DNA of 64,000 bases from Octopus vulgaris. Its lineage: Eukaryota. Position numbers and translations under genes: made by a program. Shown piece after piece: positions 1 through 64,000 of this stretch (positions within the stretch are counted from its first letter, which is position 1; the number at the start of each line of letters is the position of its first letter). Under the pieces are notes generated by a model, which was not told the DNA's origin, searched no databases, and saw only the letters and a program-made list of their open reading frames with translations. The stretch covers positions 135,408,001 to 135,472,000 of the forward strand of contig OX597818.1 of assembly GCA_951406725.2 (NCBI GenBank). Reading direction: 5' to 3'.

Positions 1-2321
1 TATATCTATATACAAAAGACAACATGTATTTTATTTATGACATACATAAAACAAGAGATGTATTACAATTTATAGTAAGAGTTTATACGTCTTAACTTAT
101 AACATTATGCTCTACAATACATGCTATAGTTTGCTCAGATCTTACGGCTCAACTGATTGCTGATTAGAAAACGATTTATCTCACAGAATCACATTAAAAT
201 CAGCATAGCAGAGGATTTATTCCTTAGACGTTTCAACGACGAAAGCAATTCGGTCAGACAGATTTGTTGTCGGATATTAAAACATTTTTTTAACTAAACA
301 TCCTCTTCTAAAAGGTGAGGATTCTTTAAACCAAATTTATATCTGATTAAAAGTTTTATTCGTGCTACTCGAAAATCTGCTACAGAATATTAAAATCATT
401 TCTACAACAAAACTGCAGTAATAAAAAATTAGTGAAAAACACTGATTTCAATCTGAATGAAGTCGAGACAGAATTTCTATTTTAAATCCAATTTTTTTTC
501 AAAGACTTGCCTAGAAATCTCTAGTCATACATTACATAATATAAAAAATAGATAAATATAGCTAAAATCAAATTAAGATGGTGGTAAAACAGTGAATAAC
601 ATAGTAACCCAATTTTAATCTTAAATTTCAGTCAGTTGAGAAGCTAAAAAGCCAACATTATGTAGATTATGTTCTTGGTATATTTTAATCGACAGCATAG
701 TATCCAAAGAGATGTTATAATGCTTAGGTTTTTTGTAACAAAATGTTCATTTCCAGATTCCCATATTATCAAATTTTCATTTCTACAAATTCTTAATCGT
801 GCTTTCCCTATCGTTATCATTATTATTATTATTACGGGCAGATACACTTTTAGAATTAAAAGTTAACAGAATTATATTTGAAAAAAAAAAAAAAAAATGA
901 ACACAATTTAAAATTCTAGCGACTTCTTTTCGTTACTTTAGATTTAGCAACTTTGGAATTATTCTAACGTAAAGTTTAGAACTATTAAGTTAAACGGCAA
1001 ATAAGCTATTTTCGACGAGGGTCCTCATTGTGCTGTCAAAACTGATACAAGAATTTCTCCTCATTCAAACAATGACGTTTTCTCTAGACTTCGTTACACA
1101 CAGACTAATAATAACCAAAAGTAAACCATTTATTCTCTCTCAACAAGAATTCTTTTAAATGTATATATATATATTAACCTATATAATTCCTATAATCAAA
1201 ATTGTTTATTATTGCTTCAGTAATTCATTTACGTTAAGTCAAGTTATTGATAAATTTAAAAAAAAATAAAAATAAAAGCAAATGTCAGAATAGTTGTACA
1301 TTTAGATTTAATGGAAATTTCCCTTTGAATCCGTACAAAAATTCATGAATTATATAACATCGACGGAGATCTAGAAGGAGAGAATTCATATCTAAAGAAC
1401 AAAATGGAAATGGTTAATTTTTTTCATTCTCTCCACAACGAAATAATTAATCCCTTTCAAATTATCCTTACAATAATTTTCGAACTCGGCGATATTGAGA
1501 AAAATCTAAACACACACAAGTACCTAATAAATATATTAATAATCATTTCTTTAATCTAATAAAATTATATTTCATAAAATTTAATTTCTCCATTCACGAT
1601 GTCTTAATTAATATTAGAGGTGCTTTTTTAAATTAAGGAGACTTACCACTTACTTCAAACATAGATCTCAGTCTTAATTAATACGGTTGCTTTTTTTTAA
1701 AAAAAAAATGATTTTACCTACAATCTAATAAATAGTAATAAATATTTGATGATTCAAGATGCAGTTATAATTATTGCAAGCAACGAATATTTAAAAGATT
1801 TTTAATTTTACAACAATCATTACATTTGGAAATTAACAAGTCGAGCATGTTTTAACTAGCTCTCATGGTACTCAGTATTTAAGGGGAAATACTGACCCTT
1901 CATCTCCCTAATTCACTTATATCGCAACCCTTCTGGATTTCTACATACAAAAGAACTTCAAGTCATAGGTGCTAGCTTCTTGATCTCTAATTATAAATGT
2001 AGAAAATGGAGAACTAAACACTGCCTGAGAGAGAGAGACAGACAGACAGTAAATATATATATGTATATATAAACACACACACACACACCACACAGACACA
2101 TAGATATATTTATATACATACAAAGGCTTAGAATGACCATAAACAAGGTTAATAGAGTAGAAATAGATCATAAGCTATCGGTAGGAGAGACAAGATATTT
2201 AAAACAGCTGATTATATAAAACTGATCGTTGAAAGACGAGTTTTTTCACAATATGAAGAACGAAGTAGTGCTTTCAGAACAATAGAATGCATTAGAAATA
2301 TATTCCAACAAACACACACGC

Positions 2322-2345
2322 ACATATATATGTATGTGTGTGGTG

Positions 2346-2378
<33 letters not shown>

Positions 2379-2523
2379 ATATATATATATATGTATGTGT
2401 ATATATATATGTATGTATGTGTATATATATATGTATGTATGTGTATATATATATATGTATGTGTATATATATATATGTATGTGTATATATGTATGTATGT
2501 ATGTGTGTGTATATATATATATA
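2322..2523. repeat. Compound (TA)/(TG)/(TATG) microsatellite
   Basis: Pure alternating purine-pyrimidine tract; explains spurious ORFs 2330-2535. Confidence 0.95.
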
Positions 2524-2633
2524 CTAAGTAATTAAGGGTTTAGCAACGATTTGCCTCACCACACACCGAATTTAGAAATAGCAGTCAAAGGGTTATGGCT
2601 ATTCTTTCTACATATATATATATGAATGTATGC

Positions 2634-2671
<38 letters not shown>

Positions 2672-2895
2672 GTATAGACGTTGAGAAATCTAAAACTTTT
2701 ATATTTTTTTTACAAGAGAAAAGATATTCTTTATGCGTATTTGCGTGGTTGGGAAACGAAACTTCAAAATACACATACAAAAACGGTTCTTCATAAAAGA
2801 GACGAGAGATTAGGTTAGATTAGATTAGATTAAGAAAAAGGAATAATAATAATAATAATAATAATAAAAGAAAGCACTTAAATTGTTAGACATAC

Positions 2896-3094
2896 CTCGA
2901 TACATCTGAGCAATAGCAGTGGCCGAATTCTGAAAAGCCGACCAAAGTTTTTGAGCAGCGTATTCTCTTTCTGTTTGCAATCTCTCCTCCATGTTGGGCT
3001 CAGCGTCCAATTCTTGGAGGCACTGACTCTCGAAATTGTTCAGCCAGTTCTCTCCCAGCTGATCCGATTGCTGCTGGCCTTCGTCTTGAGCCAT
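2896..3094 (-). CDS. HAPSTR1: HAPSTR1/C16orf72 (TAPR1, DUF4588) first coding exon; remaining exons not found in window
   Basis: ATG at 3094 gives MAQDEGQQQSDQLGENWLNNFESQCLQELDAEPNMEERLQTEREYAAQKLWSAFQNSATAIAQMYR, matching the HAPSTR1 N-terminal motifs (W..E.QCL.E; QKLW..FQNSATA.AQ.Y); phase-1 donor G|gtatgt at 2896/2895. Confidence 0.9.
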
Positions 3095-4815
3095 GGCAAT
3101 GAAATGAAATCTGTGCCGCCAGTATTCCGGCTTATTGTTTCGTCTCTCTCCCCTACTGTTTTTTGTTTTTGTTTTGTTGTTTTGTTTTAAAAAAATTATT
3201 ATTGTTTTTTTTTTTTTTTTGTTTTTAATCTTTTTTTGCAAGCTACAGAAAACTTTGACGAGGAAACAACTCTTTTCTCAACAGCATGATGATGATGGCG
3301 TTATACGTATATATATATATATCAATGAGAAAAGGGTGAAAGGATGGGGAAAATAAGGGGTAAGCGGGCGGTCGGTCGGTCAAAGAAATATGAAAGAAGG
3401 GCGGCGGCGGCGGCGACAACGGAGGAGATGGTGGCAGAGTAGATAATAGTTTCATACGTAATAAGGAGCGCTGCTTATTTTTTAAACGTTTACATATAAA
3501 CTGAGCGCTCATCAACTCTAATGAAGAAGAAAATAAAAAAAGCTGGAATACCGGTAAAGATTAACCAATACACAAGCGTAGTTATTAACAGTGATACGTC
3601 GTTCTTAGCTTCAAATATATAGCAGGGTAACCCAAGTAGTAGATAGATATTGGTGTATATATATATACATACATGTAGATGTATGTATGTATATGTGTTG
3701 TAGGAGACCCCTGCAATAGAAAATAGACAGAGTTTTAGTGGTGGGTTGCCTTTTTTTTTTCTCCAATTGTTATGAAAAAACTGTATGAAATAATAATAAC
3801 TAAGTTATCTTTCACGGTGGAACAATATATTGTATTATTCTCTCAATTTTTTCCCCTTCATTACACTATCTTCCGTATTGCGTTTCTTCCGTCTCCTCCA
3901 ACTTTATTCCGGAAGAACTAGCTTACGCACGCGCATCGCCTCAAAAAAAACAAAACAACAACAACAAAAAAAAGAGATATTCGCATATAGAGATACGTAT
4001 ACGTATATACAGAGAAACATAAGCGTACTCAGGCAGAGGCACACACATATACGCACGCATTCACTCCGTACGAACCGGAAACAATCAAAGGAGTTTCACT
4101 TCCTTTACAAAACAAAGACTAATGTTGTAAACACTAATAAATTTTTGGTATGAATAAAAAGAATAAACTTAATTACTGACATACGATAAAGATTTATAAT
4201 TTCTGAGAAGGTAACTGAGAAAATCGATTTTCCTCATATACATATGTGTATGTGTGTGTATGCATACATTCTCGATTTTATGAACGTCATTTACCGATTT
4301 AAATGAAATTGAATATTTAGAGATTACAGCTGTTTTCCCTAATTTATTTATAGAAATATATCATTTCAAGCATGCAAAAATTGTAACTAATTAACGGTAT
4401 TTTAGATATCACACGCGTGTATATATATATATATATATATATACATGTACACACGCACACACAAAACGGAATATTCCGATTAGCTACGATTGTTATAAAT
4501 GAACAAATGTTTGTATTATTTCTTTAAAAAGAAAAAAAAAATGATAGAATAAGCTAATATTGTCTCAAGCTTTAATACATAAAATCTGATTTAAATTTTA
4601 GCCAATGTGAGAATTGAACAATTAGGCTACTAGAGCAGGTTATCCGATCTGGTGCGACGGAATATACCGGGAAAATCCGAAAATAATCGGAGCGAATCCA
4701 ACCGAAGAACAACGACGCCAAAGCAAAAGATTACCGCCACGAAGTTGTGAAAAAATTTTTTTTTTTTTTCGTTTTTACTTGAAACCGAACGACGCTGCCT
4801 CTGGCCGCAACAGAC
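3095..4815. promoter_or_regulatory. Probable shared (bidirectional) promoter/5'UTR region between HAPSTR1 (-) and USP7 (+)
   Basis: Lies between divergent start codons; locally CpG-rich versus introns; ETS-like CCGGAA (~3909, ~4075), NRF1-like GCACGCGCAT (~3927), GGC repeats near 3400. Confidence 0.6.
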
Positions 4816-4843
4816 ATGACAGCCAAGGTCTCTCCGTCGGACG
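4816..4843 (+). CDS. USP7: USP7 putative alternative first coding exon 1a (MTAKVSPSD, phase 1)
   Basis: cagacATG followed by 9 codons and a consensus donor CG|GTGAGT in phase 1, compatible with the exon 2 acceptor; CpG-rich context. Confidence 0.55.
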
Positions 4844-4906
4844 GTGAGTATAGAGGATCGCGTATTACTAAAGCGAGCGGCTTACCCAACCTCCCCAAGC
4901 ATGGTA

Positions 4907-4919
4907 GGCGGCCATCTTG
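4907..4919 (-). promoter_or_regulatory. YY1-type motif (CAAGATGGCCGCC on - strand)
   Basis: GGCGGCCATCTTG on + strand about 60 bp downstream of the exon 1a donor. Confidence 0.45.
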
Positions 4920-5134
4920 TTTATTTTTGTTCATCTTCGACCTGGAAGTGAAGAAATAGAAGAATCCGACTTCAATCCCTCCATTCGCTTCATTTCTACC
5001 AGCTTCCAAATCAACAACAAACCTCACATTGCCTAAATAACAGTTTTTTTCTTTTTGCCTTCTGCTATATTTGTTTTTTACATATAATAATATATATATA
5101 TACACCTGTTCAATTTCAAAAAAAAATTGTCCAA

Positions 5135-5149
5135 CACACATATATATAC

Positions 5150-5200
<51 letters not shown>

Positions 5201-5361
5201 CCCTTAGTTCTCTTTCTTTCTCTCTCTCTTTCTATCTCTCTCTTTCTCTCCCTCTCTTTCTTTCACTCTCTCCTCTCTTTCACTCTTTTTCTTTCTCTCC
5301 CTCCCTCTTTCTTTCTATCTCTTTCTCTCCCTCTCTCATTCTCTCTCTCTCTCTCCCTCTC
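5135..5361. repeat. (TA)n followed by (CT)n-rich polypyrimidine tract
   Basis: Direct reading. Confidence 0.9.
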
Positions 5362-6685
5362 AACTATATTTATGTATACGAAAATATACATGTTTGTTCT
5401 TCCACCGTATGTATATATAGGTTGTCGTCCTAAACTAACAAATTACAGAGATCGTATACAACATAGCTGACCAAATTTGAGTTTTACTACGCATCTATAT
5501 AACCAGTTTTTTTTCCTTTTTTTTTTCTCTTCCTCTGCCATTGACCAAATTCTTTGCACCGATTCCTTATATTTTCTCCTAATCTAATCTTCTCCATACT
5601 TGCACACCAACCAACCAACCAACCAAAACAAGAAAAAAAAATGCCTACTTTAACCGTTGTAAGTTTCACCCTTTAATGTGGACATTATTGGCAAAATTAG
5701 TTCAGTACCTAACTGTGTGGGAAAAGCAGAAAAATCACAGAAAACATCTTTCTGATATATATTTACCATTCATTTATTTACATAGGTGTCTTATCTGGAG
5801 ACATCATCTCACACAGATATCTCCATTTGTTATTAGTTTACACACATAGCCACATACTTATACACATATATACTATATATACACTATATATATACTATAT
5901 ATAGCTGTATCTATCTATCTCTATGTGTATTTTATGTGTGGAGCAATAATAGTAGGACATTTAAGTTGATATTGCTCTCTCTTCTCTCTTCAAAGCTTTC
6001 CTCTCAAGAACATTCTTACCTTCCATAAGTATTAAGAGAACATTTTTCCAGCAACGTAGTTTATTATCCAAACTAATTCTAATACATTTGATTTATATTT
6101 ATATCTTTAACCATTGAGATTATCTCGTTATATTCTTTCCTAATTACCGTTGCAACCTGCATTTGTCTGTATTAATATTTAGTATTATTCTATTATATAA
6201 TAATTATTGACAGTATTAATTAATTTGAAAGCAAGTCATTTCTCATTAATTTTACTGTTGTTGACTGAAATTGCAAACATAAACACACCTACACTTTATA
6301 TACATAATTTGCATACCTAAAATAAACACACATAAATTCAAATTTTACACACACACACATATATATATATATCTACATATATATCCACATATCCACACAA
6401 GCACTTTATCTTTTTTCCCCTTTGCTCGGTCGATCGTTTCCCCCCATCCCCCTCCACACAGGGGGGAAACCTTTTTCATTAATTTGTTCGCCTACTTAAA
6501 AAAAAAAACTTAGCCGGGAGTGCTTTGTCCCTTCCCCCGTGGTGGAAGGGGTCTGAAATACTGCAGACATTGGGCGCATCACCAGTAAACACGTCAAAGT
6601 GACTGTGTCGCAGAAAAGTCCTTCGACTCCGAGGCGAGAACATCGCCATAAGACGGTCACTGGAGGCGCTGGCGAGGAGGACACG

Positions 6686-6797
6686 ATGAACCATGTTAAT
6701 GGCAAGACGACAGACACACAGGAGGCTGAGCAGCCACTACTGCACCACCAACAACCACAACAACAACCGCAGGATGTTGAGATGGAATCCAGAGAGG
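6686..6797 (+). CDS. USP7: USP7 exon 1 (MNHVNG...QQPQQQPQDVEMESRE)
   Basis: Resembles the human N-terminus MNH-polyQ-...EDMEME; phase-1 donor G|gttagc. Confidence 0.85.
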
Positions 6798-8000
6798 GTT
6801 AGCAAATAATATATTTATATATATATATATACACACATACATATATACACATATATAAACATATACATCTCATTCTCATCTCATCTCATAGTATTTTTCA
6901 ATTTTTTTTTTCAAACCATTTCAGTTTTAATGTTTCAATCATTATTGCTTCTGTTTCTTTGTTGTTGTTATATCTATTCTTCATATGTAAATATTTTCCA
7001 GAATGTCTTTTATATTTTTCCCATTTATTTTAAGAAAGAAAGGAAGGAGGATCAGTTTTGAAGTGTGAAGTCATCTTTTTTCCCCCTTTCCAAAAACTTC
7101 TCTTTTTTCCCATCTTTATATAAATCTCTCATCATCTCTGTATATTATTTTCATCTTACCCATAAATCTCTTCTTTATTAATTTTCCTCCCCGTTTAATA
7201 GAAACCAAACCAGTAAAAAAATGCATTTGCAATAAATAATAAATAAATAATATATGATGGAGTAATCTCATCCAGCCATGGTAGAAGAGAGAAAATAGGG
7301 GGGGACGAAATGGTTACAATGTGAGGGACCTGTATTACATGAACACAGTATACAAAACCGGTCCCCCACTTTTTAACCAGCTATTAAATAACATTGCACC
7401 GGTCATTCCGTTTCCAATTTGCTATTTAATACTCTTTACATTTTAAAGTATTTTCCCAGTTTATTTCCTTTTTAAAACCTGCATTGTCAATAAAGATCCA
7501 TTTATTTACTTTTATTTCAAACCCAGCCAAGAACGCTCCATCTTTTTTCTCCATTATTCGTAGACCGTCTCTCTTATTATAAAAATCTCTCTCTCTCATC
7601 TTTTTAGTCCTCCCCACATAATTATTATTACCATTGAATTCCTTATATATTTCCCCCTCATCGATCGATCAATGGAAACTTTAGTTTCATTGCTCACTTC
7701 ATTGCACATTGCCCGATGTTTATACGCATACATGTATGCGTGTATATATATATACACACACATATATGTATACATACATACACACCACGTATATATACGT
7801 TAGAAATGAAAACGCCTGTCCTTTTATATTTGAACTAAAACCACCGATTCATGTGATGTTAGTGTTTTATTTCGTCGATTTTTATCCGTGAAACATTTAT
7901 ATACCATATTTATGTATAACCATTTATTTTGCTTGGACATCCTCCCCCCCTCCATCTGGCCTCCATTTTCTATTTAATGTTTGGTTAAAGATGCGTAAAG

Positions 8001-8464
8001 GTGTGTGTGTGTTTGTGTGTATATATATATATATATGTGTGTGTGTGTATATATATATATATGTGTTTATGTTTTCCAGTTTCAGCTCTTGAGCTGTGGC
8101 CATGCTGGGGCACCGCCATATATATGTGTGTGTGTGTGTGTGTATATATATGTGTGTGTATATATATATATATGTGTGTGTGTGTATGTATGTGTGTGTG
8201 TATGTATATGTATGTGTGTGTGTGTGTGTATATGTATGTGTGTGTGTGTGTATGTGTGTGTGTATGTATGTGTGTGTGTGTATATATGTATGTGTGTGTG
8301 TATGTATATATGTATGTGTGTGTATATATATATGTGTGTGTGTATGTATGTGTGTGTGTGTGTATGTATGTGTGTATGTATGTGTGTGTGTGTGTATGTA
8401 TGTGTGTGTATGTATATATATGTATGTGTGTATGTATATATATGTGTGTGTGTATGTATATATA

Positions 8465-8499
<35 letters not shown>

Positions 8500-8610
8500 G
8501 TGTGTGTGTATATATATATATGTGTGTATATCTGTATGTGTGTATATATATATATGTGTGTATATCTGTATGTGTGTATATATATGTGTGTGTGTGTGTA
8601 TATATATATT
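8001..8610. repeat. ~600 bp compound (TG)/(TA) microsatellite with an embedded SINE 3' fragment (~8070-8118, - strand)
   Basis: Direct reading; ttccagtttcag...gtggccatgctggggcaccgcc is the reverse complement of the SINE tail seen at ~24355-24395. Confidence 0.92.
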
Positions 8611-9289
8611 AATACACATGCACACGCAATAAATATGGTTGTTGCTTTAGATAGTGATTTAATTAATCCAGCTACATGGTTGTTACCGAGAAGAAACTAG
8701 TCTACACAATTATAAGTGACTACCGTTATGTCTGTCTGTACACCATCATTGTACTTACTGTTGGCCATTTCTTGACAACGAACTGCATATATTTAAAGAA
8801 TTTAAGATCTGATGTGAGCCAGAAGATGTTGTGAACTTTCTGTATTACTAATATTATTATGATTGTATCTGCGACATAACCATCTTTCTCCTTCACCGAC
8901 CATTGGGGAGGAAACAGTCGAACAGCTTGTTCTTTTTACCAACACAATCCATTAAATTTCTCTCTTACATGTTGGTTTTTCTTTACATTGCAATTAAAAT
9001 ATTTGGTATTTCCAACATTAAGACGTTGCTCCATGCATTCTATTTGTTCATTGCCATGTGGCAAATGCCCTGAAATGTGCATTTATTTAACAATTATAAA
9101 CTGAACTTCATATTAAAATAACCACGTTGCTTTTTATTATATTATAAGAGAACAATAGCTTCCGGACGGTTCAGTATTTACGAAATAAAACCATCCTAGA
9201 ATAAACATCTCGGCATATATATAGATATAAACACGTAACAAACCTTTACAATTAAGCTTTTCATAAAAATTAATAGGACATGATTTTTT

Positions 9290-9330
<41 letters not shown>

Positions 9331-11782
9331 TGTCGTTGAAAGAGATACTGTTTCAGTTTTCATACTTCGGATAGAAAATTTGCCTAAAAAAATTATATCA
9401 CTTTACTCTTTAATTTCATATTTGAAGATTATACGAAATCAGTTTACCTGACATTTGTAACTGATCAACTTCGGTTACCTTAATTGAAAAAATTATAAAT
9501 CTTGTTTTTGCTATCATAGTTTTGTAAATAAGTTTGTCACTGTTTTCTAAACGTAAAATTCAATTCTTTTTCAAATTTATATTTTTATTGTAGTTCTTTT
9601 TAGAAAGCTGTGTTTCATATTATGTAGAGCAGGGTGAAGGCTTATATGTATGAAGCCGTGATTAAATAATGTTATATTAAATGCTATTAACAGCTGTAGA
9701 TAGTTGACAGATTACCTTTATTTATAGTCACATAAAAAACATAACGAAACTCTTCATAAAATTTAATTTGGATAAAGAACACCTTGTACGAATCAGTTAA
9801 ACTTTTGTCTCCATTTATTTGTAGCTACTAATGTTTCCCCCTTGTCTCGTAGGATCTTAGAAGTTAATTTAAGAAAGCTATTGCTACATCACAGTAACTT
9901 GTGCTCTAGTTGGGTTTTTTTTTCCATATCTGCAGCATGTATTTGTGTATATAAAACCCCATGATAAATTAGGTATTAGCCAGGCATGTACAGTGGCTCG
10001 TGCTGATCTGATATATGCAATCAAAGCCTATCTAGAATATCTTCAGGAAAAAAGAGAAGCAGGGTTCTAATCACAGTGAACTCTGTTAAAGGTAGTCAAG
10101 AACCACAGTAATATTCACATTCATTTTTCTAGTCTTATATATAGACTATGAACAGTCCATGGGAGTTCTCCAATAAAGGTCACCTGTTAGAAATAGCAAA
10201 CCTCCCTCAAATCACTCTCTATGGCCTTAAATAAAAGGCTAATTTGTTCATAGATCGCATAAGGACAGCACTATATAAGCCTTTTGATTCTTAACTCAAC
10301 TTAATTTTGTCACAAAAGTTTGTTCGAGTCATTGTTGCTTGGTATTAAGTATTGAATGAGAATAAAGAAAAGTTTCCATAAGGCTACTGAACAAGCTTAG
10401 TTCTGTGTCTGCTCTGTCAACCTGAACAGAGTAGTCATATAGAATACGTTTCACAATAGCTAGAGCAAGATTGTTTTCATGAGTTTGGGCCAAATGGTTT
10501 TGCTATTGGATGTTTTTGGAACCACTTTAAATAAGAATTTGAAGTAGAACCTGTTTGTCAACCAGAAGCAATTTTTTTAAACCCAAGTGCAAGTGACTAG
10601 TTGTAGTCGAGTTGAAACTCTTGACCATAGTTCAACAGCACTGTAACCTTACACAAACTATTTGACCTTATTTTACCCAGAATTGATTTTTCAAGGTATT
10701 AATTTGGAATATAAAAAGTTCCTCAGAAAGTAAACAAAGGATATTGGTTTCTGTATAAATAGACAGTACTAGAATTTTGTTTATTGTTCAGTTATTGCCA
10801 TGGTTACCTCAAGTTATAAATCATCTAGTGAAACTGCTTGTCTCGGTCACTGGAAGTTTTCTGACACTGCTGTGTAGCAGTCTCTCTATTATCAGTTCAT
10901 TGACCTACTTGCTGCTGTCAACACCTTTCCTCATTCTCGGACACTTTTGCCAGAGCCATTAATGCAGAGTGAATATCTACAAAACATCCCATAATGTGAA
11001 TTTGATCATTTAAGTTTCATTTGACAAAAATACATCAGCTTCATACAAACTTCCGGCATTGTCCTCTCAACTAAGTACTCCCACATGCCTCAGCAATACT
11101 AAACCTATTCTTTCTGATAACCTCTCATAGAGGCCCTACATTCTTTACATTAGCCAAGCCAACCATTAAAGACTGCAAACCCTAAATTTACTATACAAGT
11201 ACAGTCACACATTCAGGATGTCTGTAGCGTAGATTCTCCAACCACTGGCTTTACTACAATCTGTGTCCTTACATTGTCTTTTCTACTATAGTTATCCCTT
11301 CATAGTGTTGTTCATTTGGTAGCTGTTGTTTGTAACCAATTTTCTGATATTCAGCCAACATGTCTTCCCTTTTAATAGGAAACGGGGCCAGTTGTTGGTG
11401 TCTTTCTCACAAAAATTGAACTGTTTTAATCCAATAGCTCATTTCGTAATTTTACACTGCAGCTATTTGTTTACAGTAGTGGTACCTTCATAGAGCTGAA
11501 TAGGTGGGCAATTGAAAAAATAAAATGTTTTGACCACAGCACAGGAGCGATGAAAGACACCAATTTCTCAGCTGGTTAACTAGTACAATTTTTTTAAAAT
11601 TTTCACTCTCATCATCAGTACTTTCTTCCCCCTCTGTTCATTTAGATTTCATACTAAATCTCTATAAGAACTGCTTCTTTCTAAAATCAGCTTCATATTC
11701 ACAAATCTCTCTTTCAAATTGAATATCAGCTACACTCACCTTGCCAAATATCTTACTATCCCTTTTTTTGTTATGGGGATTC

Positions 11783-11911
11783 AAACAGGCTACAACCATA
11801 ATCTTACTAACCAGTATAGATACATAAAATTGTCAAAATTGACTTAAACAGGCTACAACCATAATCTTACTAACCAGTATAGATACATAAAATTGTCAAA
11901 ATTGACTTAAA
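11783..11911. repeat. Perfect 63-bp tandem duplication
   Basis: aaacaggctacaacc...caaaattgactt begins at both 11783 and 11846. Confidence 0.95.
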
Positions 11912-14900
11912 TTGAATTAGCTTACAGCTTCTCTTTCACAAAAAGTATTTTAGGATTAAAAAATCAAACGATTTTTATTCAGAAGCTGAATTCAATCTAA
12001 GATATATTTCTAAATACTCTTGTCTTAACATTTTTTAAGACAACTCTAATTGAAAATTATTTTTGATACTTAAAAAATTACATGTTGTGAGGTGGTGGTG
12101 AGTTTCCAGTAAATTTAGTATATCTTATAAAGCCTGTTATTATTGTTTTTCAAATTTTATAGTCTTTCCCGAATTCATAACACCTGTAAAATCTGCAACA
12201 AAGAATATCCTTGATATCATCTTGACAAGGGAAAGTTTTAATTGTGAAGACATAGTGAACCAGTATTAAGTAGGATGTTCTTGTCATTTTTTACTTTCAT
12301 TCTACACCATTGTTTGTGATGAATGAATTCATATCTTTAAATCTTTACCAGTGGTCATTTAGCTAGTATCTAAAATTCTGTCCATTTGAATGTTACCAAT
12401 GTTTACTTAACCATTTTGTTACCATATTCCAGTTTAAATGTGATTGCTTTGTTTTGGTTAACTTTGAAATTAATTTAGTGAAATAACTCGTTGTTAATCT
12501 GGTGTTTGGAACATAAATTAACGTGAAATTTTGATGGAAGATTTCTATTTAGATCACTTAAAAATAATGAATTTGTTTCAGAGAACTAGGGGACAGTTTA
12601 AAAAACAATAAATCATTCGTTCTTAAGGGTTGAGTAATTAGTATTGAAAAATATCCAAAATTTATTTTTGATATCACTGGCAATTTTATGATAAAGTTTT
12701 AGCATAAAACATGAAAAATATACCCTCCTTTGCATCATGTTCTGTTTTTTTTTCTCATTGCAAGCAAACTAAATATTATCAAAATCAGTGGTTTTTAGAC
12801 ATCGTTACCTCATTGATTGATTGTTTGTTTTTTCTTAGAAAATTCCTTCTCATTATAACTCCAACCCCCACCTCCCTCCCATACACATACAACTCAATGT
12901 TTGTGATTGTTGAGTCTTTTACAAAAAACTCTTCTCTTTTGCAAGATCTTAAGTTTTTTGTTTTGTTTTATTTTTAGTGCACTTTCTGTTATTGACTACA
13001 CACCTCACCAACTCTGTTTCTTTGCTGGTTATTGTCAAACATTTTATTCTTTCATTGCTTTCTTTGTCTTTTTAAATGTTTTATATCTCCGCTTTAAAGA
13101 TTGTTACTACCTTATAATTACCTTCTTTGTTCCTTTCTATCATATAACTCATTAGGTACAGTAGACATTTGCTTCAAATATTCTGCAAGGATTTAATACC
13201 TTTTGTTTCTGCTCGTCAGAAATGTCTTATTTATTTGTATATCTGCTTTATGTCATACTCTGCTTTCTCAGATGGACAGATTTTGTTAAATTTGAAAGTC
13301 AGATATGTATCTCCTTTATCAGAAAGTGAATGATATGTGAAACAAAAAGTAGGCATGACTGTATGGTTAAGAGGCTTGCTTTGCAACCATATGGTTTCAA
13401 GTTCAGTCCTACTTCACAGATAACTCTAGACTGACTCATGCCTTGCATGTATATATATGTGTGTGAATGTGTTTGTCTTTGTCCCCCAACTACTTGGCTT
13501 GTTGATGCTTCCATGACTTAGCAATTTGGCTGTAAAAACCAATAGAATAAGACCATACTTGAAAATATTGGGTTTGGTTTTACTAAAACCTTTTGAAGAT
13601 GGTGACCCAACATGGTCATAGTCCAATGACTGAAACAAGTAGAAGAAAAAATAATTTCTTAGATTACGATGTTTGAAAAGCAGATTTTCTGTATATATCC
13701 ATACATAAATTTTCCATTTTCATCATGCAAAATCTTTCGCTAAATATTCCAAATATCTTAATTTCTACATATTTTTTTTTAATATGCCATTTTACAACTC
13801 TAATCAGGACTTTGGAACCAGTACAGTACACAAAACCTTCAACTCTGCATCCTTTATTTGTAATTAAACTAATCATGTTATATTGATTGAAAGCACACCA
13901 ATTATGCCACTTATTAGCACCTTAACCTTTTGAGGTGTAAAGGCTATAGCTATGTTAAGGGTTTTTAATATTTATTGAAGAAGTTACAAATAATTATACT
14001 TCAGACAAAATTTTTAAAGGGCTACTTTTATCAAAAGCCCATAAAAAAAGGATATAATAGAAATAAACTATAAAAATACTATAAAATATTAGGAATATCT
14101 TTGTTTACCAGTTCAAAAAAAGTCTATATCAATTAAATCTGTAATACTAAACATCTACAAAAACTTGAGCATTTTAAATTAAACGTAATACTTCTCCCTT
14201 CTTTTTCACTATTAACACATTTGAAACTTTGACATGGCAGTTTGCATTTTTATAAACTCTGCTTCCAAGTTAGCAATCCAGTAATTACTTCCAACTCTAC
14301 AGCCCTCAGTAATAAACTTTCTTTTCTTGGATTGTCTATTATCATTAGACTGAAATATTGTTTCTGACAACCTTAGAATTTCTTTGCAAGATGATTCTCC
14401 TTTCCAATATTTTTCATGCACACACACACACACCATGCATTTGGTCCACACTATATTTATTGCTGTACAGGGATTATTTCTTTTTCTGTCATGTTATGGT
14501 GACATGAAATTTGTACATTGCTCTCTTCTCTTTAGTTTTTTTGTTGTTTGTTTTTTACCATCCAAATTTTTTGTAGTTTCCTTCCCTTTAATAAATCTGT
14601 TTTCGATTTATTTACAATTTCATATATAATTTTCATCCCATTTTTTTATTAGAATTTCTATTTCATTATGTAAAAAGTGTTTGTTGAAGAGAAGCAAAAT
14701 AAGGCAGAATGGTTATTAGTTCATACTTCACACAACCTAACTGGGGAAAAAGTCATTGAAAATAGGTGTTCTGATTTGTGTGTGTGTGTGCAAGCATGGC
14801 TGCGTGGTCAAGTTTGCTTCCCAATCACATGATGTTGGGTTCAGTTTTACTGCATGGCATCTTGGGCAATTCTTTTACTGTAGCCCCTGGCTGGCCAAAG

Positions 14901-16885
14901 ACTTGCATGAATATGGTTAATAGAAACTAAAAGAGGCCTGTTATGTGTGTATAAGTGTATAGTCGTATCTCCTTGTTTATGATATTGTGTGACTATTGTA
15001 AAAGAATCGCTCATTTCCAATATACCAAAAATGGTGTGGCTTGGGAACAGGGGGAGGGCATCCAGCTGTAAGAAAAAAATCTGCTTCAATAAATTCAGCC
15101 CAACTCCTGCAATTATGGTGAGGGGCATTAAGGTGATAAATATATACATAGATGAACTTATATATACTCACTCTAACCTGAAAATTCAGTTCAGCCTATG
15201 GAAATCTGTTGTAAATTTGTTAGTTTTTTTTATCTCAGTATCACATCTGATTGTCTTTGTTATTAAACTGTGAAATTAATTTTCTGTTTGTTATATATTG
15301 GAGGTGGAGTAAGTGTAGTAATTTTATTAAAAGCATGAAAAAGTCTTCTAGGAGCAATTGGTTCCAAATGAAAATGTTTAGTGAACAGATAAGGGACTTT
15401 AAAAAATTTAGTGGAGTTTTTTTAAATTACCATCTTCAATTTTCCCATACAACAATCTATGTACATCAAGCAATTTTCTTGACTATTATTTTTATGAAGA
15501 AAAAAAATGCTTCAACAAAATATTGTGTGTGTATATATATACATACATACACGCATATATATAATGTATATAAATAATCCAAATTTAAGCAGAACATAGC
15601 TCTTACCCTTTCTCTAGGCTCTCTCTCAATATGAGGACAGTTTGGTAAGTTGGCTAATGTTAACTTAAGATTATTTTCATGTCAGCTGTTGAGGTGGAGT
15701 GGTAGTTCTAGGGAGAAAATATAGAGTAAAGAGTTTACTGAAGTGTGTTGGGTGGCAGGAGGGGGAGGAAACACTGGTTAAAGTGGAGATTATGTACAAT
15801 CTGCAGATTATTGTAGTACACAGTTTAATGTCCATCAAGTAGTTGAAAACTATCAAATTGGTAGTCTGGAGTGTAAGAAAGAGACTCATCTAGATATGAG
15901 TCCTAGTTTAATATAGGCAAATTTGTGTCACTCTGGAAATATTAGCTTAGTTCTAATTTGAATTTGCATTCCTTCATTTTTCAATGTAGATTTGTTTTAT
16001 TTTTGATAAAACTTTATCATATGTGCAGATGTGGTTGTTTCCTTAACACATTCTGGGTTTAGTGCTGCTGCATGGCACCTTGGGCTACTATATAATCCAG
16101 GCCAGCCAAAACCTTGAGTGGATTTGGTAGAGAGAATCTGAAAAATCTCTCTCTCCCTCTCTGTCCCCTTCTACTGCTTGACAACTAGTGTTGGTTTGTT
16201 TATATCTCCATTCCTTATGGTCAGCGAAAGAGACCAATTGATTAAGTCTCAGGCTTTTAAAAATAAGTCCTGAGAATGATTTGTCTGACTAAACATGGCA
16301 AGGTGGCACCCAAACAAGGCCACTGCCCAATGACAAGTAAAAAAGGTATTAATTTCACACAACTGTTAGCATAATTAAGGTGACTCAAACTTGGTTTGCT
16401 CTCTCTTTGGTAGGTTTTATTCCATGACTTAAATGTTTATTCTTATCTAATTTCTTATTTATTTAATTCCACTAGGCCAAACTCTTTTACACTGACTTTT
16501 TAATCTGAGATTTGTTTTTGACTACTTTTGGAGCTCTGGAGCCAAAAATCCCAGTTTTTGTTCATTATGTCAATTTTTTGTTCTGCACCCATTTTAGACC
16601 TAATCTTGAGCATATTTTAGATGCTGGTTGCAAAAATTTCTAATTTATAAGGTTTTATTCTAATGATGAATCTTGGACAGTATATTGCATCGTTAAAATA
16701 ACCGCATATTACTACTAAATCAGCTTTTTTTTAGCCAAAAGATTAGAATAAATGTATTGAATAAAAATGGTGTCTACTTTGGTACTTATGAAATAAGCTC
16801 CCTGGACTGAGCATGAAAAAACATGTTAGGGATTTTTGATGGACCTTAGATAAAACAGCTTTTAAAAGATTCTTATTTTATATAG

Positions 16886-18600
16886 ATAGCTTTTGTGGAC
16901 TTGAAGAAAGCCTTTGACAGGGTCTCCCAATTCCTTATATGGTGGGTAATGCGGAAAATGGAGATTGACAAATGGTTAATAAGGGCTGTACAGCCCCTTT
17001 ACAGAGAGGCCGTTAGTAAGGTTAGGATTGGCAATGAGTATAGTGAAGAATTCCGGGTAGAAGTAGGGGTCCACCAAGGTTCAGCCCTCAGTCCCCTTTT
17101 ATTCATCGTAGTCCTCCAGGCAATAACAGAGGAATTCATAACGGGTTGCCTCTGGGAGCTCCTCTATGCTGATGACCTGACCCTCATAGCAGAATCACTA
17201 CCGTAACTAGAAAAGAAATTTCATGTGTGGAAGCTAGGTTTAGAACCAAAAGGCCTTAGAGTCAATGTAGCAAAGACCAAAGTTCTAGTAAGTAGGAAGG
17301 CGAAATCACCACACACCGCCTTAGGTAGGTGGCCCTGCTCGATCTGTAGAAAAGGTGTAGGTAGAAACTCCATAAGATGTACCCAGTGTAAGCTATGGAC
17401 ACATAAATGGTGCAGCAACATCAAAGGAAAATTAGCCGAGAAGATAGCTTTTGTGTGCGGCTGATGCACAGGAGCAATAGACACCACAGATACTCAGAAA
17501 ACAGATTCCATTATACTCCAGGGGGAGAAACAAGTAGTTGATAGTTTCTGCTACCTAGGTGACCAAGTTAGTTGTGGGGGGTGGATGCTCAGAGAGTGTT
17601 ACCACTAGAATAAGAATAGCCTGGGCAAAGTTTAGAAAGCTCCATCCCCTACTGGCGACAAAAGGTCTCTTGCTCAGAGTGAAAGGTATATTGTACAACG
17701 CATGTGTGCAAACTGCCATGCTTAACAGCAGTGAAACATGGGCTGTGACTGTGGAGGACATATGTAGGCTTGAAAGAAATGAAGCTAGCATGATCCACTG
17801 GATGTGTAATGTCAGTGTCCCTGCACGACAGAGTGTAAGCGCTCTGAGAGAAATGTTGAACATAAGAAGCATTGGATGTGGCGTGCAGGAGAGACATTTG
17901 TGTTGGTATGGACATGTACTACAGATAGATGAGGAGATATGTGTGAAGAAGTGCCACTCCCAAGCTGTTGAAGGTATCCGGGGTAGAGGTAGACCCAGGA
18001 AGACATGGGATAAGGTGGTCAAGCATGACTTTCAAACACAGAGGCTATGACGAAGACTGAGACCTCTGGAGATATGCTGTGACTGCAAAGACCCGACAAA
18101 TAAAGTGAGTTCATGGCTTGCAGGACGGCCTGCTGTGCTTGAGGAGACCTATTTAGTCAAGTACATCAAAATAAAAATCAAATGGATATTGTAGTTGTGA
18201 TACCTGTGCCAGTGGCACGTTGGACCTCACAGAGGGAATGACAAAAGACTGAAACCCCTGAGATATGCTGTGACTGCAAAGACCCGACAAATGAAGTGAG
18301 TTCATGGCCTGCTGTGCTAACCTTGAATCGTGCTTGAGGAGACCTATTGAGTCGAGTACGTCAACATCAAAATAAAAATCAAATAGAAATTGTAGTTATG
18401 ATACCTGTGCCGGTGGCACGTAAAAAGCACCCACTACACTCACAGAGTGGTTGGCATTAGGAAGGGCATCCAGCTGTAGAAACACTGCCAGATCAGACTG
18501 AGGCCTGATGCAGCCTCCTGGCTTCCCGGACCCTGGTCGAACCATCCAACTCATGCTAGCATGAAAAACGGACATTAAACGATGTTGATGATGATGATGA
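16886..18600 (+). mobile_element. 5'-truncated RTE-clade LINE (decayed RT, 3'UTR, (GAT)n tail)
   Basis: AFVDLKKAFDRV, GVHQGSALSPLLF, LYADDL, WYGHV, RGRGRPRKTW motifs; stops near 17206 and 17464 plus a frameshift; ends in gatgatgatga. Confidence 0.92.
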
Positions 18601-21600
18601 TTTAATAGACAACAGTCTTTGAACTGGTTGTCAAAAACTTTCTTGGTAGCCATAAGGACATTCTCTCCCATTCTAATAAACTTGGCTATAACATTGAGCA
18701 TCATGGTATATTATCTTTAGTTATGGAATCACTTTGTAGAAAAATTTAAGGAAGCAAAGATTCCATCTGGATATATAAGCAATGGAAGATAGAGATACAA
18801 AGGAAAGTGGGGTTACACATTTGATGCCTAATTACTGCTCCATTCAATGGGATAGTCCTGGTAAGTCTCAAATGCAACTCTAGTGCTTGAATGGAGACAT
18901 CAGTATCTAAAAAGGTATGCTGTATCTTCAAAACTAGACGTAATAGGGGGAAATGGAACCAGTGCTCCAAATATACTCAACTGTCAAGGCAGTAGTCTTT
19001 TTTTTTTTTTTTTTTGGTCCCTTACCAGTGTTGTTTCCCACTCAGTCACCAACCCCAGCATTTGTAATTCTAAATTTGCCTCTTGAAAATTTATCAAGCG
19101 TTACTTTGTATTTCCTTTCATTGTAGAACAATTCACTTTAAAACACTTATATTCAGTTAGAACCATCATCATCATTTTATGTCTGCTTTCCATGCTGATT
19201 TGGGTTGAACAGGTCTTCATGGTCCTAGTCAGTTCTTATTCAAGAGTTACTGCCCTTTTGAAATAGTTGGAGAGACCACAGCTTGCTCATGTGTTTTTCG
19301 GTCTGGTTTCTACAGCTGGGTGTTATTTCTAACACCAACCACTTGGTTGAGTGTACTAGGTGCAATTTATCATAGTACTAGCTCCCTTGATATTATTTTG
19401 CACTCTGTAAGACAGAGGCCTTCACTACTCTATATTTGTCCCTGTTCATTTAGGGCAATGTAAACAATAGAGCTGAAAGGAGGGAGGTCAATTACAGAAG
19501 ATGAACTAGAGAGAGAAAGAAATAATGTGATGATGGGAAAACAGTGGTTAGGTTGATGGTGTGGAAGAGTAAGGAAAATGTGGAAAATGGTGCTCAACAG
19601 AATAATAAGCACTTGTGGTAGATACACATTTGTAGTTGAATTTGTCAGTCTTAAGTGTGATAGCTATCAATGACAAATCTGTGGAAGCAGGACTGGTAGG
19701 CAGTACAGAAGGTGATAAACTCTTAAATCATTAACTTGAAATCTTAGTTATTTTATTGGGGGTATTCAGAAGTTAGGATCTAATCAATGGTTTCTAGATG
19801 AGACATAAGTGTTTTAACATTTTATATATATACATACGCACATCTTATCTATTTGCATTGCAATTTCCCAATCTTCAGTTTTTTATTTGAAGCAAACTTA
19901 TAAAACTAGTTATCTTTTTAATATAGCAAGTAATAGTTCAAAAATATTTCAAGTTGATTCTGTGATGGGTAATATTTAGCTGAAGAGTCTTTAAACAAAT
20001 TTATGTAACCATGTCATAATTTGTGAAAAGCAAGCTCGCCCTGTATGGTAATAAAAAAATAAAGTATTTCAGTGGAATAAAGAAGGTGCACTTTCAATAC
20101 AATTATCAGTGTAGACACCCAGTTGAACATGTGAATACAAAGAAGGCAACAAGACTTCAGAATCTAGTTTCTGAGATGATTGTCTATGTCCTGTTGCTTT
20201 ATTTTGTTAATAGTGCAGTGAGAACTTGGTGTAGGGTTGAAGTACAAGAGGACTATAATCGAGAGAAGCAAGGCTGAATTATTTAGTACTGGGTTTAAGG
20301 ATGAGATGAGATTGGTGCATTAGGTAGGCTTGTGCTGAATAGATTTATTAAGAGTAGGTATGTGTGTGTCTCTACACCATCACCATGTTAACTTCTTTTC
20401 CATGCTTGCATGAATCAGATGGAATTTGTTGAGACAAATTTTCTCTGATCTGATGTCCTTCCTTGTCAACAAATCTCTCTAGTTTCCAATAAAACTTCTT
20501 GACTGAACATATTTTTCCGGAAGGCTGGAGACTAATGACACTGACTGATGGTGATGCATGCATGCACATTGTGTGTGTGTGTGTGTGTGTAGATTTGATA
20601 TTATACATATATGACGGGCTTCTTTCAGCTTCAATCTTCCAAACTCCTTTCACTAGGCTTTGGCTGGTCTGAAGCTGTAGTAGAAGGCACTTATGCAAGG
20701 AACTGAACTTGAAGCCTTGTTGTTGAGAAGCAAACTTTTTAAGCATACAGGCATGTCTGTGAACTTATAGTAGTTTAGTAACTGATTGGGAACTATCGTC
20801 CGACTTTGAGGAGCTCTAGTCTTGTCTAACACCTGATAAGTTGGGAAGTTTAGTTTTGCTCCTCCACAACCATCAACAGATGTATAAGTAATGTCTTTGG
20901 TTATGGAATTAATGCAGGTCTTGCATAAAATGTCAAGTGTGTGTGAATCATCCCTATGTGCAAAGCATAAAGGAAGAATTGAGGATGGTGTCATTTGGAC
21001 TTAAAATTAACAAGGATGAAATAAGAGACTTGATGATAGCAAGAGGAATCTGAGTTAACATCCATCGCTGATGAGGCAGACCTCAAAGCAAAGCATCTTC
21101 ATTTGACAGTTCTTGTGACAGACAATTGACACTTTTGTTAATTGTCAAAGACAACAACCTTGCTTTCATCAAAATTCTCAAGGTCAAAAGATCAACAATG
21201 GGAATTGAGAAAGGGAGTTCAGGTGGTCATTTACTTAAAGTAGATTTCCTCCCTATTGACTGACAGTAGCAACAGCTTGAAGTCGGTGTACTAGAGAAAT
21301 TGCTTGTGATTTAAAGTAATGTCGATGCTGTGATGGTAGTAGATGTTGAAGAGCAGGGTCTGTGGGATCAGAGGTGGAAACAATTTGGGTTACTTAAGTT
21401 GAAGTTAGTAAAAATGTACCAACTCTGACAAAAAAATACATCAAAATTTCCTATTTTACAGTGACTAATTTGACTATTTTCTGTGCTGAGATTTCCATAA
21501 AGGGAAGATCTGGTTGAAGAAATTTCATTTCTATGAGATGTTAGTTGGGTTTTTTTTTGGGGGGGGGTAACATCCTTTGATGCAATGTTTCTTGTATAAA

Positions 21601-23451
21601 TATTGTAGAGATAAACTTTTCCATCTTTTGCAATCGTCATTTTAATGTACACTTTCCTTGTTTGCATGGGTTAGATGAGATTTAAGACGGATTTTCTACA
21701 ACTGGATGCCCTTCCTGTTGACAGCCCTCACCTGTTTCCTAGCAAGGTAATCTTCTAAGTCTGTCAAACATTGAACAGTTTGGACAGTTATGAACTGGAA
21801 TCAAGTTTGAATGAGCTTTTTGTTTACAAAGGATTGCTCAAATATTAAGAAGCACAGGCATGCTTTGGTGGTTGATTGCAAGCCAAGGACACTATCTATA
21901 TTGACAGTGAACACATATGCACTTTAGTTTCTGCCTATCAATTTCACTCCCTCGATATTGATCATCTTGTGGTTATTGTATAGAATGCCAGCCAACAATG
22001 TTCATGTGAGTTTGAAATCCTAAACATGTGATTCCAAAGCAAAGTTCTTAATCTCACAGTCATACCTATGATATAATTTTTATTTCATTTAATGTAATTT
22101 TTCATATATTCACTTCACTTTTATAATCAGACAATGCTTTGATCTTGAAAAAAAACGGTTATGTATCCAATTGAGTTTATTTCTTTTAAAACAATCTTTT
22201 AAATTGTTAGTCATTACAAATAAAGGAGTTGCATTTGAAAGTTTGTGTTAATTCCACATCCTTTAAAGTGAGTAGTGATATGTTGTTTAGATTTGACCTA
22301 TGCCACGAAATTAATGATGGTTTTCATTTGTCATTTCCAAGAGAAATATTTGACAGTTGTGTCTTGCATTGGTTCCATAAAAGATTTGGATTGATTTCTT
22401 CCTATAGGAATGTGAAAATTGTGTTTTGACCAAATTGTTTATAAGATTAGAGTTGAATATCTTCTATGGCTGATTACTTCCTTCATTCTTCATCAACTCC
22501 TTGAAGCCACTCTGAATAATGTAGGAAAATGTCCATTACTTCATCTTCATTCTGGCAACCACATGCAAATGAAATGAAATATAGAAAACTTTATCCAAAA
22601 AATAAAAGGAATTAGAGAGGGTTATCAAAAGACTAGCAGCATATGATTCAGTAAAAATTTATTATGATAGTTACTGCACCCAAAATTGTTACAGTCTATC
22701 AAGAAGATTCTAGGCTGAAATCTGATATATTTATGATAGACTTGATGAAGCTTAGCCAAATTGTAGACCCTAGATATTAACCAGTGTTTGTAAAAGAGAT
22801 AATTAAGATTTATGAATATAAAGATGACACATTGAGCTGAGAATGTCCAATAAGTAGATAGTATCAGACATCCAGATAGATGACACTTATCTTGAATTTC
22901 ATAGAAGGATACTCACCTGTAGACTATTGCTTATTGAAGATATCTCTTCATGATAGCACAGCTTCAGTGAAACAAGCTCTGGCCTTCTCTTTAGAAAGCT
23001 TCATTGAGACCACTATTGAAGTATTGCCTCAATATCTGGGACAGTACTGCTGCTGGACATAAAGACATCCTAGACTGCGTTCAAAAACAGGCCACTTGAT
23101 TGGTCAGTACACAAACTGCCTCTTCACTCTGCTTTTCTTATTGTCTCTACAATGGCTTCTGCTCCTTGGAACTGGCTGGTCTTGTGTCACTTTAACTAAG
23201 GTGCCCATATTGTCCACTATCTCAGGCCTCCTACTATTTCCTTGCCCTTCCTGCCTAAATATCATCTCTCTGGAATTCTTTTCCTATGGCTGTCAAAAGG
23301 AACTTAAATTTTGGTGTGAATGAAAAATCTATAGCCATAAAAAATGTCCTGCTGTTAATAAATCAGATCTGTTTGTAAGTCATTTCTAAAAGCAAAGGTT
23401 TGAAATAATTAGGCAGTTGTAGCTATTTTAAATTGGAATGAAAATATACTT

Positions 23452-23610
23452 CACTCTCGGAGTGGTTGGCGTTAGGAAGGGCATCCAGCTGTAGAAACAC
23501 TGCCAGATCTGACTGGCCTGGTGCAGCCTTCGGGCTCGCCAGACCCCAGTTGAACCGTCCAACCCATGCTAGCATGGAAAGCGGACGTTAAACGATGATG
23601 ATGATGATGA
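23452..23610 (+). mobile_element. RTE LINE 3'-end fragment
   Basis: Same sequence as 18435-18600; (GAT)n tail. Confidence 0.88.
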
Positions 23611-24011
23611 AGAGCTCAAAAATATCTGTTATACTTCTGTATATTCGCAAACATGAAACTTCACACAGTCTGTCATATAATAGTAACTAGTTTGGTAAGC
23701 AAGCAATCCTACAAAATTGTTGTTTTTCTCGAGCTGCTGAAAATTGGAAGAGTTGGATAAATTGAGATATTAGTAAAATTTTTACCCAGCTTTGAAGGAG
23801 GGAGATGTAGTGCATGTAATTTCATTCTATAAATCTGAAGGCTTGTTGACCTCTTTCAGACTTGTGTTGATGACTGAGAGTGTAAGGTATGAAATTACCT
23901 GCTCAAAGTTCACAATTCTGACTCCACTGCAAGCATTGTATTGTATTTCTGGCTAGTTTTATTGTATTGTTTCACTTCATGCAAATCTCCTCTCTAAATT
24001 ATTCACAGATA

Positions 24012-24412
24012 GGCGCAGGAGTGGCTGTGTGGTAAGTAGCTTGCTTACCAACCACATGGTTCCGGGTTCAGTCCCACTGCATGGCATCTTGGGCAAGTGT
24101 CTTCTGCTATAGCCCCGGGCCGACCAATGCCTTGTGAGTGGATTTGGTAGATGGAAACTGAAAGAAGCCTGTCGTATATATGTATATATGTATGTGTGTT
24201 TGTTTGTGTGTCTGTGTTTGTCCCCCTAGCATTGCTTGACAACCGATGCTGGTGTGTTTACATCCCCGTCACTTAATGGTTCGGCAAAAGAGACCGATAG
24301 AATAAGTACTGGGCTTACAAAAGAATAAGTCCCGGGGTCGATTTGCTCGACTAAAGGCGGTGCTCCAGCATGGCCACAGTCAAATAACTAAAACAAGTAA
24401 AAGAGAGTAAAG
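24012..24412 (+). mobile_element. tRNA-derived SINE, family A (full length)
   Basis: A-box-like tggctgtgtggt and B-box-like ggttcagtcc, internal (TA/TG) tract, aagtaaaagag tail; near-identical copy at 62290-62699. Confidence 0.88.
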
Positions 24413-25260
24413 AGATGGAGCCCATCTGCCTCTCATCTATTGTATCATAGGCTTCCTGACAGATTGTACCATCAGTGTGTACTGACAGACCCATACTCTA
24501 TCAACTCTGGTGTACCATAAGGTTCAGTTTTACCTCCTCCTCTCTTTTTATATCAATAACCTACTTGCTGTCTCCTCCAACAACACCTACCCCTATGCAG
24601 GTAATATTGACCGTCATTCTTCCTTTACCTTTCAAAGGTAAACAAGATTTTACACTAAAACTGTACGGTCTTCATGAAAAGGGACTTTGGAAACAGTCTC
24701 CCGTGGGCTCTTGTTTACATCAACTCTACCAAAACATCAAGAAAACAATATAGTACTCCTTCCCCCAAATTCAGGAACAACACATAATTAGAACCCTCTA
24801 GCATACGGCAAAGGCTTCAACATCATTGATGATATCTCTTTATGATAGCACATCTTCAACATAAATTCTGGCCTTTTAACTCTTTAGAAAGCTTTATTGA
24901 GACCAAAAATGAAGCACTGCCTCCATATCTGAGGTAGTACTGCTGCTGCACATAAACAGACATCCTAGACTACATTCAAACACAAGCCACTGAGCTGTTT
25001 GGTCAATACATATGTTGCTTCTTCACTCTGCTCTTCTTGCTGTTCTTACTGGTCTTATGTCACCTTAACTTAGGCACACATATTTTGTCCTCAAGCCTCA
25101 TACTATTTCACCCAGCTCTTCCTTCCCAAATATCATCTCCCTGAATTCTTTTCCTATAGCTGTCAACAAGCATCTGAACAAGAGGAACCTAAATTTTAGT
25201 GTGATTGAAAAACCTTTTGCCATTAAAAAAATGTTCTGCTGTTGAGAAACAATATCTTAA

Positions 25261-25481
25261 CCCTTTCATGACTGTATTTATTTTGAGATGCTCTGTGTTT
25301 CTTTCAATTAATTTTAAATATAACAAAGAATTTAGTAAAATAACTTAGTTATCATTAAGCTAGTGTTAGGAATGTAAATTGTGACTAAGGCTTGGTAGAA
25401 TATTTTAATTCAAAACTTATGAAAACATGACATTTTAACACATAGCCAGAGCCGGTTTTGGCCGGGTTAGTAACAAAAGGG
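25261..25481. mobile_element. TTAA-specific (piggyBac-type) MITE, subfamily 2
   Basis: TTAA|CCCTTT ... AAAAGGG|TTAA, 221 bp. Confidence 0.8.
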
Positions 25482-26595
25482 TTAATTGTAAGATGATTTG
25501 ACATTTGCAAAGTTATGAGCAATATCACTCCATCAAATTCCTCAACAGAAATTTCTTGGCGTTGTAAAACAACAATGATAGATTATTGACAGCGAATTGT
25601 CTTTGATTCCTGAAGATATTGCAAATATGCTTGATACTAAAATCAAATATTTCAATCCATCCCAGAAGGTGAAATGCATTGGTAGAAACAAGCTTAATAT
25701 AATTGGAAGAAACAATTGCTACTGTGTAAATAAAATTTTATTGTCTGTAAAATATTGGATTCTGCCATATTTGGAATCTTTACATAATTTCAACCACTTC
25801 AGATTGAATTTAAAAGTAAATTTCATCTGACTGTTTCAGTTGCATGTATTGTTGCAAAGTTTTATAACATATTTGATATGTTAAAAATGTCAAATATTCA
25901 CTGACTCCTTGTTCATCAAAATTACTATAATCAACAAAATCATTTATTAAAATGGGTATCTTTTACAGTCTTACAATACTCAAGGAGTTTACAAATTAAC
26001 CACTAGTCATAATAGCTATAGAACTTGATTTGAAAGTTCTAAATTTTATGCATGGTTAGGAAGCAAGCTTCTCGACCACATGGTTTTGAGTTGTCCCACT
26101 GCATAGTACCTTGAGTCAACCAAACACTTCTAAAAGGATTTGGTTAACAGAAACTGAAATAAGCCTTGTTGTGTATGTTTGAAATAGTGTCTCCTTGTCT
26201 TGAAATTGTGTGATAGTTGTAAATGAGTATCACTGCCATACAAGTGGTGTCCTTTGTTTCCAACCTTCGGTGAAACACGTCTGGCGATGAGGAAGTATAA
26301 AATGTACCTTTCAAATTTCATCTGACCCATGCAAGTATGGAAAAAGTGGATGTTGAAATGTCGATGTAGCAGATAGAATACTCATAGGACTGGAATCACA
26401 CCTTATGTATTCATCAATCAAAGTGAATGATACAATAGCATATGGAAAAGAAAACTTAGGTTATGTCTAATGTGAACATGAAAGGCAATAAAACAAAATG
26501 AAGAATTACCTGCTACAGCTTTAAACATGTAATCACTTCAAAACAAAATTTAAGCTCTACACACCATTCAACACTAGAAAGATTAGACAAGTTAA

Positions 26596-26808
26596 CTCTT
26601 TAGCATTCAGATTATTTTGTCAAATATAATGCTTATTTATTTACATTGTTTTCAATTAATCATTATCATCTTGTAGCTCTGAGATTTTGATGGTGTGATT
26701 GTTTGTTTTGAAAATGACATTGTAGGGTAGGTGTGAGGCTTGATCTGACCAGCTTGGACATAAAACAGAATATTTTGATCAGATATGGCTGGTTTAAATG
26801 CTAAAGGG
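26596..26808 (+). mobile_element. TTAA-specific (piggyBac-type) MITE, subfamily 1
   Basis: TTAA|CTCTTTAGCATT ... AATGCTAAAGGG|TTAA; homologous to 27846, 45501 and 53672 copies. Confidence 0.82.
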
Positions 26809-26977
26809 TTAATGAAAAAAGGTTTCATTATTAGTAATCGCTTGCTGGTTGAAAAGGTGCAAATGATTGAAATATTCCCTCACAACCACATCTTATTTCA
26901 ATTTGCCACTACAGAGTATGATGCAGTCTTAAAACATTCATTTTGAACCTTTAGATAAGCTACTATTACTAAAATAG

Positions 26978-27293
26978 CCCAGACCGGGCGTTGTGAGTGT
27001 TTATTGAGCGAAAACACCTAAAGCTCCACGAGGCTCCGGCAGGGGATGGTGGTGATCCCTGCTGTACTCTTTCACCACAACTTTCTCTCTCTTACTTCCT
27101 GTTTCTGTTGTACCTGTATTTCAAAGGGCCGGCCTTGTCACTCTCTGTGTCACGCTGAATATCTACGAGAACTACGTTAAGGGTGCACGTGTCTGTGGAG
27201 TGCTCAGCCACTTACACGTTAATTTCACGAGCAGGCTGTTCCGTTGATCAGATCAAACGGAACCCTCATCGTCGTAACCGACGGAGTGCTTCC
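26978..27293 (+). mobile_element. tRNA-derived SINE, family B (5'-truncated)
   Basis: Matches the body of the copy at 61638-62018. Confidence 0.88.
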
Positions 27294-27845
27294 ACCATTA
27301 CTAAAATTACAACAAATAATCCTAACAAACAAAAAGAGCAGAAAAAAATGTCTGCTTCAATGATTATAACTTGTTCTAATGATAAACAATGACTGTCTTT
27401 CTATTAAATTTTGTCGTTAATTTCAAGATTTGTTTTACTCACGAATTACTAACTTTTGACATTTCTTCTAAATACTCTTTAGTATATGTTGAATGTAGTA
27501 TTGGATATTCTGTAACTGTCATTTACTAACAACTGAATTGTCAGAACATGTCTTACTCATGTGTGTTCACCACTTATATAAAATGAATGAGATAACCTCT
27601 GTAGAGTGAAATACATCTAGGGTTGAATATTGACTCATTAAAATTACAGATTATAAAGGATTCAGCAAAATCTTTATAAAGGATTGAAAATTTGTACAAT
27701 GGAATATATAAAGACATTTTGTCATGCAAGCAAAATACATTTTCATTAAGTTTTAGCGTGCATAGTACATCTATTTGAATACTAAATAATTTGATGCACT
27801 TTATGTTCAGGAAAATTAACTTTCCTATGCTATTGTTTGCATTAA

Positions 27846-28064
27846 CCCTTTAGTATTTAAACCGGCCATATCTGGCCAAAATAGCTAATCTGTTTTATGT
27901 TAAAACTGAGCAGATCCAGGCTCTTACACCTACCCTACAATGTTATTCTAGATTAAGTAATTACACCATCAAGATCTTGAAGATATGAGATAATGCATGA
28001 TTAATTCAAATCAATGGGAATCAATAGGCATTATGTTTGATTGAATAATCTGAACACTAAAGGG
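27846..28064 (-). mobile_element. TTAA-specific MITE subfamily 1, inverted copy
   Basis: TTAA|CCCTTTAGTATT ... ACACTAAAGGG|TTAA; reverse complement of the 26596 copy. Confidence 0.82.
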
Positions 28065-30987
28065 TTAAACATATTTAGGACTGATTGTGCTTGGCAGTAA
28101 ACAATATGCTGTCCATGAAAAAACATTGCTTATATGATTATAATTAATGACATCGTTAGCCTGATGTTCAAATGGACCTGCTTTTAACCATGTAATGTAT
28201 ATTTCAGTGGTTAAAAAAAGCATCATGTTTTATGAAAATTTAGTGGGTTGCTAAAAGCTAGCAAAGCCTAGTATTGACATACTAGTTAGCCATTTAATCA
28301 ACATATTCGGAAAAGTCAATTCAAAGTGGAAAACTGTGTGGGGATTCTGTTGGCTTAAGGTGTCTTGTTGACTGTTCCACTTAAATGCAATGTTCTAATT
28401 AACCTTGACTTTTATGGAATTAAGCTAGTAAGCTATAAGTGGTTCTGACAATAGACATGTCACAGATAATATACATACCGTCGTTCCTTGGTTGTTACAC
28501 TTACTTCTATCAGGTATCTTTGCAACCTGTAGATCTCAGCTAATGAAATGTCCTGATGGTATACTCATTTTCAATCCTTTGGATGGTGGTTTTTTTGTTT
28601 TTTTTTCTTTCTGGTTCAAATACATGATAAATGATGTATTTCTAACTCTTTTCAGTATTTCTGAATATTTTTACTTGAAGTCTTACTCCGTCTTTCTTGT
28701 GTATATTTTTTCTTTTACTTTTCACCTCCACTCATGTTCCTTCATTATTCTTACTGGTTTGCATACGTCTTTATTTCTTTTCCTTTATATGTGGTGGATT
28801 ATCTGTTAGTCTTGATTGATTCGGTTATTTGGCCTACTGATTCATACTCGTAAAATTAACATGTAAGCAGCTAAGTCTTTCATAGACCCATCACACATTT
28901 CTCTGGGCCAAGTCAGTGTGACATGGTTGAAACTTTGAATTATAGATATAACCTAGAGAGAAAGACTGAAAAGTTGAGATCCCAGTATTGGACTAGTGCT
29001 TTATCACCCCTAAAACAGTGAAAGGCAAAGTTGACTTTAACTCAGTGCACAAGAAAGAACTAAGTCAACTAAGTATTCTATCCAATGTGCTAGCATTTCT
29101 CCCAGTTTGCATTATATAGATATAATAAAATGGCTGTCAACTTGAGTAAAGACCAGTTCTTGGTTGTGAGGCATGAAATTAAGAGCAGCAGATTTGAGTG
29201 GTTGTATACTCATAAGCAACTTTTAGGTCCAGAATGATTTTTAAAACTTAGTTGCATATTGAGCATGCAAGCTTGTCTTTGTATTTTCATGTGGCATTTG
29301 TAGGCTTCCAGATATTTTGCAGGCTTTATTGCTAGTCCTACATTAGAAAGACAGGCTCTCCCACATGGTTTTATACACACACTCCATCACCAATTTTACC
29401 TTCTTATGTATGGTCTGGATAAGTTGTGTGTTTTATAATTGAGTGCTGTTTTTGATGGCTACCCTTTTAATTACTTCACACACACTGGCCAATTGGCAAT
29501 CATTAGAGCATTGGCTAGACTGATTTGTTGTAATTGTCTCAGCTCCTAATCTGAGTTCAAATCCTGCTGAAATTAACTATTAACTTTGCCATTCATCCTT
29601 TTGGGTTTGATAAATTAAGTACCAAACCTATACTTGCGTCAGTTCTTCCTTTTCTCATTCTTTCTTTCAGTCAGTCAGTCTGTCTATCTTTCTACTGGAA
29701 GAAAGCTGTGGTAAGATCTGGAGAAAGATGAACTCCACAAAGTCCAAAAAATGCCCAAGACTTAATCTCATCATCTCGAAATGCCTGAAGTAAGGCACGT
29801 GTGTGCATATGCATGCACGGGCACAAGCATATTCTCTCCCCACCTCTGCCTCTCTCTAGTGCAGTGTTTGTCAAAAATGTTTATTTCTATCTCCCTTCAG
29901 TAATTCTTAAATGTTTTTCCTCCATTTTCTTCCTGTTTCATTTTGTCTTTCAATTATTCTTGTTACCTCCATTCATCTCATTATTTCAATCATTTCATTA
30001 TTTCTTCTATCTCTTCCTTCATTTTTTTTGTTTTTGCAATCAAAATCTTTCTCTATCTCTGCTCTTCATTGTCCAACAAAATTTATATATGCTTTTGTGT
30101 TATACATGACTCTCTTTCTGTTTCTATTATTCTCTCGTTCTCTGTACCTCTGTCATGACACCTCTAATTCCTCCTCCCCATTGTAGTGCTCTATCTTTTC
30201 ACCTCTTCCTCTTGTTTTTTTTTTCCATCCTTTCCCATATTTCCGTCTGCTCTCATGACTTACCTTCTCTCATATATAAGCTAGCTCTCTTTATAATACA
30301 TTTCTCTCTTTTCACCACTCTCAGCACTTCCACTGATTTCTCCTTCCAACATGACAGAAAGAGGAAATGTGACAAAATTTGACATGTCACTTGGTATTTT
30401 ATATATTTAGATGGTTTTGTTTCTGCTTATTCCTTTATTCGAGTAAAATATTTTTTTTTTGTCTTTTTTAATCTTATAAAGTTTAACACCAATAAGATTT
30501 ATTTAAATTTTGGTACTGATCTTAGAATTGAACTCCTACACTTTCAAATTGTTTGTATTATTTGTGAGTTGACAAGTTTTAAATGTTGACAGAAAGGATT
30601 GATTGAAGATGAAAATACTAAGGTGCTTAGGTAATGGTCATACACAGGAATGTGAAATGACCATTTGATATTCAAACGTTCTGTTGAAAACAAAATAGAG
30701 TAAATATTTGGAGCAATATTAATGATTCCAATTATGGTCATTAAGGCATGAACTTATAGTTTAGGTAAAAAATCTGAATCAGAAGAGATAGAATGGAAAC
30801 AGTTCCTCCAGGAAAAGAATAAAAGATTTAGTGAATTTTTTAAGGGTTGATTTATAGTTAGCAAGTCTAATTGCTATCTGAAAGAAAGCAAAGGAGAAAC
30901 ATCTCGTTTTACATTCAGAAGTTCAGAAATGAATTGAATTACATTGTCATCCTGTTTTGAGTAAAATGGATGATTTCAAGTAGAAAG

Positions 30988-31581
30988 GGATCTTTACCTT
31001 TTGACCTATAGGTTTAAAAAATAATTTTTTGTAACTAAACACTTTCAAACTTCGGACACTGGTAGAATGTGACATATAAAACATCTTTTACTCTTAGCAC
31101 TTTTGAGAAAAACTTAGATTTACGAACTTATTTCACTTTAAAGTTGTCCTTCTTCGGTAATTTCAACCAATCAGTGACGTGTATTCAGATGAATAAAATT
31201 ACTGCTGTTTGTCAACAAGAACTTCTTGGCGGTGTATATTTTGTTTGTCACTGTTATTTATGACAACTCTAACCCTAACCCCAGTACAAACACACAAACA
31301 ATCTCATAAATAACTGTGACAAACAAAAAATACACCACCAATAGTTGTTGTTGACAAACAACAGCAGTAATTTTATTCAGCTGAATACATGTCATTGATT
31401 GGTTGAAATTACCAAAGAAGGACAACTTTAAAGTGAAATAAGTTCGTAAATCTAAGTTTTTCTCAAAAATGCTAAGAGTAAAAGATGTTTTATATGATAC
31501 ATTCTACCAGTGTCGGAAGTTTGAAAGTGTTTCGTTAAAAAAAATAATTTTTTTAATCTGTAGGTCAAAAGGTAAAGATCC
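30988..31581. mobile_element. Foldback/palindromic MITE with ~276-bp inverted arms and a 40-nt loop
   Basis: ggatctttaccttttgacct...gttatttatga (30988-31263) is the reverse complement of tcataaataac...aggtcaaaaggtaaagatcc (31304-31581); TAGAA on both flanks. Confidence 0.92.
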
Positions 31582-33371
31582 ATAGAATGTCTACTTGACA
31601 TTAAACTGCTATTCAAGTTTTACTTTAATTTTAGATTTCCAATCAGCTACTTTTGTTGTTAGTTCTTTTGTATTTTCTCTTTTTTTTAATAACATTATTA
31701 GATGGATCCGTTTAATTACATCTCATGTTTTTTGTCATAATTTATATTCTACTGTGTTTTACAAATGAACATTTTCCTTACTAGAAGCGTAGACTGAGAG
31801 TCTATTATTATGTTTGATATATGTTAGGTTGATATTTAGAACATAATTTTTACAAGATCTTTTTGTAAGACATTTCTGTATTAAATGTCATCTAAATAAT
31901 TTATAATAAATAAATCTAAAACCTGTAAGAACATGCTGTATCAATTCTCAGTAAGGTTTCACATTTTGCATGAATGTAAACCTTCATAATACCTTGCAGT
32001 GGTGACTTGGTGCATAAAATTACTTTGTTTGTGCATGTAAACTATATGCTGCACATTCTCAATAATTGCTAGCCTAAAATTCCCAATGGAGATCCCTATG
32101 CTTTTTTCACGCATCATAGAGACTGAGTTTCGTCTTTATGACCCCCAAAATATTTCAACAGTGAACAGCTGCTAACTTAACTCTAAATATGATTTATCCT
32201 CACACACAGTCATATTAAAGTGAAAGCCATTTGGTTGCAAGTACTAGCCTTCTATTAAACAGTCTTTTTTGGAGATAGTGCACTTTGCCTCTATCAACTT
32301 GCCAGCTGTTACTGTCTCAGCACCTGTATCAAACTTATTGTGTCCTACTGAATTTTAACCTAGTTGAAGTGTTACTTGAATTATCTCTAGCAATTCAAGT
32401 ATTAATCTTGCTAATGTCACCAGTTAATTCATTTTTCAATTTGTAATATTATCATCTATTCTTTTTTATTCTCAAAAATATGCTGCTAGAAATTTTGAGT
32501 AACCTTCATAATTTTGTTAATTTCTTTGGAATAAATGTCCAAAATTAAATATCTTAGTACCTAACAACTCAATTTTTCTTAGAAATTATCTAAATGATAT
32601 ACAGGATCATTAATGCTGTCTTCAGAATAAATTTCTAAACCATAACTGTCTCAAATACCGTGTGTAATTATAACTGTTTCTACAATGTATAAAGTTGCAA
32701 TTGTCACTTTTATTGATGACTGGTAGTAAACTGGTTCATAATTCTATGACAGTAAAAGTATTATAAATGCATCATAATAGAGGGCTACTTAAACAACTAC
32801 TTAATCTTTCTAAAGTTGAACATGATCACAAAAGATATTTGTCCTTGATGATTGTATTTAAATGTACAAACTAGCTTCAGAAAGTCAGAGAAATGAGATG
32901 AAAATAGATTCCACTGTTAGTAATTAACTGACTCTACTTCACAACAATTCCATAGATTTCTTGTTACAGTAATTACCATTTTGTATATCACAATAACTTC
33001 ATTAAAATATAAGAAATTTTTACTTTTAAAACTCTTGTGTTGGTTGTAATTAAAGCTGTATAGTTCCAAGTCATCTCCACTCAAACAAATTTATGACATA
33101 GAAGAGTGATTCCCAGATCTGTTGTTCCAAATGTACCATAACCATTGGTTAACTGAGGACAATGCTACATGCTCTGACATGTAATGATGAATCGTATGGG
33201 GCACACAGTAACAGTTTAGACATTGTATTCTCTCTACTGTCGACAGATTCTGGTGATCACAGTGGACATGGACCCTGTGTTTGTGTGCTCGAGGGATTCA
33301 TTTTAAACAAAGAAAATGCTAATTTTCTATTGTTAACTTCTGTCTTTCTCACTGTGATTTTATCTTTGTAG

Positions 33372-33461
33372 AAGAAACTCAACATCACGGTGATACTCCA
33401 ATGAATATTGTAAATGGTGATATTCAAGATTCAGGCAATAGAGATGAGGAAATGGAAGAAG
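33372..33461 (+). CDS. USP7: USP7 exon 2
   Basis: ttgtag|AA GAA ... EETQHHGDTPMNIVNGDIQDSGNRDEEMEE G|gtgagt; phase 1-1. Confidence 0.9.
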
Positions 33462-33574
33462 GTGAGTTCATCAGATGTCTCGTTAAGAAATGCAGAAGAT
33501 TGCGGATACTATATAAACGCTTATTACTATTTCTCACTCAGAAAGTTAACGTTATTTCCTCAATTTTGGGTCTT

Positions 33575-33888
33575 TCATCATCATCGTTTAACGTCCGTTC
33601 TCCATGCTAGCATGGGTTGGACGGTTCGAGCGGGGATCTGGGAAGCCAGGAGGCTGCACCAGGCTCCGGTCTTATCTGGCAATGTTTCTACAGCTGGATG
33701 CCCTTCCTAACGCTGACCACTCCGTGAGTGTAGTGGGTGCTTTTTACGTGCCACCTGCACTGGAGCCAGGCAAGGCTGGCATCGACCACGGTCAGATTGG
33801 TGCAATTTTACGTGCCACCTGTATGGAAGCCAGTCGAGGCGGCACTGGCTTTGGCCACGATTCGGATGGTGCTTTTTACGTGCCACCG
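33575..33888 (-). mobile_element. RTE LINE 3'-end fragment
   Basis: (CAT)n + cgtttaacgtcc...; reverse complement of the tail at 18410-18600. Confidence 0.88.
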
Positions 33889-33974
33889 CTTTTTCTGTCT
33901 ACATAAAAATTTATCTGGTTTTTATATACTAAAACTTTGTTTAAATTTCAGAAATTAAAAAAAATTGTGGTGTA

Positions 33975-34176
33975 CAAGGGGGTGCTGAAAATTTCCTGGC
34001 TTTGGATAAATGAAAATACAGAAGGATGAATTAATTATTTTATTCAACATGTCCCCTTCTCAGATTCACACACTTATTGCAGTGGTCGTTCAGTTTTTCT
34101 AAGTGCTGTAAAAGAACTTCGATGGTTGGGCCTCCAACCAGGCCATAAAGCCAGGAACTTTTCCGCACCTCCCTTG
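33975..34176. mobile_element. Tc1/mariner-type MITE
   Basis: TA|caagggggtgctgaaaatttcctggcttt ... aaagccaggaacttttccgcacctcccttg|TA. Confidence 0.8.
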
Positions 34177-34930
34177 TAACTACTATTGAGCATGCCATGT
34201 TAATTTGTGAGTACATTCACCAAATTCAATGGAGAGGAATTTTGACACCAGAGCTGATGGTATACATAGATTAAATTGTGAACACTTAGGTAAGAACAAC
34301 TAAATGGGGAAAACCCAAAATGAATGTGGTTTTATTCATATCACACGAGTGTAAGACTATCTTGTGTTTAACTGACAAATTGCGTATTCACATTAAAGAA
34401 TTAACATTTAGCCTGTTAAACTTTACAAAGAAATGCTGGTCATTAATTATTGGTATTAAAAGAGTTTTTTTAAAACTATAATTAAATAGTTGTATTTAAA
34501 TGCATTGTCTCTTAACTGCTGATCTGCAATCGCATAAACCATAAAAAATATAAAAAGTTTTGTAAAATGAAGAATAAATATTCAGTCTACTATGACTAGA
34601 AATTTATTTCCTTCAAGTGTATTTTTTAAAAATGTATTTAACACATCAATTTATTGTTGTAAACTTATGTTATCACTGCCTATTAAATGAAAATGCTGAA
34701 AAATTAAGGTTTTGTTGGTTCGTTTTGCATAGATTGTTTTTTCTCTATTTAGTGATAATATACAGGAACCCTTTTATACCAATAATTAATATACAAGAGT
34801 TCTTTCCCACTGCATAGACACTATTGGCTAGTATTTTCTGCTGTAGATGCTAGCTGACCAATGCCTTGCAAATGAATTTGACAGATGGAAGTTGTAAGAA
34901 GCCCATTATATATATATATATATATATATA

Positions 34931-35086
34931 TGAGAGGTGACCACTAAGTGGACATCCATTATGCTAGATGTAGACCCCATATGATCTGGCATTTGCTGAA
35001 TTTTGAGAACAATCTTTTCTTAGTGGTCAGACCGTATGGGGTCTACATCTAGCATAATGGATATTCACTTAGTGGTCATCGCTCTT
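34931..35086. mobile_element. Small hairpin MITE (~58-bp inverted arms) in a (TA)n tract
   Basis: gaccactaagtggacatccattatgctagatgtagaccccata pairs with tatggggtctacatctagcataatggatattcacttagtggtc. Confidence 0.85.
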
Positions 35087-35217
35087 ATATATACGTAATA
35101 TAATTTTTCTGAATCTTCAGATTTTTCAATATGTTAGGCCACTGGTTTTAAATTGATATTAATCAAATTAATATTCAATTTTTCACCCTTATTATTTAAA
35201 TTTATATATATATATAT

Positions 35218-35490
35218 ATCATCATCGTTTAACGTCCACTTTCCATGCTAGCATGGGTTGGACGGTTCAACTGGGGTCTGGCGAGCCCGAAGGCTGCACC
35301 AGGCCAGTCAGATCTGGCAGTGTTTCTACAGCTGGATGCCCTTCCTAACGCCAACCACTCCGAGAGTGTATTGGGTGATTTTATGTGCCACCGACACAGG
35401 TGCCAGACGAGGCTGGCGAACGGCCACGATCGGATGGTGTTTGTTACGTGCCCACAGCACGGAGGCCAGTCGATGCGGTACTGGCTACTG
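35218..35490 (-). mobile_element. RTE LINE 3'-end fragment
   Basis: Same tail family as the 23452 and 33575 copies. Confidence 0.85.
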
Positions 35491-36082
35491 TGAGAGTGTA
35501 GTCATCTTGTCTTGACATTTGTGCGCTGACTGAAAACATTTACATTCTATCACAAAATCATGCCTGGCCATGAAACTGTTTGTTTATTGTTCAAAGGGTG
35601 AGGGAAAATATGACCTTACTTGGAAAAGGTAAGGGTTTAAATAGAAAATCTACCTCAAATTTTGTCTGATCTATGCAAGCAAGGAATTGTAGATGTATCA
35701 ATGATTTATGATGATATGTAATTTTAAATATTGTTTAGCAAAAAATTGAAGGTATTATCACCAGTTTTAAATTATGAAACTCAGTATTCTAAATTGAAAA
35801 TGCAAATGATCCAACTTGACAATATACCAATCTGTAATTTACATATTGTGGACTAAGTATAACTTATACTATAAGCAGCAACAGCATAGAAAAATTCGCA
35901 ATATTGTGATAAAAATTCTGCTGTAAATAGATAGGGAAACACACTATATAAAAAACTACATCTCTTTAATAGTTTTCATTCTAAATTTCTTATTTCTCTT
36001 TTCTTAAATGAATTATAATTTTACTATAATTTTTTAAATGTTAAAAAAATGTTATCTTTTTTTTTCCCCCCCTTAAATATGA

Positions 36083-36193
<111 letters not shown>

Positions 36194-36417
36194 TAAGCTT
36201 TTTTAAATGTTAACTACTTTAATCAAGAGATTTCTATTTATCTTGAAATTTGATAGTAACAATCTCATTCACAGAAAAAAAGTCTGACTGGACTGCTTAA
36301 ATCTATGTATATTAAATTACATAAGTATATAAAAAAAAATTCTTTATAGAATTTAGATATTCTTTTTGTCATCAGAAAATTTCAAACAGCTATTTTTTTT
36401 TCTTCTCAAATCTGTAG

Positions 36418-36516
36418 GAAAATCATGGCAATGCCTCGCATAAATCAGCAAGCAGATAGAAATAATCAAAGAAGTTTGGGCTTTTTCTTGCAGTGTAATG
36501 CAGATTCAGATTCTGT
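36418..36516 (+). CDS. USP7: USP7 exon 4
   Basis: KIMAMPRINQQADRNNQRSLGFFLQCNADSDSV. Confidence 0.96.
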
Positions 36517-36652
36517 GTAAGTATAAATATTTAAAATTCGCTACATTGCAGGACTTTTTCATATTTTAATATTTTTCATGATCCCTTTGTGTACTTTTCT
36601 TTCTTCTATTAGAAACACAGATTCAAGAAAAACTAGATTTTATTACTTACAG

Positions 36653-36726
36653 ATCTTGGTCTTGTAATGCTGCTGCCGAACTCCGAATTTTGAATTTTTT
36701 GCCCGATGGAGAACCATTTCAGAGAA
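36653..36726 (+). CDS. USP7: USP7 exon 5
   Basis: SWSCNAAAELRILNFLPDGEPFQR. Confidence 0.95.
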
Positions 36727-36924
36727 GTAAATGTCTTGTTGTTTTTATTTTATGGTGATGATAAGCAATTTTTAATTTTCATGGATCAATTAATCATTTA
36801 TTGAAGTGTTTGTGGTTAATTTATCTACAAATTTCTGTTATTAATATATTATTAAAAAAACATATATTTACAAATATTAACTTGAGATTAGTTTATTTGT
36901 GTATGTCTAAACTATTATGAATTA

Positions 36925-37958
36925 TCAGGTTGATGCAAAAACTAGTTTTTTAGTATCAATATATCTCAAATTATTTTCATGAAAATAAGTTTTTTTCATT
37001 CTCAGAATTTTAAGGTTCTAAGCTGGTGTTTTTTGAACTGCTGCTTGGTTGTTGAAGGCCTGCAGGAAGTTAAGATGCTAGAAAAATGGTAATTGGTCAG
37101 AGAGAGGACTGGAGAGTAAGCTGGGTGAAGTAGTTTCATAGACCAGTCTGTTCAGTTTCATCAGAATCATTTGTCTGATGTGATTAGAGACTGCGATAAA
37201 GCAGGATCGTTCATTTTCCATTGACTAATATTGGGCGTAACCATTGCAGCTCCTGGTACATTTTGTGGATTTTTCTAGCAGTATTTCTCTGCTGTAATGG
37301 CTTTATCTGGATTCAAGATGTAGTGAATGATTGCACTTGCTGATGATTACCTTCTTGTCATGCTTCTTGTGTTTGATAAGTGCCTTGATCCAACCACTGT
37401 GCAGAATAGGATTAGTTGTATTCAGTCCATTTCTCATCATATATTGCAATGCAGTCACAAAATAGATTGGACTTTGTAATAATATATATTTGTTCAACTC
37501 ATAGGTATCCATTTGTCGTGGTATTTTGACATTCCATTGTGGTGCAAATATCAAACTGTTGAATGGTCAATGTTTAGTTCCTCTGAAATTTTTTAATCTT
37601 TGGTTTGGCTTTGCTTCGGCCATAAACCTCTGTTGGCCATTGGTTAATTGCAGAAAATCAGGTATGACCTTCCTTGTCTTCAAGGTTCTCCTTGCTTGCA
37701 GAAAAATTTTTAAAACCACTGTTGAACTATATTCATGGACAGTCCCCTGGCCAAATGCTTGGTTGACATTGCAAGCTGTTTCTGTTGCTTTTCAATCCTA
37801 AAATTAAAATGGGTCCATCTTCAGTTTGACTTAACAAAATGAAAAAGAATAAACAGTGAAACTAAAATCATTAACATAAATCAAATGTGCACTTCAAAAT
37901 GATATAAGCATCAAGTTTTAAAGTAATCAAAACCACAATTATTTTTGTACCAACCTCA
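36925..37958 (-). mobile_element. Decayed mariner DNA transposon
   Basis: Ends TA|tcaggttgatgcaaaaa... and ...atttttgtaccaacctca; - strand encodes HPAYSPVLSLTNYHF (YSPDLAP motif, ~37083-37127) and a frameshifted WIP(H)EL (~37490-37512). Confidence 0.85.
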
Positions 37959-38396
37959 CCTGCAATGTCTTTTTCCATTTTCCAAAGGAAAAAAAATGTA
38001 ATAGTAGAATTTTTGCCTGCAATTGTACTAATGAGTAATATTAAAATATTTTTTGAGCCTTCTAAATCATTCTTGCATTACTACTGATATTAATATCAAA
38101 TATTTTTCATTGTTTATAGTTGAAGTAGTTTTGAATAGTCTCCTGTGGTTCTTTAGTTTAGCCGGTAGCTACTATGTAATTCTGTATAACACACTTATTT
38201 CTTAAAAACATTGGGACATCACAATAAGATTCTAAGCTTCTGATTAACATATAATGATAGCTGTGGAACTCTGTTGAAGCTCAGCAGCTGCAGTAGGTGA
38301 TCAGAAGCAATTGATCAAAATGAGCAACTTGTCGAAAATTTGATTTGTGATTAATACTTTATATCTCCCTCTTACTAAAACTGTTTTCTCTTTTAG

Positions 38397-38461
38397 AAAT
38401 ACAGCATCTCTTCTATACCAAAGAGAATGATTGGGGTTTCAGTCATTTTATATCTTGGAAT
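38397..38461 (+). CDS. USP7: USP7 exon 6
   Basis: KIQHLFYTKENDWGFSHFISWN (substrate-binding DWGF motif). Confidence 0.97.
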
Positions 38462-39207
38462 GTAAGTATTTTCAATCTTCACTAGATTAACAAATCTTCA
38501 TTAATCTTAGTTGTATATCAAATTAAATGCCTAATTTATTATTTATACCACTTAATAATTAATTTCTCTTTTTGTTTAACTTTGTCTATCATCAACGGGC
38601 CTTTTTTAACCCTCTCCATACCTCTATTTAAGACTGTTTCAGCCAATTTTTTTTATCACAAAAATCTATGTATCTTACCAACAGAAACAACCTGAAAGCT
38701 GTAAATATCTTTTCTATTTTTTACCAAGTCTAAATATGTAATCCTCCACTCAGTATTGTGGTCTGTCAAAGCATAATTGATTTATTGTAGCAGCTAATTT
38801 AGGGAAACTGTAGATGTTAATCAGAGCCACTTAATGGACATTTAATATCAACATAGTTAATTTTCATTTGGCACTTTTATTGGAAATTATCTAGACAGTT
38901 TTTGCTGAGGTTAATCTTGCCATGTTATTTAGTCTTAATCCTCTCTCTCTTTCTCTCTCTCTCTCTCTATCTCTTCTCTCTCTCTCTCTCTCTCTGTTAT
39001 TGGCTGGTTTCTATGGAGATAAAACTTTAATTAGATACAGTGTTGAGATTGAAGTCTTGTTCCATTGATAGACTTAATGTGCAATTAATGCTAGATTGTC
39101 ATTTGTTGTTCACTTTGAAATTGTTGGACAGCTTCTAGGGTTTCAGTCTATGGTCAATGCATTTCATTCACAATCTTTGTAGAACTTGTGTATTAATCTA
39201 TTTCCAG

Positions 39208-39296
39208 GAACTATTAGCACCAGAAAGCGGGTATGTCCAAGATGATAAAGTTATTATTGAAGTCAAAATGGTTGCAGATGCCCCTCATGGTGTCAG
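39208..39296 (+). CDS. USP7: USP7 exon 7
   Basis: ELLAPESGYVQDDKVIIEVKMVADAPHGVS. Confidence 0.96.
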
Positions 39297-40327
39297 GTAA
39301 TTACATTTTACCTCTCTCTCATATGGTTTTGTGTATGTGTGTGTGAAAAGGCAGCAAATTGGCAGTTTTTACAGCATTATATAGAATGTCGTGACATAAT
39401 TGCTCTGGCTCTGTGCATTATCAGTTCAATTCCTGGTGAAGTGAATTTTGTCTTTCATCCTTTTGGGACTGATTTTTAAAAAAAACATCTAGAGCAGTGG
39501 GTTTTCAGAGTTGCTTAAGCACCATAAAGAATACCTTGTATCTTTCCAGCTTGTTTCATCCTGGCAGAATTATCTGCAATGATTGTGAATACCAAACTGT
39601 ATTGGCCCTTAACTTTCCTTTGGACATCATCTGTGATGTTCAGAGGAAAGACTTGGATGATGCTGGTTTTCCACATGAAAAACTTTTCCTCACATATATT
39701 AAAGAATTGATATGTAGCAAAAAGGGGGCAATTTTTATACTTCAGTTTAGTTTTCACAGTATACAAAACAGATTAACCTAACTTCATCAACATCCGTTTT
39801 TCATGCTGGCATAGGTTGAACAGCTTGACAAGAGCTAACAAACCGAAGGACTGCACTAGATTTCACTGTGTTTTGGCATGAATTTTACAGCTGGATGCCC
39901 TTGCTAATGCCAACCACTTTAACATTCTTAAATTTTTAAGTGATGAAAAAATATTTTATTAAATTACTCAACAATAGCAGTTAAGTTGTGATACTGTTGT
40001 TTTCCATGACTTTTGTGTTCTAACAACTACTAGTTATTGTGTAATACAATTAGACTATTTTCCTGCTCTCTAAAATGGTATTTAATCAATGTGTCTTAAC
40101 TAAAGTGCTCAGTGTAAATCTTCTGGTAATACTTGCCTTAAACTAACATACCTAAGAAATAATGTCTCTTAGATTTTAATATTCTGCAAACTGCTATACT
40201 CCCAAGTTTGCTCTTCTTTCACTGTCATAATAACAAACATCCTTCCCAAATGAAAGGTTTTTCTTTTAGCATATTATGTCTTTCTTTCTTTTTTTAACTG
40301 AAAGAACATCTTTCTAATAAAATCTGA

Positions 40328-40522
<195 letters not shown>

Positions 40523-40618
40523 TAAAATCCTATTAATTTGCTGTAATTACCAAATATTCTAGGGGCTCTTTAAGTTAAAATCAATAAATTCTTCAAAATT
40601 TTGAGTAAATTTGTTTCA

Positions 40619-43035
<2,417 letters not shown>

Positions 43036-43089
43036 TAAAAAATTTTACATTAGAAATAAAATCTTATAGTAATCTACACTATTTTGTAA

Positions 43090-43209
<120 letters not shown>

Positions 43210-44077
43210 TAATGTAGTTATATTAATTTTTGTTCCTTTTTTGCCAATGATTTTATACATTTTTTTGTGTGTATGTTTCCAATAAGTTAATGGAATTATA
43301 TTAGTCTAGTTGTTGGTTCTTGAACATATATTTAACAAAAAGAAGAAAAAAGGGTTTATCTGCTATATTTCGTTTATAAATATTCTGTCTAGTGAACCTT
43401 TGTATTAATTCTGTTACTGCAAGCATCTGAAGAATTTTGTTTTTGAAATAATGATTCCTTTGGAAAATAGATTTCTTTTGACTTGATGTTTTGCTAGATT
43501 TGTATGAAATTGGGTATAGTTTAAATTAGCTCTATTATGTTATTGGTACATTTGTCTCTTGATCCCAGGAGGGAAAAAAGAGGTGAGGTTGAACCATGCT
43601 GTGATTTGAGCCTAAGAGATAGAAAGTCTAAGGTATTTAGTTCACTAATGTATTGTTTCTCCAATTTTGTCCTTTCCAAAGTATTAAAATTACAAATATC
43701 TTAACAAGCCATAAACATGTTAAAATTTTTCGTTTACTAACAGAATAGGGAAATATTTGACATGGAAATGAAGCTGGTCATTGAACATTTGTTTCAATAA
43801 AGTAACAGTTTTTAGTCTTTTAAATCATTGAAAGATTTGATTTTAATTACAATAATTGGGGGTGGGGAGTTAAGAAATGTAACATGAAATAACTATATTT
43901 TATTTCATTCTTGAACAAAATGAAACAATTTAGTTGCTTCTAATGATAGGGAATTTAAATGAATTTTAATATTTGAATAATGTCAGCATTCTTGGAAATT
44001 AAATTGCTATTTTTTCTTTTTTTATAAAACTACAATTTTCTGATCCACACATATAGTAAACATTTAATGTACATTAA

Positions 44078-44254
<177 letters not shown>

Positions 44255-44525
44255 TAACAATGTACATTGACTTTAGGTGAATCAATCATAGCCAGATTAG
44301 TGAATATTCTGGACATTGTTGATTGAATCACATGAAAACAACAGTTTTTACCTTTTTCCTTTAATTAACAATCTGCAAGACCCCCAGAAGTGTTAGGTGT
44401 AGCCTAGCTTTTACAGCATTACACAACTGGTACTATCTTTTTATGAAAGTGGAATGGAGGTAATTTACATTTAACACTTAACAGTGGTGCATTTACCAAC
44501 TACAAGATATTTATTGACATGTAAA

Positions 44526-44895
44526 TCTTTATATATAAAAGTCAAGTTGTGTGTCTGTCTCCTACGATTTAGATTCCTAACTACTCCCACATTTTGCAGT
44601 GCAGTTTAACCAAAACCGGGTATCTTATAGTCGTGATTCATATCAAGCCCTTCTGGGTATTAGCATGAGTCTACGATTTTAAAAATAATTTACCATTTTT
44701 TTCCATTTTAATGCATTTTTCGCTATTATATAAGGGAAGTAACTCTCTAAAAATGTCTACGATGAGTCAACGATTTTTAAAAAAATTTACCATCATTTTT
44801 TTCCATTTTTTTGCTATTTTTTGGCTATAACCCTCTAAAAATGCTTTATAGTTATTTCCCTTACAAACCCGAGCAACGATGGGCGATACAGCTTG
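44526..44895 (+). mobile_element. Non-autonomous Helitron-like element
   Basis: A|TCTTTATATATAAAA 5' end, tgtgtgtctgtct, 3' GC-rich hairpin cccgagcaacgatggg then CTTG|T (degenerate CTAG|T); no TSD. Confidence 0.65.
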
Positions 44896-45219
44896 TGAAG
44901 AATAAATTATCTTTGCCAGGAACGGCCTTGAAGACAAAATATACACTTCTCACATGTTAATCAATTAACAGCCTTATAGTATAGTAATTGCCTTTCTCCA
45001 GACAATTCTTATGTTTTGAAACAAACCTGTTTTAAAGCAATCTAAATTGATACATTCTATCAAAATTGCGTGTTAAATTGCTCTGAACACCACTTTAATA
45101 ATGAGTTATTTTACTAAATTCTTCATGATTCTTTTTTCAAAAGTAACTGAAACAGCAGTTTATTTTAACAGTTATGTGGAAGAAAGAGGGTTAAACTTAA
45201 TGCATGCTGGTTAGTTTGA

Positions 45220-45405
<186 letters not shown>

Positions 45406-45500
45406 TAAAGAAAAGTGCCACAATTTGTGCTGCTCTTAAACTAATATTGTTGGTTTCTTCATTTCCTTGTCATACTTGACGTTCTAATTTGTTATTTTAA

Positions 45501-45721
45501 CCCTTTAGTGTTTGCATTATTCTGCCAAAATTAATCCTTTTTTATCCAAATTGTTTTGAACTAATCATGCATTGTTTTGTAGCTATGAGATTTTGATGAG
45601 GTAGCTGTTAATTTTTAAAACGATATTGTAGGGTTGGTGTAAGAGACCAGATCTGGCCAGTTTGAACATAAAACAGGCAGAATACTTTTGGCCGGATATG
45701 GCCAGTTTATACACTAAAGGG
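45501..45721 (+). mobile_element. TTAA-specific MITE subfamily 1
   Basis: TTAA|CCCTTTAGTGT ... ACACTAAAGGG|TTAA. Confidence 0.85.
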
Positions 45722-46194
45722 TTAATGTGATCTTTATTAGAACTCTATTTACATTGTGGAAAAAATTTTCAAACAAATCAGACATTTACTAATATTTTTC
45801 TCTCATCTTTTGTGATACAACATGATTCTTAAATGATGTATAAGTCAATTTTTCTGATAAGTTTAACGCGAGACACAATGGTCTTGAACAAGAATCTTAA
45901 CCGTTTTTATTAAATTCAGTATAATTCTACAATTTCTGAGTTGTATTTGTCTAGAAAATGACTTGATCCAAGATGATATTTTGAAACTGAAGCAGTTGTA
46001 GTGGGGTTGTTAAAATTTACTTTTCAGTTTCTGTTGCACAATTGCGACCTGGTTCACTGATACAGTTCTGCAATAGTTTGAAATTTTGTTATGACCTCCT
46101 CTGATAGATCTCAAAATTGACTTTGTGGTTTGAATGGTTGAAATGACTCTTCCATGATGTAATTTCTAACTTTTTCTTTCGCATTTTCTTTTAA

Positions 46195-46416
<222 letters not shown>

Positions 46417-46457
46417 TAACCTGGTGTTTGTAGGGTGGGATAGGATGTAGCTTAGAC

Positions 46458-46704
46458 TAGTAGTTCTCAACCAGTTTTCGCCAATAAACTCCTTTTGATT
46501 ATTATTTTACTCAAGTGTATCTTCATAGCCATTTGATGTTTTAAAAAAATCTTGTATTTTTATAATTAAATATCATAAGGAATTGTATTAAAAAAAAAAG
46601 ATATTTTATATATTGAAGTAGAATCAATTTATTACATATGAATCTTAACAATTTTGGTGCATATGAACCCCGAGGGTCATATGGGCCCCAGTTGAGAACC
46701 ACTA
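46458..46704. mobile_element. hAT (Charlie-like) MITE
   Basis: TIRs tagtagttctcaac / gttgagaaccacta; 8-bp TSD gcttagac / gtttagac. Confidence 0.8.
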
Positions 46705-48204
46705 GTTTAGACAGGAAGAAGTGCAGTATCCAGGTTCTGTGAAACAATGACTGGAGTAGAAACCACAATTAGTTGGTTGCTGCAGTAGGATGCTGTATAC
46801 TAAAATATCTAGTTATCCTGGAACTGTGGATGCAACAGGAGTGTGTTAAGGATAGCTGAGAACTGGATTTTTGTGAGAAAATTGTTGTTTTGACTCAGTA
46901 AGTTCTACTTACATCAATACAATTTGTAATGGTCATTTCATGCAATATCTCTTTCTCCCTTTTTTTATATTTTCTCTTTCTCACTCTATTCAAAGTAAAA
47001 GGTAATGACCATATCCTTCACAGGCTTTCTGAGAGATGTGAGATTGATGTCATTATTCATTTCACTTAAAATTGTTAGTAAATCACTGCAGAAAAAAATT
47101 GTGCAAAGAGGGAATTCGCTAAGACTGATGTTCTGGCAGGATTGGGTTTAAGTGGTTAATACAAAGGCCTGGGAGGTTGGACACAGCATAGGTGACGGAG
47201 GGAAAAAAAGAGAGAGTCAGGTGTGCTTGAGGATGGTATGAAACCAAAAAGGTAGGCTATTATAGTGGAAGAAGCAAAGAGAACTAGAAGTTGGGGAATG
47301 TCTGTGACTAGAGTAACTGTTAAAAAGAAAATATAGGCAATGAATGTCAATCATTCAGTTGATTGAACCAATAATTGAATGAAATAATGTAGATAGTGGT
47401 TGATCACAGACATATGTAACATAAACAAAATCCTCAGAGACAATCAGTGACAACAATGTGAAAAGGCCAGAACTTTGGATTGCACGAACAATTCATCTGA
47501 TAGGACTAGAGGTTGGGAAATGTCTGTGAGTGACTTTATGCCAATCAGTCAGGTGTTACTTTTAGGAATGCATTCTAAGATGTCTTTGTATATGTATAGG
47601 AGCAGTATCACCATCTCATTTTGAGCTTTGTGGATAGTTAGTAGCTGTAAGTGAACCAAAATGAGTTGTTAATAAGACTGTATAGATAAAGTAGCTGTTA
47701 ATGAGACTGGAAAAGCCAGTCTTTAAAATGTGATCTTGACTGATACGGATGCAAGTTCACCAGAAGTGATCCTCTGATAGTAAGATCTATCATTTCAAGT
47801 GGCCTTATGAAGTCTAGTTGTACTCTGTTCGTGTTTACATTATTATGGCTACATATTCTACACCTGTATGGAGTAACATGTATGTTCTCAGATTTAGCTT
47901 TCCTTATCCACTTGGACTTTCATACTTCAATCTTTTATGAGAAAAGTACAAAGGCACAAATTGTCGAAAAGTCATGTATCATCGAACATAACGATTTTCC
48001 TGGCCAGTTGTAAAATTTGTTTAAGTGAAACACATAAATATAGCACCGATATCAGGATCAAACATTCTACTGGCCATGTCTATCATTTTCATGAAAATGG
48101 TTAATATTAAAAGAGAACAAATAAAGGTTATGGTAGCTAGCTAAATTTATTCTGTGTGAATATTATAATGAAAAAATCATATTCCTTTTCTTTTTTTTTT
48201 TTAG

Positions 48205-48315
<111 letters not shown>

Positions 48316-48342
48316 TGAGTTATTTTCAGATTTATCATTAAA

Positions 48343-48732
48343 GTTTAGTTAGTTAGTTAGTTAATTTGGCTCAAAAGCAAATAGCAAGGCCATGTAGGGG
48401 GACATGGAGTTAAGTACAGGGTGGTGTTCATGTAAAGAGTTCAGGCCACTTGAGGTCAAGGGAGGCTTTGAACAAAGCGGTCGTCAGCATCTTCACCATC
48501 TCGTCTGGCAGCTTGTTCCACGGATCCGCAACCCGGACGGAGAAAGCTCCTCTCCTTCGATTGAGATGAAATCGTCGCAGGTAGAGCTTTTCGGAATGAC
48601 CCCGCAGCCGACGCTCTGGAGCAGGAGTGAAGAACAGCTCTTTCGAGAGGTTACACTTTCCGCTAATGATGTTGTGGGCGAGAATGAGATCACCACGGTG
48701 GCGGCGTTTTTCAAGAGTTTCTTCAAATATTG
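48343..48732 (-). mobile_element. CR1-type LINE 3' end with (TAAC)n tail
   Basis: - strand frame reads RRGAFSVRVADPWNKLPDEMVKMLTTALFKASLD (CR1 ORF2 C-terminal WN.LP motif); gttagttagttag tail. Confidence 0.8.
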
Positions 48733-49636
48733 AACACTGGATTTGATGTGGAGGAATATGGAGATTGGCTCCAAGTGTAAAACAAGAAAAAGCAAAACTG
48801 TCTTAATTGTATTTCTCAGTCAATCCAAGGCTTGGATCAGCTATGAAATTCAGTTTGTAGAAATTGCAAAAACCTATCAGCTGAATTGTTTGTGTAATCC
48901 AAAGTTCTGACCTTTTTCACATTGTTGTCACATTGTGTCACTGATTGTCTCTGAGGATTTCGTTAATGTTACATGTCTGTGATCAACCAATATCTACATT
49001 ATTTCATTCAGTTGATTGAATGACTAACATTCATTACCTATATTTTCTTTTTAACAGTTACTCATATCTAATTGTATAAAGTACTTTTACTTTCTTTGCA
49101 ACAAAGGCATTTTTTCTTTGATATAAAAGTTGACCGTCGAATATGCCAAGATTTTACAAACTGTTATCGAAGTCATAAATAATGGACTACCAGCACATAA
49201 GATAAAAAATAGTAGTGTGGTCTTTATTTTTCTCAATGAAAAATATCATTATCAACATCCTCATTTAACATCCACTTGTCAATGCTTGCATGGGTTACAC
49301 AGAATTTATTGAGGCAGAATTTCTACAGCTGGATATCCTTCCTGTCAACCCTCACCTGTTTCCAGGCAATGAAATATTTCTCAATTTCAAGTCATGTTCT
49401 TCAAGTAAAACTAGAAACATTTTAAATCATTATAGGCTGTTAAGTCAAGAGTACAAACACATATACATGCACATTCACACAAACACACACATGACAAGCT
49501 TCTGTTAGTTTGTTTACCAAATCCCTTTTAATGGCTTTCACCAGCCTGGTGGCTATTGTAGAAGACACATGGTAATGCACAGTGGAACTGAGTCCTTCTC
49601 TTAAAAATGCTTGATCACTACATAGTAGTAGTAAAA

Positions 49637-49798
49637 CTACTCGCAATACCAGAGGGCGCACACTCTCCTACCCTGATGTACTCTCCAGGATACAGGCATC
49701 CAGCAACAGGACCTCCGTAATGCTATGATGGACCGTGAAGTCTGGCGTAACATAGTAAATTCCAATGTCTCGACCACGGTCGAACAATGATGATGATG
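49637..49798 (+). mobile_element. Second RTE-like LINE 3' fragment with (TGA)n tail and TSD
   Basis: Encodes ...DLRNAMMDREVWRNIV; agtagtaaaa on both flanks. Confidence 0.7.
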
Positions 49799-49890
49799 AG
49801 TAGTAAAATTTGAACTAAAGCTGAAATTTAATTCTCCATTTTCTAAGCATAGTTTCTACAAATACAAATCTATGTCTAACACTGTAATGA

Positions 49891-50169
<279 letters not shown>

Positions 50170-50265
50170 TGAATGGAAACATTTACACATTATGTAAACA
50201 TCCTCTATTATAGTTATTTTCTGAAATGATTTATAGGAATATAGTTAAGTTCAATGCAATGTTGA

Positions 50266-50520
<255 letters not shown>

Positions 50521-51022
50521 TAAATAATTGATAAATTTATCTAAAAATGCAATGCTCCCTTGCTACTGATATTTTGAAATATATAACTGCCATTTTAAAA
50601 TGGCCATATTGGAAAAATTAATAAATTTTGCTCAATGTGCAAAGAATTTTTAATGGCTTAACATAACTTTAATATGAACTTCACATAAATGTTAACAGTA
50701 ATTAACTTACTTCTGCTAACTGAAACAGGGTTTTAGAAGGTTGCCTCAGCATATTTGTATGATGGGAACATTTCTGCTTTCCACAAGAGCATTAGTGTCA
50801 TTGAGTCTTGGGATCCTGTTTTCTGCTCTGCTGCTCATCTATTTACATTTAGCGTAAATTGTGTTAATTTGCAAGGTAGAATTCTTTAAACTGATCCTTA
50901 TCGTAATTATGACATGCTGTTATTAGCTCTCTCGAATGCAACTGCATATGAATAACTGTTGTTAACAATGTAATGTTCTTCTGAAGAATTTTACAACAGT
51001 ATATATGTATATTCTTTTACAG

Positions 51023-51092
51023 AAGATGTATTACAACCAGTGAGTGAGATAGACATTCCAGAAGGTTTAAAGAACAGATTAGCAGAAGAAAG
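51023..51092 (+). CDS. USP7: USP7 exon 17
   Basis: EDVLQPVSEIDIPEGLKNRLAEER. Confidence 0.95.
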
Positions 51093-51592
51093 GTTTGTAT
51101 TTACATTTGTTTTTACTTGTATGTCAGTTTTTTTCAGGTTCTTTTACAATGTGAAACCACCAGTTCACTTTGAATTTTATCAAACCATTTATTTTTAAGA
51201 TAACCTGATCTTTTCACAGTAACTTTTATTTTTAGCTCTTGAAATATACATTGTCTTTTGACAATTATATCTAGCTTGATATTTTTCCACTGGTTTTAGT
51301 TATATGATCTGCAGCCATTCTGGGGCACTACCTTCATGGGTCTCAATCAATTATATTGATTCTAATAGTTAAGTTTGGAGCTTGTTCTATTGAACTGCTC
51401 AGTCATGCTTTGACATAAAAATGTGCAACTCAGCAGTTTTACACCAGTAAAAACACATAGATGATGAGTTTCTGTGCATTTGTGATCTTTCATATTTCAT
51501 TTGCAAGGTATTGGTCATCCTGAGGCTACAGTAGAAGATATTGGTCAAGGTACCAGATTGTGAGATTGAACCTGGAATCACACAATTGTTAA

Positions 51593-51961
51593 AATAATAA
51601 TAATAATAAAACATTGTGTACAGTGCTCAGGTGCACTACAACTCATCTAAAGTGTATATATAATCAGGTGTAGTTTCAGCGGATTTCGGAAAGCATGAGG
51701 GCCTTAAAGGATGCAGTGTCAAGGCAGTCAACAACTGACGCAGGCAGTTTGTTCCATGCTTCAGCAACTCTGAGCGTGAAAAAATGTTTCCGAAAGTCAT
51801 GGGAGCTGTGTTGTTTTCTGACTTTGTAGGCATGTCCATGTGTGTTAGACACATGGAGATCAAAAAGGTGTTCAGTGTTGTTGTTGGTGAGGTGGTTGAT
51901 AACTTTGTGGGTGTTTACCAAGTCCGTCGCCAGACGCCGGAGCTTCAGTGAATCCATGCCC
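51593..51961 (-). mobile_element. CR1-type LINE 3' end with (TTA)n tail
   Basis: ORF 51676-51957 LKLRRLATDL...THGHAYK...FFTLRVAEAWNKLP...FK. Confidence 0.88.
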
Positions 51962-53671
51962 CTTATTTAACATTTTAATTGTACATGAATTGTTGCATAT
52001 TACTGAAACTGTTTTTATCATTACTTTCAAGGGGGCAAACTGGCAGAATTATTAGCATGCCAGATAAAACACTTAGAGGCATTTTGTCTATCTTTACAAA
52101 ATGCCACAAAGTTCTCTAGGGTTGATAACATGCTAATTGAGCACGGGATTCAATGTATTTGACTACTTTTTAAAGAACAGCATTAATTAGTTTGATGATG
52201 ATTCTCCAACTATGTTGGAAGTAATAATCTTTTAATGGCAACTCAAGCAGCTTTTGGTATCATGTGAAGATTAAAAAAGCATTGTCACATTGCAAGTTAC
52301 ATAATGTGACTAACTACTAAATTTCATATGTCACTTAAGAAAGACTTCAGAGGAATTTGTGGGCAACCTACTACCAGCTAATTATATTATTTCTGTTTTC
52401 TCTATGTTAATGTAAGCCATTAAATTAGAGGAAATGTTTATTTCATAATTTACTTTAGACAAAATTTTCAGATGCTGTTTTAACTATTTTTCAAGAGATG
52501 AAAATCATTTGAAATATATATTTTCTAGGTGCATTTGTTTTCTTACTTATCATACTAATAAACTGATATAAAATTTTAAATTTTATGGAATCTTTGTAAA
52601 ATAATAAAACTTTGTAAACTAATAAAACACCGTCCAACCCATGCTAGCATGGAGAACGGACGTTAAATGATGATGATGATATTATAATTACAGGTAAAAT
52701 CTGAAATGTATTACATGGTTTAATGTCTGTCATATGTTGCAAAGTACTATGTCTCCACTGTTAATGTATGGAGAACTTGAATTAGAATAAACAAAAGTAA
52801 AGTCATTGGGTTTGACTGAATGGGTCTAGTTTCCTCTGAACATTTTGGAAGATATATTTTAAGTGTTCACTCCATTCGCCTTTGTTGAAATGATCACTAC
52901 ATGCTATACTGCATTCAAAATCAAGTCCCATGTCTCTATTTCTAAATCTGCCCTAGTCATTGTTTTATATTTGCTTCTCCAAACTAGTATATATTGAACA
53001 GATTTCTCAAAGGTATTGTTTTATAGTTAAGTGCCCTTCTTGTTGCTACCCCTTTTCCTTCCTATTATGCCACACAGCAATGCAGTGTACTTATTTTAAA
53101 ACTAGGATACATGGTTTAACCTAATATGATTCTTTTAAGAAAATTGTAGATAGTTATAGAATATAAACAGAATTTCGAAAAAAATTGTCCAAAAATTTCA
53201 AAAAGCACAAAATTTACATCCATAATTGTTGAACAATTATAGATGTAAATGGTGAGTAATCTTGGATGCTTTAAATATTGCACACTGGTGGTTGGGTTGG
53301 TAACAAACTAGTTATACATTGTGATTTTCAGAATCATCCACTCAATACCAATATGAAAAATCACTGTGACAGGGTAGGGACATATTCATATTAAGTCACC
53401 ATCATACTCATGTATTATATTTTTGGATTATTTTTAATCTAAAATTATCATCACTGTATATATTACTGCTGTATTTGCTATTGGATTGACAGTGATAATT
53501 ATATTAAAATAATATTTGCATGTTATAATGGTCTCTTATTTGTAGTGAATAAGATAACCATTTAGTACATATGTTTATCAATGTTAATTGGTTCAAATAC
53601 ATATTTGAAACCAATAATTATATCTTCATATCTCTGTGCACCAATGTCTGACAGTTAATGGAATGCTTTTA

Positions 53672-53892
53672 CCCTTTAGTGTTCAGATTACTCTGTTAAA
53701 TGTAATACTTTTTCACTCAAATTGTTTTGAATTAATCATGCATTATCTTACAGCTTTGAGGTTTCAATGATGTGATTGTTTATTTTTAGAATGTCAATGT
53801 AGGTTAGGTGTGAGAGGCTAGATATGGCCAGTTTGAATATAAAACATGTAGAATATATTGGGCCGGATTTGGCCGGTTTAAACACTAATGGG
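53672..53892 (+). mobile_element. TTAA-specific MITE subfamily 1
   Basis: TTTA|CCCTTTAGTGTT ... AACACTAATGGG|TTAA. Confidence 0.82.
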
Positions 53893-53967
53893 TTAATTAC
53901 TGCAATTTACACATGTATATTTTCAACAAAAACTACAGCTGAATTAGTTGTTTTAAATGCATTCTAA

Positions 53968-54147
<180 letters not shown>

Positions 54148-56599
54148 TAAGAGACCTATTACTTTAAAATATAGATTTGCTTCGTGCTAGCATGGAAGGC
54201 GGACGTTAAACAATGATAATATATATAAAGTAATGTTTGTAGCCGCTTCACTTTTAGAACTAGCTTTTTTGCTTACACACACACACACACTATAATGGAG
54301 AAAGCTGCTTATTAATTAGGTATGTAAGAATTACTAAAAGTACTAAAAGAAAGCAATTATTAAAGGGTTGACTGTCTGGAAATATTTTTATAAATTCATG
54401 TTCTAAGAAATTTTCCATAATTTCAATTTCTCAAGTTTATTGAATTTTTTAAACTCCAATTTCTCACAAATTTATATATTCATTGCATTCACTGCGGAGT
54501 ATTCCATTTTCATTTGCAAAGTCTCTCACTTGTAAGTTTTAATTTGCTATTTGCAAAACTGACAGATTATTCTATTAATCTAAAAACATTTATTAAATGA
54601 AAATTTTTGAATGTGGGATAGCTGTGAGAAAAACCTAGAAAGTCAGGTAATTATTATTAGAAGACAAGGAGAAAAAAAGTTACCAACAAGTACTCGAAAC
54701 TTGCACTAATATGACTTAAAAACAGAGGTCCCTTAATGATACTACTTAAATACAGGTGTTATATACAAAATATTTTAAATGTACACTGTGTGGACATGTA
54801 ATGACACCCTAAAACTAACCCTCCTTTTCATATCGTTATGTAGGTGCATAGGGACCTCTGAAATTAAATAGTGCTATGAAACTAATGGTTTTTGTGTGTT
54901 CTTGAATGGCTTACAAACAGCTTCCACACTGCATTGTTTTTGCTTCAGCACACGATCTCAGTTCAAGTCACTTGCTATGCAAGTACATCTCCATAATTTT
55001 TTTTAAATCACTGAATAAATGCCAGCAATGACTTTCTCAAGCTTTCCAATATTTTAATTTCTAAACAGAAACAATTGGGGGCAGGGAATGGGGTTGCAAA
55101 AAAATTCATAACTTCTCAATTTTTTTTATTCCTAGCATATAAATGTATTTATGGAGGAAAAATATTGAAAAACATCAAGACATGCAAGAGTGATGAAGAA
55201 ACGAGGAGGGTTGTTTTGGGATGTGCTGGAAAAAACAGCCAAATCGCTTTTTTTTTTTTTATCACTGAAAATGCTATTCTCAAGATTTTGAATTGCGAAA
55301 AAAAAAAAAAATTGGCCAAAATAGGTCTGGAGTGGGGTGTAAAAAAAAATGTTTTCAAAATTTCTTTCTATTTTTGTACAAAGATGCCCCCAACTCCATC
55401 GTTTCAAAGGCTTTGGTTTTAAAAAAATTAGGTGAAAATCGCCAAAAAAATTTTCCCCACAAATTTCTTTATAATCGTAATCTATGCCGTTTGAAAGGGA
55501 TTTGTATAAATTTTCGTTAAAAGATACCCATCTTCCTGAAAGTTATGAGGGAAAAAGTCAGATCATGTGAATTTGAAGTCACAACATCTAAGTGATATTT
55601 GTAGAAATAAGTATCTATTTTTCTAGATGTTATAAGGCAACAAAGTCAGAGGATATATATCTGTAGTTAATGCCCTTCAATTTATACGATTTTTTTCATT
55701 TTATGTTTTATTTCATTCATTGTTTACAATATTCTCTCTCTCACTCACACACACTGCAAAACTTACAGATGGGCTGCTGAATTGAAATCTCTATGTTGCT
55801 TTCAGGGGAAGGTAAAACTTGATAAACTACTTCTCCCTCTGGTGTTGGACTACCAATAACGAAAGGAATATTTACTAAGCAAGTGAGCACTATAATATAA
55901 AGAAATAATTAGATGTAAAATATAAAAATTCTTAGAATTAGGAATCAAGTGTGAAAACACTATCAAGGAGCTAGCAGAAAACCGCCCTCTGAGCAGTCTT
56001 TCTGCTAGTATATATAACGTGCTGTGTTAATTCAGTACATGAGTCAATTTAATTGGCTAACTGTGATTTTATTGCCCGATAAAAATCTTTCTTAGTTTAT
56101 TCTTCTTTCAGGAGTTGTCTGAAATCGCCACTCGCTTTCAAACGTTATCTCCCTTTAAACTACTTGATATAATGTACTTTTTAAACCACTCGATTTTAGA
56201 ACCAAAATAAACAGGCCTCTTAATGATCTCAAGTCTACTAGAAATAGCAACCTAATTTCCCTCTATCTGCATCATTGAATAACAAGAATGCTTTTTACTA
56301 AGTTGAAGTTGGTTATAAAAGGAAAATTATTTGGAATTGGCTAAAAAGAACTTTTAACAAACTTCATTCACTCCTACTTTATTGAAACGACTATCAAGGA
56401 ATAACTATAGTCTTTAATCAAAAATTACAAAATGTACATTTTATAATCATCTAAAATATAAAATATTTTCGGCTTTGAACTCAAAATAAAAAGAAATCAA
56501 GGTTTTGTAATATATGTTTCTGAATGGAATAATATTCTACGATTAAGGCTTTTGTTTTTTTTTTTAAATCTAAACTCTCTTTTATGCTTCCTTTATTAG

Positions 56600-56663
56600 A
56601 GTCTTTAAAGTTAAAAAAACAGCTACACTAATGGAATTCATGGAAATGTTATCAGAAAATTTA
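56600..56663 (+). CDS. USP7: USP7 exon 19
   Basis: VFKVKKTATLMEFMEMLSENL. Confidence 0.94.
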
Positions 56664-56968
56664 GTAAGTATCAAGCATTTACAGTAAAAATATTTGGATT
56701 CATAAACTGCAGTGGTTTTCCACTGCCCTTCCTCCTACCATCTAAACTTGATATGACTGCTTTGCATTTAGAATTTAAATTGACGTAATTTTAAATATTA
56801 AGATTTCTCAGTTAATTTCTGAGATAAGTTTTTAAAACTTTTCAAGTAATATTTAGAAGGTTAACTACAAAACTTTAAAATCTTACTTCAATGTTTCAAA
56901 TTAGAAATTATATTATTGCTTTTTGTAATTTGCCATGTTTTATTATTAATTGTACTGTTCTGTTGTAG

Positions 56969-57070
56969 AAATATCCCATTGAAAAAATTCGACCATGGCC
57001 ATTCCAATGTAGAGAAAATCAAACATTCAGACCTACAATACTAGATTTGGAAGGAGATATCAATAAAACA
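56969..57070 (+). CDS. USP7: USP7 exon 20
   Basis: KYPIEKIRPWPFQCRENQTFRPTILDLEGDINKT. Confidence 0.95.
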
Positions 57071-57243
57071 GTTAGTATATTTGTTGGACATTTAAGTCAC
57101 TCAGTTTCAACCATGTAACTAAGGCTAGCCAATCCTTGTTTTAATTTGTCGTAAAAATGCTGATTTTTCAGTGATATTTATTTCATTAAATATTTAAAAC
57201 AGTATATTCACATAACTCTGTAATTCTGTTCTATTTACTATAG

Positions 57244-57343
57244 GTACAAGAATTAGCTGAAAGCGAAAATCCCTGGACAGTATTTGTTGAGACACTCACT
57301 CCAGAAAGCACGAGCTCAAGTTTACCTCCATTTGATAAAAAAT
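57244..57343 (+). CDS. USP7: USP7 exon 21
   Basis: VQELAESENPWTVFVETLTPESTSSSLPPFDKK. Confidence 0.95.
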
Positions 57344-57516
57344 GTGAGGAATACCATTAAACATAGTATTCTTAGTTGTATAATTGTTGACAATTTCAGA
57401 TGCAATTAGCTGATAATGACAATTAAACTTGATTGTATTTTTATAGTTTGTTCATTTCTGAATGTTTTTCTTAGTTCATATCATTAATGCTTTTAACATT
57501 CAATTTTTGATTCCAG

Positions 57517-57609
57517 CTGATGTTCTTATCTTTCTGAAACTTTATGATCCTCGATCCAAAAGCATATCTTATTGTGGACATTTATATGTACCAATTTCAA
57601 CTAGAGTCG
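57517..57609 (+). CDS. USP7: USP7 exon 22 (UBL2)
   Basis: DVLIFLKLYDPRSKSISYCGHLYVPISTRV. Confidence 0.96.
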
Positions 57610-57706
57610 GTAAGTTAGCCTCTTTAAACTCTTTGTTACGTTTGTCACATATTTTGTAACACACTCGTACTCACACAAATATATTGTCTTTTTTCATTTT
57701 CTTTAG

Positions 57707-57774
57707 CTGAAATCTTGCCTGAACTGTGCAGAAAGGCTGGTTTCCCCCCAAATACACCATTGATTCTTTATGAG
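57707..57774 (+). CDS. USP7: USP7 exon 23
   Basis: EILPELCRKAGFPPNTPLILYE. Confidence 0.96.
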
Positions 57775-58546
57775 GTATGATTAGATCAGTTCCTTAAATC
57801 TTTCTTCTCTACAGTGATTACTCGTATTTTGTCTTTATTATTACATAATATATTGTTTTGAAATAGCTGTTTTGTTACAAGATTTGAGAAAAGAGTTGTT
57901 GAATTCTTGTTCAGAGTACTGATTGGATTAAGTGATAGATATATGTGCTAGAGAATAATATTATTTACCAAAGTGGATGCCAAATAATTTTGGAACATTG
58001 AGGATTCATCATTTAATGTCCATTTTTCATGCTGACATGGGTTGGACAGTTTGACAAGTGCTGCACCAGATTCCATAGTCTGTTTTAACTTGGTTTCTAC
58101 AGCTGGATGCCTTTCCTAATGCCAACCACTTTACAGAGTGTACTGGCTGCTTTTTACATAGCACCAGTGCTTTTTGGGTCTTAGGGGATGAAATGTGGGT
58201 GGGGAGAGAAGGTTGATGCGGCAGAGCCCCACATGAACAAGCGTTACATAGGTGGTTTTAGGAACTGTAAAATAAAATTTGAACAGCAATTCAGTTTTAA
58301 AAAATACAAAAAAGAACTGCAATTTAATGATATTTCGGCATAGTTTGGTTCACTGTCCCACAGTTTCTAATGTTAAAGAAAATAGTTTGTTTTTAATCAA
58401 TACTATAATGGTTTGTTTATCGAGTGAAATTTCATTTCTAGCAATGCAGACACAGGTATGGATGTGTGTTTAAAGTTTACTGTCCAACCACATAGTTTTG
58501 GGTTCAGCTCTGCTGTATAGCACTTTGGGCGAGTGTCTTCTACTAT

Positions 58547-58930
58547 GGAAACACTCCGTCGGTTACGACGACGAGGGTTCCGGTTGATCCGAATCAACAG
58601 AACAGCCTGCTCGTGAAATTAACGTGTAAGTGGCTGAGCACTCCACAGACACGTGCACCCTTAACGTAGTTCTCGGGGATATTCAGCGTGACACAGAGAG
58701 TGACAAGGCCGGCCCTTTGAAATACAGGTACAACAGAAACAGGAAGTAAGAGTGAGAGAAAGTTGTGGTGAAAGAGTAAGCAGGGATCACCACCATCCCC
58801 TGCCAGAGCCTCGTGGAGCTTTAGGTGTTTTCGCTCAATAAACACTCACAATGTCCAGTCTGGGAATCGAAACCGCGATCCTACGACCGCGAGTCCGCTG
58901 CCCTAACCACTGGGCCATTGCGCCTCCACG
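58547..58930 (-). mobile_element. tRNA-derived SINE family B, full length, nested in an older family A SINE
   Basis: Reverse complement of 61638-62018; TSD ttctactat at 58538-46 and 58933-41. Confidence 0.9.
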
Positions 58931-59380
58931 TTTTCTACTATAACCCTGAACTGACTGAAGTCTTGATTGATGGAAATGGAAAGAAGCCCATTCTCGTGTT
59001 GTGTGTGTGTGTATGTTTACGTTTCCTCGTTTTGACATTGCATGAGTGTCAATTTCATACAAGCAATGTCAAATCTAATATTCTGTGAAATCAATGTCTG
59101 ACTATGAGGAAATATTACCTTGCTTTATGATTTTAATTGTTGAAATATTCATATAAATTTAATTTGGAATATTTTCTAAGTTTTCTAAGCTCTTCATTAC
59201 CAAAAGTTGCTCAAAATTCATGTATTTTGTTGGGGAAGGTCAATTGAATTTTATTTCCTATTTTAAGTGAGATGACTGAGGATTCTTGTGAATTATATAA
59301 AATGTTTCTAGTGTAAAACACATTTGTTCTATAATGTATCTTATGCTGTTTTTTTTTTTTGCTGTCTTGGTTCCATTTAA

Positions 59381-59560
<180 letters not shown>

Positions 59561-59652
59561 TAGGTTTTCTAAATCTTAAATGATTTGTGATTTGAGCAGT
59601 ATCTTTCCACTCTGTGTCTGTTTTTTCAGATATTCGATGAAATGTTATTTAA

Positions 59653-59853
<201 letters not shown>

Positions 59854-60801
59854 TGAGTAAACTGTTAATTCATTGATATCATGGACAACTTCTCAGAGCT
59901 TATTCAATTGGACGTCTGTCTTTTAGAAAACAGATGAAATCAACATGTTAGTCTTAACATTAAAGAGTGTGAGTGTTTTTTTTTTTCTTCTTTTTTTCCA
60001 ACAAAAAACAATCAGATTTAGTATAGTAGGGCTTCGTGTAAATTAACTGTAGCACTATTTCCCCATTATTAAATACATTATTAAAATGTTTTGGATTTAT
60101 TTAGAAAGTCTGTTGATTTAATATCTATGTTTGGCTGCTATTAAGTGTCTTCAAGAATCTGAAGGACTTTAAGGAATTATTGTATTGGATGGATATATAT
60201 ATATATATATATAGTCATTTAATAGGAAAGTGATTTGTATCTTTTGATGAATTTGATGTTGAATTTCTATAAATTGATGCTTTTTTTTAGAATGTAGGCA
60301 GGTGATAATTTCAAGACTGGGTGTTCTTTGTTTTTATGTTCGATTGTGGATGTGGATAGTAATAGCAGCAGTATCTCAGATGTGGGCAATATACTTCATG
60401 TGGATTGCAGCACTGGAGCATTGTTGAAGTTCTCTGAAGAGACAGGAGTTGTAACATCTGGCTATGTTGTAAGAAGAAATAAACACCAAATATCCTTACT
60501 CTGTTCTACTGAGTTCTTATTGTGGATTACTATGATTACTTCATCAAAATATATGTGTGGCTGCTATGATAAACCAACAGTTAGTGAGGCCTAAAATCAC
60601 TAGTAAGTTTTAAGATTGTGTAGGGAGAATGTGGGAATTGTAGATGAGATTGAGATGGCATCTGTTGAAAGATATGTTCATGCAGGCAGGTATCTAGGTT
60701 GAATGTTGAAATACTCATTGAATAAAAAAATTGGGTTTTAACCTTCAGCAATCTAAGGAGACAAAATTACATTACTGAACTTTTGACATTTTAGAAGAAT
60801 T

Positions 60802-61190
60802 TCATCATCGTTTAACGTCCGTTCTCCATGCTAGCATGGGTTGGACGGTTCGACCGGGGATCTGGGAAGCCAGAAGGCTGCACCAGGCTCCGGTCTTATC
60901 TGGCAATGTTTCTACAGCTGGATGCCCTTCCTAACGCCAACCACTCCGTGAGTGTAGTGGGTGCTTTTTACGTGCCACCTGCACTGGTGCCAGGCGAGGC
61001 TGGCAACGGCCACGGTCAGATTGGTGCATTTTACGTGCCACCTGCACGGAAGCCAGTCGAGGTGGCACTGTCTTCGGCCACGATTCGGATGGTGCTTTTT
61101 ACGTGCCACCGACACGGAAGCCAGTCGAGGCTGCGCTGGCATCGGCCAGGTGCCAGTCATAGGATTGGTTCAATTTCGATTCCGACTTCA
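60802..61190 (-). mobile_element. RTE LINE 3'-end fragment
   Basis: Nearly identical to 33575-33888. Confidence 0.88.
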
Positions 61191-61325
61191 CTTGTAAATT
61201 TTTGATTCCTACAGTGAATGGTGTTGCATCCTGGTTATTTAAAGTTTCATTTATTTTGAGTTCAGTTCTCCGGGTGAAATTGCTAGTTTAAGATATTTAT
61301 TTTATATTGAGCTGTTTGTTTCTAA

Positions 61326-61544
<219 letters not shown>

Positions 61545-61637
61545 TAATATTTCTCTCTTAAATATGATCTTAAAGTAACTTTTGTTAGTCTTTTATTCTT
61601 CTGCTAGTTTCAGTTATTAGATAGGTCTAGATGAAAT

Positions 61638-62018
61638 GGAGGCGCAATGGCCCAGTGGTTAGGGCAGCGGACTCGCGGTCATAGGATCGCGGTTTCGATT
61701 CCCAGACCGGGCATTGCGAGTGTTTATTGAGCGAAAACACCTAAAGCTCCACGAGGCTCCGGCAGGGGGTGGTGGTGAACCCTGCTGTACTCTTTCACCA
61801 CAACTTTCTCTCACTCTTACTTCCTGTTTCTGTTGTACCTGTATTTCAAAGGGCCGGCCTTGTCACTCTCTGTGTCACGCTGAATCTCCTTGAGAACTAC
61901 GTTAAGGGTACACGTGTCTGTGGAGTGCTCAGCCACTTGCATGTTAATTCCACGAGCAAGCTGTTCCGTTGATTCGTATCAGCTGGGACCCTCATCGTCG
62001 TAACCGACGGAGTGCTCC
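61638..62018 (+). mobile_element. tRNA-derived SINE family B, full length
   Basis: Head ggaggcgcaatggcccagtggttagggcagcggactcgcgg...ggtttcgattccc (A/B boxes); ataggtctaga repeated at 61621 and 62020. Confidence 0.9.
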
Positions 62019-62289
62019 TATAGGTCTAGACGGAGCACTTCATCGCATACTCACTTGTATTGATGCTAATGCTTTTATTTGGTATTTATATTGACTTGTG
62101 AAGAAAAAGAGTCAATTAGCATGTGAAGGGACACAAGCAAGGTGAACAGGAATGTGTTCGTTTACGACTTTGTGCCATGTCACACCAGCAGGTGTGAATG
62201 CATATACGCATGCACTTTGCTTCCATGTATTTTCACTGACAAGGCATTTGTTTATCCAAGGTTTTGTGAGAAAACATTTGCATAATGTG

Positions 62290-62699
62290 ACAGCAGGAGT
62301 GGCTGTGTGGTAAGTAGTTTGTTTACCAACCACACGGTTCCGGGTTCAGTCCCACTGCGTGGCACCTTGGGCAAAGTGTCTTCTACTATAGCCTCGGGCC
62401 GACCAAATCCTTGTGAATGGATTTGGTAGATGGAAACTGAAAGAAGCCTGTCGTATATATGTATATATATATATATATGTATGTGTGTGTTCGTGTGTCT
62501 GTGTTTGTCCCCCCCAACATTGCTTGACAACCGATGTTGGTATGTTTACGTCCCCGTCACTTAGCGGTTCGGCAAAAGAGACCGATAGAATAAGTACTGG
62601 GCTTACAAAAGAATAAGTCCCGGGGTCGAGTTGCTCGATTAAAGGCTGTGCTCCAGCATGGCCGCAGTCAAATGACTGAAACAAGTAAAAGAGTAAAAG
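62290..62699 (+). mobile_element. tRNA-derived SINE family A
   Basis: Colinear with 24012-24412. Confidence 0.88.
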
Positions 62700-62896
62700 G
62701 GTATACAGTAAGATGAAACCAGAACCATGTGGTTGCAAAATAAATTTAGTCACACAACCATTTCTGTCAGAATTTGAGACAATAGTAGTAGATTGATGAT
62801 TACTTGTAACATAGAAAATTATCCTCATCGTTTTAACATCTACTTTTCCATGCTTGCATGAGTGAGATTTGTTGAGACAGATTCCTACAGCTAGCT

Positions 62897-63184
62897 ATAG
62901 CGGTGAGCTGGTAGAAACGTTAGCATGCCAGACGAAATACTTAGCGGTATTTTGTCTGTCTTTACATTCTGAGTTCAAATTCCCCCAAAATCGACTTTGC
63001 CTTTCATCCTTTCAAGGTCAATAAATTAAGTACCAGTTACCAAAATCGACTTTGCCTTTCATCCTTTCAAGGTCAATAAATTAAGTACCAGTTACGCACT
63101 AGGGTTGATGTAATCGACTTAATCCCTTTGTCTGTCCTTGTTTGTCCCCTCTATGTTTAAGCTCTTGTGGGCAATAAAGAACTA
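62897..63184 (+). mobile_element. tRNA-derived SINE family C (MetaSINE-like core) with an internal 55-bp tandem duplication
   Basis: B box gagttcaaatt; core ctttgcctttcatcctttcaaggtcaataaattaagtacc; TSD agatt(c/t)ctacagctagct. Confidence 0.8.
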
Positions 63185-64000
63185 AGATTTCTACAGCTAG
63201 CTGCCCCTCCTGTTACTACTGACACAGAAAAATTTATTTGATATGTATATATTCCACAATTAATTTATATGTATCATTAAAAACTGTCTTGGCATAGTAT
63301 TTCTAAAGTAAGTTTGGATGACTCAGTCAATGAGGTTTATTCTAAAAAGTAGGTAAGATGCAGGAGAGCAATTGGGTTAAGGTTTATATGTAACCTTTAT
63401 GAAAGTTCTACCTAAGAATACCTTTTCAGAAAGGGAGCCTACCTTTTGATAACTTATGCAATGATACATCACATATATCTTGTTATGGGAGAGTTTTTGG
63501 AAACGGGGAAAGGAACTTAAGATCCATCTGTGATGTTAGCCACGTGAGTTGACATGATTGACAGGAGTTGGGAGCAGGAAGAACCTTGTGAGTTGTCTAC
63601 ACATTCAACCAGGCTCTATTACCTTCAAACTATCAAAATAAAAATGGCATAATTCAAAGCGAACAATACAGATGCTTGGTTCAACTCCTGGTAAGGAGCT
63701 CTGACCAACATCAAGGCAAGTAAGGACATTTACCTTAATTTTCCATGAAATGTGCTCTAAGTCTGGTTTGGTAAATCTGTGAACAACCCCAAGAAGAAAC
63801 AAGAAAATTAGCACCTGATGAAGAAACGCCAGCTATGGGTGGGTGAGGGGTGTTGAAGAAAAGGCTTTATGCAGCCTCTACACAGGTGAAAAAAATCACC
63901 CAATCTGTTTTTAGATGAGGTAGAAGGGGAAAATGCTAGTAATTCAAAAGTGGAAAATGCACCTTAGAGAAATACAAGAAAACTGAAGTCTCCAATCTTT

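What the first reader, a model, noticed from the sequence alone, without database searches (positions are those of the whole stretch)
2896..6797. HAPSTR1 (C16orf72) and USP7 head-to-head across a compact shared promoter: a candidate ancient enzyme-substrate gene pair
Seen: a HAPSTR1-type first exon on the - strand (ATG 3094) faces USP7 on the + strand (ATGs at 4816 and 6686), only 1.7-3.6 kb apart across CpG-richer DNA. Established, from recall: in human, USP7 and C16orf72/HAPSTR1 are divergently oriented neighbours on 16p13.2, much further apart; HAPSTR1 is a HUWE1 cofactor in stress/p53 signalling and has been reported to be stabilised by USP7. Inference: the linkage may predate the protostome-deuterostome split and be kept because a bidirectional promoter co-regulates a deubiquitinase and its substrate. 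I do not know of this being described for molluscs.
Basis: partly seen in the sequence, partly recalled or inferred. Interest (0 to 1): 0.85.

Follow-up and report, generated by a model that had tools for sequence, protein, structure and literature searches.

The report
Ancient USP7–HAPSTR1 gene pair in octopus
In this octopus genome the gene for the ubiquitin-removing enzyme USP7 sits head-to-head with the gene for HAPSTR1, a protein it stabilises in human cells; the pair is already catalogued as ancient, and the short stretch between them likely acts as a shared promoter.

Summary
An intact, single-locus, four-exon HAPSTR1 gene starts at 3094 (−). An intact USP7 gene faces it with two alternative first coding exons (ATG 4816 and ATG 6686). 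The 1,721 bases between the ATGs lie in the most CpG-rich 2 kb of 264 kb examined.

The linkage is ancient, but that is already in print. USP7=C16orf72 is row 24 of 52 ancient, head-to-head, highly co-expressed human pairs, conserved in 4 of 8 non-vertebrate species (PMC7530604 Table S2, from Irimia 2012). Human work shows USP7 binds and stabilises HAPSTR1.

Added here: identifiers of the two genes lie within 3 of each other in 15 of 28 species compared (cephalopods, gastropods, bivalves, a brachiopod, a centipede). The pair looks broken in ticks, Daphnia, a hemichordate and some clams. Two neighbours known from other animals lie on other contigs in this genome.

A shared promoter is likely but unshown: no start sites, octopus expression or octopus binding data were obtained. 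That the enzyme-substrate link is why the pair persists is untested. A side finding: a protostome-wide USP7 N-terminal extension has no AUG in its exon.

The parts
2896..3094 (-). HAPSTR1 coding exon 1 (66 codons + 1 base, phase-1 donor). Exons 2-4 lie outside the window, 29-37 kb to the left (G000:C5 about 135370870-135378810).
   Evidence: Pfam PF15251 E 5.9e-14; genome search; tblastn and splice sites
3095..4815 (.). Region between the two start codons: both 5' UTRs and the inferred shared promoter. CpG clusters at about 3300-3600, 3800-4100 and 4600-5000. No other gene found.
   Evidence: CpG o/e 1.44, GC 34%; CpG profile; 0 Rfam matches; 0 Pfam matches for the 4 ORFs tested
3900..4080 (.). 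Central CpG cluster with two CCGGAA (ETS-type) sites and one NRF1-like site; candidate core of the shared promoter (inferred)
   Evidence: Motif scan with recalled consensus patterns. The enrichment is not independent of the CpG excess.
4816..4843 (+). USP7 first coding exon 1a (MTAKVSPSD + 1 base, donor GTGAGT). An alternative donor extends it to 4903.
   Evidence: Public isoforms P0270-P0273 start here; MTAKV isoforms in abalone, limpet, mussel and ark shell; splice sites
6563..6685 (+). In-frame conserved N-terminal extension upstream of ATG 6686 (ADIGRITSKHVKVTVS...). There is no ATG in 6300-6685 and an in-frame stop at 6554-6556. It is reached either by splicing from exon 1a (CAG acceptor ending at 6566, phase 1) or by a non-AUG start such as ATT 6569.
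   Evidence: Same motif in mollusc, spider and insect USP7 models; frame and ATG check
6686..6797 (+). USP7 alternative first coding exon 1b (MNHVNG..., phase-1 donor GTTAGC)
   Evidence: P0269 residues 1-37 match at 100%; MNHV start shared by most protostome USP7 hits
33372..61451 (+). USP7 internal exons in the window: MATH domain, catalytic domain (Cys box at 40391, His box at 50047, Asp motif at 50281) and UBL region. The gene ends at about 72950, beyond the window.
   Evidence: tblastn; PDB USP7 E 2e-21; Pfam architecture

Best explanation
This locus is the octopus copy of the USP7–HAPSTR1 head-to-head gene pair, which is already catalogued as ancient and co-expressed in human, and the two genes likely fire from one shared, likely unmethylated promoter region, which would tie production of the deubiquitinase to that of a protein it stabilises in human cells. 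Shown here: both genes are intact, single-locus and divergent, with no gene found between them; the intergenic DNA keeps its CpGs while the USP7 gene body is depleted; the HAPSTR1-facing USP7 exon (MTAKV) is conserved across three mollusc classes. Taken from papers: the ancient linkage, human co-expression, binding and stabilisation. Inferred: the CpG pattern reflects an unmethylated promoter; one set of elements drives both directions; a break inside this region would damage two dosage-sensitive housekeeping genes at once, which keeps the pair together; octopus USP7 acts on octopus HAPSTR1. Lineages that rewired either promoter could separate the genes, which fits the repeated losses.
For: Gene anatomy. 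CpG peak. Published catalogue entry: head-to-head, among the most co-expressed, 4 of 8 non-vertebrate species (PMC7530604). Identifier gap of 3 or less in 15 of 28 species, including a 162-kb Lingula scaffold. Consecutive Lingula genes g28375/g28376 and a shared Xenopus block in PMC8851819. In M. edulis the order HAPSTR1, USP7 N-terminal half, USP7 C-terminal half puts USP7's 5' end next to HAPSTR1. The only matches to the families of a Lingula neighbour (IMD) and a vertebrate neighbour (PMM) lie on contigs C9 and C24 here, so the pair stayed together without them. Human biochemistry: PMC10921065, PMC11148184 and PMC9225015.
Against: No transcription start site was mapped. The ATGs are 1,721 bases apart, so the usual under-1-kb criterion is untested, and the CpGs form three clusters that could be separate promoters. 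USP7 seems to have a second start region near 6.5 kb, so part of its output may not come from the shared region. The pair looks broken in two Dermacentor ticks (different chromosomes), Dreissena and Mactra (gaps of 5935 and 101), Ptychodera (other genes on both sides of USP7), a Daphnia-like contig and a clam contig. No strongly conserved USP7-docking motif was found in HAPSTR1 (best [PAE]xxS column 48 of 110; KxxxK at most 3 of 110). The human genes are over 100 kb apart (recalled, not checked), so a compact promoter cannot be the constraint there.
Confidence: 0.6

Rival explanations
1. The linkage is ancient and the promoter region is shared or overlapping, but the enzyme-substrate relation is incidental. 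It is one of many housekeeping head-to-head pairs that persist only because breaks in a short promoter region are harmful.
For: The rows of the co-regulated list that I read include pairs with no functional link known to me (my judgement). 5'-5' pairs are generally the best conserved (PMC3514665). The pair was lost repeatedly while both genes were kept. USP7 has many substrates (established knowledge).
Against: In human, USP7 is the second-ranked co-essential gene of HAPSTR1, binds it and controls its stability. That is unlikely for a random neighbour, although genomic proximity could inflate co-essentiality (my inference).
Confidence: 0.25
2. The two genes have independent promoters and stay linked through shared distal enhancers or a chromatin boundary, as must be the case in human if the genes are far apart.
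For: Three separate CpG clusters; a second USP7 first exon 1.9 kb further on; a long human intergenic distance (recalled) together with high human co-expression.
Against: The region is compact, with no other gene or RNA family found. The CpG peak is centred between the two first exons.
Confidence: 0.12
3. The octopus and vertebrate linkages arose independently, or the identifier adjacency is an artefact.
For: The three-gene-block survey files the Lingula and Xenopus cases in two separate 'novel' blocks. Amphioxus, annelids and cnidarians could not be checked here. Identifier order is only a proxy: O. sinensis shows a gap of 976 on the same chromosome.
Against: Near-consecutive identifiers in 15 species from three phyla; shared small scaffolds in Lingula and M. 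coruscus; the published pair survey gives a false-discovery rate under 0.0002 for pairs kept in four or more lineages.
Confidence: 0.03

Closest known systems
USP7=C16orf72 conserved ancestral microsyntenic pair (Irimia et al. 2012, PMC3514665; row 24 of Table S2 in Touceda-Suárez et al. 2020, PMC7530604)
   Same: The same two genes, head-to-head, listed as ancient (4 of 8 non-vertebrate species) and among the most co-expressed pairs in human.
   Different: In the parts I read it is a table row only, with no functional comment. I could not decode which four species carry it. The biochemical link between the two proteins was published later.
Human USP7–HAPSTR1–HUWE1–TRIP12 pathway (PMC10921065, PMC11148184, PMC9271168, PMC9225015)
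   Same: Orthologous proteins. The octopus HAPSTR1 keeps the HUWE1-binding motif (one L-to-M change) and a basic C-terminus. USP7 keeps its domains and catalytic residues.
   Different: In the passages I read, adjacency is discussed only as co-amplification in tumours and in copy-number variants, not as an ancient arrangement. The interaction is untested in molluscs. The human genes are much further apart (recalled).
Functionally linked ancient bidirectional pairs such as HSPD1–HSPE1 and HADHA–HADHB (PMC3514665)
   Same: Non-paralogous head-to-head neighbours whose products act together, with occasional lineage losses.
   Different: Those encode subunits of one complex, and HSPD1–HSPE1 has a shown bidirectional promoter under 1 kb. 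Here the relation is enzyme to substrate and the promoter is not mapped.

Membership tests
HAPSTR1 / TAPR1 (PF15251) | Pfam match above cut-off; full-length intact gene | tested here: met
   Exon 1 scores 52.9 bits (cut-off 27). The identical 254-aa protein scores E 1.1e-71. All 10 clusters looked up from the exon-3 search hold the family name.
HAPSTR1 / TAPR1 (PF15251) | HUWE1-binding motif F-x2-AA-x5-LY[KRT]-x(12 or 16)-G | tested here: met
   Read by eye: residues 78-107 of P0016 fit the motif of PMC9271168, with M in place of L.
USP7 (peptidase C19) | MATH, catalytic, UBL and C-terminal domains, with Cys, His and Asp motifs | tested here: met
   Pfam architecture; catalytic motifs located in window exons; all 12 PDB hits are USP7; single locus by PF12436.
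Conserved ancestral microsyntenic pair | Non-paralogous neighbours, at most 4 genes apart, in at least 4 major lineages | tested here: met
   Direct in this genome; by identifier proxy in molluscs, a brachiopod and a centipede; vertebrates from papers; published entry.
Conserved ancestral microsyntenic pair | Orientation conserved across species | tested here: inconclusive
   Head-to-head here, and in human by the table's definition. M. edulis model order puts USP7's 5' end towards HAPSTR1. No coordinates for other species.
Bidirectional promoter | Divergent genes with no gene between them | tested here: met
Bidirectional promoter | Transcription starts under 1 kb apart | tested here: inconclusive
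   The ATGs are 1,721 bases apart; transcription starts were not mapped.
Bidirectional promoter | CpG-retaining (unmethylated) promoter DNA | tested here: met
   CpG o/e 1.44 against 0.35 in the USP7 gene body. This is a sequence proxy, not a methylation measurement.
Bidirectional promoter | Shared elements drive both directions; co-expression in this species | not testable with these tools
   Needs reporter assays and expression atlases. Human co-expression comes from PMC7530604.
USP7 substrate | Conserved MATH-docking ([PAE]xxS) or UBL-docking (KxxxK) motif in HAPSTR1 | tested here: inconclusive
   Best [PAE]xxS column 48 of 110 homologues; KxxxK at most 3 of 110. Patterns are recalled, and the human docking site is not given in the passages read.
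USP7 substrate | Binding and stabilisation in this species | not testable with these tools
   Shown for the human proteins only.

The most novel reading that the evidence does not exclude
The pair is a bilaterian-age genetic dosage circuit. One promoter co-produces HAPSTR1 and a dedicated USP7 isoform (the MTAKV first exon that faces HAPSTR1) to set nuclear HUWE1 activity. A second USP7 promoter makes a longer isoform whose protostome-wide N-terminal extension starts at a non-AUG (AUU) codon. Lineages that split the pair had to rewire this control.
Probability: 0.15. Interest if true: 0.7.

Novelty: already known. Interest (0 to 1): 0.38.

Why it matters
Gene-order surveys listed this pair as ancient and co-expressed before the two proteins were known to act together. 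The biochemical papers I read do not mention its age. Joining the two makes it a test case for whether ancient gene neighbourhoods are kept because their products regulate each other. The octopus locus is useful because the candidate shared promoter is under 2 kb, and lineages that kept or lost the pair give natural controls. For human genetics, it suggests that 16p13.2 gains and losses change a co-evolved enzyme-substrate dose, not two unrelated genes. The linkage itself is not a discovery.

Tried and rejected
RNA evidence: the run search gave 'no RNA holder listed' and no reads were laid, so start sites, splicing of exon 1a to 1b and expression stay open.

Complex prediction: the USP7 MATH domain (P0269 66-212) with Argonauta HAPSTR1 gave no verdict (score 0.00, controls not run). 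This says nothing for or against binding.

Metagenome contigs: none of 26 HAPSTR1 loci gave a tblastn hit with 18 USP7 queries. Only 9 had 1 kb or more upstream, and several are intronless transcripts. I counted only those where another gene occupies the upstream position.

Supplements: Irimia 2012's could not be read, and the species order of code 00111001 was not in the parts read, so I cannot say whether a mollusc is among the four species. No hits for the gene names in the supplements of PMC6292497 or PMC8809688, nor in the main text of PMC13508932. The PMC8851819 table is cut in storage, so absent species are not evidence.

Coverage gap: USP7 identifiers for amphioxus, annelids, echinoderms and cnidarians were not among my hits, so these groups are unchecked.

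Rejected: a larger conserved block (IMD and PMM families on other contigs; the next gene found after USP7 is a beta-tubulin); a pseudogene or paralogue reading (intact, single locus); promoter-motif enrichment as independent evidence (it follows from the CpG excess; two of the four CCGGAA counts are one palindromic site).

Earlier scan notes: none on this pair.
Full report
1. Observation. On the − strand an ATG at 3094 opens 66 codons that end at a phase-1 GTATGT donor and match Pfam PF15251 at E 5.9e-14. A genome-wide search found 3 matches to the family, all in this gene. tblastn placed exons 2, 3 and 4 at about 29, 35 and 37 kb left of the window. The four exons are 100% identical to a 254-aa Octopus HAPSTR1, and exon 3 is 97% identical to Argonauta, so the organism is an octopus. 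On the + strand, segments covering 1012 of 1111 residues of a public Octopus USP7 run in order from 6686 to 72950, with the Cys, His and Asp motifs in window exons. The domain architecture is canonical, all 12 PDB hits are USP7, and all 3 genome-wide PF12436 matches are in the window.

2. The two USP7 starts. Public isoforms begin at 4816 (MTAKVSPSD, with donors after 4843 or 4903) or at 6686 (MNHVNG), each spliced to the exon at 33372. Some of these models may derive from this same assembly; identical O. sinensis RefSeq entries are separate support. MTAKV isoforms occur in abalone, limpet, mussel and ark shell, so the exon that faces HAPSTR1 is itself conserved across three mollusc classes.

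3. The region between them. The 1,721 bases between the ATGs are 34% GC with CpG o/e 1.44, against 0.35 in window 10-64 kb and 0.46 over 264 kb. Window 3001-5000 has the highest ratio of the 2-kb windows examined. This fits an unmethylated promoter beside a methylated gene body (established for invertebrates; methylation not measured). The CpGs fall in three clusters. The middle one holds two CCGGAA sites and an NRF1-like site (recalled patterns; not independent of the CpG excess). No Rfam family and no Pfam match in 4 ORFs was found. Transcription starts were not mapped.

4. Other animals. Without coordinates, I compared identifiers and contig lengths of the two orthologues in the 28 species for which my searches returned both (gaps computed for 24 of them; Strigamia, Mercenaria and the two ticks were read from the listings). 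In 15 of 28 the gap is 3 or less: Argonauta, O. bimaculoides, two Haliotis, two Patella, four Mytilus, Tegillarca, Potamilus, Sinanodonta, Lingula (162-kb scaffold) and the centipede Strigamia (T1J1R8/T1J1R9). In 4 the genes share a contig with RefSeq gaps of 16-976 (O. sinensis, H. asinina, H. rubra, M. californianus); these are undecided and show that RefSeq gaps do not prove separation. In 5 they share a chromosome with gaps of 101-5935 (Dreissena, Mactra, Mya, Ischnura, Hetaerina). Mercenaria shares a chromosome but its identifiers are not comparable. In 3 the contigs differ (two Dermacentor, Ladona). The sample is mollusc-heavy because of my queries. In M. edulis the models run HAPSTR1, USP7 N-terminal half, USP7 C-terminal half, which puts USP7's 5' end next to HAPSTR1. 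Among 26 metagenome loci none hit USP7. A clam contig has a Kazal-domain exon upstream and a Daphnia-like contig a tRNA-synthetase-like exon (weak Pfam match, E 0.007). In PMC8851819's table, Lingula USP7 and C16orf72 are consecutive genes, the Xenopus genes share a block, and Ptychodera USP7 is flanked by SDR42E1 and FUCA1. In this octopus the IMD family (a Lingula neighbour) and PMM family (a vertebrate neighbour) match only on contigs C9 and C24, and a beta-tubulin follows USP7. The pattern is an ancestral pair with several losses.

5. What is in print. [quoted passage not shown] Row 24 is USP7=C16orf72, conserved in 4 of 8 non-vertebrate species. PMC3514665 (passages and section 12; supplement unreadable) does not name the pair in its main text. 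PMC11148184 (passages): USP7 lies directly adjacent to C16orf72 in human, is co-amplified with it and co-immunoprecipitates with it. PMC10921065 (passages): USP7 promotes HAPSTR1 stability; my term search showed no mention of adjacency. PMC9225015 (passages) nominates it as a USP7 substrate. PMC9271168 (passages) gives the HUWE1-binding motif. PMC11050503 and PMC11654436 (passages) show the linkage in chicken and cattle. PMC9834230, PMC12045569 and PMC13508932 (passages) added nothing on the pair. Searches for C16orf72 + USP7 + head-to-head and for cephalopod + microsynteny + USP7 returned 0 papers. In the listings, and in the papers opened from them, I saw none that ties the ancient linkage to the enzyme-substrate relation. 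The library lacks most subscription journals, and supplements I could not see may name the octopus or limpet case.

6. Mechanism. Most likely (0.6) both genes start from one shared CpG-retaining region. That would couple their output and make breaks costly, and the coupling would suit a pathway in which HAPSTR1 levels are tightly titrated by USP7, HUWE1 and TRIP12. Ancient ancestry of the linkage is near certain. The shared promoter is inferred, and the causal role of the enzyme-substrate relation is untested. Against a simple story: repeated losses, a second USP7 first exon, no strongly conserved docking motif, and a long human intergenic distance (recalled). Rivals are generic housekeeping-pair inertia (0.25), independent promoters with shared distal control (0.12) and convergence or artefact (0.03).

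7. Side finding. Upstream of ATG 6686 the frame stays open back to a stop at 6554-6556, and there is no ATG in 6300-6685. The peptide there, ADIGRITSKHVKVTVS, recurs at the start of USP7 models from squid-like transcripts, two bivalves, a spider, a mayfly, a dragonfly, a wasp, an ant and unnamed transcripts (12 of the 13 proteins I chose for alignment because they showed an extension; the 13th starts just after it). Conservation begins sharply at [DE]-I-G. A phase-1 CAG acceptor ending at 6566 would join exon 1a in frame, as one Tegillarca model does, but it has no pyrimidine tract, and none of the other MTAKV isoforms I saw includes this exon. Alternatively ATT at 6569, in the same CAGAC context as ATG 4816, starts a 39-residue extension. 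One paper search returned 3 papers; the one opened does not describe a USP7 extension.

8. Verdict. The feature is real and the ancestry claim is right, but the pair is already catalogued. The added value is the synthesis with later biochemistry, a compact and testable locus, a first map of losses, and the unexplained extension. Interest 0.38.

Noticed in passing
window 6563-6685 (+): Protostome-wide USP7 N-terminal extension ([DE]IGRIxSKHVKVTVS) in frame with ATG 6686, with no ATG in its exon; candidate non-AUG (ATT 6569) start or weak acceptor. A 7-bp hairpin (CCCTTCC/GGAAGGG, read by eye) lies just upstream at about 6529-6550.
   Followed up: partly
P0062, P0104, P0108, P0290, P0295, P0296 (Dreissena, Mercenaria, Mya, Mactra USP7): None of the listed USP7 isoforms of the clams in which the pair looks separated starts with MTAKV. 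Loss of the linkage may go with loss of the HAPSTR1-facing exon. Few isoforms were seen, and the linked unionid clams showed none either.
   Followed up: no
window 4907-4918 (+): YY1-type motif (GCCATCTT, recalled consensus) just after the alternative USP7 donor at 4903.
   Followed up: partly
window about 3243-3930 (−): A possible 5' UTR intron in HAPSTR1 (donor-like GTAAGC near 3926, acceptor-like site near 3243, read by eye) would move its start to within about 1 kb of USP7's.
   Followed up: no
window 41524-42432 (−): piggyBac-like transposase remnant in a USP7 intron (recognised by recall). The M. edulis USP7 model P0077 is also fused to a transposase domain (PF13843).
   Followed up: no
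window 16886-17930 (+), 48431-48802 (−), 51679-51966 (−): Broken LINE-type reverse-transcriptase fragments in USP7 introns (recognised by recall).
   Followed up: no
L017:610-3401 (−), about 22 kb past the end of USP7: Beta-tubulin gene, convergent with USP7; a CpG-rich region at window-relative 109-118 kb may be its promoter region.
   Followed up: partly
L032 and L033 about 1900-2300 (−): In termite-associated contigs another divergent coding exon lies upstream of HAPSTR1 (no Pfam match; resembles LENG1 by recall), so HAPSTR1 seems to have gained a new head-to-head partner.
   Followed up: partly
P0005 (Branchiostoma belcheri HAPSTR1, 356 aa): The model carries an internal duplication of the central region; possibly an assembly artefact.
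   Followed up: no
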